The notes beneath the pieces are model-generated. The model was not told the origin of the DNA, made no database searches, and saw only the letters and a program-made list of their open reading frames with translations. Below are positions 1-64,000 of a stretch of 64,000 bases of DNA, one piece after another. The position numbers were made by a program, and so were the translations under genes. The DNA is from a virus (lineage: Duplodnaviria > Caudoviricetes): IMG/VR virus record IMGVR_UViG_2708742418_000007, positions 1,077 to 65,076 of that record. The stretch is one strand, 5' to 3'. Each line of letters opens with the position of its first letter. Within the stretch, counting starts at the first letter, position 1.

Positions 1-1356
1 AAACAGCGCCGCAAACCCGGCCGTGATAATGGGGATCGCGATGCCGAGAGCGCCGATTGCTCCCGCCGCGAGAATAGCGCCGCCACCGGCAACAAGAAGC
101 TGGCGTCCGAAGCCACCCGTTTCCTTGTTGAACGCGCGGAACGCATCCAGCGCCTTGCCGATACCCTCATTCAGCGTCGGAAGCCACTCGCCAAAGGACG
201 AGCCGATCTCATCGCTGATCTGCGACATGAGATCCTTGAAGATGGTAAGTTGCTTGTTCAAGCCCTGCATCTGGGTATTGGTATCGTTCCTCGTGGTCGA
301 TCCATCGGCCTTGGCGATCTCGTCGCGGATCGACTTGTACTTCTGCATGTTCGCCAGCATCGGGATCAGGAAGCCGTTCACCTGCATGTCCGAGAAAAGC
401 CCGCTCAGTGCGCCAGCGCCGGAAATGGCAGTCAGCTGTTTGCCCACCTGCTCAAGGGCGTCCGCGCCTTCAATGCCGTTATCCTTGGCCTTCTTCAGCA
501 TGGCTTCGACTTCGCTGCCGGATACACCCGTCAGCTTGGAAATCTTCTGAATGACCGCTTCAATCGGGCTGATGCCCTGGATCACGGCGTTCTGCATCAC
601 CGCCATGATGTCGACGTTCATCTTCTCGAAGTTCTTGATCGTCTCCTGCGATGTGATCTTCGACAGGAAATTATTGAGGTTGTTCGCCGCCTCCGCAGGG
701 TCGGAAGTACCCATGCGGGCAACCTGCAACATTGCGGCAAGCTGCGTTGTCGCACCCTGTCCAGTTACCCCGAGCTTCGCGACCTGTCCGGTCAGAACCG
801 GGAAATACTTCGCCATGTCCTTCAATTCGAAGGAGCCGAGCTTGCCACCCACAACGAGCTTGTCCATGGCCTGCCCCAACTCACCGGCCGGAACTTTCAA
901 GCTCTGCATCAGTGACGTGGCAACACTGGCGATATCCTTGATGTCGGCATTGGCGGCGGTCGCAGTGCGGGCAATGTTGCCGATGGATGCATCGACAAGG
1001 CTCTTGTCGAGACCGGCCGCGATCATCTGTCCGGCCGCGCCCGCGATGTCCTGCGAGGAAATCCCCACCTGCCGCGCAAGGTCCTGGTACATCCCCTTCA
1101 TCTCGGCAATGTTCTTGAAGGCCTCTTGCCCCACAAGGCCCTGTGTCACAGAAATATCGAGTAGCTTTTGCTGAAACGCCGCAGCGTCCTGGATAGGCCC
1201 CAAAAAGGAAAGTGCCCCGACCGCCGCACCGACCGCGCCGATCTTGCGGGCCACATCGGCAATACCACTCAAGGAGGCCTGCAAACGCCGCAGCGGCGAA
1301 CTCAGCAAGTCCTTGAGGCGGACGATCACGTCCAGGGCCATGTTGCGGTTTGCCAT
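1..1356 (-). CDS. Tail tape measure protein, paralogue of 16877..19030 (runs off the window)
   Basis: Missing from the ORF track; hand translation from ATG 1356 gives MANRNMALDVIVRLKDLLSSPLRRLQ...GTSDPAEAANNL...PIEAVIQKISKLTGVSG...FGEWLPTLNEGIGKA, collinear with the prophage TMP; open to base 1. Confidence 0.93.
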   Translation of the reverse strand, partial: MANRNMALDVIVRLKDLLSSPLRRLQASLSGIADVARKIGAVGAAVGALSFLGPIQDAAAFQQKLLDISVTQGLVGQEAFKNIAEMKGMYQDLARQVGISSQDIAGAAGQMIAAGLDKSLVDASIGNIARTATAANADIKDIASVATSLMQSLKVPAGELGQAMDKLVVGGKLGSFELKDMAKYFPVLTGQVAKLGVTGQGATTQLAAMLQVARMGTSDPAEAANNLNNFLSKITSQETIKNFEKMNVDIMAVMQNAVIQGISPIEAVIQKISKLTGVSGSEVEAMLKKAKDNGIEGADALEQVGKQLTAISGAGALSGLFSDMQVNGFLIPMLANMQKYKSIRDEIAKADGSTTRNDTNTQMQGLNKQLTIFKDLMSQISDEIGSSFGEWLPTLNEGIGKALDAFRAFNKETGGFGRQLLVAGGGAILAAGAIGALGIAIPIITAGFAALF

Positions 1357-1379
1357 GCGTCACCCTTTCCTTTGAAGAA

Positions 1380-1413
1380 GATGGCCCGGCGGTGGTGGAG
1401 CCGCCGGGCCATC
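1380..1413 (-). terminator. Strong hairpin between capsid and TMP genes (attenuator or RNA stabiliser)
   Basis: GATGGCCCGGCGG-8nt-CCGCCGGGCCATC, perfect 13-bp stem with a weak U tail on the minus strand. Confidence 0.45.
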
Positions 1414-1502
1414 CCAACCGCATCAAGTGCGGCCGATTTGCCCCCGCTCACCAACGAGGGCCTTGGATAGGGGCGCAACAGGAAACGCCCCCATCACATT
1501 CC

Positions 1503-2393
1503 TTAAATGTGATGGCTGACGATCAATTCCGCCGAGCGCGCCCAGGTGTTCGTTTCGCCGCCGTTCACCAGTTCGGCATTCAGCAGCGCGCGTGCTGGAT
1601 CCTCCAGATTTGGGGGAACGATCAGATGCGTCGGCGTGATGCCCATACGCTTGCCGTCCATCTTGCGCAGGTTCATCATGGAAAGCCGCGCGGAAATGTA
1701 GTTCGCCTTGTTCAAGGTTGACCTGGAGCAATGCGCCAACTGCCACAGGCCGAAGCCGGCATTGCAACGCCCGCGCACGCCATAGACATATTCGTCCTTC
1801 ATGAAGACGTAGGGATCGTTGGGAGCGGTGAGCGACTGAAGGTCGAAGCTCGTCCGCTCCTGGAAGAGCATCGGCTTCAACACCTGTCCGCAGTCCAGCA
1901 GATACCAGGCGTCGCCGTCTCCCGCCGTAAAGTTGGAAACGGAAATCTCTTCCTTGCTCTCGTTGTAGGCCTTGTGGTCCGTGTCGAAGAAATACTGCCC
2001 ATCATAGCATCGTTCGGACGTGCCGTCGCTCAGCAGTTCGAAGACCAGCTGATCCGGGAAAAGCGCCGTCTGTTCGCCAAGGCGCGCTGCCAGAGGGGAG
2101 AAAATGCCATAGGTATCATCTTCGATCTTCTCCCGCGGGATCGTGATCGTTTCCTCGAACTTCCGATTGACGACCGTGTACCGGGAGCGGGAAAGCGTAT
2201 GGAGAACGCGATCACCCAACCATTCGCGAATGCCCGGAAGATCGTCCAGCCAGGCGTAGGTTTCCTGACTGGTGGAAGACACGGTGCGCATGGCGACCAG
2301 GTCGAGATAGGTCTTGGGAGAGGCCTTCCCCTTGTTGAAGGCAACGTTGATGCCCGTGAAGAGGGAAGAAAGAGTGTTTGCGTTGATATCCAT
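1503..2393 (-). CDS. Mu-like major head subunit gpT, paralogue of 23864..24757
   Basis: MDINANTL start; LDDLPGIREWLGDRV, CYDGQYFFDTDH, YGVRGRCNAGFGLWQLA, NGGETN; 296 aa. Confidence 0.93.
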   Translation of the reverse strand: MDINANTLSSLFTGINVAFNKGKASPKTYLDLVAMRTVSSTSQETYAWLDDLPGIREWLGDRVLHTLSRSRYTVVNRKFEETITIPREKIEDDTYGIFSPLAARLGEQTALFPDQLVFELLSDGTSERCYDGQYFFDTDHKAYNESKEEISVSNFTAGDGDAWYLLDCGQVLKPMLFQERTSFDLQSLTAPNDPYVFMKDEYVYGVRGRCNAGFGLWQLAHCSRSTLNKANYISARLSMMNLRKMDGKRMGITPTHLIVPPNLEDPARALLNAELVNGGETNTWARSAELIVSHHI

Positions 2394-2446
2394 TTTGCCG
2401 CCCTGAGTGTCAATTGCTGACACCATGCGGCACATCAAGGTGGGAG

Positions 2447-2536
2447 TTCATGCCCATAACGGAGGGCATGAAACGGCATTCATCCTGAAAATCGCACGGA
2501 AGTCATCCGCTTTTCATGCCCGCGACTATGGGGTGT
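2447..2536 (-). promoter_or_regulatory. Two late-activator-type boxes (CATGCCC-N8-GGGCATG) upstream of the capsid paralogue
   Basis: TTCATGCCC-ataacgga-GGGCATGAA at 2447-2472 and CATGCCC-gcgactat-GGGGTGT at 2515-2536; the same motif precedes prophage late genes. Confidence 0.7.
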
Positions 2537-2598
2537 GCCGGGGGGCCGGAAATCGCCTGATCCCAATCCGCCTGTAGGCGGTCCTTCCTGGTCGGCAC
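2535..2598 (-). ncRNA. Putative structured small RNA, copy of the element at 26837..26900
   Basis: 56/64 gapless identity to the reverse complement of 26837-26900, with a compensatory change in the closing stem; strand inferred from the prophage copy. Confidence 0.6.
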
Positions 2599-2607
2599 CC
2601 CGCCAAA

Positions 2608-3111
2608 TTAACGCGGCATGTATCGATCGACCAGCGCGAATATGGTCTCTGCAATCATTGTCTCATCTTCCTTGGAAATTCCGAGATAGGGACGAGCGGG
2701 AATTGTCACGCTATCGGTTTTCACAAAATGGTCGCCAATTCTGAAAGCAAGGTGCGAAGCGATTTTCGGCTTGATCTCGCCACCAAACTGATGAATGGCA
2801 GCGTAAACCTTGTTAGGCCCAACCCGAACTTCGCTGGAAGATGCCCTGCTATTGATGCTGTCCCGAAGCAGGCCGCTTTCAACCAGGGTGTATGTTTTTG
2901 TCTTCGTCTCGGCATATTGCTTATTGAGTGCGGCCCAGGCGTTGCCGTCCGGATCGGTGCCGCTGATAAAACGCTGATGGGTTGAACCCACCAGCCCCGT
3001 GCCGATTGCTTTCATAACCGGCGTAGTATTGCGCATCACGCCTTCAAGTTGGCGGAACGCCGCTTGTACCTCCTTGTCCTGCACTGTCACCGAAAATGGC
3101 GCACCGGTCAT
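2608..3111 (-). CDS. Phage virion morphogenesis protein (Mu gpG-like), paralogue of 26283..26795
   Basis: LVESGLLRDSI, YAAIHQFG, IPARPYLGIS motifs. Confidence 0.92.
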   Translation of the reverse strand: MTGAPFSVTVQDKEVQAAFRQLEGVMRNTTPVMKAIGTGLVGSTHQRFISGTDPDGNAWAALNKQYAETKTKTYTLVESGLLRDSINSRASSSEVRVGPNKVYAAIHQFGGEIKPKIASHLAFRIGDHFVKTDSVTIPARPYLGISKEDETMIAETIFALVDRYMPR

Positions 3112-3128
3112 AGACTGATCTCCAAGCC

Positions 3129-3383
3129 TCAATTCGCAAGCGGTGGCTTCTCATGCCCGGCAAGGATCTGTTCCTCCGCCACCATGAGGCCAGACATTAT
3201 GTCGATCTTCGCTTTCGTAAAGCCCTCTGCCCGCTGTGGCGAAAGCTCGCCGCGCTCGATAAGCTTGTCGTCGGCAGCGCAATGCATTTGCAGCGCTTGT
3301 CCGCGCACCTGTACCAGGAAGACAAGCTGTTCCTTCGAAAGCGTGTTCAGGTCGATCTGCGTGTCCAAAACGATATCCCTCAA
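3129..3383 (-). CDS. Hypothetical protein
   Basis: Co-oriented ORF filling the gap between parB and gpG. Confidence 0.55.
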   Translation of the reverse strand: MRDIVLDTQIDLNTLSKEQLVFLVQVRGQALQMHCAADDKLIERGELSPQRAEGFTKAKIDIMSGLMVAEEQILAGHEKPPLAN

Positions 3384-3436
3384 ATTCGCCCGTCAGGCGC
3401 GTTTTTTAGTCCAGATGATGTGCGGCACCCAACAGG

Positions 3437-4825
3437 TCATAAAAATCCGCCTATGGGCTTTGAGGCGGCTTCGAAATCAATTTCCGAGCCGTAAACCTCA
3501 TCAATCTCATCAAGCATCTTCGCAACTTCCCAGGCAATTCTATCCAGATCTTCGTCTCGTTGCAGTTCAGAAATCACATACCGCTGCTGATCCTCGTCCA
3601 GACGGTGAATGTTTCGAACGATCCACCCTTCGGCGCGGTAACGCACCAGCAGCAGCGTTGCCAGTTCCTTCAGAACGCCCGACTTTTCGAGTGCCTTGAT
3701 TTTCTTTGTAACCCGCTTCTCCTCGGGAGACCGGGGCTTAGGCCCCGGCTTCGACTTACGGGATCTCTTCGCGTTTTCCTTTGCCACCTCAGCCTTGTGA
3801 CTTACCTTGAGGCTCCGCTCCATGTTGTTGATCGCATTGAGCGTGTAGTGGAGCTGCCGTGTCGTTTCTGCCTGTTTCCAGAGGCGCTGGTCTTCGACGC
3901 TGATGTGTTCGCGCAATGCCATGGGATCGGCGATCGCTGCCCACAGCTTCGACCGGTTGCGAGGCGACCTAACGCCGACCGTCACACTGAGGTGCGGCAT
4001 CACGTCAATCGGCTTCGGCATCGCGCCGATCTTCTCCAGCGCCGCAGCCCTGCGGTCTCGCGGCATGGCCTCCCAGGCGTCGCGAAACTGCTTCTCCCGC
4101 CAGTCTCCGGTTTCCATGCGGCCGGTCGGCTCGCGACCGGTTTCAGGGTCAGGCTCGCGCAGGACGGCTTCAAGGTCAGGGTTCTCGCGCAGTTTTGCGG
4201 CTATACGGTTCTGCTTTTCAGGTCCGAGCTTCGCCAGCTTGATCAAGCGTGTCTGATCATCGGCATAATCTGTGCCACGGATAGCGTCTCTCAGCGATTT
4301 TTCCAGAAGACGGATCGAGTAACGCCTACGACCCTCACGTTCGGAAATGCCGAATTTATCAAGTAAGTCTTTGTAGAAGCTTGGTTTTTTTGATAAATCT
4401 AAATCGGCATTAATCCGGCCATCTTGGCCGCTTTTCTTCCTGCGGCCCGGTTCTATCTTTCCAAAAGTTGCTTCCCACCATTCGCGATAGGCCGAAAAGT
4501 GTTCCGCCGCTTCGAGAGCGTTCAACTCCGACTGCGACAGATTGTCAGCGATGGCCAAACTAGAGGCTTCATCCTTGGTTCGCAAGAGCGCATTGATCGT
4601 GGGCCATCCCAGCTTTTGCGCTGCCCAAAGCCTCCTTGCGCCGTAAATCAGCGTAAACTGCTTCCTGTCTCCACGTGCGGTGCTCTTGTAAACGGCAATC
4701 GGCGTCTTCTGTCCGTCGCTCTCCATCTGGCGCATCAGAAGCATTGCAGCAGCCTCGTTATGCGGCCGGACATATCCATCCGGCACATGCACCAGATCAA
4801 CGGGTATCGCGATCACTTCAGCCAA
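3437..4825 (-). CDS. ParB-like protein with C-terminal extension, paralogue of 43770..44633
   Basis: YGARRLWA (GxxRxxA motif); WEATFGKIEPGR vs WEAKFGKVEPGR and RGTDYADDQ vs RGTPAADNQ in the prophage copy. Confidence 0.88.
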   Translation of the reverse strand: MAEVIAIPVDLVHVPDGYVRPHNEAAAMLLMRQMESDGQKTPIAVYKSTARGDRKQFTLIYGARRLWAAQKLGWPTINALLRTKDEASSLAIADNLSQSELNALEAAEHFSAYREWWEATFGKIEPGRRKKSGQDGRINADLDLSKKPSFYKDLLDKFGISEREGRRRYSIRLLEKSLRDAIRGTDYADDQTRLIKLAKLGPEKQNRIAAKLRENPDLEAVLREPDPETGREPTGRMETGDWREKQFRDAWEAMPRDRRAAALEKIGAMPKPIDVMPHLSVTVGVRSPRNRSKLWAAIADPMALREHISVEDQRLWKQAETTRQLHYTLNAINNMERSLKVSHKAEVAKENAKRSRKSKPGPKPRSPEEKRVTKKIKALEKSGVLKELATLLLVRYRAEGWIVRNIHRLDEDQQRYVISELQRDEDLDRIAWEVAKMLDEIDEVYGSEIDFEAASKPIGGFL

Positions 4826-4888
4826 ACCGCGTCATCTCCTGTGGTGGAAACTCCGCTAAGATGATTGCGGTCATCGGTTCCGATCCGG

Positions 4889-5083
4889 TCATTCTTCGCC
4901 TTTCGGAAACTCTCCGGACGCGGTGAGGAAGCCCTGTTCTTTTAGGTACTGGATCAAGAGCCCGTCCATGAGCGCAGCCAAAGACACACCAGCGTGCGCA
5001 GCAGCTCGTTCACCAGCCTTCTTTACTGTCGGCCTCATCCGCACTGCAAAGGCTTCTGATTTTCGCTCGTCCTCAAGCGCCAT
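4889..5083 (-). CDS. Ribbon-helix-helix-type small regulator
   Basis: KSEAFAVRMRPTVKKAGERAAAHAGVSLAALMDGLLIQYL fits the RHH beta-strand plus two helices pattern. Confidence 0.65.
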   Translation of the reverse strand: MALEDERKSEAFAVRMRPTVKKAGERAAAHAGVSLAALMDGLLIQYLKEQGFLTASGEFPKGEE

Positions 5084-5142
5084 TGTATAACACACCGTTG
5101 ACAAATCTTCGTTGTTAGATATGTATAACGGTGTTGAATACA
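5084..5142. promoter_or_regulatory. Divergent promoter/operator region
   Basis: Imperfect inverted repeat TGTATAACACACCGTT / AACGGTGTTGAATACA overlapping TTGACA (5098) and TATAAC (5124). Confidence 0.55.
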
Positions 5143-5212
5143 AAACTCAAGCGGCCCAAGCGGGTGTTACCAGCACCAGCGAGGGCCTAACCAAACGGCA
5201 AAGGAGGCCCTT

Positions 5213-5566
5213 ATGCCACAGGCTGCTTTCGCAGATAGCACAACTGCGCCCAAAGGTCAGCAGACCTTCCAACTCGATTTCGATGTGTTCATCGACACAT
5301 TGCGAGAACTGGAGGCTATCTGCTTCATGCTGGAAGGCGCGTTGAGCCAGACAGGCTTCATTCATCAGGATATCGTGGCCGGTATCCACGGTCTTATCCG
5401 TGGCCGCGTGGAGGATCTTCGCGTGATCTACGGTGACGCCATGGCGGATCGCGAGGCTTTTCAGCGGCTGTTGGCGATCCGGCAGACACGGTCAAAGCTG
5501 GATCAGGCCGGCTCGGTGCAGGATGCGAAACAGCCCTCCGCCTCCAAACAGGAGGCAAGCGCATGA
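5213..5566 (+). CDS. Hypothetical protein
   Basis: GGAGG RBS; ATGA overlap with the next ORF. Confidence 0.75.
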   Translation: MPQAAFADSTTAPKGQQTFQLDFDVFIDTLRELEAICFMLEGALSQTGFIHQDIVAGIHGLIRGRVEDLRVIYGDAMADREAFQRLLAIRQTRSKLDQAGSVQDAKQPSASKQEASA

Positions 5567-5880
5567 CTGCCACTCTGGACAAGAAGGAAATCGATCAGCT
5601 TCGCGAAGATCTGGAAGAGGGGATGGCGATGCTGAAAACCCTGGCCGAATGCTCCTGCCTCGCCCTCGATCATGGCGATGTTGACAGCAATTTCACCTTT
5701 GGTCTTTCCAGGCTGTTCGATGCCGCATTCCAGCGCCTGGACGGCACCGAAGCCGCCCTTCGCAAGATAAGCGGCGGCGCGGAGAAAATGGATCGCGCAC
5801 AGGCGGAGGAATGGGCGAGGGACAAGCTCACCTTCCTCCAGGACGAGCAGCGTGGCGCTGTCCAGTCGAAGAAAAAATAG
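5563..5880 (+). CDS. Hypothetical helical protein
   Basis: GGAGG RBS, coupled start, followed by a terminator. Confidence 0.75.
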   Translation: MTATLDKKEIDQLREDLEEGMAMLKTLAECSCLALDHGDVDSNFTFGLSRLFDAAFQRLDGTEAALRKISGGAEKMDRAQAEEWARDKLTFLQDEQRGAVQSKKK

Positions 5881-5900
5881 CATTTGTGTCCGGTATGGTC

Positions 5901-5932
5901 AGGGGCGCTGCGATCCGTCGCGGCGCCCTTTT
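5901..5932 (+). terminator. Rho-independent terminator
   Basis: GGGCGCTGCGA-tccg-TCGCGGCGCCC followed by TTTT. Confidence 0.7.
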
Positions 5933-6324
5933 CCATGCCAGTTTTCCGCTGCGCTTTCGTCATTCACTGCCGGTGATTTTTGAACAACCTTTGAGGCCTC
6001 ATCAACACCCGTTCGAAGGCCTCTGTCATGCGTTCCCTTGCCCGTCTTTCCCGCATCAAATACCCCGCCTCCAATGTCGTTCCGGCTTGGCTTCTTTGCT
6101 ACTGGAGGTTGCTCCGTTCGGATGCCGCCAGAGACTATGCGAAGGCGTGGATCATGCTGCCCCAGCGCTTGCCGCCGGGCGTCCCATGCCCCACAGTTGA
6201 TCAGATGGCTACTGCTCTTGTGGATCATAATTTGGTGGACCGTTAGCGCTCGACGGTGGAAAGTTCTTGCATGCTGCATTCACGCTCTATCCGACTGAAA
6301 ACACATGGTTTTACGCTGAAAAAG

Positions 6325-6710
6325 CGAACATGCCAGCGACTAGCAAGTTAGAATTGGATTTTTCTCGATTTTTTGCACGGTTTGAAGACTTTGCGGCGGA
6401 AATCCTCAAAGTCTGAAAAAGCCCGGAAATGCGGGCTTTTTTGTCCTTCCGTCTGGCCTTTAAAAGGCTTTTCAAAAGCCTCTCAAAGAGACTTTTAAAA
6501 ATGGCCCGAAGCCGCGTTTTTTGCGCAAATTTCGAGGCTTTTTTGTCAAAATGGCTTTTCCGCACAGCGCCGAAAACGGTCAAAAATATCCAGCAAAAAC
6601 ACATGCTTGGACGGAAAAAGACGCGAAATGACGAGAAATGACGGTTTTCCGGAAATCTATGTCAAACAACATCCGGAATTTTGACAGCCAAAACCGAAAA
6701 ATGGAATTTC
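6325..6710. repeat. Diverged direct copy of the prophage repressor-proximal end region (47485..47885)
   Basis: Collinear blocks at ~41.16-kb offset: GAATTGGATTTT, GCGGAAATCCTCAAA, AAAAAGCCCGG..CGGGCTTT, TGTCAAA, AATGACGG(G)TTTTCCGGA, TCCGGAATTTTGACA..AAAACCG. Confidence 0.85.
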
Positions 6711-6915
6711 CGGAAAGCCTGTCAAAATGTGCGTTTTGAGCGGCGTTCAAACGTCTTTCCAATACTTTTCAAAGCCGCTTCAAATTTACCGATTTCTCAA
6801 ACACCGCGCTAACCAAAAGCGGTCTTTGGTTTTGACGGTATCATCGGTCTCGGGCACCGTGAGGCTGAGATGCTGGCCCATCTCCAATCCCTTCAATGTG
6901 AAATGGAGAAGCAAG

Positions 6916-7764
6916 ATGGAGATCCCATCTTTTGGGCCAGCCGGACCTACCTTTGAGCAGGCAGCAGAGAGTTATCTCGCTCATGGCGGCGAGGCTCGGT
7001 ACATTCCGCCAATCGTCGCCTATTTTGCCGGCCGGCCTCTGACATCGATCCACCCGTTCGATATCCGCAAAATGGCGGAAAGCATTTACCCCGCGCACAG
7101 CAATGCCACACGCAACAGGCAGGCCATCACACCGGCAAGAGCTGTCATGATGCACGGCTATGACCGTGGGTGGTGCCCGCTCATTCGCGTGCGGCGTTTC
7201 AAGCAAGACCGACCGGCTCGGCCGAAACCAGCGTCGCCGGTCTGGCTGCATGCCTTCGCCAGGCAGTGCGACAAGGATGGCTTGCCCCATGTGGCGGCCG
7301 TAGTGCTCTTCATGGCTCAAAGCGGCGCGCGGATCAGCGAGGCGATTGCGCTGCGGTGGTCCGAGGTAGACCTGAATGCTCGCACGGCCCTGTTGCTCAA
7401 GACAAAGACGTCGACCAACTCCGTGCGGTTTTTGACAGACGAGGTTGCTGCACGGCTCCGGGACCTGCGCGGCACTGCCAAAGGCAGCGACAGGGTTTTC
7501 CGATACACCTCGCGCCACAGCGTCAATGAGCGCATCCGGGCCGTCTGTGGTCGGGCCGGCATCCCGCACAAGCCGCCGCATACATGCGGGCGACACACCT
7601 TTGCCACGCGCGCGATCGAGCTTGGAATGGATGTGCGCACCACAATGGCGGCAGGCGACTGGCGATCCTCGTCAGTCTTTCTGGAGACCTATGTGCATCC
7701 ACGGCTGAATGCCGGACGCCTGGTCGCCGATCGCTTTGCTATGGATGCTTTCGACGAAATCTGA
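6916..7764 (+). CDS. Tyrosine recombinase/integrase lacking an arm-binding domain
   Basis: GARISEA (R), KTKT (K), HTCGRH, GDW, ETY catalytic pattern; GGAG RBS before ATG 6916. Confidence 0.9.
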   Translation: MEIPSFGPAGPTFEQAAESYLAHGGEARYIPPIVAYFAGRPLTSIHPFDIRKMAESIYPAHSNATRNRQAITPARAVMMHGYDRGWCPLIRVRRFKQDRPARPKPASPVWLHAFARQCDKDGLPHVAAVVLFMAQSGARISEAIALRWSEVDLNARTALLLKTKTSTNSVRFLTDEVAARLRDLRGTAKGSDRVFRYTSRHSVNERIRAVCGRAGIPHKPPHTCGRHTFATRAIELGMDVRTTMAAGDWRSSSVFLETYVHPRLNAGRLVADRFAMDAFDEI

Positions 7765-7833
7765 TGCGGTTTTCAAAGAGCTGCCGGCAGACGCATTTTC
7801 GGGCTGCCGGCACGTACAGATGATGATGGGGCG

Positions 7834-9795
7834 TCACGACACCCGCAGATTGCCTGCCAGCACGTAGTCGCGGATCACCTTGCCGATTTCGATATGCGCC
7901 CATGTGCTGTCATGAGCGGCATCAATCGCAGCAACAAACGTGATTTCGTAGGCATCGCCCACGGCTGGCGTTGCAGACCAGCCAGCATCGACGTTGATGG
8001 TGCCATCCGCTCGCGTATAAAAGACAACACCGGCCGCTGTGTTCGCAGCGGCTCCGGTCGTAAACCGGATGGAATAGCCCTTGTACAGGTCAGCCACCCA
8101 GCCAGCCTTGCTGCTGTCAATGAATTCATACTTGGCAGTGACACCCGTCAGAGTACCGGTAATGCTTGGCCGTCCGGCCGGCACGATGACATAGCCACCA
8201 TCCAATGTCTTGACATTGGAGGCATTGACCTCGACAGCACTGCATGTCTCGATCACGCCGGTCAGATCGAAATATCCGCTCTCCTGACGAAATCCGCTCG
8301 GTCCCGTATCGCGCAGCCATGCATTGATTTGCAGACGGGTGGCCTCGGTCGAGACTTTTGTCTGACCGGCTACAGTGGTCCATGCGTCGGTGGTGTTTGT
8401 CGACGGCGGCAGCGTCATCTGATGCCACTTGATGCCGCGCGGCGCATACCAGCTAACCGCCTTTAGCAGATTGGCCCGGAACGTCGCGAAGCCCAGCCCT
8501 TTGTCGTTGTTGCCGTAGTTGGAAATGATGTTGTTAGCCAACTCGGCAAGCCGGTTCCGGGTGCGATCGCGCACAGAGCTGGCGAGCGAATTGACGAAAT
8601 CATCCAGCTTTTCACCGCCGAGACCCATGGGGATATAGCCGCACAGCGGTGTCGTCTGGTCCTGCATTTTGAGGTCCAGCCGGTTCGTGATGCCACGAAC
8701 GATGAAGCCTCCCTCACCGTAGCCGACACCTCCATCTCCGGTGCCAGCCCCCTTGCTGTCCGCAACGATGGCAACAGACGCACACGGACGCTTGGGGCGG
8801 CCAAGAATTGTGAGCGGGGTATAGATGTTATTGGGCGATGCCGACACATCTAGCGTGGCGCCTGGGATAGTGCGGTCGCCGAGACTGGCGACCTCCCCGA
8901 CATCGCGGATACCTCCGCCCGATGCACGCCCTGCTGCGCCGCCGATCAGCCGCGTGCGAGCGCCAGCGGTCTGCTCGCGGATAATCGTTTTCGGCTGCCC
9001 GATTGCGGCAAGCCCCTCCTGGCACGCCTTGGCATAATTTGCCTGTACGCCAGTTGTCGCATTGCGCGATCCGATGCAAACGCGGTACGCAATGGCCCCG
9101 GGATAAGCCGCTGGCGACGTGACGGTGATGGAGCCGGTGCTAGCTCCAGCCGGGATAGTCGCCACCGATCCTGCCGACAGAAGGCTCTCGCTTCCGTCTG
9201 CAAAAATGTAGCAGACTGAAATCAGATAGCTGGCACCCGCCGCCAGCGCCCCACCCGTACCAGAGGCCGATACAGCAGGCGCATCCGGCGCTGGGGCGGC
9301 AAACGTGTCGCTGGCTGTTTTGGTATAGAACCGCTCTCCTTTGGAGAGAGGCAGGAAAACCGGGTCAGAAAAAAGCACGCAACCGGGATCGACACGTGCA
9401 CGCCGCGACCCGTTGAAAGCGACCGGCACCGTGTGGCCGTCATTGGCAGTCTCAGTGCTGCCAAGCTTGTCCATCGCAGCGGTCACATTGATGGGGCTAT
9501 AACCAGCCTCCATGATGCCGGGAGACGCCGTGCCGTAATTGGCATACACGAGGATGAAGTTGCTGCAGTCAACCGCAAGCGTGTGCTTCTTGCGATATGA
9601 TACCTGATTGAGCTGAGTGTTTTGCGGAGAGTTGTTGCTGCTGAGGGCAGTCCCTCCCGACGCGACAGGCTGATATCCAGCCTGTCGAAGCGCATCGAGT
9701 GAAGCCACCCCGCTGGCGGCCAGCGCCTCGACGATATCCGCAACTTCCGCAGCGTCATATTGAGCGTCTTCCGGATTTATTTCGATCTTTGCCAT
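7834..9795 (-). CDS. Tail spike/fibre-associated protein with SGNH esterase-like domain
   Basis: VADS, YGNND and DAAH SGNH blocks; start MAKIEINP at 9795. Confidence 0.7.
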   Translation of the reverse strand: MAKIEINPEDAQYDAAEVADIVEALAASGVASLDALRQAGYQPVASGGTALSSNNSPQNTQLNQVSYRKKHTLAVDCSNFILVYANYGTASPGIMEAGYSPINVTAAMDKLGSTETANDGHTVPVAFNGSRRARVDPGCVLFSDPVFLPLSKGERFYTKTASDTFAAPAPDAPAVSASGTGGALAAGASYLISVCYIFADGSESLLSAGSVATIPAGASTGSITVTSPAAYPGAIAYRVCIGSRNATTGVQANYAKACQEGLAAIGQPKTIIREQTAGARTRLIGGAAGRASGGGIRDVGEVASLGDRTIPGATLDVSASPNNIYTPLTILGRPKRPCASVAIVADSKGAGTGDGGVGYGEGGFIVRGITNRLDLKMQDQTTPLCGYIPMGLGGEKLDDFVNSLASSVRDRTRNRLAELANNIISNYGNNDKGLGFATFRANLLKAVSWYAPRGIKWHQMTLPPSTNTTDAWTTVAGQTKVSTEATRLQINAWLRDTGPSGFRQESGYFDLTGVIETCSAVEVNASNVKTLDGGYVIVPAGRPSITGTLTGVTAKYEFIDSSKAGWVADLYKGYSIRFTTGAAANTAAGVVFYTRADGTINVDAGWSATPAVGDAYEITFVAAIDAAHDSTWAHIEIGKVIRDYVLAGNLRVS

Positions 9796-9992
9796 TACGA
9801 TGCTGCCTTTGTGAAAACGATGTATTTGCCGGCAAAAGCCAGCGCGGATCCGGCAAAAGCCAGAGCGCCATTGGGGGCACCACCACCCTCGTCGAGGGTG
9901 AGGCCGGCAGCCCTGGACGTCGCGATGCCTCGCAGCAGCGGCCGATCCGCATACCCGATCAGCCGGGGAAGCTTGGTTTGAAGCCTGCTCAT
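9795..9992 (-). CDS. Hypothetical protein
   Basis: Overlapping stop/start coupling with both neighbours. Confidence 0.6.
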   Translation of the reverse strand: MSRLQTKLPRLIGYADRPLLRGIATSRAAGLTLDEGGGAPNGALAFAGSALAFAGKYIVFTKAAS

Positions 9993-10258
9993 ACGCTGCT
10001 CCAGGCCTTCGCCGAATTGCCGGCCGTGTTGCCGCGCACGTCGATCCGAACAAACGGGAACGGCGCATAGCGGCCAATGCGCTCATTGGCGCCAAGGCTG
10101 TCGATGACTTGCCAGACGGCACCAGCATCCACGCGGGCCAGCACATCAAAAACGGTCTGGTCCGCTCCACCGTCAACCTGCACAAAGAAAATCTCGGCCG
10201 GCGAAAAAGATGTGCCCTGTGCAGAGGCAGCGGTCGTATCCAAGCGAAGAGGCATCAA
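9989..10258 (-). CDS. Hypothetical protein
   Basis: AAAGGA RBS; coupled to the downstream gene. Confidence 0.65.
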   Translation of the reverse strand: MMPLRLDTTAASAQGTSFSPAEIFFVQVDGGADQTVFDVLARVDAGAVWQVIDSLGANERIGRYAPFPFVRIDVRGNTAGNSAKAWSSV

Positions 10259-10275
10259 AAGTCCTTTCCGGCGGC

Positions 10276-10827
10276 TCAGGCCTGCCAGTACCTGTCATCG
10301 GTGAAATCGGAGGGGATCGGGTCCAGATCCTTCAGCCTGCGCGCCAAAAATATCAGTCCCTGCTTGTGTCGCAGCGCCGCATAGCCGAGCTGCACCACGG
10401 TCTGCGCATCCATCGTGTGCAAACTATTGTCGGCGGCAATCCAGGCAAATTCAGAAGGCGCGGACGGATCGAGCAGCTGCTGCCAGGAGATGTCGCCGGC
10501 TGCAGCGCCCAGCGCGATGGCATCGGTCGCTGCCGACTTTGCGCCAGCGATATTTTCACGGTCTTCGGCGCGAGACTGGTAGACCACTCCGCCAAAAGCA
10601 AAGCCGGCGGCAATCCGCCGATCACGTTCTATGTCGACGGCCGCCGCCATCTGCTCTGCGGAAAGCTGCGGCAAAGCAAGACTTGGCGCACCGTCATTTC
10701 CAGGCACGATTTGCATGCCTTGCGCCTGACCAGACATGAGATCCGCATATCGATCATCCGACACCTGAATGGCGTCGCTTGGTGCATTATCCTGATAAAA
10801 GCCTTGGGTGCTCGGTGAGTACTTCAT
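10276..10827 (-). CDS. Tail fibre assembly protein (DUF4376-like)
   Basis: YSPSTQGFY N-terminus, WIAADNS, DFTDDRYW; follows the fibre gene. Confidence 0.8.
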   Translation of the reverse strand: MKYSPSTQGFYQDNAPSDAIQVSDDRYADLMSGQAQGMQIVPGNDGAPSLALPQLSAEQMAAAVDIERDRRIAAGFAFGGVVYQSRAEDRENIAGAKSAATDAIALGAAAGDISWQQLLDPSAPSEFAWIAADNSLHTMDAQTVVQLGYAALRHKQGLIFLARRLKDLDPIPSDFTDDRYWQA

Positions 10828-10828
10828 C

Positions 10829-11629
10829 TCAGCCCCTTGGTCCTACGGCGAGGTAGTTGAATGCAGCCGATATCAGCGCCATGGTGCTCCCGTTCCAGTT
10901 GATGCTCCTGAATGTGCCTGCCGTGGCCGATCGCGCGGCGACGGCGATGAATGTTGCGTTGGTGTTGCTCCAGGCCACGCCTCCGCTATCCACGGCCACC
11001 ACGCTCCAGGGGCCGCCAGACGCAAAAGCGGTGGGCCAGGTGATTGTCGCGGTGCCTGCCGTCGTCACCCCTGAGCCCCACTGGAGCACCACACCGCCCC
11101 CAAGATCGATGTAGCCGCTGCCCGATGCCACTGCGGGAACCGATCGCGCCTCCATCAGCCGAAACACGGCGCCGTCATAAATAAAGGTGTTGATGCCGGC
11201 GCGAATGTCGCCTGGTAATAGATCCGCCGACCCATCCACGCGGCGGATGGCAATGGCACCGAGCCCGTTGACCGTGAGCGTCGCGGCTCCCGTGTTTTCA
11301 GCGGGCGACTTTACGCGCAACGGCACGCCCACGAGATCGGAGAGTGCTGCGAACGCCGGTAGTGGCGTGATCGTCAACGCATTGGCCGTGCCGGCGCCCA
11401 CGAAGTAATTCAGCTTCTGGCCGCGCACCGATCGCACCAGCTGCTGCCATGTCGCGCTGTCTGCCGCCAGGCCGGAGGCCTCGATCACGGCCATGATCTC
11501 TTCCTGAAGACTATTCAGGAAGGCGGCGGTCACCTCGGTGCCAGACTGGCCGGCCACCAGGTTCTCATCGCGAAAGCCGCGCCGGCCGGAGCCGATGTCA
11601 ATCGTGTCGGCACCATTGATGCGATCCAT
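10829..11629 (-). CDS. Tail fibre protein
   Basis: MDRING..FLNSLQEEI Mu-type anchor; GYIDLGGGVVLQWG and YLAVG C-terminal domain. Confidence 0.85.
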   Translation of the reverse strand: MDRINGADTIDIGSGRRGFRDENLVAGQSGTEVTAAFLNSLQEEIMAVIEASGLAADSATWQQLVRSVRGQKLNYFVGAGTANALTITPLPAFAALSDLVGVPLRVKSPAENTGAATLTVNGLGAIAIRRVDGSADLLPGDIRAGINTFIYDGAVFRLMEARSVPAVASGSGYIDLGGGVVLQWGSGVTTAGTATITWPTAFASGGPWSVVAVDSGGVAWSNTNATFIAVAARSATAGTFRSINWNGSTMALISAAFNYLAVGPRG

Positions 11630-12225
11630 CAGGCCTCTCCATAGCTGAAAACGATGTGGGTATGGGCGGGCTTCAGGCGTCGCAGCTCGCACTCGATCGA
11701 GGACAGCTCGAAGGAACCCAGGCGCTGCCCGGCCCGACTGATGCCGGCCCGAAAATTGATGACCGTGACGAGGCCAGGAATATTGACGCGCCACACGAAC
11801 TGGCAGCCCTCGGGGCGCAGTCGCTGCCCGGCCCGCAACCCCCCGGCGCGGCTCGGCCAGAACTCGTCGATGGTGATCTCGACGCCCAGCGCCCGCGCGA
11901 TCGAGATGAAAAATGGGATGCTCTGTCCGCCCCGAGCTGTCCACCGCTGATGCGCCAACTTGCGCCTCTGCTCCACGGTCAGCGCCGCCCGGTCGCGCCC
12001 GCACGGGTCGGGACCGAGGCAGCGCTCGAAATCAGCCAGCAGCTTGTCGGCCGAGCGCGGATCTGTCTCGGTCATCAGCGCTTCTGCGCCCGCCTCGGCA
12101 TCGGCCAGCGCCGTGGCCACGCCCTGCAGGTGCGCGTCAAGCACTCCGTCACGGCGGCCGAGCGCAAAGCCCGTTGCAAGCTTTCCAATCAGGCTTTTAA
12201 GGATTGTGGAGACGGGTCTTGCCAT
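11629..12225 (-). CDS. Baseplate protein Mu gp48 (DUF2313/YmfQ)
   Basis: LADFERCLG, GGQS, RLKPAHT. Confidence 0.88.
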   Translation of the reverse strand: MARPVSTILKSLIGKLATGFALGRRDGVLDAHLQGVATALADAEAGAEALMTETDPRSADKLLADFERCLGPDPCGRDRAALTVEQRRKLAHQRWTARGGQSIPFFISIARALGVEITIDEFWPSRAGGLRAGQRLRPEGCQFVWRVNIPGLVTVINFRAGISRAGQRLGSFELSSIECELRRLKPAHTHIVFSYGEA

Positions 12226-12235
12226 CGTCGCGACC

Positions 12236-13375
12236 TCAATCCAGCCAGGTGATAGGCCCCGCGACGGGGCATTGAGACGAGGTGAGCGTGTAGCGCGCCG
12301 CCGGCACCGTCAGATCGTGGGCATACTCGCCGCTGGCGGCAGAGATTGCTTCCGAGATCCGCGAAGGCTCGATCGTCGCGCCAATCGGGCTGTCATTCTG
12401 CTCGTCATCCTCATCGCCGATCGTCAGCACGAAACGCTGATAGGCTGCCGTTACCGCCGCGCGCGTGGCGGCCGTGTCCGGCCTCAGACGTACAGAGATC
12501 GGGACCGTAACCAGAGAGCCTGCGACAGGCACCACGCGGGCCGTCACCGGCCGAACGCCGGTCTGGCTCCCCTGAATGCCCAGATGCGCGCTGATCGCAT
12601 CGATCTCCTCGGTCGTGGCCACGCGCGGCGCGCTGTTATCATCCTTCATGACGATCACAACGCCGACCGATCCACGTCCGATCCAGTCTTCAACGACGCC
12701 GACCGCATAGACGTTCGCCACCTCGGCCACCCAATCACGGTAATCGGATGCGGCGCCGCCCATGGCTGGCGTTCGGATGCGGGTCAGATAGGCCGCCTTG
12801 ATTTCCTCGGGCGTCTGCGCATCCGCGCCGCCGGAAAAGGCCGTGGCGACGGTGACGCGCGTGATCGCGACCGAGGCCTCCACTGTCGTCAGCAGCACAC
12901 CCGATGCCAGATTGCCGGCGCTGCCGGCTGTCACGGCCTCGGCCGCCACCGTCAGCGTGCCGCCGATCGCGATGGTGCCGCCAGCCTTGGTGACATAGGT
13001 CTGGCCGGACCCGGCAGACAGCAAGATGTCGGACGGCAGCACAGTGCCCGCAGCACCTTCGATCAAAACGGACCCGACCGCCTTCAGCGCGCCGCGCTGA
13101 TCCACGCCCCAGATGCCCGCATGCCGCAGGATTATCGCCTCGTCATCTGCGCTATCCGGCATGTATTGCCGCCCCCACCACGCCTGATGGTCGTGGATGC
13201 TGCGGATTTCGCTGGCAATTGGCGCAAGCAGGTTGGAGATCACGCCCTGGGCCGATCGAACGGCAAGCGAGATCTTTGACGCCTCGATATCCGGTCGAAG
13301 CGCGATTAGCCGCTGCTCCAGGGAGGCGGCCATGCGCGCAAAGATCGTCCTGGCTGTCGGGATTGACCAAGGCAT
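12236..13375 (-). CDS. Baseplate J / Mu gp47
   Basis: GGADAQT, GGAASDYRDW, GRGSVGV, RPVTA. Confidence 0.92.
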   Translation of the reverse strand: MPWSIPTARTIFARMAASLEQRLIALRPDIEASKISLAVRSAQGVISNLLAPIASEIRSIHDHQAWWGRQYMPDSADDEAIILRHAGIWGVDQRGALKAVGSVLIEGAAGTVLPSDILLSAGSGQTYVTKAGGTIAIGGTLTVAAEAVTAGSAGNLASGVLLTTVEASVAITRVTVATAFSGGADAQTPEEIKAAYLTRIRTPAMGGAASDYRDWVAEVANVYAVGVVEDWIGRGSVGVVIVMKDDNSAPRVATTEEIDAISAHLGIQGSQTGVRPVTARVVPVAGSLVTVPISVRLRPDTAATRAAVTAAYQRFVLTIGDEDDEQNDSPIGATIEPSRISEAISAASGEYAHDLTVPAARYTLTSSQCPVAGPITWLD

Positions 13376-13836
13376 CAGGCGTCCACCCGCTTTGACAGCG
13401 TCACGGCCGCATCCTGCACCTCAACCCGGAATGCCAGCAGGCCCGGCCGCTCCCACCACACCTCGATTTTGGCAGCCTGTCCGGTCTCACCTTCCGCCCA
13501 GCCGAGTGCCTCCGCCAGCCAGTATTCGCACAGCTGGCGCGTCGCCTCGGTCTGCTTGGCGCGGTCCAGCAGCCAGAGCCGGCTGCCGGCCTTGGCAAAC
13601 CCGGCATTCAGCGCATCAATGATGGCGCCCCGCCGCTCTGAAAAGCTGGCGGGGCTCAGGAACTGGGATCGTCCTTCGGGCAGGTCGTCATCCGGATCCG
13701 CGCGCCGATCGAGGCCGATTGACACCAGCATGGCCGGCACGGGCGTCGTGTCGAGCACCAGATCGCCATCGTCGCCAAGCGCGAGATCGCACTGGCGGGA
13801 TGTCGTGTCAAAGGTGAGGCCAAGATCCAGAAACAT
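13375..13836 (-). CDS. Mu gp46 baseplate protein
   Basis: DRRADPDD, GSRLWLLDRAK, EALGW. Confidence 0.9.
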   Translation of the reverse strand: MFLDLGLTFDTTSRQCDLALGDDGDLVLDTTPVPAMLVSIGLDRRADPDDDLPEGRSQFLSPASFSERRGAIIDALNAGFAKAGSRLWLLDRAKQTEATRQLCEYWLAEALGWAEGETGQAAKIEVWWERPGLLAFRVEVQDAAVTLSKRVDA

Positions 13837-13844
13837 GGCGGCGA

Positions 13845-13910
13845 AGCTATCGCGCGCGCGCGTCATAGATCATGCCCAGCAGCATGGGCATGCCCGCATG
13901 GGAGGGCAGC
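13845..13910 (-). promoter_or_regulatory. Late promoter with activator boxes
   Basis: CATGCCC-agcagcat-GGGCATG (13871-13892), an overlapping second box (13889-13910), 20-nt spacer to ATAGCT. Confidence 0.7.
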
Positions 13911-13922
13911 AAGAAGTGAAGA

Positions 13923-14441
13923 TCATGGATCAGGCGGGGCGGTGTGGTCACCGCCTGAAATGACGCCGCCATGGGTGTGCGTCTTGTCCGTGGGCACGCC
14001 ATCGTGCCAGATGCCGCCACCAGAAAAGTGGAACCCGTCGGCGTCGATCGTCAGGGAGCAGCCGCCGACCGCCAGAGAGATCGACGAGGCAGCCTTCACC
14101 TCGATCCCTCCGCCCGGCAGCACCAGCACGCGGTCGCCAAAGGCATTTGCGATCCCGACGGCGCCCTCCGGCGCGCCGCCGACGCGGGCCGATGGATTGC
14201 CGAGCGGCAGCAGCACCATGTCGCCCTCATCGCCACCAATCGACAGCGCAAGCCCGATCGCGCCATCGGCTGGCGGATTGCCGAGCAGGCCAAAAGGCTG
14301 CCACACCTCGACACCCTCGCGCAGGATGCCGTCAGCAACCTCCACGGTCGCCTTCTGCATCTCGCCACCGTCATCGACGGAGCGCACCACGACGCGGCGC
14401 ACCAGGGACCGGATCTGGTCGTAGATTTCCTTGCCGCTCAT
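13923..14441 (-). CDS. Baseplate spike / Mu gp45
   Basis: QPFG motif and C-terminal HTHGGV metal-binding tip. Confidence 0.9.
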   Translation of the reverse strand: MSGKEIYDQIRSLVRRVVVRSVDDGGEMQKATVEVADGILREGVEVWQPFGLLGNPPADGAIGLALSIGGDEGDMVLLPLGNPSARVGGAPEGAVGIANAFGDRVLVLPGGGIEVKAASSISLAVGGCSLTIDADGFHFSGGGIWHDGVPTDKTHTHGGVISGGDHTAPPDP

Positions 14442-15622
14442 AGGGCCTCCGCCGTGCCGTCCAGCGCGCCTGTCTTGGCCTTTCGGTTCTTGCGTCGATT
14501 GCCGACGGGCTCGGCATCAAAAGCCTCTGGCGAGCAAAGCGTGATCTCGGTCGTGGCGCCGCGCTGCTCGTCTTCGCTGTAGGCCACCCGCGAGATCAGC
14601 AATTCGCGATCAATGTCCACATAGGCGATGGCGCAATCTGCCAACTGATTGACGGTCCACACGGCGCCATCCACCGTATGGCCGCGCACCGTCACGGTAA
14701 ACTCTTCGGCGGCGGCCCTGGCCGTGCGGCTGCGCCAGTCTGCCTCCGTCTGCGCCGCCTTGGCGTCGGCCTTGGAGCGCGCCAGGTGCACAATCGGGCG
14801 ATAGCGGCTGATTTCGTCGTCGGTCGCCCGACCGGTGGCGGTCACGCCACGGCGCTCGCGCTCGGTCGCCGATCCATCGCCTGATGATCGGCTGCCGGCA
14901 TCGATGGGCTCTGCCGTGGTGTCCAGTCTTGCCGCGCCGCGCTTGGATGCCGCGCCTTCGGCCTGGCCGCGCACTACGGTCTGGCTATGCCGTGCGGCAT
15001 GCGTGAAGACGCCGCGCGCAGCCAGCACATTGCCCGGCTGACGGATCGGCGCCGGCGCGCGCGTCTTGCCGGTGCGCGTCACAACGATGCCGCCGACACC
15101 GTCTGACACGACGAGCAGTTGCCGCGCGCGCGCTCCCTTTTCAATCGCGGAAAACGCCGTTTCCGCAAGATCGATGGCATAACGCGGGAAGGGATCGCCG
15201 GTGTCCACCTCGGTCCGCACGCCGATCCCGTAGGGCCTGACGATGCGGGCGGCCGCCTCCTCAAATGACACATCCCTGAACTCGGCGGCATCCAGCATTG
15301 CGGCGCAGTCGATCAGGTCACCGGTCACGTCGCGGCCGGCGATCCGCACACTGGCGCGGCCGTCCTCTATCTCAGGCTCCACCGTTTCTATGTAGCCCTT
15401 CAGGATGGGCAGACGCCCGATGCGGATCACGACGGCTGGGCCAGGCTTGAGCTTGAGCAATGGTCCAAAACTGGCATAGGGCAGCGCCTGACCAGAGCGT
15501 CGCCGGTCGCGAAAGGTGAAGTCGAAAGAGCCGCAGAAGTCCTTCAGATCCCGCGTCACTGTCGCTGCCGTCCATTGGTCAACCCTTTGGCCGTCAATCT
15601 CCAGGCTGATGCTCTTGCCCAT
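14438..15622 (-). CDS. Baseplate hub, Mu gpP (gp44)
   Basis: GRDVTGDLIDC, RYRP, WTVN motifs; position. Confidence 0.9.
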   Translation of the reverse strand: MGKSISLEIDGQRVDQWTAATVTRDLKDFCGSFDFTFRDRRRSGQALPYASFGPLLKLKPGPAVVIRIGRLPILKGYIETVEPEIEDGRASVRIAGRDVTGDLIDCAAMLDAAEFRDVSFEEAAARIVRPYGIGVRTEVDTGDPFPRYAIDLAETAFSAIEKGARARQLLVVSDGVGGIVVTRTGKTRAPAPIRQPGNVLAARGVFTHAARHSQTVVRGQAEGAASKRGAARLDTTAEPIDAGSRSSGDGSATERERRGVTATGRATDDEISRYRPIVHLARSKADAKAAQTEADWRSRTARAAAEEFTVTVRGHTVDGAVWTVNQLADCAIAYVDIDRELLISRVAYSEDEQRGATTEITLCSPEAFDAEPVGNRRKNRKAKTGALDGTAEAL

Positions 15623-16875
15623 CAGATAAGCTCCCTGACCTCGATCAGACCGGGGTCGATCGCCGACGGCATCGGCGGTCGGTTGCGGCTGACAATATCG
15701 GCATAGACCTCCTCGATCCGCGACGGGTCATCGCCGGCCACATGCACCGCCAGTTGCCATGCGTCGAGCGAGGTGGCTGGGCGGAAGGTCAGGATGGCGG
15801 GCAGGCGGCCGATCACCTCGTTCAGATCCGAAACGATCTCGGCCGACAGCGCCTGTGCGGCGCGGATCAAATCCGATGTCTCGGCCTGATAACTGTCGAC
15901 GGCGATGACCTCCAGCGCATCCACCAGATCGGACAACAGGCCCGTGAACCGGCCACGATAGGCAATGGCTTCCTGGGCGGATGTGTAGTCGGCATAGGGG
16001 GCCTGCTCAGCCGAGGCCGCCAGAAAATGCGCAGCGATGGCGAGCAGCAGCACGCGATCCACCGGAGACGGCGCATCCACGATCTCGGCGATCACGCTCG
16101 CGGCGAGGTCGAGGCCGATCGTCATCAGCGCCTGCGCACTGGCGCTGGCGCCTGCCGTCTGGCTGGCGCTGCCAACGGCCGGCGTCTCGGTTACGGTCTG
16201 GATCGTCGCCACGGCCCCCAGCGTCCAGGCGTCAAGAGATGCTGGCGTGCCGGGTGTCGTCGCGGCAAGCGCGGTGCGGATCTCCGGCACGGCTGCGGCC
16301 GAGTCTGCCGGCGACTGGACACTGTCTGCCGCGCGCCGCACGATCCGGATGGTCCGCCGGACGGCTGCGATCGCCACGGCAGATGTAACGAGATCCGCCA
16401 CCGCAACCGTCAGCGCCGTCGCTGTCGCAATCGCCGAGGAGATCGCCAGCACCAGGCGCGAGGCACCCGAGAAAAGCGAGGACAGGCCAAGTCCCGTCAA
16501 CACCCGCTTGAAGCGGGCGCTGATGCGCACCATGCGCAGCTCGCGCGAGGAGAAGCGGATCTGCGCCGGCTCTTCCAGGATCACGTTGATCGGCCCGAGC
16601 CACGGGTGGATGAGAAGCCCCGTTCCAGGCGTTTCGAACACCGTTTGAAAGGCCTTTGCGCGCAGCCGGTAATCATCGGAAATCACCAGCGCTTCGATCG
16701 TGATGATCGAGGCAGACAGGCCGAAATCGTCATAGCCGGGCGCATCAACGCCGGGAAACAGATATTCCAGCACGCGCCGGCCGTGGTCGGACGTGGCATC
16801 AAGCACATGGAACGGCAGGCCGCGATAAAGTCCCGGCAGGCAGCCGGGCAACGCGTCGAGATCGTCGATCGCCAT
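15622..16875 (-). CDS. DNA circularization protein, Mu gpN
   Basis: YRGLPFHV, GRR, GLLIHPWLG. Confidence 0.9.
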   Translation of the reverse strand: MAIDDLDALPGCLPGLYRGLPFHVLDATSDHGRRVLEYLFPGVDAPGYDDFGLSASIITIEALVISDDYRLRAKAFQTVFETPGTGLLIHPWLGPINVILEEPAQIRFSSRELRMVRISARFKRVLTGLGLSSLFSGASRLVLAISSAIATATALTVAVADLVTSAVAIAAVRRTIRIVRRAADSVQSPADSAAAVPEIRTALAATTPGTPASLDAWTLGAVATIQTVTETPAVGSASQTAGASASAQALMTIGLDLAASVIAEIVDAPSPVDRVLLLAIAAHFLAASAEQAPYADYTSAQEAIAYRGRFTGLLSDLVDALEVIAVDSYQAETSDLIRAAQALSAEIVSDLNEVIGRLPAILTFRPATSLDAWQLAVHVAGDDPSRIEEVYADIVSRNRPPMPSAIDPGLIEVRELI

Positions 16876-16876
16876 A

Positions 16877-19030
16877 TCAGTTTCTCCCGATCACGCGGCC
16901 GGTATTGGCTGTCACCGGCACGGCGCGATTGTCCGACGACACATTGGTCACCTCGGCCGGCCCGGTCACCCGCACGTCCACGGTGCCGCCAACGGCCACC
17001 TGCTGGGCGGATGCGCCCTGGGCGGGCAGGGCCGTTGCCATGCGCCCGATGGCGGCACCCGCATTGGCGGCATTGCTGTTGGCGGCCGTCGGCGTTGCGC
17101 CGCCTGCCCATGATGGCAGGCCCGGCCAGGTGATCAGACGCGACAGATCGATATTGCCGATGGCGCTGATGATCCGGTCTGGCAGGCCTCGGAAAAACTC
17201 GATAACCGTGTCGAGAGCAGACTTGATCGTATCGACCAACGCACGGCCGATCTTCTCGCCAAGCGCGCGGAACCCTGCCTCCGCCTCGTCGGAATAATCG
17301 TTCATCGTAAAGAGGTCCGACAGGATCGGCCCAATCTGGGCAGGCAGCGAGCGGAAGAACCCAAGCACGGTATCGACCGCGTTGCGCGCACCGGCAGTCA
17401 CGGCGTCGATCGATCCCTGATCGACACCTATCGCGAGAGCAAGATCGATCAGCTTCTGCCCAGCCATCGCGCGGACACTGGCTGCCCACTCGTCAAAGGC
17501 CTTATTGATACTTGCAAGCGCTGGCCCAACGACGGATGCAAATCCCGAGACAATCCCACTGATCGGCTCCCAGTATTTGTGCACGGCGATGCCGACGGCG
17601 GCGACCGCCGCAGCAATGGCAAGCACCGGCGCGGATACTGCTGCCGCTGCGGTGGCGATTGCGCCGAACACTGCGGCAATAGCGCTGGCACCGGCCGTGA
17701 TGGCCGGGATGACAAGGCCCAACACACCGATGGCCCCTGCGAGCAGCACCGCGCCTCCCGCGACGGAGAGCAACGTGCTGCCAAGGCCTCCGGTCTCATC
17801 GTTGAAAGCCCGGAAGGCGTCACGCGCCTTTCCAATTCCCTCGTTCAGCATCGGCAGCCACTCACCGAAGGCCGATCCCAGCTGATCGCGCAGCTGGGCC
17901 ATATGTTCATTGAAAACTTCAAGCTGGCGGTTCAGGCCCTGCATCTGGGTCAGGAAGTCTTTCTCGATCACCGAGCCATCGGCGTTCGCGACTTGATCGC
18001 GGATCCGCTTATATTCCTCCAGATTGCCGAGCATCGGCAGGACAAAGTCCATCACCTGCATGTCGCCGAACAGGCTGCCGAGCTTGCCGGCGCCATAGAT
18101 CTTCTCCAGCTGTTCGCGCACCTGGGCCAAAGCATCCGCGCCTTCCAGGCCGTTGTCCTTCGCTTTCTGCAGCAGCCCTTCGACTTCGGCTCCAGAGACA
18201 CCCGTCAGCTTGCTGATCTTCTGGATGACCGCTTCAATCGGATTGAGCCCTTTCGTAACCGCGTCGCGCATGACGGCTTCGATATCGACGCCCACGTCTG
18301 CAAACTTCTTGATGGTCTCCGGCGCCAGGATCTTGGAAAGGAAATTTTTCATGTTGTTGGCGGCTTCGGCTGGGTCGCTTGTGCCCTTGCGTGCGATCTG
18401 CAATGCCGCGCCCAGGAATGTCACCGCTTCTCGCCCAGTTACACCAAACTTCGCCATCTGGCTGGTCAGCGTCGGGAAATAGCGCGCCATATCCTTCAGC
18501 TCGAAGGCGCCTTCCTTGCCCGCAACGACAAGACCGGCCAGCGCGCTTTCAAGCTGGTCTGCCGGAAGTTTGAGCGTCTGCAGCATGGAGGTGGCAACGC
18601 CTGCCATATCCGCGAATTCGGCATTTGCGGCTGTAGCGGATTTGCCAATAATACCGATCGACTGGTCGACAAGCGCAGGGTCAAGGCCTGCCGCGATCAT
18701 TTGACCGGCGCCGGATGCAACTTTGTCAGAGGATTGCCCCACTGCCAGCGCCAGCGCCTGAAACTGCGCTTTCGCCCTTGTCACATAGTCAAAGGCCGCC
18801 TGCCCAGAGAGGTTCGACGTGCCTGCAATATCGAGCAGCTTCTGCTGAAACGCAGCGGCCTCTTGGATCGGCCCCATGAAGGAAATGGTCGCGATCGCCG
18901 TGCCGACCAGCCCGATCTTGCGGGCCACGCTGGCAATGCCATCGAGCGAGGAGCGCAGCCGGCGCAGCGGCGACGAGAGCAGATCCTTGAGGCGCACGAT
19001 CACATCGAGGGCCATGGAGCGAGCGGACAT
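16877..19030 (-). CDS. Tail tape measure protein
   Basis: 717-aa Ala-rich helical protein, GAFELKDMARYFP core; between chaperone and gpN. Confidence 0.93.
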   Translation of the reverse strand: MSARSMALDVIVRLKDLLSSPLRRLRSSLDGIASVARKIGLVGTAIATISFMGPIQEAAAFQQKLLDIAGTSNLSGQAAFDYVTRAKAQFQALALAVGQSSDKVASGAGQMIAAGLDPALVDQSIGIIGKSATAANAEFADMAGVATSMLQTLKLPADQLESALAGLVVAGKEGAFELKDMARYFPTLTSQMAKFGVTGREAVTFLGAALQIARKGTSDPAEAANNMKNFLSKILAPETIKKFADVGVDIEAVMRDAVTKGLNPIEAVIQKISKLTGVSGAEVEGLLQKAKDNGLEGADALAQVREQLEKIYGAGKLGSLFGDMQVMDFVLPMLGNLEEYKRIRDQVANADGSVIEKDFLTQMQGLNRQLEVFNEHMAQLRDQLGSAFGEWLPMLNEGIGKARDAFRAFNDETGGLGSTLLSVAGGAVLLAGAIGVLGLVIPAITAGASAIAAVFGAIATAAAAVSAPVLAIAAAVAAVGIAVHKYWEPISGIVSGFASVVGPALASINKAFDEWAASVRAMAGQKLIDLALAIGVDQGSIDAVTAGARNAVDTVLGFFRSLPAQIGPILSDLFTMNDYSDEAEAGFRALGEKIGRALVDTIKSALDTVIEFFRGLPDRIISAIGNIDLSRLITWPGLPSWAGGATPTAANSNAANAGAAIGRMATALPAQGASAQQVAVGGTVDVRVTGPAEVTNVSSDNRAVPVTANTGRVIGRN

Positions 19031-19061
19031 TGCGACCCCTTTTACGAAGAATAGGGCGGCA

Positions 19062-19111
19062 AGCTATCGCGCGCGCGCGAAAACGATCATGCCCACCGAA
19101 GTGGGCATGAT
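19062..19111 (-). promoter_or_regulatory. Late promoter with activator box upstream of TMP
   Basis: ATCATGCCCAC-cgaa-GTGGGCATGAT; same (CG)n spacer and ATAGCT as the 13845 promoter. Confidence 0.7.
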
Positions 19112-19115
19112 GCTC

Positions 19116-19280
19116 TCAATCCTGTTTTTTCTGGATTTCGGCCCGGAAGGCCATGACGCAATTCCACCAGTAGAGCGCGTCTCGCGCGGTGAAGGCGTCA
19201 ATCTCGGCGGCCGAGAAGCCGGTGCCCTCGGCGATCCCGCCGATGATCACCGGCCAGTTTTCGGGCCACTCGTCAAAAAA
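19116..19280 (-). CDS. -1 frameshift extension of the tail assembly chaperone
   Basis: T TTT TTG slippery site at 19274-19280; the -1 frame reads FDEWPENWPVIIGGIAEGTGFSAAEIDAF..YWWN. Confidence 0.8.
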   Translation of the reverse strand, partial: FFDEWPENWPVIIGGIAEGTGFSAAEIDAFTARDALYWWNCVMAFRAEIQKKQD

Positions 19281-19708
19281 TGGTTCAGCACCCGCCCCGC
19301 ATCGGTGATGTCGGCGAGATCAAGCTTGTCATAGAGCGCGTTCATGACCGCCTGGTTGATGCGGGTGGATTGCGCGAAGGCGACGACGGCCTGCATCTCG
19401 GGCGATGCCCCACCTATGATACGCTGATCCTTGCCCGACAGGCGGTGGAAGGTCAGGGCATCGAAAACCCTCTCGCGTTCCTGCCCATTCTTCCTGGTAC
19501 GCAGCGTCTTCGGGTAGGCGAGCGGAAGCGTCACCGATCCGTCGTCATTCTCCACTGCGCGTGCCGGCAGCTTGTCGAGCAGCGCGCCGTCCTCGTCGAT
19601 GACGGCTTCGGTGCTGGCATCGTCTTCCGCGATCACCACATCGGCCGCAGCGGTATCGGTCACCGGCGCCAGCGCATCTTCGTCCAGATCGATCTTGAGC
19701 GTTTTCAT
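19247..19708 (-). CDS. Tail assembly chaperone (Mu gp41-like)
   Basis: VTLPLAYP, LTFHRLSGKD, LDLADI; lies between tube and TMP. Confidence 0.85.
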   Translation of the reverse strand: MKTLKIDLDEDALAPVTDTAAADVVIAEDDASTEAVIDEDGALLDKLPARAVENDDGSVTLPLAYPKTLRTRKNGQERERVFDALTFHRLSGKDQRIIGGASPEMQAVVAFAQSTRINQAVMNALYDKLDLADITDAGRVLNHFLTSGPKTGR

Positions 19709-20070
19709 GCCAGGATCTCCTCGGGCGTGCCGCCCATCCACTTCAGCGGGATCTTGCCGCCTTCACCGCCGGTGATCACCGGCCGGTCGCCTTCGAGGAA
19801 GGCATCGTTGATAACGAAGGTCTGCCCCGTGTCGCAGACCACCTGCAGCTCGCCCTCTTCGGCGTCGAAGAGATCCGTGGCGCGCTGGCCGCGCTCCAGA
19901 TTGGTGACGGCGTTGACTTCCGTGCCCTGGTATTCCTGGGCACGCCCGACGCCGCGCCCGTAGGCAACGCCGGTGTTCTTGATGCCGCCGAGGCGGATGG
20001 TGGCACCCTTTTCGACAGGGATCGTCCGGCCGTTCCAGACGATGTCGATGATGCCCAGCACCTGGGTCAT
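19705..20070 (-). CDS. Tail tube protein
   Basis: 121 aa directly after the sheath; CDTGQTF. Confidence 0.88.
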   Translation of the reverse strand: MTQVLGIIDIVWNGRTIPVEKGATIRLGGIKNTGVAYGRGVGRAQEYQGTEVNAVTNLERGQRATDLFDAEEGELQVVCDTGQTFVINDAFLEGDRPVITGGEGGKIPLKWMGGTPEEILA

Positions 20071-20082
20071 GAGGTTTCTCCT

Positions 20083-21576
20083 TTACACCTGGAATTCGAG
20101 CGAGCCGGCCAGCGTCATCAGATTGCCGACGATCATCACCTGCTGCCGGCTTTCCAGCCGGTTGCGATCGTCCGTGGACCGCTGGAAGACGCTTTCCTTG
20201 ACGGTCCGCGACACATCTTCCAGCCAGACCTTCTCGCCGTAGAGCTTGCAGCGGGCGCCCCAGGAGGCATGCATGCGGCCGGGCGTCACGACGGCGGTGC
20301 CGGGATCGGTATCGTCGTCATTGCGGCGCACGAAGGCGGCGACATCGTCGTCATCCACCAGCTTGGAGCGCGGATACATCAGGCTGACATAGGTCGCCCA
20401 GTCGTAGCGGATGCGGCTCATGGTGGCGGGCACCATGATGTCCAGCCAGGCGCGATCGGCAACGCCGAGATTGCTGGTCTTGTAGGTGGTGATCATGCGG
20501 CTGATCACCGTCGTGCCATCGGACAGATGGTCGAAGGTCGAGATGCCGCGATTGAGCAGCAGGTTCTTTTCCTCGTCGGTGAACTGATCAGCCGGCAGTG
20601 GCGCCTCGACATTGGGCACGGTCAGCGAGCGCAGCTGGCGAGCCGGATCGTTGGTCAGGTGGAACGAGGCGATGGCCATCGCCGACGCTGCCATGGTGTA
20701 GGCAGGCGTCGGCGATCGCTTCAGGCCGCCGCAGGTCAGGAAGGGGCAATTGGTGAGATTGCCGAAGGTGGTCAGCTGGCCATAGGTGCCGCCCTTGAAG
20801 ACGAAGCCATGGGCATCGAGCTTTGCGGTGGCGGTGTAGCGACTGGTCAGCCAGGTGGCGAGCAGGGCGACATTGGTCGCATCCGCCCAGGGCGTGACGA
20901 TCTTGGTGATCCAGGTATTGGTCAGCAGATCGAGCACGCCCTGCAGGTTCGGATTTCCGGAACCACCCGCCATCGCGACAACCGTCACCGTCAGGCCGGA
21001 GGGGAGCGGCTGCGCATCGACATCGACGCGCAGGTCAATCTCGTTGCCCACTTCGCCGCCGTGGCGGGCGGTGCAGGTCACGACGCCAGCCGCCGAGGTG
21101 GCCGTCACTTCCATGTCCAGATCGGCATTGATGGCAGCCGCAAGCTTGGTTGCCATGCCCGTCACGTCATCCGTAGAGAGCGCCGAAATGCGTACCTGCC
21201 GGCCGCCGACCTTGAACCGCAGCACGATGGCGGCCCCGACAGAGCCGACAAAGGTCAGCGTGCCGGTTGCCTTGACAGAGCCCGCCGCGTCGGACAGCGG
21301 CGTCACATAAAGGGGCGTGATCTTGTTGGCCTTGCGGAAGGCCTCCACCATCTTGGCGCCGACGGAGCCGCGACCGAACAGGGCTATGCCTTCCTCGGCG
21401 CGCGTCACCTCGTAGATCGTCCCGACGGCCAGCGTGCCGCTCGCCAGCTTCTGGCCGGCGATCAGCGCCTTTTCCGGCCAGGCAAAGACGCCGGCGTTGC
21501 GGTAATTCGGCTTCACCTCCAGAAAGGTGCCGGGCTCCAGCCAGTCATAGGGGATTTCGTCGAAATCCATGGTCAC
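20083..21576 (-). CDS. Tail sheath protein (Mu gpL)
   Basis: LFGRGS, MAGGSGNP, DPARQL, ITTYKT. Confidence 0.95.
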   Translation of the reverse strand: MTMDFDEIPYDWLEPGTFLEVKPNYRNAGVFAWPEKALIAGQKLASGTLAVGTIYEVTRAEEGIALFGRGSVGAKMVEAFRKANKITPLYVTPLSDAAGSVKATGTLTFVGSVGAAIVLRFKVGGRQVRISALSTDDVTGMATKLAAAINADLDMEVTATSAAGVVTCTARHGGEVGNEIDLRVDVDAQPLPSGLTVTVVAMAGGSGNPNLQGVLDLLTNTWITKIVTPWADATNVALLATWLTSRYTATAKLDAHGFVFKGGTYGQLTTFGNLTNCPFLTCGGLKRSPTPAYTMAASAMAIASFHLTNDPARQLRSLTVPNVEAPLPADQFTDEEKNLLLNRGISTFDHLSDGTTVISRMITTYKTSNLGVADRAWLDIMVPATMSRIRYDWATYVSLMYPRSKLVDDDDVAAFVRRNDDDTDPGTAVVTPGRMHASWGARCKLYGEKVWLEDVSRTVKESVFQRSTDDRNRLESRQQVMIVGNLMTLAGSLEFQV

Positions 21577-21806
21577 TTGCCTCCTTTGGGCTTGCTGGCC
21601 GGAGCGCTGGGCTCGGCCGTGTCGGTCTGTTTACCGTCGTCGATCGGGCCGGCCGGATCGGTTGCGGCGACCTCGATCAGGTCGCCATCAATGAGGCGGC
21701 GGCGCACGAACAGGGTGTCGGGCGCGTCCATGCCGTCGATCGGCCACGGCTCGCCCGTCTCCTGGTCAATGGTCCGGCCCTCGGCCGGCTTCAGAAACTT
21801 CGTCAT
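21573..21806 (-). CDS. DUF2635 family protein (Mu gp38-like)
   Basis: LKPAEGR..RRRLIDGDL. Confidence 0.8.
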   Translation of the reverse strand: MTKFLKPAEGRTIDQETGEPWPIDGMDAPDTLFVRRRLIDGDLIEVAATDPAGPIDDGKQTDTAEPSAPASKPKGGK

Positions 21807-22393
21807 GAACTGGTGTCCAGGTTGATGGTGTCGGTGAGAGGGACCGCGTCCGGATCTGGCTGCAGATCCCAGGTGACGCCGAGCGCGGAAAAATCGTCTG
21901 CCGTGACAAGGTTCAGCCGGCCGGGATGGGCTGCGCACTGCACCTCGAAATCCACCTGGGCAATCACCACGGCCTCGTCGCTCCAGCCATCGGCAATCAC
22001 GCTGTTGGCAAGGGTGACGGCGGCCTGTCCGATTTCGGGCAATGTCCACCCGTGGATGAGCGCGATCGCCACATCGGCCATGGCGTCCAGGCCGAGGCCG
22101 CGCGCATCGCCTTTGAAGCGTGTTTGAAAGCCGCTCGAAGCCTTGAAAATCAGGATCAGGCGCCACAGCATCCGGCCGGTCAGCATGCGTCCGGAGGCGG
22201 CGTCGGCGCGAAAGCCGATCCAGGCAAGCCCGATGAAAGGCGATTGCCGCGCCAGGCGCTCGAATTCCTTGATGGTCATCACCTGTGGCACGCGCTCGAT
22301 CGTGAAATCGCGCTCCGGGAAGGCAAGCCGCAGGCGCGCCACCAGATGGGGCTCCATGCGGCGGATATTGGTGTATTGGACGTCGAGCGCCAT
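21803..22393 (-). CDS. Mu gp37-like tail completion protein
   Basis: Position between gp36 and gp38; size. Confidence 0.7.
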   Translation of the reverse strand: MALDVQYTNIRRMEPHLVARLRLAFPERDFTIERVPQVMTIKEFERLARQSPFIGLAWIGFRADAASGRMLTGRMLWRLILIFKASSGFQTRFKGDARGLGLDAMADVAIALIHGWTLPEIGQAAVTLANSVIADGWSDEAVVIAQVDFEVQCAAHPGRLNLVTADDFSALGVTWDLQPDPDAVPLTDTINLDTSS

Positions 22394-22827
22394 CAGAAGC
22401 CCCTCAGCGTCTCAAGCGACATGACGCGCTCGCGATCCGACATGCGCGGCCCGGAGCCGACGGCCGGGCCTGCCGGCAGGGCCGCCGGCACATCGAGATT
22501 GATCAGCTCCCGGGCGATATTTTCCAGCCAGGTGATCGTGGCGGCGCGTGCCTTGCCCATCTCTTCGGACGGCTCGACATGCTCGCCCTGGGCCAGCTCG
22601 TAGCGGGCAAGCACGCAAGCCGCGCGGACGATCTCCGGCGGCGGATTGGCAATCGGCGCAAGGTAGCGACCCCGGATATAGCCGTCGATCACCGCCGAGA
22701 CATCGCTCAGCGCCGTCTCGATCCTGCCGGCATCGACGGTCTCGGCCGTGCGATCCTCGGGCTGGGAGAGCCGGATCATCTGGGTCTCGCCGAAGCGGGC
22801 AATCATGTCGGAAACGGTGGCGTACAT
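22393..22827 (-). CDS. Mu gp36 (DUF1320) head-tail connector
   Basis: MYATVSDMIARFG, IDGYIRGRY, ARYEL. Confidence 0.9.
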   Translation of the reverse strand: MYATVSDMIARFGETQMIRLSQPEDRTAETVDAGRIETALSDVSAVIDGYIRGRYLAPIANPPPEIVRAACVLARYELAQGEHVEPSEEMGKARAATITWLENIARELINLDVPAALPAGPAVGSGPRMSDRERVMSLETLRGF

Positions 22828-22897
22828 TGCAGGGGTCTCGGTTGGAAATGGGCTGGCCTCTCGGCCAGCCCTGGCCTTTCAGATCAGTGACAGGCGG

Positions 22898-23224
22898 TTA
22901 GCATCGCCATCGCACGTCGAGAAAATTGCGGCCGGCGGTCCGGTAGCTTTCGACATAGTCCGGCTTCAGGAGACGGGGTACGGCGATAGTGACCAGCGCC
23001 GGGATCGTGCCGCGAGCAACATCGTGCCTGGTCTCTGCGGGGATGACCACATGATCCAGGAGGTCGATCGCATGGACGATGTCGATCGGGGTCATGCTGA
23101 TGACCGTGACATGCTCGTCGTGCGACAGCAGGTCTGCGGAGGCCGGTACACTCAGCAGCACGGCGCATGCCAGGAATGCCAGACTGCCGAGCGTCGCCAT
23201 TCGCAAGTTGATGTAGAGGCGCAT
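22898..23224 (-). CDS. Hypothetical protein with signal-peptide-like N-terminus
   Basis: RBS and hydrophobic N-terminus. Confidence 0.5.
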   Translation of the reverse strand: MRLYINLRMATLGSLAFLACAVLLSVPASADLLSHDEHVTVISMTPIDIVHAIDLLDHVVIPAETRHDVARGTIPALVTIAVPRLLKPDYVESYRTAGRNFLDVRWRC

Positions 23225-23364
23225 CTTTTGCCTTTCGGTTGCGGTTTCAGGTTTGCCGCTGTTCCCGGTGGCCCCGTTCGGGCTTCTGATCCACCAGAGG
23301 GCTTCGGAAGGTTCGGGCAGTGTGCTGAACAGCCCTCCGCTTCCTCGCGGCGCTCCCGCCAGGA

Positions 23365-23733
23365 TTACTTCTTGGCCGAGGCCTTTTCGGCCGCCTGCAG
23401 CTTGGCCTGCAGATCATCCAGCTGCGACTGCAGCGCGGCGATCTTTTCGGCGGCGGCCTCTGTGACCGCATGGGCGAAGGTCGCCTGCAGCTCCTCGGCC
23501 TTCGCGATCATGCGGGCATCGACCTCGGCCGCCACGCGCGCCTCAAAGTCCGCGTCCGTCACGGTGCTTTCGCCTTCCGGCACCTCGCGCACCTGGAAGT
23601 TCTGGTCGGCGCGGAAGGCGGCAAGCTGCTCGTCGCTCCAGTGGCCGGCATCGTAGAAGGCGCTGGCCGGATGCCGCACGCCATTGCGCCGCATGCCGGG
23701 AGAGGTGCAGATGATCTGGATTTTTGCGGTCAT
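23365..23733 (-). CDS. HI1506-related (Mu gp35-like) protein
   Basis: GMRRNGVRH..SDEQLAAFRAD; follows gpT. Confidence 0.8.
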   Translation of the reverse strand: MTAKIQIICTSPGMRRNGVRHPASAFYDAGHWSDEQLAAFRADQNFQVREVPEGESTVTDADFEARVAAEVDARMIAKAEELQATFAHAVTEAAAEKIAALQSQLDDLQAKLQAAEKASAKK

Positions 23734-23863
23734 GATCGGTCCTTTCGGGGTTCGGGAAAGCGCCTGGTGGCGTTTTCCGGAAACCCGCCGCCAGCCACGA
23801 GGAAAGGCTGGCGGCGGCTGGAGCGGTTGCGGACCCGCTCCCTCCGGAGGTCAGGCCCAAGGG

Positions 23864-24757
23864 TCAGGCGAGGTACGGAACCTTCACCACCTGCACCATG
23901 CGAGCCATCACGTTGGTCTCGCCACCATTGGTCAGTTCCGCCTCGACCAGCTTGCGGGCGGTGATTTCGAGCGACGGCGGCACCAGCAGCTTCTTGGCAG
24001 AGATATTGAGCACCTCGCCGGAGCGGCGGCGTAGCGTGCTCATGGCCGTCAGGGCAGCCGACAGGTTCGCCTCGTTGAGCGTTGCCTTGGACTTGTAGGC
24101 CGTCTGCCAGAGACCCAAACCCGCGTTGGAGCGGCCATCGACGCCCCAGATGAACTTGCCCTGGTAGAAGACATTCGGATCGTCGGGGCTCTGCAGCGGC
24201 GTCAGGGTGAAGGGCCGGCGCGTCTGGTAGACCAGCGGCTTCATCGCCTGCGCGTCATCGACCAGATACCAGGCCGGGCCGGCGCCATCGGTGAAGTTGG
24301 CGACCGAGATCAGGTTGCCCTGTTCGTTGTAGCCCGGATGGTCCGTATCGAAGAAATACTGGCCGTCATAGCATTTCAGCGTCTCGCCGGTCTTGAACAG
24401 CGGCCAGCAGAGCAGGTCCGGGAACTCCGCCGCATCCTGTCCCATCTGTCCGGCGACCGGGGTAAAGATGCCGAGCTGGTCATCCTCGATCTGGTCACGC
24501 TTGATGGAGATCGTCTTTTCGAAGGTGCGGTTGCGGATGACATAGGTCTGTGCGCCAAGATCATGGACGACGCGATCGCCCAGCCATTCGCGGAACCCCG
24601 GCAGATCGTCGAGGCGAGGATATTCGTTCATGGCCGTGGTCGAGGGCACCGTCATGGCGACGATGCCATAAAGCGGCGAGATCGACGCAAAGCGCTGGTT
24701 AAAAGAGGTCGAAAGCCCGGTGTAGATGGCGCGCAGCGTGCTGCTATTGATATCCAT
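23864..24757 (-). CDS. Major head subunit gpT
   Basis: FREWLGDR, CYDGQYFFDTDHP, WGVDGRSNAGLGLWQ. Confidence 0.95.
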   Translation of the reverse strand: MDINSSTLRAIYTGLSTSFNQRFASISPLYGIVAMTVPSTTAMNEYPRLDDLPGFREWLGDRVVHDLGAQTYVIRNRTFEKTISIKRDQIEDDQLGIFTPVAGQMGQDAAEFPDLLCWPLFKTGETLKCYDGQYFFDTDHPGYNEQGNLISVANFTDGAGPAWYLVDDAQAMKPLVYQTRRPFTLTPLQSPDDPNVFYQGKFIWGVDGRSNAGLGLWQTAYKSKATLNEANLSAALTAMSTLRRRSGEVLNISAKKLLVPPSLEITARKLVEAELTNGGETNVMARMVQVVKVPYLA

Positions 24758-24766
24758 GTGACGTCC

Positions 24767-25162
24767 TCAGATGGTTTTCAGCCAGACGCCGTCGGCGTCG
24801 ATGGCGTCGATGGTGCCGAGCGCCAGCAGGGAGCCGGCCGTGAGCGTGAAGGTGTCGTCGGCCGAGGCATAGACCGTCGCGCCAATGTTGGAGACGGCCG
24901 CACCGGACAGCGGGATCAACCGCACATCCTTTTCGATCGTCACATAGAGATCGCCCGTTGCGCCGGCCGAATTGTCGGCGCGCTCCTCGGCAAAACCGAG
25001 CAGCTTGACGGCCGAGGCGTGCCCCGCCGGCACGGCTTCCTTGTTGGCGGTGATCCCGACGGCAGTGCCGCCATAGATCTTCTGCCCGCCCAGCACCGGA
25101 TAGCTGTAACGGCGACCAAGGCCGGGCTTCCGCTTTGACCGGATATCGTCACTTGCCGCCAT
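24767..25162 (-). CDS. Capsid cement/decoration protein
   Basis: IGATVYASADDT, GVWL; between I and T. Confidence 0.75.
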   Translation of the reverse strand: MAASDDIRSKRKPGLGRRYSYPVLGGQKIYGGTAVGITANKEAVPAGHASAVKLLGFAEERADNSAGATGDLYVTIEKDVRLIPLSGAAVSNIGATVYASADDTFTLTAGSLLALGTIDAIDADGVWLKTI

Positions 25163-25163
25163 G

Positions 25164-26201
25164 TCAGAGATCCTTCCCGTGCAGTGCCTTCGACCGGTCG
25201 GCAAAGGTCTTTTCGTCGACGCCCATCATCGCGGCGACCTTGCGGTCTTCCTCGGTCAGCGACGGCGCGCCATTCTCCGGCGGCTGCCGACCGCCGAGGC
25301 CGCCGGCATTCAGCGACGGCATCAGCTTGATCTCGGCCTCGACCTCTTCGGGCGCCCGCATGTGGCGGCTGATCATGTGATCGCGCAGCGCCGGCACGAT
25401 CTTGCCGGCCTTGATCGCGGCTTCGACCGTCGTAACGGCCTTATCCTTCGCCGTCTGGTTCACCAGCGTGGTGAGCTGCGACTGCAGCGCCGTCACGGTC
25501 GCCTGCAGCTGGGCATTCTCCGCCTCGGTCGGCGACGCCTTGCCGCGCGACTGCAGCGCGGTGACGAGCGCATCGCCCGTCACGTCTGCGGCAAGACCAG
25601 CCGCAGCCCGCACGCGGCCCATCAAGGCCGTCTGCGCCTGGTGTTCGGCATGGGTGGTCGAGACAGCATGGAGGATTTCGGCCTCGGTCGCGGTCTCGGG
25701 AAGGCCAAGCGCCTTCCGGAGCTGTTCGAGCATGTCGCTCTCCCTTTGATGATGAAGTGAAGTGAGAAATTCGAGGTTGGGACTATTGGTCAGCGCGACG
25801 CGCAAAACCTTGGCGATCCGGTACGGCTTTGAAGTGGAATGCTGAAAGACCGGCGAGAGGTAGCCATAGGCCTTGCCCTGCACGAGGGCCGCACCCTCGT
25901 CGGTCCACTCGACACGTCCCCACAGACCGTCTTCACGTGCTTGCAGTTCCACGATCCAGCCGCGCGCCGGGGACGGGAGGCCGGCCTTGCCGGCAAGGTC
26001 GATCGAGTGGTTCTCATCGACAGCAAGCTTGCGGCCATCCGCGGCGAAGGCGCTGATCAGCGCATTCATGTCCGGCGCCGCATAAGGCCCGCGACCGTCA
26101 ACACCGGAAAATTCCGTGGCCGGCAGAAGGTGCAGCCAGTCCGGCAGGGTGCCGGCGGCGGATTGCAAGGCGATGATCAGGGCGGCGATGTTCTTTGGCA
26201 T
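25164..26201 (-). CDS. Mu gpI protease with C-terminal scaffold (Z)
   Basis: VDENH, PARGWI, VEWT, YLSPVF, ALTNSP; internal RBS and ATG at 25733. Confidence 0.92.
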   Translation of the reverse strand: MPKNIAALIIALQSAAGTLPDWLHLLPATEFSGVDGRGPYAAPDMNALISAFAADGRKLAVDENHSIDLAGKAGLPSPARGWIVELQAREDGLWGRVEWTDEGAALVQGKAYGYLSPVFQHSTSKPYRIAKVLRVALTNSPNLEFLTSLHHQRESDMLEQLRKALGLPETATEAEILHAVSTTHAEHQAQTALMGRVRAAAGLAADVTGDALVTALQSRGKASPTEAENAQLQATVTALQSQLTTLVNQTAKDKAVTTVEAAIKAGKIVPALRDHMISRHMRAPEEVEAEIKLMPSLNAGGLGGRQPPENGAPSLTEEDRKVAAMMGVDEKTFADRSKALHGKDL

Positions 26202-26208
26202 GGCCGAA

Positions 26209-26256
26209 AACTGCCATGCACGAGACAATCGTATCATGCCCACCACGGTGGGCGGC
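26209..26256 (-). promoter_or_regulatory. Late promoter (Mu PI equivalent) with activator box
   Basis: CATGCCC-accacggt-GGGCGGC at 26235-26256. Confidence 0.6.
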
Positions 26257-26282
26257 AAATCAGGGCAGGGGTAACGAGGGGA

Positions 26283-26795
26283 TCAGGGGCGGTTCGGCGT
26301 ATAACGCTCGACGAAGGAAAAGACGATCTCGGCGATCGATGTCTCGTCGTCGGCAGATATACCGAGGAAGGGACGGGCCGGCAAGGTGACGCTGTCGGCG
26401 ATCACCGGCGAGCCGTTAATCTTGAAAAACAGGTGGCTGGCGGAGACCGGCTTGATCTCCGCGCCGAGCTGGTGCGGGCGGGCATAGATGACATTGGTGC
26501 CGACCACGACGACATCCTGTCCTGCCTGGGCATTGATGCTGTCACGCAGACGCCCGCTTTCGGTGAGGATGCGGCTGTTGCGCTTGCCCTTGGCATATTC
26601 GGTGTTGAGGGCGTGCCAGGCATTGCCCTGCGGATCGGTCTGGGTCACGAACCGCATATGCGTCGAGGCGACAAGCTCATTGCCGATCGCGGCCATGATC
26701 GGCCGCGTATTGCCGAACATCCGGACAGTCAGCGCGCGGAACGCGTCCTGGACGGCGCGGTCTTCGATCGTGACGCTGATGGAAACGCCGCTCAT
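26283..26795 (-). CDS. Virion morphogenesis protein gpG
   Basis: LTESGRLRDSI, VGTNVIYARPHQLG, LPARPFLGIS. Confidence 0.92.
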   Translation of the reverse strand: MSGVSISVTIEDRAVQDAFRALTVRMFGNTRPIMAAIGNELVASTHMRFVTQTDPQGNAWHALNTEYAKGKRNSRILTESGRLRDSINAQAGQDVVVVGTNVIYARPHQLGAEIKPVSASHLFFKINGSPVIADSVTLPARPFLGISADDETSIAEIVFSFVERYTPNRP

Positions 26796-26797
26796 GT

Positions 26798-26826
26798 TTG
26801 CCTTTCACCGTGTTCGGGCTTATACT
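26798..26826 (+). promoter_or_regulatory. Sigma70-type promoter antisense to the late operon
   Basis: TTGCCT-N17-TATACT, predicting +1 near 26833. Confidence 0.65.
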
Positions 26827-26832
26827 CTTGAC

Positions 26833-26904
26833 TGACGCGCCGACCAGGAAGGACTGCCTTCAGGCGGCTTGGGATCAAGCGTTTTCCGGCTCCCCGGCGC
26901 GTCA
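26833..26904 (+). ncRNA. Putative structured small RNA convergent on the muF 3' end
   Basis: Perfect 10-bp terminal stem TGACGCGCCG/CGGCGCGTCA, internal hairpin, own promoter, second copy at 2535-2598. Confidence 0.65.
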
Positions 26905-26911
26905 TTTCCAT

Positions 26912-28018
26912 TCAATATTTCCACTCGATGCCGAATTTTTTGACGATATCGCGTCGCTCTGTCCGCCGTAGCGACGAAAGCCATATCTCCTGCCGATCGC
27001 CCTTTTTCACGACCTTCAGGGCGGCATGATAAAGCTTGCCGTCATAGTCGCCGACAAACGCCCAGCGGCCCTGCTTGTCCTTCATCAGCCTGCCATGTTC
27101 GGCAAGCCGCTTTGGCAGGACGCCATAGGCATCCGGCGTGGCGATCGTATGCTTGACGTGGCTGCGGATGGTATCTGCCGACAGGCGGATCTCCGTTCCG
27201 ACGGAGACCTCCAGCGTTTTTGCCGTCACCTTGTCAGCCGTAGCGACCGGCGTCCACGCGCCATCGGGCCATTTGCCTTTGAGAGAGGATCGCACGAAGG
27301 CCGCGATATTCGCCTCGTCGGCCGATACGGCTTTCGGTCCAGGTGCTGTTTTCTGCAGCCAGGCCATGCCGGGATTGTAGGCGAAGCTCGGATCGACGCC
27401 GAGCGGCTGGTCTGTGCCGAGCTGATCGAGATCCGGTGCGCGATCCGGCCCGCTCTTGCCCATGCGGCGCAATCTGGCGCCGGAGATCGGGATCACGAAA
27501 CAGCCGCAGCCAAAACCGTTCGGTGGATAGGCGACCGTCCAGAACGGGTCGTCGGCCGGATAGATCTTCTTGTCCCAGGCCTTGTGCTGCAGGCGCGGGT
27601 GCAGGGAGCCCGAATGATTGTACTGCCAGTAGGGATGCGTGGCGAGCGTATCCGGCTCGGTCATCTGGGCGTAGCGCCCGGCGGCATAGGCCGTGCGCAG
27701 GTTGGTTTCGAAGATCGTGCGCGTGCGCCAGCCACGCTCGCCCTTATAGGACCAGCCGTGCGTCTTCACGATCCGGTCGAAATCCTTGCGGAAATCTTCA
27801 AGCGTGGTGCCCTGTTCCAGCGCCTTCGCAATCGCCGCCTTGAAATCGTCCACGATGGCAACGCTGTTGGCGCCCGCCACCATGAACATCTTGGAATGGG
27901 CTGCGTCCCAGACATCGCGCCAGCTTTTCGTGGGGGTAGAGACTTTGTCGCGGAAGAATGCTATAGCCTCATTGAACGGCAGGTCGAGCGCGTCTCCCGC
28001 CGCACCGTCCAGAGCCAT
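26912..28018 (-). CDS. MuF minor head protein with C-terminal PBECR-like nuclease-fold domain
   Basis: TIFETNLRTAYAAGR, HPRLQH, PPNGFGCGC; ~130-aa extension IRLSADTIRSH..YHAALKV..IWLSSLRR (domain family is inference). Confidence 0.85.
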   Translation of the reverse strand: MALDGAAGDALDLPFNEAIAFFRDKVSTPTKSWRDVWDAAHSKMFMVAGANSVAIVDDFKAAIAKALEQGTTLEDFRKDFDRIVKTHGWSYKGERGWRTRTIFETNLRTAYAAGRYAQMTEPDTLATHPYWQYNHSGSLHPRLQHKAWDKKIYPADDPFWTVAYPPNGFGCGCFVIPISGARLRRMGKSGPDRAPDLDQLGTDQPLGVDPSFAYNPGMAWLQKTAPGPKAVSADEANIAAFVRSSLKGKWPDGAWTPVATADKVTAKTLEVSVGTEIRLSADTIRSHVKHTIATPDAYGVLPKRLAEHGRLMKDKQGRWAFVGDYDGKLYHAALKVVKKGDRQEIWLSSLRRTERRDIVKKFGIEWKY

Positions 28019-28137
28019 CCGAGCAATCATCCCCGAGATCGATTTCAAAGCCGCTTCAAAGCCCGTGGACGCGCGCCTTGGGTCTGTCGGCTGCGACGTT
28101 ACCTCCAGGCAGGCAAAGCGCACCAGCGGCCCGCCAT

Positions 28138-29727
28138 TCATGACCGCCCCTTGATGTCGTCGAGCAACGCTGCCTGTCCGGCCAGATGCGCCAGCGCCAT
28201 GCCCCGCGCCATGGCCTCGGCGAGATCGTCCGGTGACAGCTCCAGTCGCGCCAGCCGATCAGCCGCCTCGCGCAGATCCGTCGCCTGCATCAGGACTTTG
28301 CGCACCTCGTCGAGCATGCCGTCCAGGGCGTCGGCCGCATCACGCTCCAGGCGCGTGGTGAGCACATCGACCGGATCGACAGGCGCTGTCGCATGGGCCG
28401 AGGTGAACAGGCGATCGAGCGAGGCCTGCACGCTGCGCGTCTGCTGGCCGGGTTGGGGCTGTTGCTCCGGCTGCTGCATCCGGCCGCCGACAAGCTCGGC
28501 GTCCGGCTGCGGCGTGGGAATGCCCATCCGGTCGCGCAGAAAACTTTGCTCCGCCGTCAGGCCGTGCTTGGCGAGCTTGTCGAAGGCTGTCGCAAAATCG
28601 AGCAGCGGCACCTCGTCGGGCCGGCCGACCATCAAGGTCGGATACACATCCTGCGGCCCGAAATTGAAGTCGATGATGAGCGGCACGAGCTGCTGCTGCA
28701 GGGTGTCCGTGACCATGCCGGCATCGTCGGTCTCGATATCCACCTGGACGAGGCGATGCTCCTGGCTGACGGCGTGACCGCCCGAGACGGCATCCGTCGT
28801 CGTCGTCTGCCCGAGCACCAGCTTGGAAACCTCCCGGTTTAACCAGTCAGCGCGCCGCTCGTACATGTCCGTCGAGCTGCTCTTCGAGCCCACCTCGTGA
28901 AACTCCACCAGCATCTCGCGCGGCACGATCGCCGCGCAGTCGCCGGCAATGCCGGACACTGCCCGCCAGAGAACATCCTTTTCGGCCTCGGTTGCGCCGC
29001 GACCATATTTGCCGATGCGGATCGGCTGGCCATAGTTCTGGCAGAAGATCGCCCAGTCCTTCACCGTGAAGCTCTTGAACATCCATGCCCAGAGCGCCAC
29101 GCGGGCAATGCCGCCCCGGATCGTGAGGCCAGATTTCGACTTGTGCCGATGCACGATGAACTTGTGTTCCGTCAGAGGCTGGCCGTTGATGCCATCGCGC
29201 AGCAGGACGGTCTCTCCATCGGCCCGATCGAAGGTGAACCACCGCTGCGGACGCCAGATCAACGCCTGAGGCAGCATGTCGCCGCCCTGGTATGTCCAGT
29301 CGATTTCCAGGATCGAAAGCCCCTTGCCGATCGCGTCCAGCATGTCGAACAGAGATGCGCGCAAGACGCGCTTGTTGACCCACTTCTGCAACAGGGCCGC
29401 ATGCTTCTTGTGTTCGGGAGCGTCCGATGCTGGCTTGACGGTGATCGGCAGCTGCGCAACGGATCGTTTGCGGGTCGCCATCACGGACAGGTAATGCGGA
29501 TCGCGTTCCTCGATATCCTCGGCCAGCTCGAAATAGGCCTCCGGCTCGCCATCGGCCGCAGCCCTGAGGATGCGCGCCAGGCGCTGCGGTGTCAGTCCGT
29601 CGGCCGGATGTCCAGATACGACCTGGCGCACGCCGCCCACCTGGGGCGTGGCGATCGCCTCCATCACGGGCTTTGGCACCTTGGTGGCTTCTGCCGCCTG
29701 CAGGCTCTTGCGCTTCTTCTTGCCCAT
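28138..29727 (-). CDS. Portal protein, Mu gp29 (DUF935)
   Basis: YGQPIRIGKY, SKLVLGQTTT. Confidence 0.93.
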   Translation of the reverse strand: MGKKKRKSLQAAEATKVPKPVMEAIATPQVGGVRQVVSGHPADGLTPQRLARILRAAADGEPEAYFELAEDIEERDPHYLSVMATRKRSVAQLPITVKPASDAPEHKKHAALLQKWVNKRVLRASLFDMLDAIGKGLSILEIDWTYQGGDMLPQALIWRPQRWFTFDRADGETVLLRDGINGQPLTEHKFIVHRHKSKSGLTIRGGIARVALWAWMFKSFTVKDWAIFCQNYGQPIRIGKYGRGATEAEKDVLWRAVSGIAGDCAAIVPREMLVEFHEVGSKSSSTDMYERRADWLNREVSKLVLGQTTTTDAVSGGHAVSQEHRLVQVDIETDDAGMVTDTLQQQLVPLIIDFNFGPQDVYPTLMVGRPDEVPLLDFATAFDKLAKHGLTAEQSFLRDRMGIPTPQPDAELVGGRMQQPEQQPQPGQQTRSVQASLDRLFTSAHATAPVDPVDVLTTRLERDAADALDGMLDEVRKVLMQATDLREAADRLARLELSPDDLAEAMARGMALAHLAGQAALLDDIKGRS

Positions 29728-31409
29728 CAGAGCGATCCTCTCAAAGTGACGTCCACGGTCCGGCCGCGCCGGTCCTCGTCCAGCGGCGGCCCGCCGTTAT
29801 GGCCCGTCATGTTGTTCCCGGCTGTCTTCCGGTTGGTCTGGTAATCGTAGGCGATGGCGTCCTGGCAGCTCGCAAACCAGGCGAGCGCACCGGCAGGTGC
29901 GGTGTCGCCGTGCCGGTCATAGCCATCGACGCCCTTGCTCGAATGCTCGTCCGGCACCTTGATGATGCCGTTGACATAGGCGAGTGCCTGGTGGTCGGCC
30001 AGCACGTCCGCATCAAAGGGCAGGAGCAGCGACTTATCGCCAAACGCCTCGATATAGGCGGGCATGTTGGCGGCATACCATTTGGCCGACAGCATCACCT
30101 CGTGGATGCACTCGCCCCAGCGCTGGCGCGCCTTCTCCGCCAGATACTGGCCGTTGCCGCGCGCATCGAGCGCGCCGCCGGCCAGACGCGGCAGGGCGTC
30201 GCCGATGTAGAACAGGATATCGCGCTGCTGGTCGAAGGGAATGTTCTTCAGCTCCACCACCAGGCGCGCGCGGCGCACGAGATCCGCGCCGTTCTCAAAC
30301 ACGAGAATGGCCGTCTTGTCGCCCGATCGGGCAAAGTCCTCGCCGAACACATGTTCGCGGTCGGGATTGAGCGCGCTTAAAAGCGGCTTCAAAACCCCTT
30401 CACAGAACGCGTCCGCCTGCTCCTCGCGCTCGAAATCGTCGAGGTTCTTGAAGTCATCTGGCCTGTCCCAGCGCACAACGGCCGGCAGGTCGCGTGACAT
30501 GCAGCTTTCGATCAGCACGCGCGACAGTGCCGCACCCTCGGCCTCGGCGGGGATCGCGTCCAGCTCCTGGCGCATCTTGGCGGTGCGCGTGCCATAGGCC
30601 GAGCGGATCTCGGCTTCCCAGGCATCCTGCTTCTCCTGGCTCCATTCCGAGCCCTTGATCAGGCAAACGCGCTTGTAGAGCCCGTTCTCGACGGCCTTGC
30701 CGAAACTGTAGGTATGGACCTTGAAGCCGTTCTTGCCGGCGTCTGCCTCCTTGATCAGCTCGTTGAACGGATTGCTGATGCCGTTGTGCGAGGAAATGAT
30801 GCGGATCTTGCCGCCCCAGATCAGCAGCGCGCCAACGGCATCAATGACCTCGCGCACATCGCGGTGAAACGCCGCCTCGTCGATGACGACGGTGCCCTGC
30901 AGACCACGAATGTTTTCCGGCCGCGACGACAGCGCCTCGATGCGGAAGCCGGACGAAAACCGGATGATGTAGCTCGATATGGCCTGGGTGGAACCATCGG
31001 CCTTCTGATCGAAGAAGATCCCGTCCTCGATCGTCAGCATTTCCTTGGCGACGGTGCGCGCGAAGTGGGCCGCGTAGCCGATGAACTCACGCCCCTTCGG
31101 CTTGGTGTCGGGAATGTAGAACACGTTCTGGCCGCCTGCCGAGCGCTTGGCAGCCGCGATCAGCGTGCAATCGAGCGCCTCGGCAAAAGTGATGCCGGTC
31201 CGTCGCCCCTTGGCGCAGATCTTCAGGGTGCTTTCGTCGGCGATCCATTCGGCCTGGTGCGCCATCAGCACGCCATCGGCGAGCGGATCGAGATCATCCG
31301 GAATGTCGGCACCGCGCGGCAGCTCGGCCGGCAGATTTGCCGGGTCCTGGTCGAGCACCGGTGGATCTGTCCACTTGCCCTGCGGCAGGCCGGGGAGCGG
31401 CGTGGTCAT
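29727..31409 (-). CDS. Terminase large subunit, Mu gp28
   Basis: KGRRTGIT, VVIDEAAF, GEDFARSGD, HGD. Confidence 0.95.
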   Translation of the reverse strand: MTTPLPGLPQGKWTDPPVLDQDPANLPAELPRGADIPDDLDPLADGVLMAHQAEWIADESTLKICAKGRRTGITFAEALDCTLIAAAKRSAGGQNVFYIPDTKPKGREFIGYAAHFARTVAKEMLTIEDGIFFDQKADGSTQAISSYIIRFSSGFRIEALSSRPENIRGLQGTVVIDEAAFHRDVREVIDAVGALLIWGGKIRIISSHNGISNPFNELIKEADAGKNGFKVHTYSFGKAVENGLYKRVCLIKGSEWSQEKQDAWEAEIRSAYGTRTAKMRQELDAIPAEAEGAALSRVLIESCMSRDLPAVVRWDRPDDFKNLDDFEREEQADAFCEGVLKPLLSALNPDREHVFGEDFARSGDKTAILVFENGADLVRRARLVVELKNIPFDQQRDILFYIGDALPRLAGGALDARGNGQYLAEKARQRWGECIHEVMLSAKWYAANMPAYIEAFGDKSLLLPFDADVLADHQALAYVNGIIKVPDEHSSKGVDGYDRHGDTAPAGALAWFASCQDAIAYDYQTNRKTAGNNMTGHNGGPPLDEDRRGRTVDVTLRGSL

Positions 31410-32035
31410 GCTGCCGGGCCTTCCGGCTTCTTACGCACGCCGAGGAATTCACGCCGCGCTCTCGCAATCGCTTCCCTGGAAATGCCGGGCTCCGAAGACA
31501 GGATGTCGAGTGCCTTTTCCGCCTTGTCCCGCATCTCGGCTTCGACCTGGCGTGCGCGCTCTTCGGCCTCGATCTTCAGGCGACGGTTTGAGCTTTTTTG
31601 CTGTGCAGCGCTCAACTGGTTGAGCGCGGTGGCCAATTCCTTGAACGAATTCGGCGTCAACTTTCCGTTTGCCGACATCATGACAGCGTCCAGCATCAGA
31701 GACTTGATCGCCTCGGCAGCGATGATCGTCAGATCGTCGCTGCCAGTGCTGTCAAACCGATCTGCCAGCGTCGCTGCGATGTTACGCGCCTGCTCGATCG
31801 ACTTGGAGATATCTGCCAGCCGAACGGAATAGCGAGAGAAACCCCGGAAAGAAGGGATTTCGAAGTCCAGGCCCTGCTCATGCTGCAGGGCAATGAGTTT
31901 CTGCTTGAACTCGGCGTACACATCGACCTGCGTCCGGTCCAGGTTCGCCAATTCCTTTGCCGCCCAGTTGACGATGCCCCGGCACTCCTCCGGGAGCAGG
32001 TCGATTTTCGATAACCAGCCACGTCCCTTTCCCAT
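31406..32035 (-). CDS. Terminase small subunit-like, Mu gp27 (DUF3486)
   Basis: SKIDLLPEE; position. Confidence 0.85.
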   Translation of the reverse strand: MGKGRGWLSKIDLLPEECRGIVNWAAKELANLDRTQVDVYAEFKQKLIALQHEQGLDFEIPSFRGFSRYSVRLADISKSIEQARNIAATLADRFDSTGSDDLTIIAAEAIKSLMLDAVMMSANGKLTPNSFKELATALNQLSAAQQKSSNRRLKIEAEERARQVEAEMRDKAEKALDILSSEPGISREAIARARREFLGVRKKPEGPAA

Positions 32036-32039
32036 CGGC

Positions 32040-32342
32040 TTACTCCGGCCGCGCGCTGACAGGCATGACGCCCGCGATCAGAACTATGCCTGACAGATGA
32101 TATTCACCGCGCACTTCGAGGCGCGCGATTTTGACGGTGTCACGGGAAATGACCGAAACCGCGCCCATGTCTTTCAGGTAGGCGAACTGCGCTTCAACCC
32201 ATTCACGCGGCTTGTCGATCAGGAAATTCGTCAGCAGATAGGTCTGCATACGCGATGACGACATGGCCCTGTTATCCTCCTTTACAAGCTCCTTGAGGAT
32301 GATCAGGCGGGCCTCTTCTTCCATGGTGTAACTGCGCATCAC
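32040..32342 (-). CDS. Mu gp26-like protein
   Basis: RLIILKEL..AYLKDMG..ARLEVRG. Confidence 0.75.
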   Translation of the reverse strand: MMRSYTMEEEARLIILKELVKEDNRAMSSSRMQTYLLTNFLIDKPREWVEAQFAYLKDMGAVSVISRDTVKIARLEVRGEYHLSGIVLIAGVMPVSARPE

Positions 32343-32674
32343 TTGTTCCCCTGTTCCAGCATGTATTCCTGCAACCGGATGGCAACGGCTGCGATCGGCT
32401 TCAGGCGCTCTTCCAGCGCCGCGAGTTTTCCGTTCATTTCCACCAGCTGCAGTTCCTGCCGGTGCTGTGTCTCCTTGTCGGGGAGATGCTTCATGTCGCT
32501 CTCCACGGCCTGGATGCGACGGTCATGGTCGATCAGCTTTCCCTCGACCTTGACCAGGCGTTCATCGAGCTTCTTTTCGCCCTGGGACATCAGGGTCCGG
32601 ATATGGGCGATCAGGTTGAGGCTGGAGAGGGCCAGCGCCACGAGGCCGCTGATCGCGGCAAGATCGAGGATCAT
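32339..32674 (-). CDS. DUF2730 (Mu gp25-like) protein
   Basis: N-terminal TM, coiled coil, HLP motif. Confidence 0.8.
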   Translation of the reverse strand: MILDLAAISGLVALALSSLNLIAHIRTLMSQGEKKLDERLVKVEGKLIDHDRRIQAVESDMKHLPDKETQHRQELQLVEMNGKLAALEERLKPIAAVAIRLQEYMLEQGNK

Positions 32675-32886
32675 CGCAGATATGCTTCCTTCTCGGCGAT
32701 CTCCTGGCATTCCAGGCAGCGCGTGGCGGAGGGATAAACCCGCCGGCGCGCGGCGGAGATGGTGGCGCCGCACTCGCATTCCTCGCGGCCTTCCTGTTTC
32801 AGCGCCCGGCGTGCCGCATCGATGCGCGCCTGGCGTTCCTGCTCGACGCGCATTTCGCCGATCTCGCGGTCAAACTCACTGTACAT
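32671..32886 (-). CDS. TraR/DksA C4 zinc-finger protein
   Basis: CECGATISAARR..P..TRCLECQ. Confidence 0.85.
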   Translation of the reverse strand: MYSEFDREIGEMRVEQERQARIDAARRALKQEGREECECGATISAARRRVYPSATRCLECQEIAEKEAYLR

Positions 32887-33160
32887 GCGAGCCCTCCGCA
32901 GAGGCTGAAATCGCCGCACCCTGGCGGACCTTGCAGATCCGGAGCGACGTCCGATCGCGGCCCCAGAGGCTATGCACCTCCGCCTCGCCGAGATCGCGAT
33001 CGGGCAGGGTGACGGGATCTGCGCACGGGATTTTTGCCTCGGCCGGGATCTCGCGGTCCATCATGACGGTCCTCACCACGGGGGCAGTCCTATCGTTTGT
33101 TGAGCAGGCGCACGCGATCGCGGCCAAGGCCGCAGGCGCCAGCATTCGGCAAAGCCGCAT
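32876..33160 (-). CDS. o-spanin (Rz1-like lipoprotein)
   Basis: Lipobox-like ACAC, PCADPV, WGRDR; overlaps the i-spanin. Confidence 0.75.
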   Translation of the reverse strand: MRLCRMLAPAALAAIACACSTNDRTAPVVRTVMMDREIPAEAKIPCADPVTLPDRDLGEAEVHSLWGRDRTSLRICKVRQGAAISASAEGSHVQ

Positions 33161-33458
33161 TTTCTGTCTCCAGCTGGGTGGCGCGCGCTTCTGCGGCGGC
33201 GACCTCGTCGCGCGCGGCATTCTGGACGGCCATGGTCTGTCTGAGGTTTTCGGCGATGCGGGTCTGCACCTCCGCATTCGATTTCTGGATCTGTGCCGTC
33301 CAGTGGGCATCCCGCTCCGCAATGGCGCTGGCGCGCGCATCGTCGATCATCCCGTCGATGACGCGGAGCGTCAGCCAGCAGGAGAAGCCGGCCGCCGCCA
33401 CGAGGGCTGCAGCGACGATCAGGGGCGTGGCGATCCTGGCGAGCAAAGCGGGGATCAT
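33090..33458 (-). CDS. i-spanin (Rz-like)
   Basis: N-terminal TM, coiled coil, C-terminal Cys. Confidence 0.75.
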   Translation of the reverse strand: MIPALLARIATPLIVAAALVAAAGFSCWLTLRVIDGMIDDARASAIAERDAHWTAQIQKSNAEVQTRIAENLRQTMAVQNAARDEVAAAEARATQLETENAALPNAGACGLGRDRVRLLNKR

Positions 33459-33739
33459 CGAGCGTCCCCCGGCGTGTTGGCATCAGCGCTGGATGCGCCG
33501 TCTGCCGCCAGCATCTTGCCGGCCGTGCGGTAGTCCAGCGAGCCGAAGCCACGATGAATGCCGAGCAGGGCGGCGATCAGCATGACCATGGACGGCACGG
33601 CGATTGTGCCGAACTCGACCGACTGGCCGTTGATGGCGGCGCCGACCGACAGGATCAGGATGACCAGCCAGGCCATGATCGAGGAAAGCCAGAGCGCGCG
33701 CTTGGAGGTGGAATAGCCGGGCTTGTGCATGGGCCTCAT
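33455..33739 (-). CDS. Holin-like membrane protein
   Basis: Two TM segments, adjacent to the endolysin. Confidence 0.65.
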   Translation of the reverse strand: MRPMHKPGYSTSKRALWLSSIMAWLVILILSVGAAINGQSVEFGTIAVPSMVMLIAALLGIHRGFGSLDYRTAGKMLAADGASSADANTPGDAR

Positions 33740-34563
33740 TCCCCTGCCAGCGCCGACCAGGTGTCGGGCGAAACGATGCCGGTCGGGACGATGCCCCGAC
33801 GTGCCTGGAAGGCCTTGACCGCCAGTTCCGTCGCCGGGCCGAAATCGCCATCCACGGCAACCTCGGCGCCCTGCTTGCGCAGGAAGAACTGCAGCCGCTC
33901 GACATTGCCGTCATTCATCAGCCCGCGATGCAGGACGGGAAACATCCCGCGATCCGGCGTCCGGGTCTCGGCTGCCTGCAGCGCGGCGATGGCCGCCTTG
34001 GCGCGGGCAAGTTTTGCCTTGCGATCGTCCAGGCCGTTGCGCCCGCCATTGATGATCCGGGTCACGGCAAGGATATCGTCCCGGTCGGCATGACGGTTGA
34101 GACCCTTGTCGGCCCAGAAATAGACCGCCGACCAGGGCACCCACTGGTCATCGAGCACCAGTTCCGGCCTCTCCTCGAAGTCCGGCGTGCTGCCTGGAAG
34201 CTGGCGACGCAGCCAGCCGGTAAAGGCGCGGTAGTTGGCACGCCCCGTCAGCTGGATCGGGCCGCGCCCCTTGAAGCGCTTGCCGTCGCCCGGCCGGGTA
34301 TTGCCGAGATCGTCACGGCCCTCATACGCTGAGCCGCTCGCATATTCTTCGAAGGTGCAGAAACTGTCGCTTTCATGTGCCAGCTGGGCGAGGAAATGCG
34401 CGATGCGAAGCGGCCGGTCGATCTCATAGGTGTCCATCAGCGGCGGCAGCGTGATGCGCAGGATGGAGGCATTCACCTCCCGCTTGCCGGAGCGACTGGT
34501 CGGAACGGGGCCGCCGATTGCAAGCAGGGTCGAAAGTGTGATGGCGTGGGGAAGGCCGGACAT
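33736..34563 (-). CDS. Endolysin, GH19 plus peptidoglycan-binding domain
   Basis: FLAQLAHES, GRGPIQLTGRANY, INGGRNGLDDR, DGDFGPATELAVKAFQ. Confidence 0.93.
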   Translation of the reverse strand: MSGLPHAITLSTLLAIGGPVPTSRSGKREVNASILRITLPPLMDTYEIDRPLRIAHFLAQLAHESDSFCTFEEYASGSAYEGRDDLGNTRPGDGKRFKGRGPIQLTGRANYRAFTGWLRRQLPGSTPDFEERPELVLDDQWVPWSAVYFWADKGLNRHADRDDILAVTRIINGGRNGLDDRKAKLARAKAAIAALQAAETRTPDRGMFPVLHRGLMNDGNVERLQFFLRKQGAEVAVDGDFGPATELAVKAFQARRGIVPTGIVSPDTWSALAGE

Positions 34564-34599
34564 GAAAAAGCTCCGATCGCCGGTGGGCAGGTCGGAGCT

Positions 34600-34648
34600 A
34601 ACATCACTGAACTAGGGGGTGGACTGAACGCCCATCGGCATGGGGAGG
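34600..34648 (-). promoter_or_regulatory. Late promoter (Mu Plys equivalent), degenerate activator box
   Basis: AACGCCC-atcggcat-GGGGAGG at 34627-34648, upstream of the endolysin. Confidence 0.45.
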
Positions 34649-34650
34649 GG

Positions 34651-35022
34651 CTAGAGAAGCTGCATTTGGCGGCTATCTTTGGGCTTTTTGCCTTTCCCAG
34701 GCTTCCGTTTTCTCGCCCGCTGGAAAAGCAGTTCCACGCCGGTTTCCGTCAGGCCTAATCTGCGGGCAACATCCTTGTTGCTCACACCCGCTTCGCGGTA
34801 TCGCAAGGCGCGGAACTCGCGCGCCAGCGGAACTTTTATATATCCGCCTCTGTAGAGATTGGAAAGCCTCCATGCTGCATCCTCGCCGACGGTCTGCGGC
34901 AGATCCGATCGGGCAGGATCGGCCGGGACATAGAGGCGCATGCCAGCATGCGCCTCAACAAGGGCAAAGAAGCCATCCTCGCCGAGCGCATCAAGCAGCT
35001 CCTGTACCAGATCCTCGCTCAT
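34651..35022 (-). CDS. Mor/C-family late transcription activator
   Basis: HAGMRLYVP, YRGGYIKVP, C-terminal HTH; immediately upstream of the lysis genes. Confidence 0.8.
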   Translation of the reverse strand: MSEDLVQELLDALGEDGFFALVEAHAGMRLYVPADPARSDLPQTVGEDAAWRLSNLYRGGYIKVPLAREFRALRYREAGVSNKDVARRLGLTETGVELLFQRARKRKPGKGKKPKDSRQMQLL

Positions 35023-35213
35023 GTCCTTGATCCATGTTTGAGCCGAAGCTCGATCTCGATTTGCTGCGCCGTCAGATGCCGAAGCCTGGCTTCTCGACGA
35101 AGGCGGGTGCGAACATCGACGCCGCCCCGCTGCAGCTTGCGTTGAAGCTCCTCCCGCTGGCGTCTGATCTCGGCCAGTTCCATGGCGTCGATGAGCGGCA
35201 GCGGAATGGCCAT
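35019..35213 (-). CDS. Hypothetical protein
   Basis: Coupled small ORF. Confidence 0.6.
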   Translation of the reverse strand: MAIPLPLIDAMELAEIRRQREELQRKLQRGGVDVRTRLRREARLRHLTAQQIEIELRLKHGSRT

Positions 35214-35214
35214 G

Positions 35215-35670
35215 TCAGCGGCACTCCCAGGCGGGCCGGGCATCGCCCCAGCGGATGATGACGCCTTCGAACCGGGTGCCGTTGTGCGTGGCCCGCCAGA
35301 AGCGGCCCATGGTCTCGCGCGCCGTCTGGCCGATCAGGCTCTGCGGCGCAAGGCCCCGCAGCCGGTCAGGCGCAAAGCCGTCAGAGGCGGCAAAGGCCTC
35401 GATCTCGTCGCGCCTGAGCGGCATGCCGTCGATCTCGATATAGGCAATGCCGGCGTCGATGAGGTCGCTCGACATGATGACGATCGGCCGCACAGACCGG
35501 CAGATCGGATCCGCAATGATCTTGCGGCAATGGCGGGTGCGCATCCCGACATAAAGCTGCAGCGGCTCGCCGGGATGCGCATGGCGCCGGCGGTGCTGGC
35601 GGATGGTATGCGTCTTGCTGCCATCCTCGATCTGGGGAGCGAAGTAGGATTTGAAGCCGTAGGAAACCAT
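35215..35670 (-). CDS. ASCH/PUA-like domain protein
   Basis: IEDGSKTHTIR, LQLYVGMRT, FAASDGF. Confidence 0.75.
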   Translation of the reverse strand: MVSYGFKSYFAPQIEDGSKTHTIRQHRRRHAHPGEPLQLYVGMRTRHCRKIIADPICRSVRPIVIMSSDLIDAGIAYIEIDGMPLRRDEIEAFAASDGFAPDRLRGLAPQSLIGQTARETMGRFWRATHNGTRFEGVIIRWGDARPAWECR

Positions 35671-36356
35671 TAGCGGTCCCCTCCGGCAATCAGGCCGGAG
35701 ACAGGTGCCTCACTCACGCCGCGAGCAATGGTCACGCGGCGACCAGCTCTGTCGCCGAGGTGCTCAGCCTCGACAAACCGTGTCTTGCGCTCGCGCTGCT
35801 TGACGCCGACAGCGTTGAACAGCTCGGCAGCTGCGGCATCGGCACGACGGCGCTGTTCGTCCGAACGTGTCTCTGCAAACATGTCAATGACACGTCTTGC
35901 CAGTCGCATTGCCATTCCGTGCACAAAGTCATCGACCGCTTTACGACGGGTCTTTGTGCTACGCCGCGCCTTGTAGAAAGGCCCGCCTCGAAATTCCTTC
36001 AACGCGGTTTCCACAGCCCTGTGAAGGACGTCGTGCAGGTAGCAGGCAATTTGCGGACCCGGTGCCTGGCCGACATAGACAACGGACTTTTGCGAGCCCC
36101 TGTAGGTATGAACGCATATTCCGTTGATGCTGTAGGCGATGGCCGCGCACACGACTGCCTTTGGCGACCGCATATTGAATTTGACGCCAACGCTGCCCTG
36201 GTCAATCTCGACGATACTTTCGGAGATGCCGTATTCCCGCATCAGCGCTGCGGCTTTTTCGGCTGCAGCAATCGCTTCGGCCTCGGTGCATCCGGAGGTG
36301 ATCGTTTTGGCAGTGAGCGCGCGGATCTTCGCGAGGATCTTTTCGCGGTCTTTCAT
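35670..36356 (-). CDS. DUF2786 domain protein
   Basis: KILAKIRAL..TEAEAIAAAEKAAALMREY. Confidence 0.8.
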   Translation of the reverse strand: MKDREKILAKIRALTAKTITSGCTEAEAIAAAEKAAALMREYGISESIVEIDQGSVGVKFNMRSPKAVVCAAIAYSINGICVHTYRGSQKSVVYVGQAPGPQIACYLHDVLHRAVETALKEFRGGPFYKARRSTKTRRKAVDDFVHGMAMRLARRVIDMFAETRSDEQRRRADAAAAELFNAVGVKQRERKTRFVEAEHLGDRAGRRVTIARGVSEAPVSGLIAGGDR

Positions 36357-36679
36357 CACGCCACCGCCTTTCCAGCATCGCTTGTGCGGACGAGCCGATA
36401 GCCGCAGCCCCAGCGGTTTTCGATCGTCCATCCACTGCTCGCCAGTTTCTTTTTGGCCTTGTGGATCAAGATCTGAATAGAGTTGGGGGCAGCCAACGGT
36501 CCGCCGTCCGGACGGTCGCTGTAGACCTTGTCCGCCAGCACGTTTTTATCCTGGAACCGTTGGCCCGTAGCAACCAGGGCTTCGATCAGGCGGCGCTCCA
36601 GGTTCGTGAACCTGGTTAGATCGATGGTACTGTAGTCCGTGCGCTGCTGGCCGCAGCATGGGCAGAAAAGCGATGTCAT
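36356..36679 (-). CDS. Winged-helix DNA-binding protein
   Basis: CPCCG, VYSDRPDGGP, IENRWGCGYRL. Confidence 0.75.
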   Translation of the reverse strand: MTSLFCPCCGQQRTDYSTIDLTRFTNLERRLIEALVATGQRFQDKNVLADKVYSDRPDGGPLAAPNSIQILIHKAKKKLASSGWTIENRWGCGYRLVRTSDAGKAVA

Positions 36680-37050
36680 TTCGCACCGCCTTCCGGCCCG
36701 CAGCTCGCGGCAATGATGTTCTGGTACATCGACAGCGGCCCATATCTGTAGCCGGAGAGTGTCACCGCGCAGTCTGCGCCGATCCGGATGCTGGCATAGA
36801 CACTGCCGGCCCGGAAATGCCCGTTCCATAGGCTGTCCTGCACGACATAGAGTTCATCCTCCGCGTAGACGAAGTTGGTATACGAGGAAGATGTATTGCC
36901 ATCGCGATCGGTGCTGATCTTCATCAGCCGCTCCTTGTTCACAATGTGGATTGTCTTGGTCTCGATATGCGAAGAAATCTGGTAGTCCGCGATACCGACG
37001 ATGACGGCGAGCGTCGAAATCAAAACTGCGGAAATCGCCTTGGTGTTCAT
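36676..37050 (-). CDS. Hypothetical membrane-anchored protein
   Basis: N-terminal TM; coupled ORF. Confidence 0.7.
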   Translation of the reverse strand: MNTKAISAVLISTLAVIVGIADYQISSHIETKTIHIVNKERLMKISTDRDGNTSSSYTNFVYAEDELYVVQDSLWNGHFRAGSVYASIRIGADCAVTLSGYRYGPLSMYQNIIAASCGPEGGAK

Positions 37051-37313
37051 GCCGCACCGCCTTTTCCAGAGCCCTCGGCCGTTCGCTCCTGCCCGTTGAG
37101 CACAGTGCGAATTCGGTTCGCCTCGCGCTCCAGCGCTTGAATGATCCCCATGGCTTCAAGCCGCGAAGTGCCGGTGCTGACAGACCGCGCCATCATGACG
37201 TTTCTGCCTCTCACGGCGATCCCGAGGACGTGGATGCGGACGTCAGGTGCCTCCATGAGGAGACGGGCGGCATCAAGCTGGCCCTCAAAGTTCTTTTCGA
37301 AAGACGATGTCAT
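37047..37313 (-). CDS. Hypothetical protein
   Basis: Bounded by repeated RBS/ATGA junctions. Confidence 0.65.
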   Translation of the reverse strand: MTSSFEKNFEGQLDAARLLMEAPDVRIHVLGIAVRGRNVMMARSVSTGTSRLEAMGIIQALEREANRIRTVLNGQERTAEGSGKGGAA

Positions 37314-37963
37314 GCCGCACCGCCTTTCCGGGCGCGGATGCGTCGGCCGAATTCGTTGTTGACGCTCTGCCAGTCCTTTGCCGTCAGCTGCTGCAGGGTG
37401 CCCTTGGTGGCGGAATAGGCCACCACCTCGGCATCGAACCGCTTGCGCACCATGATATCCGCGCCTGGATGCAGGATCTTCCACTGCGCCCAGGCCACTT
37501 TTGCGCCATCCTGGCGCAGCCAGTCATAGCCGTTGAGGTTGCCGTACATCACGCCGGCCTCGCGCTTCAGCCAGCCTTTCAGGCCTTCGATCGCCGCCGC
37601 AGCATCGTCCGGATAGTGGAGGAAACGCGTATGATCGAGGCCGGTCTGCCGGTTGACGAAGGCGAGCAGCGCCGCATCCGTGCGGTCGCTGATGACGCCG
37701 AGATTGTAGCCGGCGATCCACAGCGCCTGCAGCTTTTTGGCATACTTCCCCTGAAGCCCCTTTTGGAAACCCTTTCGAGATCCGTTCGAAGCCGGCTTGA
37801 AGCCTTCGTTGCGAAACACCGTCAGCACGGTCTGCCGCTCGGCCTCGGTCATGTCCTTGGCCGAGGCCTTGCCGGTCAGCTTGTTGAGCTTGTCCCGGTA
37901 CGTGTCATCGTCCAGGCCGAGCTGTTTCTTGGCCACATGCAGGGCCGCGAGAGAGGAGGTCAT
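37310..37963 (-). CDS. gemA: GemA / Mu gp16 (DUF1018)
   Basis: LHVAKKQLGLDDDTYR..TGKASAKDM, IEGLKGW. Confidence 0.9.
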   Translation of the reverse strand: MTSSLAALHVAKKQLGLDDDTYRDKLNKLTGKASAKDMTEAERQTVLTVFRNEGFKPASNGSRKGFQKGLQGKYAKKLQALWIAGYNLGVISDRTDAALLAFVNRQTGLDHTRFLHYPDDAAAAIEGLKGWLKREAGVMYGNLNGYDWLRQDGAKVAWAQWKILHPGADIMVRKRFDAEVVAYSATKGTLQQLTAKDWQSVNNEFGRRIRARKGGAA

Positions 37964-38076
37964 TTTACCCCCCTCTGGATCGCCCGGCACTGGCCGGCAT
38001 CCACCACGAAATTCGTGCCCGTGATGATCATACCGAGGGTCAGCAGGCCGAGCAGGAAATATCCGCCATAGGTCAT
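37960..38076 (-). CDS. Small hydrophobic protein (38 aa)
   Basis: MTYGGYFLLGLLTLGMII; ATGA-coupled on both sides. Confidence 0.5.
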   Translation of the reverse strand: MTYGGYFLLGLLTLGMIITGTNFVVDAGQCRAIQRGVK

Positions 38077-38396
38077 ACTGCACCTGCCTTCCGCTCTGCC
38101 TTGCTTTTCGGCTGCGGCACGTATGGATTGATGGATGGCAATACGACGCCGCAGATCTGCGCGGCCTTCAGAGCCGCTACCGCGCGTCGGCGATAGCCAT
38201 CATGAATGGGGCGGTTCCTGCGGTTATCCCAGCTATCACGCTCGCGCCCGATGGTATCGCCAAGCGTCCGGTTGCCCTGCGCGTCGAGCCTTGCAATGGC
38301 CTCCAGATTGAACGTCTCGTCCTGGTCGAAGATGGCCTTGGCAACGATATCGACGAGATCGGACGGAAAGGAATGCGGTTCCATGAATTTTTCCAT
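38073..38396 (-). CDS. Hypothetical protein
   Basis: GGGAGAGAG RBS before ATG 38396. Confidence 0.65.
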   Translation of the reverse strand: MEKFMEPHSFPSDLVDIVAKAIFDQDETFNLEAIARLDAQGNRTLGDTIGRERDSWDNRRNRPIHDGYRRRAVAALKAAQICGVVLPSINPYVPQPKSKAERKAGAV

Positions 38397-38407
38397 CTCT
38401 CTCTCCC

Positions 38408-38947
38408 TCACGCCTTCATGCCGTTCGGCGCATCGATCTCGATCGGCTCGATCACGAAATCCTCGCCTTCGGATGTGATGGTGACGCCGGCGATCGTGCG
38501 GGCCTTGTCGGGGTCGGCCAGCATCGCCTCCTTGTTCAATTCCTCCTTCGTCCGCAGGAATTGCGTCAGCCCGAGCTTCTTGCAGCCTTCGATCACGGCT
38601 TCCAGGCCGCGCACCGAAACCTTGGGCGGGCGCAGACGCCAGTTGATCCGGCCCGTGCCGAAATCGTGGTACTTCACCTTGCCATCGACGGTGAGCGCCA
38701 GGCGGTTTGCCTCGCACCAGGTCTGCAGGCCCCGTTCGTGGTCCGTAAGTTCTGCCATCAGGTCGGCGGTTGCCTTTTCCAGCGCTTCGCCGGCAGCCTT
38801 CACGGCCTCGTCGGCAATGGCCTTGTGGTGGGCGATCTCGCGGCGCAGCGTGCCGATCCGGCCGACGGCCCAGACGGCATCCTCGCGGCTCTGCGGCACG
38901 CGGGACATCGCCTTCGTCTTGTTCTTGAGCGCAGTCTTCATCGTCAT
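38408..38947 (-). CDS. gam: Host-nuclease inhibitor Gam
   Basis: WCEANR, GRINWRLRPPKV, RTKEELNKEAML, EDFVIEP. Confidence 0.93.
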   Translation of the reverse strand: MTMKTALKNKTKAMSRVPQSREDAVWAVGRIGTLRREIAHHKAIADEAVKAAGEALEKATADLMAELTDHERGLQTWCEANRLALTVDGKVKYHDFGTGRINWRLRPPKVSVRGLEAVIEGCKKLGLTQFLRTKEELNKEAMLADPDKARTIAGVTITSEGEDFVIEPIEIDAPNGMKA

Positions 38948-39231
38948 GACTTCCTGTTCAAAAGGTGGGCTTTGCGCAGACCGCGCACGGCGGCCATCAG
39001 TGCATCACGGGCGCCGGGCTCGCCGACGGTGTGCGTGACGCGCTCCAGGTGATCGATCGCGGCAACGACGCGCTCGATTGAGGCTTTGACGGCATCATTG
39101 GTGGGCCGCACCTTGAGGCGCGGCGCTGACTTGTCGACAAGGCGCTGGTGCACCATGAACCCCACCGCATCCGCGATGCGCGACAGCGGGATCGGCACCT
39201 CGACCAGCACGGTGACATGCTCCTCGCTCAT
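38944..39231 (-). CDS. Hypothetical protein
   Basis: Coupled ORF in the early operon. Confidence 0.65.
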   Translation of the reverse strand: MSEEHVTVLVEVPIPLSRIADAVGFMVHQRLVDKSAPRLKVRPTNDAVKASIERVVAAIDHLERVTHTVGEPGARDALMAAVRGLRKAHLLNRKS

Positions 39232-39536
39232 GCCGCATCACCTCCGTCGGGGCCGGGATTGACGACGACAAAGCGTCGGCCGGGTTTTGGCGGGAAAGGG
39301 ATCACGGTGCCGGTGCGCCCATCCAGAACAGGGGCGACCTTGCGGCCTCGCATCATCAGGATGCGGCGCTTGAGGATCTCGTGATCCTGTTCAATCTCGA
39401 TGCCGAGCGCCCGGATGGTATGAATGGCCTTTACGAGAAAGCGCACATCCTCGGCTCGGAGCGTTAGGCCGCTTTCCATATGCGGCTCCAGAAATTTCGC
39501 CAGCCCTCTCGCATAATTGGAAATGGTCTCGGTCAT
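39228..39536 (-). CDS. Hypothetical protein
   Basis: Coupled ORF, AAGGAG RBS. Confidence 0.65.
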   Translation of the reverse strand: MTETISNYARGLAKFLEPHMESGLTLRAEDVRFLVKAIHTIRALGIEIEQDHEILKRRILMMRGRKVAPVLDGRTGTVIPFPPKPGRRFVVVNPGPDGGDAA

Positions 39537-39838
39537 GACCGGTCTCCTTTCGGACCGCGCCCGAAGCTGGGACGGATGATCTTGTCGTCATCCTTTTCGC
39601 GATGCATGCGGATGATTTCCGCCGAATGCTGGTCGACCAGCTCGGCGATGATCACCTTGCCCTGCCGTGCGGCCTCGGCCAGCCGGTGGATCTCCAGCTC
39701 CCGTTCCTGCAGCGCGACGAGCTGCGCCAGATGCGCCACGAAGCGGCCCGTTTCCCGCAGCTCGTCGATGGCGACGGGCCGGGGGCGGGAGAGGAAATCG
39801 GTCGCAATGGCCGATAGTTCTTTCGAGGCGATCAGCAT
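39533..39838 (-). CDS. Hypothetical protein
   Basis: TGATG overlap with the B gene. Confidence 0.65.
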   Translation of the reverse strand: MLIASKELSAIATDFLSRPRPVAIDELRETGRFVAHLAQLVALQERELEIHRLAEAARQGKVIIAELVDQHSAEIIRMHREKDDDKIIRPSFGRGPKGDRS

Positions 39839-40863
39839 CAGGCGATCTCCTCTACGTCGCGGTTCTGCCAGGCGGCTTTCACATGCGTGATGGAGAGCGG
39901 CTGGCCGCCTCCCTCCGCCGCCATGAAGGCCAGCTTCGCGGTCTTGTCGATCTGGCCAAGCGCACCACCCTTGAGGCCGATGCCGGTCAGGAACTTCACG
40001 CATTCCGGATCGGTGATACCCCAGGCCGCGATATAGGCCTGCAGGTCTTCCAGATAGGGCTTGGCGCGGTTGAGGCGCTTGCCGATGCGGCGCTTGAGCT
40101 GTGCATAGGAAGGGCCTCCGGCGCTGCGGCCGAACCGGGTATAGACCTCGTCATTGCCCACCAGCGCGATGCCGCACTGATAGATGTCCATGAAGTGGCG
40201 CAGCTGATTGATCGCGTCATCGACGAGGTTCTGCGCTTCGTCCACGATCAGCAGCGAGCCGCCGCCAATGCGGCCAAGCTTGGCGCCGATGGCGCGGGTG
40301 AGCCGTGCCGGGTTGTTTTCCTTGACCTCAAGTTCCGCCGCAAGCTCCACGAGCATGCCGTGCACCGTCTTGGTGTGCGGGGTAATCGTGGCGTGGTAGA
40401 CATGCGGACGGGTGGCCGCATAGGTGCGGCAGGCCATGGTCTTGCCCATGCCGGCGCCGACGGTGATCATCACCATATCCGCCGTGGTCTGTGCCCAGGA
40501 CAGCGTGTCAAAGATCTCGCGCGAAAGGCGGGTATTGATGAAGAGCGGCGATTGGCGGATGTTGGAGACCACATCGGATGCCTCGAAAAAGGCATGCAGC
40601 CACTGCTCGGCCATCCGGTTATAGGTTTCCAGCCGGCCCAGATAGGCCCCGGAAAACCACTGGCTGAAGGTGGATACCTCCATGCCCATGCGCCGCCCGA
40701 CCTCGGATTTGCCAAAGCCGTTTTCGCTGGCGATCGCCGCAACCTTTCCCGTCAGCTGCCGCCAGATCTCGACGTCGTCGGCGGAATGCTTGGCGATAAA
40801 CTTCTCGCTGGGCTCCGGCCGATCCCATCCGCTGGCCGGGCTTGTGATGATATGCTGGTTCAT
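39838..40863 (-). CDS. MuB-like transposition AAA+ ATPase
   Basis: N-terminal HTH, GAGMGKT, LLIVDEAQNL, ALVGN. Confidence 0.95.
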   Translation of the reverse strand: MNQHIITSPASGWDRPEPSEKFIAKHSADDVEIWRQLTGKVAAIASENGFGKSEVGRRMGMEVSTFSQWFSGAYLGRLETYNRMAEQWLHAFFEASDVVSNIRQSPLFINTRLSREIFDTLSWAQTTADMVMITVGAGMGKTMACRTYAATRPHVYHATITPHTKTVHGMLVELAAELEVKENNPARLTRAIGAKLGRIGGGSLLIVDEAQNLVDDAINQLRHFMDIYQCGIALVGNDEVYTRFGRSAGGPSYAQLKRRIGKRLNRAKPYLEDLQAYIAAWGITDPECVKFLTGIGLKGGALGQIDKTAKLAFMAAEGGGQPLSITHVKAAWQNRDVEEIA

Positions 40864-40978
40864 TTATGGTTCCTCTTGTGTGGCCCTTTCGGGCGTTTGG
40901 CGGGCGGGATTTCCATTCCCGCCCTCTTTTTTTGTCGGAACCGTACGCACTACATGTCGGCTCATTCGCTCCCCGGCA

Positions 40979-42961
40979 TCACGCGCCGGAGCCATTCCCC
41001 TTCGGGAATTCCAGGATCGAGGCGCCGCCGCTGAGGCGGGCGAGCCCTCGTGAAAAGGCGTCTTCGAATTCTTCGGGACTGAGGCTCTGTTCGGCCTTCA
41101 CCGCCAGATTGCCGCTCTGGCTGGGCACCAGCCGCGTCACCACCGGCCGCATCGGTTCCGGTGCGCTGGCGGGCGCGTCGCCACGGCTGTAGATCTCGGC
41201 AAGCTGATCGGGCGAGAACACCACTTCGGCATCGCGCAGTTCCCGCACCTTCTTCTGATAATCGGACCGGCGTCGGGCGTGCTGGCGTGCTGCGGCCTGG
41301 TCGTTATGGCCGGTGTCGTCGATGCACTCGGCCCGGCAGATCAGGCGATTGTCGAGGTCGTAGACGTGGATCGGATCGTGCAGCCGGTCCGGATCGAACC
41401 TGAGCGTCACCTTGTCGCCCGCATGCTGGTTGAGCAGCGGAGACCAGTAGCGGTTGCCCTGGAAGTGAACCTCGCCGGACCCCTTCTGCAGGGTGACGAT
41501 GTCGGAGGCGAGCAGCCAGAGCGCCTTCTGTGCAGCGGTCGGCCAGCGTACGATTGTCGTCGGCTCGGCCAGGGAGGCGGCAAAGGTCTCGTCGAAGCTG
41601 CGGCCGGCGCAGGCCTTGGCTTTCCGCCCTGCCTGGGCATTGTGCTCGGCGATGCGCTCTGCAACATGCCGCTGGAAATCGGCCAGCGGAATGGCGCGGC
41701 TGGCATAGTTCTCCGGCTTGGCGTCCGGCTTGTTGCCAGTATAGGCGCCGGCCACGGCGGGATGACGCGAGATCACGTCCGTCAGGTCGCGCCAGGCGCG
41801 CTCGATCGGCTTGGACTGCCCCGCATAGGGCGTGGTCCATGTCACCTCGATCCCGAGCGTCGTCAGAAGCCCCATCGGCTCTTCTTCGCGCACCTTGAAC
41901 CGGAAGCGCTTTTTCATCTGGCCGGTGATCCACTTGGAGGCGAAAGCCCGGCCGTTATCGAGATAGATGCCATCCGGGATGCCATAGGTCTCGACCATGT
42001 CGCCGATCGTCAGCCGCACCACTTCCCAGGTCTCGGCGTCGGACAGCCGATGCGCGATGATCTTGCCGCTGAAAAGGTCCTGGATGCCCACGAGGTACAT
42101 GCGCACCGGCTTGTTCGACCAGGGCACCCGCACGAAGACATCCAGCTTATGGCCGTCCATGTTGACGAGTTGCATGGCGTGCAGGTGCAACCGGCTGCGG
42201 CGCTGGGCGGGATAAAGCCCCTTGGCCTTGTCCTTGCCTTCGCGGCAAAGCACCTGCACGGACTTCGGAACCTTGGCGTCAAAATGCCGGCGCAGTGTCC
42301 GCTCGGAAGGGATCGGTGCCCATCCTTCGCGCTTTGCGGTTTTCTCCATGCGGCGGTAGCAGGCGGAGAAGCTCGGCTTTTCCGGGCGCAGGAAGTCGCT
42401 TTTCAGAATGTCCCAGGCCATGGGATGGCAGAGCGTCTCTTCCGGAACGACACCATTGGCCGATCCTGTCGAAGGCGCGAGTGCAGCCAGCCAGTCATCA
42501 GGGTCAAGCCCGTGCACAAGCTGGCGCCATTCGTAATAGGCGCTCTTGGCAACACCCGCCTCGTGCGTGGCAACGGCGATGGCTGAGGTGCGATTGACAC
42601 CGGTGCGGCGCACCAGATCCTCGACACGGCGCAGCACGCCGAGGCGCTTTTCACAGAGCGCTTTATAGGCCTTCGAAAGCTGGTTGAACCGGTTCCAGAG
42701 CGCGTTCTTGCGAGCGATCAGCGCTTTCGGCGTCTCATTCAGCGATGATGCCTTATCGGCCAATTCCAGCTGCAGACGCGCGGCTTCGGGCAGCAGCGAC
42801 ACATGGTATTCGTAGCCGCCGCCGCGTCCGGCCCGCTTGCGTGCGAGATCCGTGGCGCGCCAGCCGTTTTCGGCAACAAGATACTCAATGCCTTTACGCG
42901 TGTGCGGCAAGTCAGGCAGCTTGGCCTTTTCAAGTTCCGCAGATGTAAACCACTCCTTCAT
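40979..42961 (-). CDS. MuA-like DDE transposase
   Basis: KEWFT..GRGGGYEYH Mu DNA-binding domain; NMDGH, YLDNG and SKPIER (DDE). Confidence 0.96.
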   Translation of the reverse strand: MKEWFTSAELEKAKLPDLPHTRKGIEYLVAENGWRATDLARKRAGRGGGYEYHVSLLPEAARLQLELADKASSLNETPKALIARKNALWNRFNQLSKAYKALCEKRLGVLRRVEDLVRRTGVNRTSAIAVATHEAGVAKSAYYEWRQLVHGLDPDDWLAALAPSTGSANGVVPEETLCHPMAWDILKSDFLRPEKPSFSACYRRMEKTAKREGWAPIPSERTLRRHFDAKVPKSVQVLCREGKDKAKGLYPAQRRSRLHLHAMQLVNMDGHKLDVFVRVPWSNKPVRMYLVGIQDLFSGKIIAHRLSDAETWEVVRLTIGDMVETYGIPDGIYLDNGRAFASKWITGQMKKRFRFKVREEEPMGLLTTLGIEVTWTTPYAGQSKPIERAWRDLTDVISRHPAVAGAYTGNKPDAKPENYASRAIPLADFQRHVAERIAEHNAQAGRKAKACAGRSFDETFAASLAEPTTIVRWPTAAQKALWLLASDIVTLQKGSGEVHFQGNRYWSPLLNQHAGDKVTLRFDPDRLHDPIHVYDLDNRLICRAECIDDTGHNDQAAARQHARRRSDYQKKVRELRDAEVVFSPDQLAEIYSRGDAPASAPEPMRPVVTRLVPSQSGNLAVKAEQSLSPEEFEDAFSRGLARLSGGASILEFPKGNGSGA

Positions 42962-43110
42962 GCCAGCACCCAGGCGAGAAAGATGATGCTGACGAAAAAG
43001 CCAAGGGCAGGCATCATGATTGCGCGCGGCGGTATGCGCACGCCATAGATGGCGACGGACACGTTGAGAGCGCCAATAATGATGACCACCAGCAGCAGCA
43101 TAACGCTCAT
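42958..43110 (-). CDS. Small two-TM membrane protein
   Basis: MSVMLLLVVIIIGAL..FFVSIIFLAWVLA; ATGA overlap with A. Confidence 0.55.
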   Translation of the reverse strand: MSVMLLLVVIIIGALNVSVAIYGVRIPPRAIMMPALGFFVSIIFLAWVLA

Positions 43111-43111
43111 G

Positions 43112-43309
43112 TCATTGCCCCTTCCTGGTCTGAATGGCGGCGCGGATCTCTGCCTCGTGCTGCGCGACCCAGCGCAGCGTGTCTGAAACCGCCCGCAGCT
43201 GGTCGATCAGCAGGCCGCGCGTGGCCTGGCTGCTGGCGACGATGGAAAACTGGCCGTTCACGATGGCATCGACCGCGCCGATCTGGCTCTTGAGCGAAAC
43301 CTTGGCCAT
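43112..43309 (-). CDS. Hypothetical protein
   Basis: Coupled ORF. Confidence 0.65.
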   Translation of the reverse strand: MAKVSLKSQIGAVDAIVNGQFSIVASSQATRGLLIDQLRAVSDTLRWVAQHEAEIRAAIQTRKGQ

Positions 43310-43773
43310 CAGCGCCCCCTGCTGAGCTTGACGGGCCGTGCCTTCAGGTCCCGCAGCAGCGCCTTGATGCGCTCCTGCTCCTGCTGCAGCAGGGCGATTT
43401 CCGCGAGGCGCGCCTCGTCACCAATCAGGAGCGTGGCGCCCTGGTCGGCCATCGCCTCATCCCATAGCCAGATCGCACCGGTGGCATGCACAAAGGCTGC
43501 AAACCGCACCAGAGTGATGTCGTGCCCGGTCTTGCTCTCGGCCGTGTAGGCATCGAGCATGCCCCGGCTGATGGACGGCAGACCGAGGTAAAGCGCCATG
43601 CGCTCGGCAATGGTCTCCCGGTCATGCGGGCATTCGCGGATGGCGCGCGCCATCGCCCGCTTCAGGCGGGCGCGGAACCGCTCGATGTCGATGCTGTGGG
43701 CCGCCGTGCGGCTGGGAAATGTCGGCTGACGAAAGAAATCCAATTGCCCTGGATCGGCCTTGCGCGCGCTCAT
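43309..43773 (-). CDS. Hypothetical phage regulatory protein
   Basis: RETIAERM..ISRGMLDAYTAES, HTH-like. Confidence 0.7.
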   Translation of the reverse strand: MSARKADPGQLDFFRQPTFPSRTAAHSIDIERFRARLKRAMARAIRECPHDRETIAERMALYLGLPSISRGMLDAYTAESKTGHDITLVRFAAFVHATGAIWLWDEAMADQGATLLIGDEARLAEIALLQQEQERIKALLRDLKARPVKLSRGR

Positions 43774-44633
43774 GACGAAGCCCTCGCCAGAAGCTCTTTG
43801 ACCTGCCGGGCAAGCGCCGCGTCGGCGCCGGCTTCGATCAGGCGATCCATGATGAACAGGCTGCGCGTCGTGTCATCGGCCTTCTGCCAGCCGGACATGA
43901 GTTCGGCCTTTGCCGCATCCTGCTTGTCCAGCGATGTCGGCTTCGGCTTGGGCGGCGCCAGCGCGGACAGCACCTTTGGCAGGTCCGCCTCGTCGAGCCC
44001 GGCGGCAATCTTGGCCTGTTCAGTGGGGCCGCGCTTGGAGAGATCGAGAAGCACGGACTGGTTATCGGCAGCCGGCGTGCCGCGCAGCTTTTCCCGCAGT
44101 TTCGGCGTCAGGTTCTGTGCGATCTTGTTGAGGCGCTCGACAGATCGCTTGGAAAGCCCCATACGATCAGCCACATGAACCGAGAAACTTCCCTTTTCAG
44201 CCTCCTCGGCAAATAATTGCGACAAGTTGGCGCGATTTCCGGGGCGCCCCGGCTCTACCTTGCCAAACTTCGCTTCCCAGATATCCCGATAGGACTGTAC
44301 GAAGATCGCCCGGTCCATGACCGAAAGCTCGTTGCGAAAGATGTTCTCGACAATCTCGACGAGCTGCGCCTCTTCCTTGTCGGCCGTGATCACGATGGCG
44401 TCGATCTCGCTGTCTTCATTGATCTTCACCGCCCGCAGACGGTGCGCGCCGGCCACCAGCGTAAACGGTGTTGCGCCCTTGCCGGCAGCCGGCGTGGCGC
44501 GCACGGTGATCGGGTTCAACAGCCCGTGTTCGACGATCGATTGTGCGATTGCCAGCGCATGCTCTTCCTCGACGGTGCGCAACCGCTCCGGAACGGCGAT
44601 CTGGTCAATGGATATGCGTTTGAATTCGGCCAT
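43770..44633 (-). CDS. ParB-like protein
   Basis: GLLNPI, LVAGAHRLRA, EIVENIFRNEL. Confidence 0.9.
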   Translation of the reverse strand: MAEFKRISIDQIAVPERLRTVEEEHALAIAQSIVEHGLLNPITVRATPAAGKGATPFTLVAGAHRLRAVKINEDSEIDAIVITADKEEAQLVEIVENIFRNELSVMDRAIFVQSYRDIWEAKFGKVEPGRPGNRANLSQLFAEEAEKGSFSVHVADRMGLSKRSVERLNKIAQNLTPKLREKLRGTPAADNQSVLLDLSKRGPTEQAKIAAGLDEADLPKVLSALAPPKPKPTSLDKQDAAKAELMSGWQKADDTTRSLFIMDRLIEAGADAALARQVKELLARASS

Positions 44634-44989
44634 CAGGCTGCCTCGCTCTCGGTAAGCCGCAGGGCCAACAGGGCGTGCGAGCGCTCGGCCATGCTGCGGT
44701 AATGCGTTTCAAAACGGGGGGTGATCAGGCGCTCGTCGATGGTGCGCAGCGCTCGATTGATCGCCTCGCGCGACCGGTCCTCGGTTTCCACCACGCGGCG
44801 CTTCGGCCAATCGTGCTGGCGCACCATCAGGTGCATGACGATCTGGCGCGCCAGTGCCGCATCGAACCAGTGGTGCGGTGGGTCGAGGATCTCGCGGATC
44901 GCAAGATGCGGAAAACCTTCCTGCACGGCCACCACGCAGGCATGCAGCGTGGCCTCGTACATTTGGCCCTGGTCGAACCGGTTGATCAT
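44633..44989 (-). CDS. Hypothetical protein (HTH-like)
   Basis: ALARQIVMHL; coupled ORF. Confidence 0.65.
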   Translation of the reverse strand: MINRFDQGQMYEATLHACVVAVQEGFPHLAIREILDPPHHWFDAALARQIVMHLMVRQHDWPKRRVVETEDRSREAINRALRTIDERLITPRFETHYRSMAERSHALLALRLTESEAA

Positions 44990-45141
44990 GACAGAACCTG
45001 CCGCAGCAGGGCGGCCACTGCTGCCGCGAGGCCGAAGAGCGCGACGCTGAACAAAAGCGCTGTATCGGCCGCGCGGCAGATGGGCGACGCGGCGGGAATG
45101 AACGGGTTTTGGGTGTCAGATTTTCCGTGACGTTTCGTCAT
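44986..45141 (-). CDS. Small membrane protein
   Basis: C-terminal TM; ATGA overlap. Confidence 0.45.
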   Translation of the reverse strand: MTKRHGKSDTQNPFIPAASPICRAADTALLFSVALFGLAAAVAALLRQVLS

Positions 45142-45293
45142 TGGATTGCCGGTCAAAATGGGGAAAGTGGAAGGCGTGGAGCGGCCAGTTCTGTCCGTCA
45201 GCCGGGGCTTGATGGACGAGATCGAAGCCCTGCCGGTAGGGGTGACCCGGCGCCGGATGGCAAAGGCTAGAACGGCAGGCTGGCCGCTCCACA

Positions 45294-45626
45294 TCACGCG
45301 GCCGCCTGGGCCGGCGATGCCAGACGGCGATCGCGCATCGTCGATCGCTGATAATTCTCCGGCGGCTGCGGCGTCTTGCGTCGGCCATCGGCGTGGTAGC
45401 GGGTGCGCCAGAGAAACTCCGGTCGCGTCTTCAGGATGGCGGCAATGGCGCGCTCACCGGCAACGTTCGGTTCGCGCAACGTGGTTCCGGCCGTGCCGCG
45501 TGCAAGGCCGTAAAGGCGATCGACATCGAGCAGGCAGTATCCCTGCTTCGTCAGCCTGGCCTTGACGCGGGTGGCCTCTTCGACGCGTGCGTTGGTGGTC
45601 TTGTCCGCCTTGCGGTCGCGATGCAT
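45294..45626 (-). CDS. ner: Ner-like transcriptional regulator
   Basis: VKARL..GERAIAAIL..LWRTRY; divergent from the repressor. Confidence 0.85.
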   Translation of the reverse strand: MHRDRKADKTTNARVEEATRVKARLTKQGYCLLDVDRLYGLARGTAGTTLREPNVAGERAIAAILKTRPEFLWRTRYHADGRRKTPQPPENYQRSTMRDRRLASPAQAAA

Positions 45627-45686
45627 AGTCTTTCCTCGGTTGTGACGAGGGAGGCCCTGGCCGGCCTCCCTTTTCATGGGTGATTT

Positions 45687-45726
45687 GGTCCGTATTTATG
45701 GAGAGGTTAGTCCAAATAAATGGACT
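45687..45726. promoter_or_regulatory. Repressor/ner operators
   Basis: AGTCCA-aataaa-TGGACT (45709-45726) and the variant GGTCCG-tattta-TGGAGA. Confidence 0.65.
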
Positions 45727-45739
45727 TTAGAAGAGGGTT

Positions 45740-46552
45740 ATGGCGAGAAAATCCAAAAAAATAGACCCCGATGCGGATCCAACTTATGATCGCAAGTCAG
45801 TGGAACAGGCGATTGAGCGATACAAAGCGCACTGGGAAACGCTTCCGACTGCAGAACGTGATCTAGCTGAGAAGATTACTATGTTGACCGGTTATGCCGG
45901 AGGTCGCGATAAGGCAGCTGCGGTAATGGGCGTAGGACCAACCACGCTGGACAACTACAGAATGGGAAAAACTCAGCCCAAATTTTTGGAGCTTCTTCGG
46001 CTGGCAAAAGCCGCGGACCACTCGATTAACTATCTAGTCCCTATCGACATGATCTCTTGGGCGATGTCTTACCGTGCCGAGGAGACGGAAGAAGACGACA
46101 ACGAAGACACGCCGGAACTCCCTCATGATTTGGTGGCTGTGAGCGTTTACAACGTTCACGCCTCTGCCGGATCCGGTTTGGTGCCCGTCGATGAACATGA
46201 TGAGCCCCATGATATCATTCTGGCTCGATCCTTCCTTCGCAGGCTTGGTGCATCGCCTGAAAAGTCGCAGATCATCTTTGCCAAGGGCGAGAGCATGCTG
46301 CCCACCATCCCGGATGGCTCGCTGCTGCTCGTCGATCGCAGCAAGACGCATATCGAGGAGGGCGGGATCTTCGTCTTTCGCGTGGGCGAGGGGATCAAGG
46401 TCAAGCGCGCCCGCTGGCGGGTGGACAATGCGCGCATCGATTTGGTTTCGGACAACCAACTCGCCGGCTATCCTCCTGAAACCTATACCAGAGACGAACT
46501 CGCCTCGATCGTCCCGCTCGGTCGCGTCATGTGCATCATGCGTGCACCATAA
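45740..46552 (+). CDS. Phage repressor, HTH plus S24 autopeptidase
   Basis: HTH; ASAGSG cleavage site, GESM (Ser), VKR (Lys). Confidence 0.92.
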   Translation: MARKSKKIDPDADPTYDRKSVEQAIERYKAHWETLPTAERDLAEKITMLTGYAGGRDKAAAVMGVGPTTLDNYRMGKTQPKFLELLRLAKAADHSINYLVPIDMISWAMSYRAEETEEDDNEDTPELPHDLVAVSVYNVHASAGSGLVPVDEHDEPHDIILARSFLRRLGASPEKSQIIFAKGESMLPTIPDGSLLLVDRSKTHIEEGGIFVFRVGEGIKVKRARWRVDNARIDLVSDNQLAGYPPETYTRDELASIVPLGRVMCIMRAP

Positions 46553-46578
46553 ATCTGATAGATATGGCAGGGGGGAAC

Positions 46579-47277
46579 ATGCAAACTGTGGGGTTTATCG
46601 GCTTAGGCATCAGTCTGCTGGTGATGGTCTGGAACGTATTTGGTGTTCTCTTTTCAAAAGGCAGACGCCTGAGAAAACTGGCCTATTTGGCGTTAGGATT
46701 TGTTTCGCTCATATGTTTCGCGCTCGTGGCCGGTACGGGGCTTGGTTGGGAGGCGCAGGATGCCGGATTTCTCAGCTACGCCGATATGAAGCAGGCAAGG
46801 GATGCTGGCATCACAGATCCCACTCTATGGGCTGCAGGCCGACCCGAACGAGATCGAATTGCCGAGCAGGAGAAGGCCGCGAAGCAGGCCCAGGCTGCGG
46901 CCGAGGCTGAGGCCAGGCGCAAGGCTGATGCCGAACTTGTGCGACAGAAGGCTGAAGCTGATAAGCGGGCAGCACTCGAAAAGCAGGCCGCCTGCAAGAA
47001 GGACCTCCGCTGCTGGGCAGAAAGTGTTTCCGTCGACGCACATGTGGATTGCGCACGCGCCATCCAGAGCCTTGCAAAATGGGATTATCAGTGGACCGAT
47101 GGATTTGGCGAACCGAGGTTCTCGAAGTTTCAATGGCGCGACCAGCAGAAGGGTATTGTGACCTATATGGGCAATAGATTGAAACTGCAGAACGGGTTCG
47201 GCGCATGGAAGCACATGACCTATACATGCGATTATGATCCTGCAACGAAACTGGTGCTCAACGCCGAGGCTTTCTGA
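46579..47277 (+). CDS. Membrane-anchored protein downstream of the repressor
   Basis: Two TMs, coiled coil, LQNGFGAW..YTCDYDP domain. Confidence 0.8.
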   Translation: MQTVGFIGLGISLLVMVWNVFGVLFSKGRRLRKLAYLALGFVSLICFALVAGTGLGWEAQDAGFLSYADMKQARDAGITDPTLWAAGRPERDRIAEQEKAAKQAQAAAEAEARRKADAELVRQKAEADKRAALEKQAACKKDLRCWAESVSVDAHVDCARAIQSLAKWDYQWTDGFGEPRFSKFQWRDQQKGIVTYMGNRLKLQNGFGAWKHMTYTCDYDPATKLVLNAEAF

Positions 47278-47381
47278 TGACGTGCAAATCAGATACGGGT
47301 ACAAGCGTTATCGTGTCTCTCGTCGAGAGCGCTTTTTGAAAATTGAAGACGCTCAATAAGTGTCAGCGCCACGCCTCTCCG

Positions 47382-47509
47382 AACATGGAAGAAACCCGTC
47401 TTTTTCAATGACGACTTCCATGTTGGAAAAGAGCGAAGGCTTATTGTAACCCACTGAATTCTAATTGTTTTGTCGGCAGTGAGCGCAACATGGAAGTGAC
47501 TTCCATGTT
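47382..47509. repeat. Two inverted pairs of AACATGGAAG
   Basis: 47382-91/47415-24 and 47487-96/47500-09, all exact. Confidence 0.85.
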
Positions 47510-47890
47510 CGAATTGGATTTTCGTGTCAAAAATGGCGCCATTCCGCACGGGGCTGCGGAAATCCTCAAAATGTAAAAAGCCCGGTTTTCCGGGCTTTCA
47601 CAACCGTTTCAAAGCCCTTCAAACGGTTTTCAAAACCGCCTCGAACCTTTCGCCGGAACCACCGATAAAACGCGCCGCAGCGGCCACTACTATCCGTTTC
47701 CGTGTCAAACGCGCCTGCCATCTCCGCCCGTTTGATACCGCGAAAAGCCCTTGTATTTCAGCCCATTGCCACGAATTGCCGCGATTTGACGGACAATGAC
47801 GGGTTTTCCGGATAACGGTGACTGACAACAAGCTTGACGCGGATTTCCGGAATTTTGACACCTAAAACCGGAAAAACGGAAATCTCATAT
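47485..47890. repeat. Prophage repressor-proximal end region with candidate transposase-binding repeats
   Basis: Tandem TCCGG-N8-GTCAA sites on the minus strand at 47835-47872; homologous to 6325-6710. Confidence 0.65.
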
Positions 47891-48009
47891 CTATTGACGA
47901 AAGTTCTTCCCAAGGCGCCTCTCGGGCGCGGTACATTAGCGTTCTCGGCGGGTTGGCCCCGAGCCGCCTGTGCGCCCTTCGGGGATGAATCACAGCCACC
48001 CCAGAGCTT

Positions 48010-49257
48010 CTATCTCTTGAAAGACCAAAGTCTGCCCTGACGGTTCAACGAAATGGAATCAGACCAGGAGGGGGTAGGCACACGCTTTTCAGAATTATTT
48101 GTATTCCGGAGGTCGAGTTCTTTTTCACTGACTAGAAACGAGGTGACATCGGCGATGTCAACCAATCGCGCGGGTGTCTCGTTAGCAATAGACTTAACGA
48201 AGACTTCATAGGACAGCCTCTCGTCTCGATGACGTTCGTGCAGGCGCTTAAGGAAGTCTTCCGCCAATCGCTCCCGCATCAGTTCCTTGTCGGCTCGGCC
48301 GAAGAGAAAATCTGGAGCATTTTGAGGATCGGCATTTGGATTAAAACCCAGCATCTCCAACCCGCCATGCCCCAAATGCAATGATTGATTGTTTATCTCC
48401 CAATGGCTATCGACCATGACGTTACGTGCCTTTACATGGTGCGATAGGTGGAGCAGCCAAAGATCCTTACGAGCTTTTTTTGATCGCAGGAAGAAGGGGC
48501 TTAGGAAAGGCGCGCCAGTCTGCTGCATAATATGTCTAAGCAGCAAGCGCTGAATTACATATCGTCCGCCCCGTTCGCCTTTCACATGAAGAAATTCTTT
48601 CAGCTGCTCCGCCGAGATCTCTATTGGCGCTAATCGTCGCAGGACTTCCGGATCTGTTGAGAGATAATCAATTAGCCATCCGACTGCGAATGTCAGAATG
48701 CACTCCGCGGCAGAAAATCTCAGGATTTTCCTGACGATTTCGAGGTCTACGTCGGAGTATCCCAATTGATCGAGAAGAAAAATAGAACGACCGACCTGGC
48801 GTCGGGTCCTCATCTCTATGCGAGATGAAATCAGGGGAAATACGTCTTCAAATTTCGAGTGATGTATGAATATCGACCGTCCGATTTTCGAAGAGTGCCC
48901 GTGGGCGTGCAATTCAGCCCGAAGGAAATCAATATGGTTCTTTTCACTGTCAACGAAGTGAAATTCAGCGTCAATTTCTAGCTTGTGATTCCTTCCTTGA
49001 TTCGCCTGCCGTTCTGCTGCATCCACCGCGTCGAGGAATAGTAGAGGCGTGCCTTTCACAAATTGCCCGTCGCGTAGAAAACGACCACCGCCGCAGAATC
49101 CGTCAACCAGTGTAATTCGTTGCCGCCGTTGTGCAGGACTGACCAAAATGGCGGGGAAGTAGCCCTCTAGATAAGCCGCAATCAACCTCAGTTTCGCGTC
49201 GCTATGATCTTCTAGCGAGGGAGGCGCCGCGCCCGGTTTCCAGCCAAACGTCTTAAT
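48010..49257 (-). CDS. tcmP: Three-Cys-motif partner protein (methyltransferase-like)
   Basis: HSDAKL..YL, VDGFCGGG, FLLDQLGYS; frame open to 49278; ATT start inferred. Confidence 0.85.
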   Translation of the reverse strand: MKTFGWKPGAAPPSLEDHSDAKLRLIAAYLEGYFPAILVSPAQRRQRITLVDGFCGGGRFLRDGQFVKGTPLLFLDAVDAAERQANQGRNHKLEIDAEFHFVDSEKNHIDFLRAELHAHGHSSKIGRSIFIHHSKFEDVFPLISSRIEMRTRRQVGRSIFLLDQLGYSDVDLEIVRKILRFSAAECILTFAVGWLIDYLSTDPEVLRRLAPIEISAEQLKEFLHVKGERGGRYVIQRLLLRHIMQQTGAPFLSPFFLRSKKARKDLWLLHLSHHVKARNVMVDSHWEINNQSLHLGHGGLEMLGFNPNADPQNAPDFLFGRADKELMRERLAEDFLKRLHERHRDERLSYEVFVKSIANETPARLVDIADVTSFLVSEKELDLRNTNNSEKRVPTPSWSDSISLNRQGRLWSFKR

Positions 49258-49309
49258 TGTTGTAACTCCTGCCGATACTCAGACAGTGAGTTGTGTAGTC
49301 ATTGATTCG

Positions 49310-50146
49310 TCAAGCGCGAAGCTTGAACTGACTTTCTTTTTCTGCGGGAAACTCACGTATTAATTCACCGTCCAGCAAGCCTCCTCCTTTTCCAAACTGG
49401 TCTAGTTCCTTAACCAAAGACGCGGGAAGTCCTTGTTCCTGCACTAAGGGATTGTTTGTCGCTGCGCCCCATTGCTTATGGAATGGCGCGACGCCAAATT
49501 TCCTGCAGTCGGCGACGATGTCTCGTGCCCACTGTGCCATCATCGGACGCGCGCCATGGCCGCTTTCGCCGCCGCTGATAAGCCAATCCGGTTTGGGATC
49601 GCTTTCTGACAATCGCAGAGGGCCGATAGCGGGTTCGTACGAAACGAACCAGACTGCGGCAGGAATATCCGCGATGAAGCGTTTCCTTTGGTCAAAGCGA
49701 GTTTGATCTTCTGCGGTGAAGCCCAACCAAACATTCGGGTAACCGGAAGCCCCCCAGTCTGCCGGCAGCATCTTTTTGATGTTTTGAGGGCGCTTGGTGA
49801 GCAGCTGCCAGTCGAGCGCCGGCGTCGCTCGAATGACCTCAAACAAGTCCTTTCGCCACGCCGGGTCCGCCTGGTTGTCGAATACATCGGCTAGAGATGC
49901 GCAAAAGACGCGCTGTCTTCTGCCGTGCAGGGCTGCAAACTGAGCCGCCTTCTGCTGCCAGATATGAGGCGCTTTCCAGTACGCATCAGTTGTTTTCTTG
50001 CGAGGAGAATTGCCCCATTTCACGTGGCCCGATCGTTTTGACCATGCTTCGGCATAGCAGTTGTCGCAGCCTGGGCTGATATTGGTACAGCCCGTCCAAG
50101 GGTTAAACGTGTGGTCGGTCCACTCAATTGTAGAATTCATGGCCAT
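49310..50146 (-). CDS. DUF5131 / phage Gp37-Gp68 three-Cys protein
   Basis: IEWTDHTFNPWTGCTNISPGCDNCYA, LLTKRP, SYEP, GGESG, FHKQWG. Confidence 0.93.
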   Translation of the reverse strand: MAMNSTIEWTDHTFNPWTGCTNISPGCDNCYAEAWSKRSGHVKWGNSPRKKTTDAYWKAPHIWQQKAAQFAALHGRRQRVFCASLADVFDNQADPAWRKDLFEVIRATPALDWQLLTKRPQNIKKMLPADWGASGYPNVWLGFTAEDQTRFDQRKRFIADIPAAVWFVSYEPAIGPLRLSESDPKPDWLISGGESGHGARPMMAQWARDIVADCRKFGVAPFHKQWGAATNNPLVQEQGLPASLVKELDQFGKGGGLLDGELIREFPAEKESQFKLRA

Positions 50147-50351
50147 CGCACGTCTCCCTGTCATAAATCGACCCATGGTACATTCAGAGAACATGCTTGC
50201 CAAATGATTAACATTGGCCATAGTTGCGCAGATTATGAGCTTGGTACGGTGCTGTCATTAGCCTTGACGCCTCGAGCTTTATGAGGCAGTTCTCAGCGCC
50301 CCGAAGGCGGCGGGTGCCTGAACCAAATGACCGAATGCGGCCGGTCCGAAC

Positions 50352-50669
50352 ATGGAGATTCGGATGCCCCATTCGCGCGGCCCGCAGCGTCCCAATAACA
50401 GTAAAGCAGAACCACGCTTCAGCTCGCCTTACCTGTCAGACTTTCTCGGCGGCAAGGTTCATCTGATTTGCCCAAAATGCGGCATCCAGCGTCGATACGA
50501 CGCCTCAATGTTATTGGCCAAAGTCGGGGATTACGTCCTGCCGGATCTGCTCACCCGAATTGCGTTGGCCGAAGGGTGCCCGCGTGTCGGAGACAAGGAC
50601 GACCGATGTAATCTGCACTACGATATCGAAAAGATGTACGAACAGAGGAGCGCCAAGCATGGCCAGTGA
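50352..50669 (+). CDS. Small Cys-rich hypothetical protein
   Basis: CPKCG..RRYD..LPDLL..GCP..C. Confidence 0.7.
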   Translation: MEIRMPHSRGPQRPNNSKAEPRFSSPYLSDFLGGKVHLICPKCGIQRRYDASMLLAKVGDYVLPDLLTRIALAEGCPRVGDKDDRCNLHYDIEKMYEQRSAKHGQ

Positions 50670-50835
50670 CAACACCGGCGCGTCCGGGGCGGCAGTCCAT
50701 TTCGAGCATTACTGTCAGGCGCCAGGCTGCAAGAAGTGGGGATCCTTCGGTTACCCGTCCCCACGCGGGCGTGGCGAATCGGATTTCTATTGCTTCGCGC
50801 ATCGGCCGGACAAGGCCGAGGGTGTTACGCAGTAG
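50659..50835 (+). CDS. Small zinc-finger-like protein
   Basis: GAGGAG RBS; HYCQAPGCKKWGSFG..YCFAH. Confidence 0.65.
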   Translation: MASDNTGASGAAVHFEHYCQAPGCKKWGSFGYPSPRGRGESDFYCFAHRPDKAEGVTQ

Positions 50836-50844
50836 CGAACTTGC

Positions 50845-51000
50845 TCAATGACGCGTCGTTGGCGGCCCCAGCAAACGCGTCTGCTCTTCTGCTTCAAGAA
50901 TGGCCATTGCAATGAGATAGACCAGAAGCGGCAGTTCGGCTTTCTCGGCGCGGGCTTTTGCCGCTTCGAGTTGCGCGAGGATCTCCCTCAGGTCGTTCAT
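50845..51000 (-). CDS. Small hypothetical protein
   Basis: LLVYLIAMAILEA motif; GGGGG RBS. Confidence 0.55.
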   Translation of the reverse strand: MNDLREILAQLEAAKARAEKAELPLLVYLIAMAILEAEEQTRLLGPPTTRH

Positions 51001-51109
51001 AGGCGCCCCCCATTCACCCGAACCAACGCCGCGACGGTAGCGTGAAAGCCGCCATCTGAACAAGATCGAAGGGGCCTCGAAGCGGTCTCAAAGCCCCTTC
51101 AAACACCCT

Positions 51110-51658
51110 TCAAAGGATGGCCTGTTCCTCTGCCGGGATGAAGCCATAGGCGGCAAGATGGTCGACCGCCCTGGTCAGCAGTTCCAGCCCCATCGGCGCC
51201 AGTGCTCGTCGCCAGAGATCGGCCGGCGTTTCGTTCTCCTGGATGAAGCACCAGTCCTGAAACGCCACCGGACCACCGTCCATCTCGTCGGTCAGATGAT
51301 AGACGGTGCCGCCGGTTATGCGCTCACCGGCTGCGATCGCATCGGCCACCGCGGTTCTGCCCCGGTAGAGCGGCAGGAGCGACGGATGAAACCCGATCGT
51401 ATAGCGTGCCTGTTGCCGGACCCATGCCGGCACGAACACGAAGGCATTGGCACAGATGAGGAGATCGACGGAGATGCCCGCAAGTGCATCGAGCCCCGTC
51501 GATCCATAGAGGATGGCCGGCACATCGGCTGCCATGGCGAGGGCATAGAGGCGGTCGCTGGCGCGCGGCACGGCAACGAAGGCCATGTCGTGGTGATCGT
51601 TGAGGGCCTTGAACACTTCGGCCGCCAGCCATTTCTGACCAATCAGCCCGATCTTCAT
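51110..51658 (-). CDS. Formyltransferase (Fmt/PurN-like, N-terminal domain only)
   Basis: GFHPSLLPLYRG, GGTVY..DEMDGGP. Confidence 0.9.
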   Translation of the reverse strand: MKIGLIGQKWLAAEVFKALNDHHDMAFVAVPRASDRLYALAMAADVPAILYGSTGLDALAGISVDLLICANAFVFVPAWVRQQARYTIGFHPSLLPLYRGRTAVADAIAAGERITGGTVYHLTDEMDGGPVAFQDWCFIQENETPADLWRRALAPMGLELLTRAVDHLAAYGFIPAEEQAIL

Positions 51659-52743
51659 GCGCGCACCTCCGCGCCTTCGATATAGCGGAAGCCCTGAACG
51701 GCCCGGAAGTGGCCGCCGTATCGGCCCTTGACGCCGACGCTGCTCCTGCCGCCATGCAAGGTGCTTGACACCTGCGCCCAGAGCTTGTCCCGCCGGAGCG
51801 CCGCTGCGAGACCCGGATGGGAGGTATGGAACAGCGTCGGCATCGGCTTGCCGTAGCGGTTCTTCCCCCGGCGCCAGGCGCCGCAGACCGCATTCAGGAA
51901 CCGTAAGCCCACGCCGGCGCCCTGCCATTCCGGCATGACGACCAGGCGGCAGGCACGGGCCTCGACAAGGCCCGGCCGGGTGGAGACGGCCACATGCGCC
52001 ACCGGCTCGCCCTCGACAAAGGCGACGTAGCAGGTGGCGGCGATCATGTGCGGGAGCTTCAGATAGTGATGCGGCTCAAAATAGCGCCACCATCGCCAGC
52101 CGGTTTCGCGAATCTCCAGGGTGATCGGCGGCCGTCGTCGAAGATACCTCCCGGAATACTGCCCCGTCGCGGTGTCGTAGATCCAGTCCGGGTCGAGCCA
52201 GTCGATGATATCGTAATGGCACGACAGCATGACCGCCTTGCTGCTGCCCCGCCGCCACGCCTTGCCGAAGGCGAGCGCGCCGATGCGGGCAATCTGCCGG
52301 TCCACCACGCTGGTGAACTCGTCGATCACCACCTCGGCCGGCCGTTCGCAGATGAGCCGGGCGAGATCGGCGCGGAAGCGCTCGCCATTCGAGAGGACCG
52401 AGTAGGGCCGAAGCCAGGAGGGCACCGAGCCCAGGCCGACCGAGGCAAGGGCTGCCGTCACATCGTCGAAACGCCCATCGGGTGCAATGGCGTCGATGAT
52501 CGGTCGATCGTCTGGCCATGTCGCCGAGGCGATCCTGTCCTCGCCAAAAATCCGGCGGCCGAGCGAGGTCTTGCCGGAACCGGACGGACCGACGATCAGG
52601 CCGATCTGCCAGGCGTCGTCCTCGATCGGCAGGTCGGCGACGTGCTCGAACCGGCTGCCGTCCTCGACATTGAACAGGGATTTCACGCGAGCCGCACGGT
52701 AGCTGTCGAAGTCCGCGCAGGTGTTTCGGATCTCGATCTTCAT
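51655..52743 (-). CDS. ABC-type ATPase fused to a GNAT acetyltransferase
   Basis: GPSGSGKT, LSNGE, VVIDE, SCH; HHYL and RLVVMPEWQGAGVG. Confidence 0.9.
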   Translation of the reverse strand: MKIEIRNTCADFDSYRAARVKSLFNVEDGSRFEHVADLPIEDDAWQIGLIVGPSGSGKTSLGRRIFGEDRIASATWPDDRPIIDAIAPDGRFDDVTAALASVGLGSVPSWLRPYSVLSNGERFRADLARLICERPAEVVIDEFTSVVDRQIARIGALAFGKAWRRGSSKAVMLSCHYDIIDWLDPDWIYDTATGQYSGRYLRRRPPITLEIRETGWRWWRYFEPHHYLKLPHMIAATCYVAFVEGEPVAHVAVSTRPGLVEARACRLVVMPEWQGAGVGLRFLNAVCGAWRRGKNRYGKPMPTLFHTSHPGLAAALRRDKLWAQVSSTLHGGRSSVGVKGRYGGHFRAVQGFRYIEGAEVRA

Positions 52744-52916
52744 GTGCAGACCACCTTGATCTTGCAGGCCTTCAGCGCCTGCAAGGCCACGAACAGCTGC
52801 TGTTGGGCCTGCTCGTCCGAGCAGACGAGAATGACGCCGTGTTGCTGACGGTGGACGTGGCCGTTGGCGCCCGGTGCGCCGCGTGGCAGGGGAGGGAGCT
52901 TATCGCTGGATTTCAT
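52740..52916 (-). CDS. Small protein coupled to the ABC-GNAT gene
   Basis: GVILVCSDEQAQQQLF; ATGA overlap. Confidence 0.6.
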   Translation of the reverse strand: MKSSDKLPPLPRGAPGANGHVHRQQHGVILVCSDEQAQQQLFVALQALKACKIKVVCT

Positions 52917-53085
52917 GGAGGACCCGATCCGGTTGTCGCTCCTGGCGATCGGATGCGGGCTCAATCGGCCTCAGGTGGTTGAGGGTGCCGCAGCGGCGGC
53001 ACTTGATCTCTATTACATTACTTATTGCGTCGTGCTCAGCCCTAAACAGCAGCGCCGAGCACTTTCCGCAGCGAATGTCTCTCAT
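52900..53085 (-). CDS. com: Com-family zinc-finger translational regulator
   Basis: IRCGKCSALLF..IEIKCRRCGTLN. Confidence 0.9.
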   Translation of the reverse strand: MRDIRCGKCSALLFRAEHDAISNVIEIKCRRCGTLNHLRPIEPASDRQERQPDRVLHEIQR

Positions 53086-53254
53086 CTTTCCATATGCTCA
53101 CGACTCAGTCACACCTCCTTCGCCCTGCAGGGTACGGGTGCGACAGTTATCGTGTGGTGCTGTCGGACGGGTCTGGTCGCCAAACTTAGAGCCCGTCGTT
53201 CGGTGCGCATGATGTGCACCGGCCGCCCGGCTAAGCGCCGGACGAAACCCATGC

Positions 53255-55459
53255 TCAGTAGTAGGGAATGCGCCGCTGTTGGCCGTTGATGGCGAACTGC
53301 ATATATCCTGCAGGCGTTGTCGGCAGGACGCCGGCTCCGCCTGGACCAGGTGCTGCTGTCGTGACCGCCTGATTGCGTAGCTCGATAATGTTGCCGAGCC
53401 GCAATCCCATCCCGGTGCCGTCCTTGTCAGAGATATCCAGACCGAAGTTGCCATACTGGGATAGCCGCATGACGTTGGCGGCCGTCGGATCTCCAAACCA
53501 TAGTTCGCGAATGAATTTCAGGATGGCACGATCCGGATCCCCGCCACCGTATGGCTGCACGAAGTCAATCGTCGGAGCGGCGTCACCGAGTGAATATCCA
53601 CTCTTGGGAATACGGAAGGCGCTTGCCTTGACCTCACCTGCGGCGACATTGCGATAAACCTTGGTGCCGAAGGTTTCCAGTATGCCCAATTCCCCGTGCA
53701 ACAACTGCGCGACAAAGCGGTTTGCCGGTTCGAGCGGATGCGTGCCGTCGGTGATCCAGCCGAGGCGGACAAGTTCGGTGTAGTTGCGGCAGGCACGGTA
53801 GCCGTCGAAATAGGCGGCATAATTGGCCATCGCGTTGTCACGCCAGATCTTCTGGATCGCCAGCTGGGACGCTTCGGAGGTCACGTCGGGCAGAGAGCCG
53901 ATTACCAGCAGGGAGCAGGCCGGCAGGCTGGCGAAACGGCTGAAAGTCGCCGGGATATTGACCGCAGCGTTCTCTTCCTTCGCCTGGATGAACATGAGCT
54001 TGCAGTTAAACTCGGCCATCAGATACGCGAAAATCGCGTTCGAGGAATAGTTGTTGTTGCTGAGAATGCTGCCGCCGCGGCCAAAGCCCAGCGGGACGAT
54101 ACCGTGCGAGCGAAAACCGCCACAAAATCCACTGAGGACGACGACTTGCCCGCTCGCGGTGATCACCATCTTGTACTTGACGCTGGCTGACACGCTCCAT
54201 TGGACTTTTGCGCCGCCCAGCGCGCTGTCCGCCAGATTGATCGTCTGCGTGTCGATCACCGCATTGGTATCGCGATTGATCAACTGGACCGTCGCGGTGC
54301 CCATCCCAGGCCCCTTCGCGAAGTAGGCACGCATGGTGGCAAATCCGTTTTGCTGCCCCATGTCGATGGTCATTGTCGCTGCATCAAACAGCGTCAGATG
54401 TCCGCCGGAAGGAAGGTACGTGAAGTCCGCCTTGCCACCGGCGCCGTCGTTTGCGTACCAATCCACCACCGCGCTGCCGCTGTTAAAATAGGACCCCGTA
54501 AAGGTCGCTGGCGATGGGCCGGGGATTGAAAAGGAGGTGCCGCCGATCACGGCGCCCTGCGGGATCGCCTGGAAGATCTGCTGGACGAAAGACGCCCAGA
54601 CATGGGGCGAGACGCTGTCGCCGTAGTAGCCAATCCCGATGAAGCCAGAGGGGGAAGCTCCCGGCGAAATGCCCGGATTGTAGGTGTAGAGGGCGTTATA
54701 GAAATCCCTCAGATTATGCTTGCCCTCAAGCAGTGACACGCCTTCCAGCCGTGATGCCACCGTGGTGCGCTGCCGCTCGTACCCGATCATACCGGCGCCC
54801 AGCGCCGTGCTGGACTGGCTGGCGAGATCGGCCAGCGCGGCGCCCTGATAGACCTGCCAGCGAGGCGCGGCGAGATCCGTCGCAAAGGTGCCGGCCGTGT
54901 GCGCCACGGTGCAGATATACTGCACGCCGCCCTGCATCACGGTATCGCGCACCGCGTATGCGGTGCCTGTAGTCCAGGCGCCGCGATAATTGGTGATGAT
55001 CGCTGTCGCGGCCTCGATGCGATCCTCGGTCGCCTCGACGGCCGTGCGATGCGCCAGCGCCTCGGAGGCGGCCGCCTGCGCCACGATCCGATCGGCATCC
55101 GCCGCCGCCGCCGCCGCCTCGGCCGCCGCCTGTCCGGTATCCGATGGCAGATCGGCAACGCGCACCCAGGCGCCTGACTGGCGCTCATAGATGCCACGGT
55201 CGGCGCCGACGAGGGCTATACCCGTCTGCCCGTTGGATGCGCCGGTGACGGCATTCAGCGCGGCGTAGGAAACGCGGGCGTAATCCGCAGCCGAGACCAG
55301 CGCGATTGCGTTGAGTGCGGAGGCAATCGCGCCACTGCCGGCCAACTGCGTGGCGAGATCCTGGATCGCCTGCAGGCCGGTCGAATTAGCCCTGTTGACG
55401 ATGACTTCGTCGCTCATCGCAACGCGGTTCAGGTTGGTTGTTCTGGGGCCGTCTGCCAT
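53255..55459 (-). CDS. Tail fibre/spike with carbohydrate-binding and SGNH-like domains
   Basis: RGAWTTGTAYAVRDTV..YIC; YYGDS and DGTHP. Confidence 0.75.
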   Translation of the reverse strand: MADGPRTTNLNRVAMSDEVIVNRANSTGLQAIQDLATQLAGSGAIASALNAIALVSAADYARVSYAALNAVTGASNGQTGIALVGADRGIYERQSGAWVRVADLPSDTGQAAAEAAAAAADADRIVAQAAASEALAHRTAVEATEDRIEAATAIITNYRGAWTTGTAYAVRDTVMQGGVQYICTVAHTAGTFATDLAAPRWQVYQGAALADLASQSSTALGAGMIGYERQRTTVASRLEGVSLLEGKHNLRDFYNALYTYNPGISPGASPSGFIGIGYYGDSVSPHVWASFVQQIFQAIPQGAVIGGTSFSIPGPSPATFTGSYFNSGSAVVDWYANDGAGGKADFTYLPSGGHLTLFDAATMTIDMGQQNGFATMRAYFAKGPGMGTATVQLINRDTNAVIDTQTINLADSALGGAKVQWSVSASVKYKMVITASGQVVVLSGFCGGFRSHGIVPLGFGRGGSILSNNNYSSNAIFAYLMAEFNCKLMFIQAKEENAAVNIPATFSRFASLPACSLLVIGSLPDVTSEASQLAIQKIWRDNAMANYAAYFDGYRACRNYTELVRLGWITDGTHPLEPANRFVAQLLHGELGILETFGTKVYRNVAAGEVKASAFRIPKSGYSLGDAAPTIDFVQPYGGGDPDRAILKFIRELWFGDPTAANVMRLSQYGNFGLDISDKDGTGMGLRLGNIIELRNQAVTTAAPGPGGAGVLPTTPAGYMQFAINGQQRRIPYY

Positions 55460-55466
55460 GGTTACC

Positions 55467-58400
55467 TCAGCGGATGTTAACGGTGATTGGACCCGACAAA
55501 GGCCCCGGAAGGCCGTCGGAGTTTTGGGGCTCAAGCCAGATGTGATGGCTGCCCTGGGCGAGACAGGTCGCTGTTTCGAGGTAGGCGACGACATTGTCGA
55601 TCGATCCGTCGAAGGTGCTGCTCGCCAGGAACGATAGTGTGTCATTGCCGGCGGTCGCCTGGATGCGATCCGCGAAGATCCCGTTGTTCGATTGGCTTGT
55701 GCCTGCGCGGGTGGAAACGCCCGTCAGCCTGGGCGTCACCGTTCCGGCCGTGATGTCCGCCAGCAGCGCCGAGATGCGGTAGTACTTGCCGCTGACGGCT
55801 GCGAGCGGCTGACTGATCGCATCGGCTGTACCGGGCGTATGGCTTGCCTTGCCGTCAGCAATTGTCCAGCCCGCTGCAAGCGTCCATGTGCCGCTGTTGT
55901 CCATGCTGCCGTTGGTGAGCAGGTTTTCGCGCGTGGCGTCGCCGATCGGCTGCGAATAGGAACGCGACGGCACGACCTGGATCGGGCTGCCGACCGCATC
56001 TGTTGCCCGGTTAAGGATGGCGGAGGTGGAGCGGTAGATCTGCACCTGCGTCGTTGCGGTATCGTCCGAGGTCGACCACTGCACCACGGCGCCCCCGAGC
56101 AGCGGCCCGATCGAGATCATGCCGGCGTCGAGGGCGCCGGGTGCGGCCGCATCGCCATCACCCACCGTCACACTGACCACGGCCGTATAGGCGCCGACCG
56201 TGCCATCCTGTGCAATTGCGGCCGCGCGAAGCTGCACCACATTCCCGGTGGCATAGCCGGTTATTGTCGCCCCGCCGTTGGATGCCGGGATGTCGATCGG
56301 CGTCCAGGTGCTGGCGCCCGACAGCCGATGCTGTAGGCGATAGCTCGCCGTGATCACGGAGCCGGTGCCAGGCGTGATCAAAAGCGTGATCGCGCCAACC
56401 TGGCCCGTGCCGCTGAAGCCGGTCGCAATCGAGGTAATGCGCGGCGTCGGCGGCACGGCCGAACCAAGATCGATTTCCGAACCGACGCGACCGTTCCAGG
56501 CCGGCGGCACCTCCTCGTCGGTCAGTTCGTCGATGATCGGGGCTGCATCCACCATCCGGTAATGCACCGACATGTTCTCTCCGGCTTCCGCGTCGAGAAT
56601 AACGACGGGAAAGCTCTCGCTGGTCGATCGCCCGAAATGCACGATGTCGCCTACATCAGGCATGTCGCCACCTTCGTTCAGCAGCAGCAACCGCGTCTCG
56701 CCGGGGGACGTCGTGACGGTTCGCACGACGGACGTGCCGATCGTGTCCTCGGCATCGCCGAACACGCGAAACCGCACGGCATAGGTGACGCCGGCATCCA
56801 TGGTGACCGCGTCCGAAAGCTCGATCAGCCTCCCCTCGACTGAGCGGACGCGTGCGGTTGCCTGGGTGCGATCCAGGATGTCCATCGACAGCATGACGAG
56901 GTCACCGCGCGTTGCCACCCGCACCGGGCTGTCCTGCGAGGCCTCGTAAATGTCCGGGCGATAGAGTGCCTCGTACATGCGCCGGCGGGCCTCGCGCCAG
57001 ATCTCGGCGGGGTCGGTCTTGCCCGGCAGGTCGAGCGCTTCCGTCAGCGTGATCGGCCCGCTATGGCCCGGCCAGGGCACGAGCCGTTCGGCCGGCTTGT
57101 AGTCATTGGTGGCGTCGAGAAATTTCACCCGGAAGCCATGCGGGGGCCGGATATAGGTGCGGGTGGCGCGCATGTTATAGGCGTTGCGCGGGTTGATGTG
57201 ATCGACGACCAGCGTCTGCGGCCGGTCGATCACGACGCCCCAGCGCATGCCGTCATGCCGCTTGGTGGCACGGCCGGCGGCGGCAACCTGTCTCAGCACG
57301 TCGCCGATCGACAGGGATGGATCGTCGATGACCGCATCGAACTTGAGACCCTTGACCCGGCAGAAGTCATGCCAGTCGGCCAGCTGATCGAGATCGATGC
57401 CGGCATCACTGGCGGGGCGCGGGTTGGCGGGTGATTGCAGCACGTAGCGATAGATCGATGCCGGATTGCTGGTCGCCCGTTCGATCCAGGAGCCTGTCGT
57501 GTGGTCGTAGTCGAGGCAGATGCGCGAGGCCACGGCGCTGAAATTGTCCAGCTGTCCGTTCAGTTGATGGGTGGCCTTGATGCGCAGGCCGACCAGGGCC
57601 AAAGGCTTGCCGAAGGCGATCGGATATTCCGGGCGGATGGTCTGCAGCGCTGCCCAGGTGGTGCGTTGCTGAACCTTGATGTCGGTCGCCTCCGGCGTCA
57701 GCATGATGACGCGGATCTCCCATCGGCCGCGCGTGGGGAATGTCCAGCTGTGCTGGCGATAGAAGGCTTCCAGTGACCGCGCGGTGACATTGAGCGTCGT
57801 CACATCCGTCCAGGCGGCGCCATCGTCCGGCGTGACCAGCCGGTGCTGGATCTTCAGCGAGACGGTCGTGGCATTGGTGCCGCCCTTGTCGTTGCTGGCA
57901 TAGAGGCCGGCCGGCCAGCCAAAGATGATCGAGGCGCCGGAGGCGTCCGCACCGGTGGTGCGCGTTACCGGCGTCTCTTTTGCCGCGCTGCCGCTGATGA
58001 TCTCGCCGAGGTCGTCGCGCGGATAGGGGCGCGTCAGTTCGGCGCCGATGGTTTCCTCGGCCACCTGGCGGGGGAACAGCGAGATTGGCGGATCACTGGA
58101 AAGACCTTCGGTCGCCTCGGTCGAAAGCTCGTCATATTCCGAGATTGACGTTTCGCCGATCTGCATGCCGCTGAGAGGCAGGCGCCCGTATCCGAAATTG
58201 AACAGCGAGCGGATATAGAGCCAGTTGCCGACGATCTCGCTATGCGACAGCGCGCCGAAGGGCGGGGCATAGCGGATCCTGCCCAGCACGACCGGGACTG
58301 CGCCTTCACGGTCGAGGCGGTTGCGCCAGCCGCTGATCGCATAGCGGTTCTCGCGTTCCTGTGTTTGCGGCTTTTCCGGCGGGATGAGCGCATTGATCAG

Positions 58401-58820
58401 GAGATTGCCGAGGACGGAAACGCCGATGCCGATCAGGCCGGATACCACCGAAAACCCGATGGTGCCGCTGACAAAGCCGAGGCTGGCCGCCCAGAACTGG
58501 CCGAGCGCGATCGCCGCGATCGAGACGACGATCTGCAGGATCGAGCGGAGCGCGTTCTTGCCGGGTATGACACGGATGACGACGCGCACGCCGGCATGCG
58601 GATAGGCCCGGTGCCAGATCGCCGGCGGCACGATCTGGACGCCGCGATCGTTGACCAGCGCCACGCGGATATATTCGCGGCCGATGGCCCGATCGGGCAG
58701 TACCTGGTCGACGATCTCGGCGATCGTCATGCCTTCGGGAAACTCTGCCGTGATGCGACCATGACCGGGATCGAGCGCCGGCGCGGCGAGGACGGAAACG
58801 AGGCCCTTCCGCTTACTCAT
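55467..58820 (-). CDS. Tail tip / host-specificity protein (TipJ-like)
   Basis: VPVVLG, IKATHQLNG, TSNPA; FN3-like C-terminus. Confidence 0.88.
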   Translation of the reverse strand: MSKRKGLVSVLAAPALDPGHGRITAEFPEGMTIAEIVDQVLPDRAIGREYIRVALVNDRGVQIVPPAIWHRAYPHAGVRVVIRVIPGKNALRSILQIVVSIAAIALGQFWAASLGFVSGTIGFSVVSGLIGIGVSVLGNLLINALIPPEKPQTQERENRYAISGWRNRLDREGAVPVVLGRIRYAPPFGALSHSEIVGNWLYIRSLFNFGYGRLPLSGMQIGETSISEYDELSTEATEGLSSDPPISLFPRQVAEETIGAELTRPYPRDDLGEIISGSAAKETPVTRTTGADASGASIIFGWPAGLYASNDKGGTNATTVSLKIQHRLVTPDDGAAWTDVTTLNVTARSLEAFYRQHSWTFPTRGRWEIRVIMLTPEATDIKVQQRTTWAALQTIRPEYPIAFGKPLALVGLRIKATHQLNGQLDNFSAVASRICLDYDHTTGSWIERATSNPASIYRYVLQSPANPRPASDAGIDLDQLADWHDFCRVKGLKFDAVIDDPSLSIGDVLRQVAAAGRATKRHDGMRWGVVIDRPQTLVVDHINPRNAYNMRATRTYIRPPHGFRVKFLDATNDYKPAERLVPWPGHSGPITLTEALDLPGKTDPAEIWREARRRMYEALYRPDIYEASQDSPVRVATRGDLVMLSMDILDRTQATARVRSVEGRLIELSDAVTMDAGVTYAVRFRVFGDAEDTIGTSVVRTVTTSPGETRLLLLNEGGDMPDVGDIVHFGRSTSESFPVVILDAEAGENMSVHYRMVDAAPIIDELTDEEVPPAWNGRVGSEIDLGSAVPPTPRITSIATGFSGTGQVGAITLLITPGTGSVITASYRLQHRLSGASTWTPIDIPASNGGATITGYATGNVVQLRAAAIAQDGTVGAYTAVVSVTVGDGDAAAPGALDAGMISIGPLLGGAVVQWSTSDDTATTQVQIYRSTSAILNRATDAVGSPIQVVPSRSYSQPIGDATRENLLTNGSMDNSGTWTLAAGWTIADGKASHTPGTADAISQPLAAVSGKYYRISALLADITAGTVTPRLTGVSTRAGTSQSNNGIFADRIQATAGNDTLSFLASSTFDGSIDNVVAYLETATCLAQGSHHIWLEPQNSDGLPGPLSGPITVNIR

Positions 58821-59239
58821 CGAACTGCCCTCGAAAGGCGTTCGATGTGCCTGTAAACGCCCGTCAAACGATGGCGCCACGGATGCGCCAGATAGCTCTC
58901 GACCTTGGCGCAATCCTCACCGGCCGCATGCAGCATCAGGCCGTGCTGCACGACGATGCCAACATGGCTGTCGAGACGGCCGCGCCGGAACACCGCCAGA
59001 TCGAAGGGTTCGACCGGTCCGGTAACCGGCAGCCAGACCGGCGACGCCTTGGCATCGGCAACGAGCGCCGCAATCTCGGCATGTTCGTCGACGGACGTGT
59101 AACCGAGGTAATCTGGAAGGCTGATCTGCAATTCCTCGCGATAGACGAGGCAGGCCAGCCCCCAGCAGTCGCAGCCGGAGCGGTCGCGGCCGAAGGCGGC
59201 AAACGGCAATCCGACGAAATGGTTCGTCCAATCGGTCAT
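58817..59239 (-). CDS. NlpC/P60 tail peptidase
   Basis: GCDCWGL, HVGI, MLH. Confidence 0.9.
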   Translation of the reverse strand: MTDWTNHFVGLPFAAFGRDRSGCDCWGLACLVYREELQISLPDYLGYTSVDEHAEIAALVADAKASPVWLPVTGPVEPFDLAVFRRGRLDSHVGIVVQHGLMLHAAGEDCAKVESYLAHPWRHRLTGVYRHIERLSRAVR

Positions 59240-59760
59240 AGGTAAAGCCCCGGAAACCCGTCGCGGCTCATGCGGCCGCCCGGAAAATATTCGTTTTCGA
59301 TTTCTTCGCGCGTGATCGACAGCTTGATCTCGCCGGCATCGATCTCGGCCGAGATGATTTCGAGGTCGGTGTATTCAAGCTCGATGAGGTTCGGCGACGA
59401 GGCCAGCACCACGGCCATGTGGATCGTTGCGATGTCGACAAAGGAGCGGACGAGGCGCGCCATGTCGGCATCCAGATTTTCGAGAATGAGCGTTGCCGAG
59501 GCCGGTGCGTCCTCCTGGTCGGATGGCAGCACCGTCGAGGCGACGACCCAGAGGAATGGTTCCGTGACAGGATTGGCGCCGCGCCAGGTGGAGCGGGTGC
59601 CGTAATAGAGCGGATCGTCCGAAAGACGTTCGGTGTTGTCGGTGGACAGCCGGATTGGCTGCGTCAGTTGCGGATGGTTGATCTCGAACAGCACGACATA
59701 AAGCTCGGCCGTGGCTTCCGCATCCTGGGCTAGGCGGGCGTTCAGCGAAACGCGTCTCAT
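59236..59760 (-). CDS. DUF1833-type tail tip protein
   Basis: INHPQL..PIRL, LPSD, FPGL. Confidence 0.8.
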   Translation of the reverse strand: MRRVSLNARLAQDAEATAELYVVLFEINHPQLTQPIRLSTDNTERLSDDPLYYGTRSTWRGANPVTEPFLWVVASTVLPSDQEDAPASATLILENLDADMARLVRSFVDIATIHMAVVLASSPNLIELEYTDLEIISAEIDAGEIKLSITREEIENEYFPGGRMSRDGFPGLYL

Positions 59761-60179
59761 GGCATCACCTCGACCGTGAAGGTCTTGCGGAAGTCGATCC
59801 CGACAATGGTTTCCGTGGGCAACTGGTCGCCGAAGGTGCACAGCCACATCGCCGCGATCAGCATCGGCTGGTCGTCACTGGTCAGCAGCAGCGAGCCGCC
59901 ACTTGTGCGCAGCGCCCAGCCGTCCGTCGTCGGGTCCGGCATGCGAAACAGCAGCGAGCCCTTCTTCGTGTCATGTTCGAAGAAATTGTCGAACCGTGCC
60001 CGCTGATCGGCATCGAGCAGCACGGAGAGGGTGACAACCTTGGCAACGTTGGAGAAGCGGCGGCGGTAGCCGGCCGGTCCCGCATCGGAGGCGCGGCGCA
60101 GGCGTGCCTCCTGCGGCAGCGACGACCAGGTGGCGCGTTCGGGCTTGGGCAGTTCGGCCGGCCAGGTGGCAATCGTCAT
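59757..60179 (-). CDS. Distal tail protein
   Basis: WPAELP, RRRF, GSLLFRMPDP; follows the TMP. Confidence 0.75.
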   Translation of the reverse strand: MTIATWPAELPKPERATWSSLPQEARLRRASDAGPAGYRRRFSNVAKVVTLSVLLDADQRARFDNFFEHDTKKGSLLFRMPDPTTDGWALRTSGGSLLLTSDDQPMLIAAMWLCTFGDQLPTETIVGIDFRKTFTVEVMP

Positions 60180-63100
60180 CGGGCCACCCTCTGCGGCTTC
60201 ACGCCGAATTCGGTCTGCAGCGAACGCCGCAGCGGGTTGCCACGCTGGGCCACGGCGGCCGAGGTGATCTGTCCGACCTGGATCACGGTCTGCCGGCGGC
60301 CCTGCGGGTCGGTCCGCTCCTCTGCCTGCACCTGGTCGCGGCCGTAATTGTGGATGACAATCGAAGAGCCACGATCGCTGGAACCGGACGAATAGGGATC
60401 AGCCGTCCGGGCGTTGCTGTTGGCGCTGGCATAGACCGGGGCGATCGAGCCGACATAGCCACCGGTGTCGAAGCCGGTCTTCCCGCCGCCGCGCACCATG
60501 CGCCGCAATGCATCGAGATTGTGGACGCCGATCGCGGCCGTCGAAATGGCATCGAAGACATATTCCTTCTCGTGCACGAGCCCGGCAACGCGTGCGGGGT
60601 CGGAACCGCCGGTGGCTCCGCCGCTGGAATAGCCCCGGACCAGGAAGGAGCCGAGCGTGGTGTTGGCGGCCCAGGCCGAGCTGGTCGGCGCGACGCCGCC
60701 GAACAGTCGGCCGATCCCGCCGAGCAGCGACGACCAGAAGCCGCCGCCAGCCGAGGCGCCGCCATTCGCTGCAATATTTCCGATCTGCCCAAGGCCGTTT
60801 GCGAGTTGCCCGAGCCCATTGCCGAAGACGCCGAGATTTTGCGTCGCGGCGCCTGAGGTGCCGGCGAGCGAGGCCAGCGACGATGCGGCTTCCGTTGCCC
60901 GGCGGATCTGCAGTTCGGACGCATTGATCCAGCTGGTCGTTACCGAATCCTGCTGATTGCCCGACAGCATCTGGAACTGCTGCTGACCACCGAACAGGCG
61001 GCTGGCGCCGGTGGCAAAGCCGACATGCCCGCCCGTATTGCCAGCGCCGAGGCCGCGCGTCTGCAGCAGGATGTCGCCGCGCATCAACTGGGACGGATCG
61101 ATCGCGCGGCCCCAGTTCTGGAAGGCGTTCGCGGTCAGTGATCCCGTGCCGTCTATACCGACCTGCTTCAGGGCCGAGTTGACGAAGCCGGCACACCAGG
61201 CCGTGGTCGCGGCATCGATGTCGACACCTCCGGCCCGCAGGAAGGAATTGATATCGGTCCGCTGGCTCACCTCGTTGGCGCCGATCAGGCCCATGGCCTT
61301 GTCAACTGCGCTCGACGCCAGCCCACCGGCGACATTGCTGTTGGCTGCCCCGCCGATCAGGCCGCCTGCGCTGCCGAGCCCGGAGCCGAGGCCGCCATTG
61401 ATGACGACGGTGCCTGCCATGACCGACATGGAGCCGACGCTGCGGCCCATGGCGTTGGAGACGATGACGCTCGGATCTGCAGGCGTCGCGCCGCCGAACA
61501 GGCGACCGATGATCCCGCCGATGCCGCCGAGATCCGAGAGCGTGCCTTTGTCTGTCCCGAGCATGGCATTCTTCAGCGGCGTCTTGATGCCGATATCGAT
61601 CAGCGTCCCGGAAATATCCTTGGCGATGCCCTCGAGCGCGCCGGAGATGTCGCCGCTCGAAAGCCCGTCTACGATCCCGTCAATGGCGTTTTCGGCGCTG
61701 CCCTGCACCTTACCCCAGGCATCGGCCTGCTTTTCGATCTGCCGGTTCATCACCGCCATGGCATCCGCCTCGGCGCGGATCTGCGCTGCAAGGCCACTGT
61801 TTGATGCAAGACCGCGCCGGCGGATTTCCTGTTCGGCTTCCAAGAGGGCGATCGAGCGTTCCCGCACAGTGTCGTTTGCGCCGATCAGCGACTGTTCGAC
61901 ACGCAGCTTTTCTATGCGCTCGTTCTGGCCGCGCAGGTATTCCTGTGCGGACGCCAGCTTCTCCTGCTCGGCAAGACCGGCATATCCGGCGCGGAGATCA
62001 GCGATCTGCTGGTTGAGCCGCTGTTTCGCATCCCCTTCTGCTACGGCCGCTGCGGCAATCAGGGGCCGTAGCGTCAGTTCTTCCTGGAGCATCCGGTTCG
62101 CGTCGGCGGTTGTGATGGAGCCGGCATTCACGAGTCCATTCAGCCGAATGCGGGTCTCCAGTTCCGTCCGCATATCCTGCGCTTGGGTACGCGCATTGCC
62201 GATCGTTTCCGCGATCACGCGGTTGCGCGCCCGCGCCGCCTCGATCTCGATCGATGTTGCCGCATTCTCCTCGCCGGCCATCTCCAGGCGGGTGCGCCGC
62301 GCCTCAAGGTCGGCCCGCACCAGCGGATTGCGTTCGGTCTGGATCTGGATGTCCAGTCGGTCCAGTTCGGCCAGGCGCTGCTGCCGGTTGACGAGACTGT
62401 CCAGCACCCGCTGCTTGGCCTCGAGCGTTGCGGTGCGTTCGTCCTCGTTGATGCCCGTGAGGCCGGCGCCGCTCTGAAGCGTCGCGATTTCGTTTTGCAG
62501 GGTCTGGATACGGCGGCGATCGGAACCGGCGCCGGACGTGTCGATCACGGATGTCACGGCACGGCTGCGGGCGATCTCTTCCGCCTGACGCCGGCGGGCG
62601 GCTTCCTGTGCGTCGCGCTGCTGGATCTGCTCTTCCAGTTCCTGCACGCGTGTCGCGGCGCGCGCCTGCAGCATGCCGCTGGGTGACAGGAGGCTGAGGA
62701 CGCCGGACGGACCGGACTGCAGTTGCGCCAGGGCCTTTCGTGCTTCGGCGAGCTGCTCGTCAAGGGAGGGACCGGAAAGGGCGCGATCGACTGCTCGGCC
62801 GAGCGCGTCATAGGCATTGCCGGCAGCCGTCGAGACGGTTGACCACGCCCGGCCGAGCGCGGTCGTCGCCTCTGTCGCGCTGGCAAGGCGCCGCGGCAGC
62901 GCATCGAGCAGCACCGCCTGCGCCTCCGAGACCCGGTTCTGCTGGGCAAGGTTCGTCGCCTGACGTGCGGTCGCCGCGCTGATCAGGCCGTATTGCTGAT
63001 AGAGCGTCTGGGCAGCCCTGGCCGGGTCGGCGAACATTTCTGCCAGCGCATCGCCGGCCGAGGCGGCATCAAGCCCGATCGTGGCGCCAAAGTCCTTGCT

Positions 63101-64000
63101 GATGGCGATCAGCTTCTCGAAGTTTTCCGCGCCGATGCGGCCGGTGCGCAGAAAGCCCGCTTCCATCGAGCGCGCGGTCGACACCGAAATCCCGGCGGCG
63201 GATGCGCCGGCGCGCGCCGATGCTTCCAATTCGGCCGAGGTGCCGGCAACGGCAAGGCCAAGGCCTCTGGCGGCCGTTTCCACCTCTTTTGTCGACTGCA
63301 GATAGCGCGACCAGGCAGCCGCGCCGATGACGGCGGCGGCGGTCAGTCCGGCGATGCTGACCGTCAAAGGCGTGACGGCGCGCGCTGCCCCGGATGCGAT
63401 GGTCGAGAAGTCCTTCAGCGCCGTGTTGACGCCTCCCTGGCCAGCATAGATCTGGGCGATCTGCGGTCCCTGCTGGGCAAGCACCATGCCGATCGGCATG
63501 CCGCCGGCCAGCGACTGGCCCACGTCAAAGGCCTGATAGGTGAGGTTCTGGCGTCGGAACTGGGCAGCCCCGTCGCTTTCTCCGAGCGCCCCGTTGCGGC
63601 CCTTGATCACGTCGATCGAGGCCAGCGTTGCCTGACGCTGGCGCGAAATGGCTGCCGTCATCTCGTCGGTGGAGAGGACGCCCTGCGCGTGCAGCGTCCG
63701 GATCTCGGTCAGCTGCGTCTTGTACTGGTTGATGACGGCAAACAGCGGATTGTATTTCGCGCGCAACTCGTCCAGCGAGCGGCCCTGCATGGCAAGCGCC
63801 CCGGTCCATTCCCGGACATTCTGGTTTGCTGCCGGCGCGCCGAGACCCATCTGCGCGTTGATCAGCGCCTGCAGTCTCGACGTCGTGGTCTGCGCTTCGG
63901 TTCCTATCCCCGCGATCTCGGCCTTGGTGGCGCGCGCACCAGCCGGAACCTGGCTGGCGTCGAGCGTCACGACGGCCTGGAGTTTCAGCGGGGTGGTCAT
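60176..64000 (-). CDS. Lambda-type tape measure protein with internal TIGR02594/CHAP-like domain
   Basis: NLTYQAFDV..QQGPQI; AWCAGFVN..GHVGF..SGNQ; AGLVHEKEYVF. Confidence 0.92.
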   Translation of the reverse strand: MTTPLKLQAVVTLDASQVPAGARATKAEIAGIGTEAQTTTSRLQALINAQMGLGAPAANQNVREWTGALAMQGRSLDELRAKYNPLFAVINQYKTQLTEIRTLHAQGVLSTDEMTAAISRQRQATLASIDVIKGRNGALGESDGAAQFRRQNLTYQAFDVGQSLAGGMPIGMVLAQQGPQIAQIYAGQGGVNTALKDFSTIASGAARAVTPLTVSIAGLTAAAVIGAAAWSRYLQSTKEVETAARGLGLAVAGTSAELEASARAGASAAGISVSTARSMEAGFLRTGRIGAENFEKLIAISKDFGATIGLDAASAGDALAEMFADPARAAQTLYQQYGLISAATARQATNLAQQNRVSEAQAVLLDALPRRLASATEATTALGRAWSTVSTAAGNAYDALGRAVDRALSGPSLDEQLAEARKALAQLQSGPSGVLSLLSPSGMLQARAATRVQELEEQIQQRDAQEAARRRQAEEIARSRAVTSVIDTSGAGSDRRRIQTLQNEIATLQSGAGLTGINEDERTATLEAKQRVLDSLVNRQQRLAELDRLDIQIQTERNPLVRADLEARRTRLEMAGEENAATSIEIEAARARNRVIAETIGNARTQAQDMRTELETRIRLNGLVNAGSITTADANRMLQEELTLRPLIAAAAVAEGDAKQRLNQQIADLRAGYAGLAEQEKLASAQEYLRGQNERIEKLRVEQSLIGANDTVRERSIALLEAEQEIRRRGLASNSGLAAQIRAEADAMAVMNRQIEKQADAWGKVQGSAENAIDGIVDGLSSGDISGALEGIAKDISGTLIDIGIKTPLKNAMLGTDKGTLSDLGGIGGIIGRLFGGATPADPSVIVSNAMGRSVGSMSVMAGTVVINGGLGSGLGSAGGLIGGAANSNVAGGLASSAVDKAMGLIGANEVSQRTDINSFLRAGGVDIDAATTAWCAGFVNSALKQVGIDGTGSLTANAFQNWGRAIDPSQLMRGDILLQTRGLGAGNTGGHVGFATGASRLFGGQQQFQMLSGNQQDSVTTSWINASELQIRRATEAASSLASLAGTSGAATQNLGVFGNGLGQLANGLGQIGNIAANGGASAGGGFWSSLLGGIGRLFGGVAPTSSAWAANTTLGSFLVRGYSSGGATGGSDPARVAGLVHEKEYVFDAISTAAIGVHNLDALRRMVRGGGKTGFDTGGYVGSIAPVYASANSNARTADPYSSGSSDRGSSIVIHNYGRDQVQAEERTDPQGRRQTVIQVGQITSAAVAQRGNPLRRSLQTEFGVKPQRVAR

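What the first reader, a model, noticed from the sequence alone, without database searches (positions are those of the whole stretch)
1..6710. Candidate satellite ('mini-Mu') built from the neighbour's capsid, tape measure, gpG and ParB genes and its cis-signals
Seen: four uninterrupted genes are diverged paralogues of genes in the adjacent prophage (TMP 16877, gpT 23864, gpG 26283, ParB 43770). They are packed together without any of the genes that separate them in the phage. Four kinds of non-coding phage element are also kept (late boxes, 64-nt RNA, central tract, end region), two of them inverted or relocated. The repressor/ner switch is replaced by an unrelated RHH switch. Established: known satellite families (P4, PICI, cf-PICI, PLE) are integrase-based; I know of no natural satellite family of transposable phages. 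Inference: this is a selected non-autonomous element. It may be copied by the helper's MuA/MuB and remodel helper virions, or it may act as a decoy defence that poisons Mu-like assembly with variant subunits.
Basis: partly seen in the sequence, partly recalled or inferred. Interest (0 to 1): 0.92.

Follow-up and report, generated by a model that had tools for sequence, protein, structure and literature searches.

The report
Transposase-less mini-Mu satellite beside its helper
A compact phage-derived element keeps a Mu-type DNA end, regulators and its own capsid, tail-ruler and tail-completion genes but has no transposase, and it sits inside the end of a full Mu-like prophage, so it is most likely a parasite of that phage that moves by borrowing its transposase.

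Summary
On the minus strand lie intact genes for a ParB-like protein, gpG, the major head protein gpT and a full-length 731-aa tape measure. They are 33-65% identical to the neighbouring prophage's copies, and none of the phage's intervening genes is present.

New here:
- The element ends in a Mu-type left terminus at 6671. This terminus abuts the neighbour's right end, which has lost its last 18 nt.
- The tyrosine recombinase at 6727-7764 therefore lies in the neighbour, not in the element.
- The element continues left of the record into a Mor-like gene. Its right end could not be seen.
- Relatives with the same regulator-ParB-(protease)-gpT-tape measure-Mor layout occur in other genomes and metagenomes. 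They have both Mu-type ends and no transposase. One has a 5-bp target duplication.
- Capsid genes in two related compact elements show dN/dS of 0.08-0.10.
- This lineage, full phages included, inserts into resident right ends next to tRNA-Met, which explains the three-element stack.

Best reading: a non-autonomous Mu-type satellite mobilised in trans. Virion remodelling or interference is inferred, not shown. Four literature searches found no description of such satellites. Earlier notes of this scan describe similar elements on other DNA.

The parts
1..1356 (-). Tape measure protein, N-terminal 452 codons in the window. The whole gene is record 237-2432, 731 aa.
   Evidence: PF10145 and phrog_794. 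It is 65% identical to the prophage TMP over 453 aa and has the same last 11 residues.
1503..2438 (-). Major head protein gpT. The likely start is the ATG at 2393.
   Evidence: PF10124, E 2.5e-112. 50% identical to the prophage gpT. Keeps 46 of 47 universally invariant positions.
2449..2470 (.). Palindromic box CATGCCC-N8-GGGCATG, 56 nt upstream of the gpT start.
   Evidence: The same exact box lies upstream of the prophage TMP (19088) and in loci L011, L012, L019 and L091.
2537..2596 (.). 60-nt structured element. It is an inverted copy of the prophage's gpF/gpG intergenic element.
   Evidence: 90% identity to 26839-26898, reversed. Partial copies sit at the same gpF/gpG position in L009, L006 and L019. 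The fold z-score is -2.8 for the phage copy and -1.0 for this copy.
2608..3132 (-). gpG-like virion morphogenesis / tail completion protein.
   Evidence: PF05069, E 1e-36, and phrog_26. 56% identical to the prophage gpG.
3129..3383 (-). 84-aa ORF of unknown function.
   Evidence: Open frame with high third-position GC. No family hit.
3437..4825 (-). ParB-like protein, 462 aa.
   Evidence: phrog_3264, E 4e-37. 33% identical to the prophage ParB. 41-46% identical to the ParB of compact relatives L084, L085/L086, L026 and L027.
4889..5143 (-). 84-aa first gene of the leftward operon, probably a ribbon-helix-helix protein.
   Evidence: Aligns with the second RHH unit of the L084/L086 proteins. The L084 protein matches RHH_5 at E 1e-7. 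No direct Pfam hit.
5213..5880 (+). Two overlapping divergent regulator-side ORFs of 117 and 105 aa.
   Evidence: Homologues stand in the same divergent position in L084 (48%), L027 (41%), L086 and L087. The longer L027/L084 forms have weak C-terminal HTH matches.
6028..6246 (+). Conserved 72-aa ORF.
   Evidence: 51% tblastx match to L086 and a match to L087. Translations.
6325..6671 (-). Mu-type left-end region. The terminus at 6671 reads TGTTGTTTGACA on the minus strand.
   Evidence: Collinear with the prophage left end 47485-47830. The terminus motif is shared with 10 other left ends. The first site is of the same type as in the prophage and L087.
6672..6771 (-). Right end of the neighbouring prophage, lacking its last 18 nt. 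It abuts the element's left terminus and is not part of the element.
   Evidence: Alignment of 11 right ends. 6672-6676 would be the 5-bp target copy.

Best explanation
Window 1-6671, continuing left of the record, is a transposase-less miniature Mu-type element. It is a satellite of Mu-like transposable phages.

What it keeps:
- A Mu-type left end whose first binding-site type matches that of the adjacent full prophage.
- A divergent regulatory switch.
- A ParB-like gene and a Mor-like late activator.
- Variant copies of gpG, gpT and the tape measure.

Shown:
- The gene content and its integrity.
- The left terminus and its junction with the neighbour's truncated right end.
- Related compact elements with both ends and no transposase.
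- A 5-bp target duplication in one relative.
- Purifying selection in compact relatives.

Inferred mechanism:
- A helper's MuA/MuB recognise the element's ends and transpose and replicate it in trans.
- It landed in the helper's right end because this lineage targets resident right ends beside tRNA-Met. The insertion also cuts off the helper's own terminus.
- Late in infection its Mor-like activator and the shared palindromic box drive gpT, gpG and the tape measure.
- These proteins enter or compete in helper virion assembly. An element of about 8-9 kb would fit a smaller head.
For: Gene content and paralogy. No MuA/MuB, portal or terminase is in the visible 7.7 kb. The only PF02914 hit in the record is the prophage's A gene.

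Left end:
- The left terminus TGTTGT..GAC is shared by 11 left ends.
- The next about 45 nt are 75% identical to the prophage's left end. They are of a type seen only in the element, the prophage and L087 among those 11.
- The junction is with a right end that lacks 18 nt.

Relatives:
- L085/L086: regulators, RHH, ParB, gpI, gpT, TMP.
- L087: the same without ParB, followed by Mor and a right end.
- L084: 7.3 kb, both ends, and the 5-bp repeat ACGGA on both sides.
- L026/L027: 9.4-9.7 kb, both ends.
- L091.

Census:
- 110 loci have a gpT hit.
- 61 of them have portal or terminase.
- 22 lack both despite flanks of at least 7 kb and 3 kb.
- 13 of those 22 also lack MuA/B.

The two Allorhizobium genomes with compact elements have one gpT each and no PF02914 hit. 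The same search rang in the window's record.

Selection:
- dN/dS between L026 and L027 is gpT 0.083, gpI 0.10, ParB 0.14 and regulator 0.24.
- dN/dS for gpT between L014 and L017 is 0.04.
- The window's gpT keeps 46 of 47 invariant positions.

Right-end targeting:
- Full prophages in three Rhizobium genomes show the left junction ...GCGTCCGGC|TGTTGT.
- Their right junction is ...GGCTACA|CCGGC|TACA, followed 33-49 nt later by tRNA-Met.

The palindromic box is shared with phage late genes.
Against: - The element's right end and its own target duplication are outside the record, so its completeness and mobility are not shown.
- It has gpG where all relatives have the protease/scaffold gpI. No other locus has gpG directly before gpT. 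It may therefore be a damaged member of the family.
- Its closest gpT relatives are only 62-63% identical, and their context could not be fetched.
- L087 and L026 have no matching 5-bp repeats on their two sides.
- No data on expression, packaging or interference exist.
- Compact elements occur in genomes without any Mu transposase. That also fits a domesticated function.
Confidence: 0.65

Rival explanations
1. An immobile remnant of an old Mu-like prophage. Three internal deletions happened to leave whole genes, and the remnant has no function today.
For: - Gene order is collinear with a full phage (ParB > gpG > gpT > TMP > ...).
- gpI, which every compact relative has, is missing.
- The 60-nt element between gpG and gpT is inverted, as after a rearrangement.
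- gpT sits on a long branch of 0.66.
- No near-identical copy was found elsewhere.
Against: - All ORFs are intact, including a 731-aa tape measure.
- gpT keeps 46 of 47 invariant positions.
- The left terminus and its sites are intact.
- The same compact layout recurs with both ends and under purifying selection.
Confidence: 0.15
2. A domesticated interference or decoy island. The host keeps variant capsid, tail-completion and tape-measure subunits, under a phage-responsive switch, to poison assembly of infecting Mu-like phages. The island does not itself spread.
For: - Compact gpT elements persist under purifying selection in two genomes with no Mu transposase.
- Relatives carry defence-type cargo: an OLD-family nuclease in L027 and a reverse transcriptase beside L091.
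- The tape measure keeps the N-terminal domain and C-terminal tail that should dock in the neighbour's tail.
Against: - Mu-type ends are conserved, and one relative has a target duplication. An immobile host gene set would not be expected to keep these.
- 0 of 10 proteins match PADLOC models.
- Satellites commonly interfere with helpers as well, so this is not exclusive of the best explanation.
Confidence: 0.12
3. An integrase-based island of PICI/P4 type that uses the divergent tyrosine recombinase at 6727-7764.
For: An integrase-family gene (PF00589, E 3e-19) lies 56 nt beyond the element and is divergently oriented, as in PICIs.
Against: - The Mu-type terminus at 6671 and the neighbour's right-end sequence lie between the recombinase and the element.
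- The recombinase query hit only L036 among the loci compared with the window's proteins, and none of the compact relatives.
- Its DNA homologues in two other genomes are not beside Mu-end motifs.
- No tRNA gene was found in the window.
Confidence: 0.03

Closest known systems
Engineered mini-Mu / mini-D3112 elements packaged by a helper ('mini-Muduction'). Recalled knowledge; PMC8705779 mentions engineered mini-Mu's (passages seen).
   Same: Mu ends without a transposase gene. Transposition, replication and packaging would depend on a helper phage.
   Different: This element is natural, recurrent and diversified. It carries its own regulators, ParB, Mor and structural genes, and it appears to insert at resident right ends and not at random.
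Capsid-forming PICIs (cf-PICIs) and other phage satellites (P4, SaPI/PICI, PLE). Recalled knowledge; review PMC6893505 seen only in a search listing.
   Same: A small element with a partial set of virion genes that would need a helper for the rest. It has its own capsid protein, and defence cargo occurs in relatives.
   Different: It has no integrase, primase/replicase or small terminase of its own. Its ends are Mu-type with a 5-bp duplication (seen in a relative). It carries a tape measure and a tail-completion gene, which those families do not typically have.
Tn7-like elements stacked at an attachment site. Recalled knowledge; PMC10293859 seen in a search listing only.
   Same: Relatives of the MuA/MuB machinery insert in one orientation at one site beside a conserved gene, which builds tandem arrays.
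   Different: Here the fixed point is the resident right end itself. Distances to tRNA-Met vary (33, 45 and 49 nt) while the cut site in the old end stays constant. No TnsD- or CRISPR-type selector was identified.

Membership tests
Non-autonomous Mu-type transposable element (natural 'mini-Mu') | 5'-TG terminus followed by transposase-site repeats like those of a full Mu-like phage | tested here: met
   The terminus at 6671 reads TGTTGTTTGACA. The next about 45 nt are 75% identical to the prophage left end.
Non-autonomous Mu-type transposable element (natural 'mini-Mu') | A second, inverted end that finishes in ...CA | not testable with these tools
Relatives L084, L087, L026 and L027 have such an end.
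Non-autonomous Mu-type transposable element (natural 'mini-Mu') | 5-bp target-site duplication | not testable with these tools
   Only one side can be seen (candidate copy at 6672-6676). It is met in relative L084 (ACGGA) and in three full prophages (CCGGC). It is not met in L087 or L026.
Non-autonomous Mu-type transposable element (natural 'mini-Mu') | No transposase of its own | tested here: met
   No MuA/B in the visible 7.7 kb. The only PF02914 hit in the record is the prophage's gene. The unseen left part is not excluded.
Phage satellite (general) | Lacks genes needed to make a particle and depends on a helper | tested here: inconclusive
   The lack of portal, terminase, protease, sheath, tube, baseplate and lysis genes is shown. 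Dependence on a helper and packaging are untested.
PICI / cf-PICI / P4 / PLE | Own integrase and att sites, plus own replication or packaging-redirection genes | tested here: not met
   The recombinase lies beyond the Mu-type terminus and is not conserved in relatives. No primase, rep or small terminase was found.
Decaying prophage | Truncated or interrupted genes and loss of conserved residues | tested here: not met
   All ORFs are open. gpT keeps 46 of 47 invariant positions.

The most novel reading that the evidence does not exclude
A new class of phage satellite that has no integrase and no transposase. It is moved and copied by the helper's MuA/MuB, and it homes into the helper's own right end beside tRNA-Met, which cuts off the helper's terminus and cripples it. 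It then uses its own capsid protein, tail-completion protein and tape measure, together with borrowed parts, to build particles sized for an 8-9 kb genome.
Probability: 0.4. Interest if true: 0.9.

Novelty: new variant of a known kind. Interest (0 to 1): 0.8.

Why it matters
All described satellite families integrate with their own recombinase. A natural satellite that rides on a helper's transposition machinery would be a new way of parasitising a phage. It would also be a natural counterpart of the laboratory mini-Mu.

The linked finding is that this rhizobial Mu-like lineage inserts into resident right ends next to tRNA-Met. That runs against the textbook picture of near-random Mu insertion with target immunity near Mu ends. 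It also explains why prophages and satellites stack at one locus.

Both points can be tested directly in a cultivable rhizobial host.

Tried and rejected
Left flank:
- The record holds only 1076 nt more than the window.
- A Logan contig of 94,639 nt covers the stretch and runs 60 kb further left, but its letters cannot be read here.

Close relatives of the element's gpT:
- The genome scan gave at best 53% identity.
- The metagenome scan gave at best 55%.
- The protein database gave three proteins at 62-63%, with no accession or context.

Other negative or uninformative results:
- Rfam: two matches in 1-8000, both far below the gathering scores.
- PADLOC: 0 of 10 proteins matched.
- PDB sequence search of the 84-aa protein: nothing meaningful.
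- Sequencing runs: one DNA holder, probably the source; no RNA holder listed.
- The tblastx overview was mostly noise, and I used only the strong rows.
- The careful tree did not finish, so the quick IQ-TREE tree and a FastTree tree were used. Roots are midpoints only.

Ideas rejected:
- The right-end-like sequence upstream of the left ends as an integrase att core. The two copies differ at scattered positions, and the right junction reads end + 5-bp repeat + leftover 4 nt.
- tRNA distance as the targeting cue. The spacers are 33, 45 and 49 nt long and unrelated in sequence.
- The 'central tract', which was not significant.

dN/dS of the element against the prophage copies was not computed because synonymous sites are saturated at 50-65% protein identity. 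Supplementary files of papers were not consulted.


Full report
WHAT IS THERE. The window is positions 1077-65076 of a 65,076-nt provirus record. On the minus strand of window 1-6671 lie intact ORFs:
- A tape measure of 731 aa, running from window 1356 to record position 237.
- gpT at 1503-2438.
- gpG at 2608-3132.
- An 84-aa ORF at 3129-3383.
- A ParB-like protein of 462 aa at 3437-4825.
- An 84-aa probable ribbon-helix-helix protein at 4889-5143.

Three ORFs are read divergently on the plus strand: 5213-5566, 5563-5880 and 6028-6246.

Identities to the neighbouring prophage's copies are:
- Tape measure 65% over the first 453 aa. The last 11 residues are identical and the middle does not align.
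- gpT 50%, gpG 56% and ParB 33%.

The neighbour is a full Mu-like myovirus. It has a MuA with four Mu transposase domains, a MuB, terminase, portal, gpF, gpI, sheath, baseplate J and an S24-type repressor.

Record positions 120 to 1 on the minus strand encode the N-terminus of a Mor-like activator, 76% identical in DNA to the prophage's Mor at 34680-35022. The gene string is therefore ParB-84aa-gpG-gpT-TMP-Mor, and it continues beyond the record.

CIS ELEMENTS.
- The palindromic box CATGCCC-N8-GGGCATG is far more frequent than chance: 5 matches with up to 2 mismatches against 0.81 expected, and 0 of 100 shuffles reached 5.
- One perfect copy lies 56 nt before the element's gpT. Another lies 58 nt before the prophage tape measure.
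- Exact copies sit before the tape measure or gpI genes of related phages and in compact locus L091.
- One prophage copy lies only 5 nt from a start codon. The box may therefore be an RNA hairpin and not an activator site; which it is remains open.
- The 60-nt segment 2537-2596 is a 90% identical inverted copy of the prophage's gpF/gpG intergenic element. Parts of it occur at that same position in three related phages. Its function is unknown.
- The proposed 'central tract' was not significant.

ENDS.
- Comparison with related loci defines a shared left terminus, TGTTGTYWGWCA, in 11 elements.
- In the window it occurs at 6671 for the element and at 47830 for the prophage, both read on the minus strand.
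- The about 45 nt after the terminus are 75% identical between element and prophage. They are of a type seen otherwise only in L087. Eight other left ends carry a different first site. This points to a matching transposase.
- Right ends of relatives share ...TTCCG-N-TGTCAAAATTCCG-(17-18 nt)-GCTACA.
- Directly beyond the element's terminus (6672 onward) is such a right end lacking its last 18 nt.
- Directly beyond the prophage's left terminus (47831 onward) is another right end lacking 3 nt. It belongs to a third prophage with siphovirus tail genes.
- The three elements therefore lie head to tail, each inserted in the right end of the previous one.
- The tyrosine recombinase at 6727-7764 lies inside the middle prophage, not in the element. 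The recombinase query hit none of the compact relatives. Its homologues elsewhere are not beside Mu-end motifs.

RELATIVES. Loci with the same compact layout were found:
- L085/L086 are one element seen on two metagenome contigs, 100% identical in the three genes compared. It has the divergent regulators, RHH, ParB (46%), gpI, gpT (55%) and a 750-aa tape measure.
- L087 has the regulators, RHH, gpI, gpT, a tape measure split into two ORFs, and Mor. Its left end is at 5453 and its right end at 14281, which gives 8.8 kb.
- L084 is 7.3 kb, from its left end at 88 to its right end at 7377.
  - It has ACGGA on both sides.
  - It encodes a regulator, RHH, ParB (44%), Mor, a protease-only gpI and a major head protein of another PHROG.
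- L026 and L027 come from two Allorhizobium genomes. They carry a regulator, ParB (42%), two small ORFs, gpI and gpT. L027 also has an OLD-family nuclease.
- L091 has a Mu-type DNA-binding-domain protein, a Mor-like protein, gpI, gpT and an 820-aa tape measure, next to a reverse transcriptase.
- None of these gave a MuA, MuB, portal or terminase hit.

A profile-based census covered 110 loci with a gpT hit:
- 61 have portal or terminase.
- 27 have flanks too short to judge.
- 22 lack both despite flanks of at least 7 kb upstream and 3 kb downstream.
- Of those 22, 9 carry their own MuA (most also MuB) and 13 carry neither.

The two Allorhizobium genomes hold exactly one gpT each and no PF02914 match. 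The same search found the prophage's A gene in the window's record. The 14 control genomes did not ring, so the absence rests on that single positive control.

SELECTION AND PHYLOGENY.
- Between L026 and L027, dN/dS is 0.083 for gpT, 0.10 for gpI, 0.14 for ParB, 0.20 for a 187-aa ORF and 0.24 for the regulator.
- Between L014 and L017, gpT gives 0.04.
- The window's gpT keeps 46 of 47 positions invariant in 23 full-phage gpTs. It keeps 68 of 82 positions invariant in its 17 nearest full-phage relatives. Distant functional phage gpTs keep 56-65 of the 82.
- In a quick IQ-TREE tree of 82 rows, the element's gpT is sister (aLRT 100) to the rhizobial full-phage clade that contains the neighbour's gpT, on a branch of 0.66. 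Other compact loci cluster in separate groups: 7 label changes against a shuffled mean of 18.1, and 0 of 500 shuffles as low.
- With the metagenome loci and three database proteins at 62-63% identity added, a FastTree places the element's gpT with those three proteins. L085, L087 and L089 branch just outside.
- Both trees are midpoint-rooted and quick, so the order of events is not established.

RIGHT-END TARGETING.
- In three Rhizobium genomes the full prophage is bracketed in the same way.
- On the left is an older right end cut after ...GCGTCCGGC, then TGTTGT.
- On the right is ...GCGTCCGGCTACA, then CCGGC, then TACA.
- This is a perfect 5-bp duplication 4 nt from the old terminus, plus the displaced 4 nt.
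- A tRNA-Met(CAT) gene follows after 33, 45 or 49 unrelated nucleotides.
- ARAGORN found that tRNA beside the right end in 5 of the 10 loci scanned: L135, L136, L131, L027 and L026. It found none in L084, L087, L130, L132 or L133. L132 and L133 are left junctions.
- Of the eight left ends examined, four abut a right end: the element, the prophage, L084 and L027.
- L087 and L026 show no matching 5-bp repeats. Recombination between stacked copies could explain this, but that is inference.

HOW IT MOST LIKELY WORKS. Shown:
- The element has the helper-type left end and no transposase.
- Family members have both ends, and one has a Mu-type duplication.
- Family capsid genes are kept by selection.

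Inferred:
- A helper's MuA/MuB mobilise and replicate the element.
- Its insertion removed the last 18 nt of the neighbour's right end. That should stop the neighbour from transposing with its own ends while leaving it able to supply proteins.
- The element's Mor and the shared box time expression of its gpT, gpG and tape measure.
- The tape measure keeps both termini of the neighbour's protein and nearly the same length (731 against 717 aa), so it should fit the same tail.
- From L087, the element is probably about 8.4 kb. That is a fifth of the 41.2-kb neighbour and would suit a smaller head. This size argument is arithmetic, not evidence.
- The element lacks gpI, which all relatives keep, so it may rely on the helper's protease/scaffold or be a damaged copy.

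COMPARISON AND NOVELTY.
- It works like a laboratory mini-Mu combined with a capsid-encoding satellite.
- It is not a member of the P4, PICI, cf-PICI or PLE families, because it has no integrase, att sites or replication module of its own.
- Four full-text searches listed no paper describing a natural satellite of transposable phages or right-end-targeted Mu-like insertion.
- I read passages only of PMC4936722 and PMC8705779. Neither describes such an element.
- Earlier notes of this scan, which are unchecked AI notes, report similar transposase-less or miniature Mu-type capsid-bearing elements on other DNA. I treat them as agreement, not as evidence.

VERDICT.
- Confidence in the satellite reading is 0.65.
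- Novelty is a new variant of a known kind.
- Interest is 0.8.

Noticed in passing
L132/L135 (G009), L133/L136 (G005), L131 (G008); window 47826-47835 and 6667-6676: Full Mu-like prophages of this rhizobial lineage are inserted into an older right end 3-4 nt from its terminus, with a perfect 5-bp repeat (CCGGC), next to tRNA-Met(CAT). This is targeted insertion, not random, and is the opposite of Mu target immunity.
   Followed up: partly
window 1-64000: Three Mu-related elements are stacked head to tail in one orientation: a siphovirus-type prophage (from 47831 rightwards), a myovirus-type prophage (6672-47830) and the mini element (up to 6671). Each insertion truncated the right end of the previous element, by 3 nt and by 18 nt.
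   Followed up: partly
window 6727-10185: At the myovirus prophage's right end lie a tyrosine recombinase and a convergent 783-aa protein with an SGNH/lysophospholipase-like region (phrog_8480), just after the tail-fibre genes. This could be a fibre-switching recombinase or cargo. It was not examined further.
   Followed up: no
L014, L022, L034, L038, L055, L073, L095, L101, L112: Nine compact gpT loci have no portal or terminase but carry their own MuA (most also MuB). This looks like a second, autonomous kind of miniature Mu-like element.
   Followed up: no
L027 3002-5068; L091 3070-4689: Compact relatives carry or adjoin defence-type genes: an OLD-family ATPase/TOPRIM nuclease and a reverse transcriptase.
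   Followed up: no
L027 about 1761-1780; L130 about 1500-1570: The junctions between stacked ends hold a (TACA)5 microsatellite in L027 and a tandem duplication of a 34-nt right-terminal unit in G011.
   Followed up: no
window 48010-53085: The third prophage's right arm holds DUF5131, a 391-aa protein with a weak GMT-wHTH match, an ABC-ATPase-like protein and a formyltransferase-like protein. This is the subject of another first-reader note.
   Followed up: no
L001 2811-2840 and 3060-3085 (window 1735-1764, 1984-2009): A second Logan contig of the same run (48.9 kb, depth 180 against 117) matches two short pieces of the element's gpT with one mismatch each. The same sample may therefore hold another related gpT gene.
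   Followed up: no

Follow-up and report, generated by a model that had tools for sequence, protein, structure and literature searches.

The locus described here, in a Mu-like transposable prophage of Rhizobiaceae, raises the question of what occupies the 116-nt gap between muF and gpG within the late head operon, and whether it is functionally tied to the protein encoded by muF. For this region the first-pass annotation had suggested a module of a nuclease-like MuF domain and a promoter-driven small RNA, the latter serving as antitoxin, substrate or cofactor of the domain or acting on the late transcript as an antisense brake. We followed up this suggestion in the whole 64,000-nt stretch of DNA analysed, referred to below as the window, and in related loci.

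A predicted RNA between muF and gpG

The muF gene (26912-28141, minus strand; assigned by Pfam and PHROG) encodes a 409-AA minor head protein, and the next gene is gpG (26283-26795, minus strand; virion morphogenesis; Pfam Phage_tail_S, E 1.5e-34), with no immunity ORF after muF, as had been stated. The gap is occupied by the RNA, whose gene comes within ~10 nt of the last codon of the MuF domain. The promoter and the 72-nt unit that had been read from the sequence both stood up to inspection. On the plus strand a −35-like hexamer TTGCCT (26798-26803) and a −10-like hexamer TATACT (26821-26826) are present at a spacing of 17 nt, the latter 6-7 nt ahead of the closing stem, and the unit at 26833-26904 has a closing stem of 10 perfect base pairs, TGACGCGCCG with CGGCGCGTCA. 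In most relatives this stem overlaps the muF stop codon (26912-26914, minus strand), and the window copy stops 7 nt short of it.

Two promoter-like sites were observed at positions 26000-28000 vs. 0.5 expected from shuffles. Comparison of 31 distinct upstream flanks of full phages showed clearly that the TTGCnT-N17-TATnnN promoter is kept in every one: TTGCnT and a spacing of exactly 17 nt occur in 31/31, and the −10 reads TAT(A/G/C)(T/A/C)(T/C), with the final T in 29/31. The spacer is variable, while the hexamers, their position and their spacing are kept. Dyads were seen by eye in the spacer in the flank alignment. The complement of the TTGCCT hexamer is the Shine-Dalgarno region of gpG, and the gpG ribosome-binding site overlaps the −35.

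The unit (CM match of 89.7 bits) is predicted to form a four-way junction consisting of the closing stem P1 (26833-26842 with 26895-26904), hairpin 1 with an AGGAA loop (26844-26852), hairpin P2 (26854-26867) and a bulged hairpin P3 with a UUCCGG loop (26871-26894), all on the plus strand. In a MAFFT alignment of 25 distinct copies 97.6% of the cells are paired, double changes occur at 8 pairs, the outer stem pairs covary and 31 columns are invariant; this pairing was reached by 0/500 shuffles, and slid controls pair at 34-46%. An alignment of 38 distinct copies to the model gives a paired fraction of 97.8%, with double changes at 12 of the 23 pairs. The strand antisense to muF and gpG carries 27 G-U cells vs. 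2 A-C cells, an excess that fixes this strand (plus in the window) as that of the RNA. Thus the expected covariation among homologues was found and the recurrence of the unit goes beyond chance, 38 distinct forms being present elsewhere. From this comparison of sequences we conclude that the unit represents a genuine family of structured RNAs, so far undescribed and with a predicted four-way junction, of which a larger variant is present in more distant Mu-like phages.

Screening against known families gave no assignment. Rfam 15 (including C4, ribozymes, riboswitches and Mu-gpT-DE) produced no match in the window at gathering scores; at E ≤ 10 the sole match in 26700-27000 was S15-Halobacteria, with 19.1 bits vs. 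a gathering score of 49; and for ten remote loci with the larger variant no family was found at E ≤ 0.1. ARAGORN reported no tRNA or tmRNA genes in the window, and the likeness of the RNA to tRNA is confined to the topology of the four-way junction. The 116-nt gap had no BLAST match among 50,697 phage records, and a stringent pattern of the RNA gave 10 species matches among 185,579 species representatives.

We regard it as very improbable that there is no RNA gene here and that the unit is instead a DNA-level element, such as a REP/MITE repeat, a late-operon terminator or an intercistronic element stabilising the mRNA. Such an element would suit the site between two late genes and the foldability of the reverse strand, on which 94.8% of the cells pair, yet the G-U and A-C counts speak for the antisense strand and the outer stem covaries, whereas terminal repeats of a transposon would stay conserved. 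The copy number is one per genome in 5/5 whole genomes searched, and 5 of 151 Rhizobiaceae genomes carry the RNA, each in single copy. A dispersed repeat (REP/MITE/RIME-like) was ruled out by this single copy per genome. Against a terminator, the scan scored none at 26796-26911, and the RNA unit does not present a GC-rich hairpin followed by a U run: the window copy has AUUUCC after the closing stem, and only one solitary copy (L268) has AAUUUU, 3 nt past the stem. A common role within an mRNA is ruled out by the inverted orientation in satellites described below.

The C-terminal domain of MuF and its association with the RNA

MuF is matched by Pfam Phage_Mu_F (PF04233) at residues 99-217 (E 6.6e-14) and by phrog_220 (E 1.6e-86), and extends for 192 AA beyond residue 217. 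Its last part, residues 315-409 (26915-27199, minus strand), was modelled with a pLDDT of 85.6. A structure search of 48,161 chains placed BrnT (3u97) first, with Z 6.4 and an rmsd of 2.8 over 75/77 residues (VIA-align), followed by 7vd7_A (Z 6.1), CdiA-CT NC101 (5.7), colicin D (4.6) and RelE (4.3); ParE, YoeB and HigB also appear in the list after BrnT. All of these scores are below Z 8, a range that can reflect a common arrangement. The best score is modest and the list of matches is coherent, so that the model suggests, with modest confidence, that MuF 315-409 folds like BECR toxins (BrnT/RelE-like).

The BECR-like C-terminus suggested in the first pass is therefore borne out in part, by the modelled fold near BrnT and not by any sequence match to toxin families. 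No Pfam toxin domain was found in the MuF C-terminus even at E up to 10, nor did the domain match the BrnT sequence family PF04365. Sequence and profile searches of the PDB with the C-terminus gave nothing relevant and no BrnT match, and a comparison with 1.84 billion representatives yielded just 12 matches, none with a toxin family. Two histidines of the domain, His328 (27158-27160, minus strand) and His331 (27149-27151, minus strand), are assumed to have a catalytic role.

We compared the domain type with the presence of the RNA in 45 MuF loci, sampled by protein similarity alone. All 27 loci with the RNA have His328 and His331 and a basic domain; both histidines are absent from all 18 loci without it, and in these muF overlaps or abuts gpG, with a gap of ≤10 nt. 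Over the last 95 residues the net charge has a median of +7 at loci with the RNA vs. +1 at those lacking it. In a separate genome sample 9/9 loci fit the rule linking RNA and histidines, and in a blind test on one genome the 3/3 MuF genes without an RNA match proved to be His-less and to overlap gpG. Complete records of RNA-less phages had no RNA match anywhere (5/5). Judged from these sequences, the presence of the RNA tracks the two histidines and the basic charge, without exception in the 45 loci. A previous reading, by which the RNA is not tied to the domain and many domain-bearing relatives are RNA-less, was overturned by an alignment sorted by RNA status, in which the domain of the RNA-less relatives proved to be of another form, less basic and without the histidines.

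Where the larger RNA variant occurs, in the remote family, Gln stands in the His328 column despite the RNA, and the second His is kept at one locus with a 33-nt gap (L234).

How far the association reflects function depends on its history. In a tree from which the C-terminal columns were left out, 5/5 independent pairs agree on well-supported branches (sign test, p 0.0625) and 9/9 on all branches. The RNA-less domains have common motifs, e.g., ADVD, so independent origins may be fewer than the trees suggest. The N-terminal and full-length trees, both of them quick trees, conflict, and this shows a joint movement of domain and RNA as a single block. As the RNA abuts the last codons of the domain, such movement means that linkage alone could yield a perfect association, and co-inheritance by physical linkage could be the whole explanation.

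This possibility is central to the alternative that the RNA is an autonomous, regulatory, moron-like cassette functionally unrelated to the MuF domain and associated with it by linkage, which we consider somewhat unlikely. It might restrain the late head transcript in cis, as an antisense RNA at the muF-gpG junction, with satellites using it in trans vs. the helper, or it might act in trans on host or phage targets. Its own conserved promoter facing the late operon would fit such a brake, as would the overlap of stem and muF stop codon that most relatives show, and the RNA behaves as accessory: it is missing from 18/45 relatives, stands alone in other contexts and shifts on the trees as one block with the domain. 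Yet pure antisense action needs no conserved loops or junction, and the 31 invariant columns in 25 copies are more than it asks for. Nor does this alternative explain the joint loss of basic residues and both histidines with the RNA, as in the L204 group, an RNA-less lineage whose N-terminal part is otherwise almost the same as that of its RNA-bearing sisters. As to trans targets, 34 complementary 10-mers were counted in the window outside both copies, not above shuffles (mean 17.3, maximum 34), and k-mer complementarity in the window gives no clear target.

Copies without muF and a possible role for the RNA

A second copy of the RNA lies in a mini element of the same window, at 2532-2601 on the minus strand (CM match of 87.6 bits at 2528-2606). 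It is flanked by a gpG-like gene (2608-3132) and the gene of a gpT-like major head protein (1503-2438), and a ParB_N-like gene (3437-4825) also belongs to the element; all three genes were assigned by Pfam/PHROG, lie on the minus strand and are co-directional with the RNA. The 64-nt core repeat described in the first pass was recovered, the reverse complement of 2535-2598 being identical to 26837-26900 at 56/64 positions, and a repeat search on both copies returned 60 nt at 90%. The compensatory change was also seen, GCGCCG/CGGCGC of the main copy becoming GTGCCG/CGGCAC in the mini element. That this element is devoid of muF was confirmed by tblastn with MuF, which gave no match in window positions 1-8000.

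Mini-Mu satellite-like elements occur elsewhere as well, with MuA, MuB, GemA, the RNA, gpI and gpT and no muF. In the satellite copies the orientation of the RNA is inverted relative to the flanking genes, and no clear promoter of its own was seen. Among metagenome copies 3/12 lie in non-Mu surroundings. The genes on the same strand after satellite or solitary copies encode head proteins, a DUF294/RNase_T protein and proteins without a Pfam match. A riboswitch or 5′ leader was rejected on this ground, the downstream genes being mutually unrelated and full phages having no downstream coding.

We consider it possible, if still short of probable, that the RNA is a trans-acting immunity or partner factor for the virion-borne MuF domain. 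On this proposal an RNA of ~70 nt, cloverleaf-like, encoded opposite to the late head operon and expressed from a sigma-70-type promoter of its own, would form one accessory two-part module with the BECR-fold domain. MuF being in the virion, its domain would enter the cell along with the DNA; the promoter, if constitutive, would let the RNA be made at once on entry and continuously in lysogens, and the RNA would bind and neutralise the domain, perhaps as a tRNA-like pseudo-substrate. Mini-Mu satellites would keep the RNA in their early operon as they ride in MuF-containing helper capsids and arrive without the helper genome, and the solitary non-phage copies may be orphan immunity genes. Transcription of the RNA, delivery of the domain, its toxicity and its inhibition by the RNA are steps that we infer.

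Several points count against the immunity reading: the modest fold, the linkage, the Gln at His328 in the remote family and an arrangement different from that of type III systems. To these we add one genome with a satellite copy, in which the MuF prophages are all His-less.

The same co-occurrence, histidine and charge data would also suit a partner that is not an antidote, i.e., a substrate, cargo or cofactor of the domain, which we judge improbable. The RNase-like domain might cut the RNA from longer transcripts, it might bind the RNA and so have it packed in the head and delivered along with the DNA, or it might need the RNA for head assembly. Maturation by cleavage would fit the paired ends, the lack of a terminator and the lack of a clear promoter in satellites, and the RNA is always beside head genes. 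However, it is kept without muF in satellites and solitary copies, which is odd for a cofactor of something supplied by a helper, and the caveat of linkage applies likewise.

Relation to known toxin and RNA systems

To our knowledge, polymorphic toxins and toxins of the BECR fold are neutralised by proteins, and the only protein-binding RNA antidotes that we know of are the type III repeat arrays. Searches of the full-text literature returned no immunity RNA together with a polymorphic toxin. In the same literature, RNA antitoxin and BECR were found together only in a review. We hold it to be doubtful that this is the first case of a polymorphic-toxin-type domain with an RNA as its immunity factor, in which a tRNA-shaped pseudo-substrate forms a swappable cassette with the domain, serves satellites as an antidote and is kept by bacteria as orphan copies. 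If true, the immunity reading would add a new mode of toxin-immunity pairing, assign the unexplained C-terminal extensions of MuF a function that can be tested, and account for the retention of the RNA in small Mu-derived satellites and in some bacteria. Even if the coupling is linkage, there remains a new, well-supported phage RNA family whose promoter is conserved and whose strand is defined, with a larger variant in more distant phages.

Among 191 putative MuF polymorphic toxins, more than half have a nuclease domain, according to Jamet et al. 2017 (PMC5576092). With the toxins described there, our locus has in common an N-terminal MuF followed by a putatively nuclease-like C-terminal extension of >100 AA, and the exchange of alternative C-terminal forms among close relatives (PMC5576092). 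Unlike them, it has no protein immunity gene and only an RNA gene on the opposite strand, and its domain matches no Pfam toxin family. BrnT, RelE and DUF497 are not mentioned in the main text of PMC5576092. In type II systems of the BrnT/BrnA and RelE types the antitoxins are proteins (PMC11980606). The MuF domain is like BrnT (PDB 3u97) in its modelled fold, but it is without sequence similarity and is fused to a virion protein.

In type III systems (ToxIN) a structured RNA neutralises an endoribonuclease by direct binding, and the mechanism proposed here would be the same. The antitoxin RNAs of these systems form tandem arrays that precede the toxin gene in the same orientation, and the toxin itself, which has the ToxN fold and not BECR, processes them. 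No such upstream same-strand tandem array is present at the muF locus; the RNA here consists of one cloverleaf-like unit that lies downstream, in antisense orientation to muF, and has its own promoter.

The c4 RNAs of P1 and P7 and the CI immunity RNA of P4 are compact, of ~77-79 nt, with paired ends, are matured from longer transcripts and act by base pairing to phage mRNA. Our RNA is like them a small RNA with paired ends from a temperate phage or satellite, and unlike them has no target complementarity found in the window. The OOP RNA of lambda is a short transcript with a dedicated promoter; it is antisense to the 3′ end of an adjacent phage gene and is terminated by a simple hairpin. An OOP-like arrangement is approached in the conserved promoter and in the overlap of stem and muF stop codon, which is present in most relatives and not in the window copy; our RNA differs from OOP in its predicted four-way junction, in its conserved loops and in occurring also without an antisense partner.

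The muF-gpG gap and its prophage

The window comes from an IMG/VR provirus record and contains a Mu-like transposable prophage, in which Pfam matches identify, all on the minus strand, the genes for the Mu transposase (40979-42961), MuB (39838-40863), the portal protein (28138-29727), muF (26912-28141), gpG (26283-26795), gpI (25164-26258) and gpT (23864-24757). The site of interest is the 116-nt gap between muF and gpG. As described in the first-pass annotation, this gap contains a promoter-like TTGCCT (26798-26803) and TATACT (26821-26826) at a spacing of 17 nt, and a 72-nt unit (26833-26904) whose perfect 10-bp closing stem stops 7 nt short of the muF stop codon. The second copy reported there, at 2535-2598 in a mini element, is likewise present: it is inverted, matches the first at 56 of 64 bases and carries a compensatory stem change. 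It is flanked by a gpG-like and a gpT-like gene, and tblastn found no muF in the mini element, in agreement with the original observation.

Two further repeat types were seen in the window. Direct repeats at 6327-6362/47487-47522 and 6672-6701/47846-47875 (81% and 90% identical), the members of each pair approximately 41.2 kb from one another, enclose both the Mu-like prophage and a gene for a tyrosine integrase (6727-7764, plus strand); they may be a duplicated flank or attachment-like sequence of another element, and are unexpected around a transposable phage. The inverted repeat ATGCCC-N8-GGGCAT occurs at 2450-2469, 13872-13891 and 19089-19108 (three observed vs. 0.17 expected by chance), each time in an intergenic position and 12 to 59 nt ahead of where a late gene starts; the genes concerned are the mini element's gpT-like gene, one in the tail region and the one for the tape measure. 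These repeats could be operators, processing sites or stabilising hairpins.

Structure, strand and promoter of the RNA

Copies of the RNA were gathered by pattern scans of viral contigs, with real and chance matches sorted by script, and a covariance model was built from the copies found. A scan of species-representative genomes gave 10 matches, in Rhizobium, Shinella, Agrobacterium and Brucella endophytica, and a metagenome scan gave 12. Alignment of 25 distinct copies with MAFFT, without structural guidance, yielded a closing stem and three hairpins, with 97.6% of cells paired and eight pairs changed on both sides. These values were reached by none of 500 shuffles, and sliding the partners by 1-3 columns lowered pairing to 34-46%. 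When 38 distinct copies were aligned to the model, 97.8% of cells were paired and double changes were seen in 12 of 23 pairs, an alignment which, being fitted to the structure, leans towards it. Covariation among homologues, named in the first-pass annotation as a check, is thus seen in both alignments. Judged from these alignments, the unit is a conserved RNA family, and one that is absent from Rfam 15; no Rfam family was matched, and ARAGORN found no tRNA.

Two details of the structure are more tentative. A better rendering of the third hairpin has GGG/CCC and an inner pair that alternates between GG/CC and AG/CU, and an equivalent helix also occurs in a larger RNA variant. In addition, the hairpin 1 loop, AGGAA, is able to pair with UUCC of the hairpin 3 loop: in 3 of the 38 sequences G-C becomes A-U at one position, and other changes give G-U pairs; this covariation is only suggestive of a contact that would give a tRNA-like elbow. 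The larger variant itself, of about 105 nt, was observed in more distant Mu-like phages (loci L251, L256, L259, L241-L244, L250 and L258; alignment A4) at the same position and on the same strand in the muF-gpG gap, with a CTATAT-like -10. It is predicted to form a four-way junction with a longer first arm, shows compensatory double changes in 15 of 30 predicted pairs and has no match in Rfam.

Because G-U cells outnumber A-C cells (27 vs. 2 in the 38-copy alignment, 16 vs. 3 in the 25-copy alignment), the structure is under selection on the strand opposite to muF and gpG; this bears out the plus strand assigned to the RNA from the sequence alone. A dispersed repeat was rejected, since each of five whole genomes has one copy, and in a sample of 151 Rhizobiaceae genomes five carry the RNA, again as one copy each. 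A common cis element of the mRNA was rejected as well, because the orientation relative to flanking genes is inverted in mini elements. We regard a non-RNA or cis element at the muF-gpG junction as very improbable.

In all 31 distinct full-phage upstream flanks TTGCnT is conserved and is followed, after exactly 17 nt, by TAT(A/G/C)(T/A/C)(T/C). The final base of the second hexamer is T in 29 of the 31. The distance from the end of this hexamer to the closing stem is 5-9 nt in 29 flanks; in L223 and L225 the hexamer lies nearer to the stem than the 4-nt lower limit of the script. The promoter resembles the rhizobial sigma-70 consensus, CTTGAC-N17-CTATAT. As the -35 is complementary to the gpG ribosome-binding site, its conservation has two possible causes; that of the -10 is without a second explanation of this kind. 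No terminator was found after the RNA. The sequence of the spacer differs among copies. By eye, the 17-nt spacer (26804-26820 and related loci) often holds a short GC dyad of variable sequence, such as GCCCGATCGGGC or GGCC-N5-GGCC, which would form a small hairpin in the sense late mRNA, immediately 5′ of the gpG ribosome-binding site.

Copies of the RNA outside full phages

Elements of about 7 kb with the RNA were observed beside lexA and comEC in Rhizobium sp. SL86 and Brucella endophytica (L175:5629-11858 and L176:5745-12093), the same neighbourhood in two bacterial families. Their content, encoded on a single strand, is limited to a MuA-like transposase, a MuB-like ATPase, GemA, the RNA, gpI (protease/scaffold) and gpT (major head protein); muF is missing. 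They resemble satellites derived from Mu that build a capsid shell of their own. Hairpins similar to ATGCCC-N8-GGGCAT, CATGCCCGCC...GGCGGGCATG, are located after the RNA in these elements. The mini element of the window differs from them in its gene content: genes of the ParB-like and gpG-like kinds come first, then the RNA, and after it a gpT-like gene and one that resembles a minor-tail or tape-measure gene.

Of the 12 copies from metagenomes, three have non-Mu surroundings. One solitary copy has a SnoaL-like gene on one side and a DUF294/RNase_T gene on the other; it is preceded by TTGCCA-N17-TAGCGT, and AAUUUU follows its closing stem at a distance of 3 nt. Downstream of this copy, L268:1685-1775 is a 15-nt tandem repeat of about five copies of GGTCGGCGCTGCATT. 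The repeat falls inside a long GTG-started frame (1665-4025) that encodes RNase_T, CBS and DUF294 domains beginning at residue 89, so it either forms the very first part of this gene or, if the true start lies further in, shortly precedes it.

The MuF C-terminal domain and a proposed role of the RNA

The MuF C-terminal 170 residues were modelled with a 37-sequence alignment (mean pLDDT 85.6). The best match of residues 315-409 was BrnT (Z 6.4, rmsd 2.8 over 75 of 77 residues), and an unbiased search of 48,161 chains also placed BrnT on top, followed by 7vd7_A, a CdiA-CT tRNase, colicin D, RelE, ParE, YoeB, HigB and other BECR-fold toxins. The earlier suggestion of a BECR-like MuF domain is partly supported: the match list is uniform, but the fold scores are below the tool's advised trust level and no sequence-level match of the C-terminus to any toxin family was found; on the model, the fold is probably BECR-like.

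MuF relatives were fetched by protein similarity alone. Many have no muF-gpG gap, the genes meeting in an ATGA overlap or at 10 nt, and all five complete records of such phages gave no RNA match anywhere. Our initial reading of them as evidence against a tie between RNA and domain was reversed once the C-termini were aligned according to whether the RNA is present. Each of the 27 RNA-bearing rows has RLSADTIRSH-x-KH, with His328 and His331, and ends in a basic SLRRT-like stretch, whereas in all 18 rows without it both histidines are gone, the first position being Q, L or N. The median net charge of the last 95 residues is +7 with the RNA vs. +1 without it. L231 and L232 were left out of these counts; they keep the first histidine, and their 75-99-nt gaps, unmatched by the model, hold a diverged RNA-like element by eye.

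In a quick tree of the MuF N-terminal part, from which the domain was excluded, RNA-less rows are scattered and nine label changes are needed, at least five on well-supported branches. The histidine follows the RNA in 5 of 5 independent pairs on supported branches (sign test p 0.0625, the lowest attainable with five pairs) and in 9 of 9 overall. Among 401 Rhizobiaceae genomes nine MuF loci were found, eight of which have a 95-114-nt gap, a model match at the expected place and strand (five strong, three weak with E 0.002-0.014) and the histidine; at the ninth, the genes overlap and both the RNA and the histidine are missing. In a blind test on one genome, three MuF genes were found, none with an RNA match alongside, and all three are His-less and overlap gpG. 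In Rhizobium sp. SL86 (G003, loci L281-L286) several MuF genes are of the His-less type; one of them has an internal TGA, another is in two pieces and a third is reduced to a degraded remnant of 247 aa (P0099). This suggests that the genome has, besides the satellite-like element, several Mu-like prophages that have decayed to different degrees.

The RNA gene lies directly next to the final codons of the domain, and the N-terminal and full-length trees, both quick trees, disagree, indicating that domain and RNA recombine as one block; linkage without shared function could then yield the same pattern. On this ground the RNA might be an autonomous antisense or trans regulator tied to the domain by position only, an account we consider unlikely but worth weighing. 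His-less domains have motifs in common, e.g. ADVD, and may on this sequence likeness have few independent origins. The L204 group counts against few origins: its N-terminal part is almost identical to that of RNA-bearing sisters, with which it shares lineage-specific residues inside the domain, yet the histidines and many basic residues are lost and the junction is 10 nt, not an overlap. In the remote family with the larger variant, the His328 column is Gln despite the RNA, and the second histidine is retained at one locus, where the gap is 33 nt.

Tentatively, we favour the RNA as a trans-acting immunity partner of the virion-borne BECR-like domain, at somewhat less than even confidence. This would account for the predicted constitutive promoter, for the joint keeping or loss of RNA, histidines and basic charge, for the RNA in the early operon of satellite-like elements, which would reach cells inside helper capsids but unaccompanied by the helper genome, and for the solitary copies, which would be orphan immunity genes. 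A partnership of another kind, with the RNA as substrate, cargo or cofactor of the domain, seems to us improbable. Within the collection of full-text papers searched, there was no report of an antisense RNA for the late region of Mu-like phages or of RNA immunity for BECR or polymorphic toxins.
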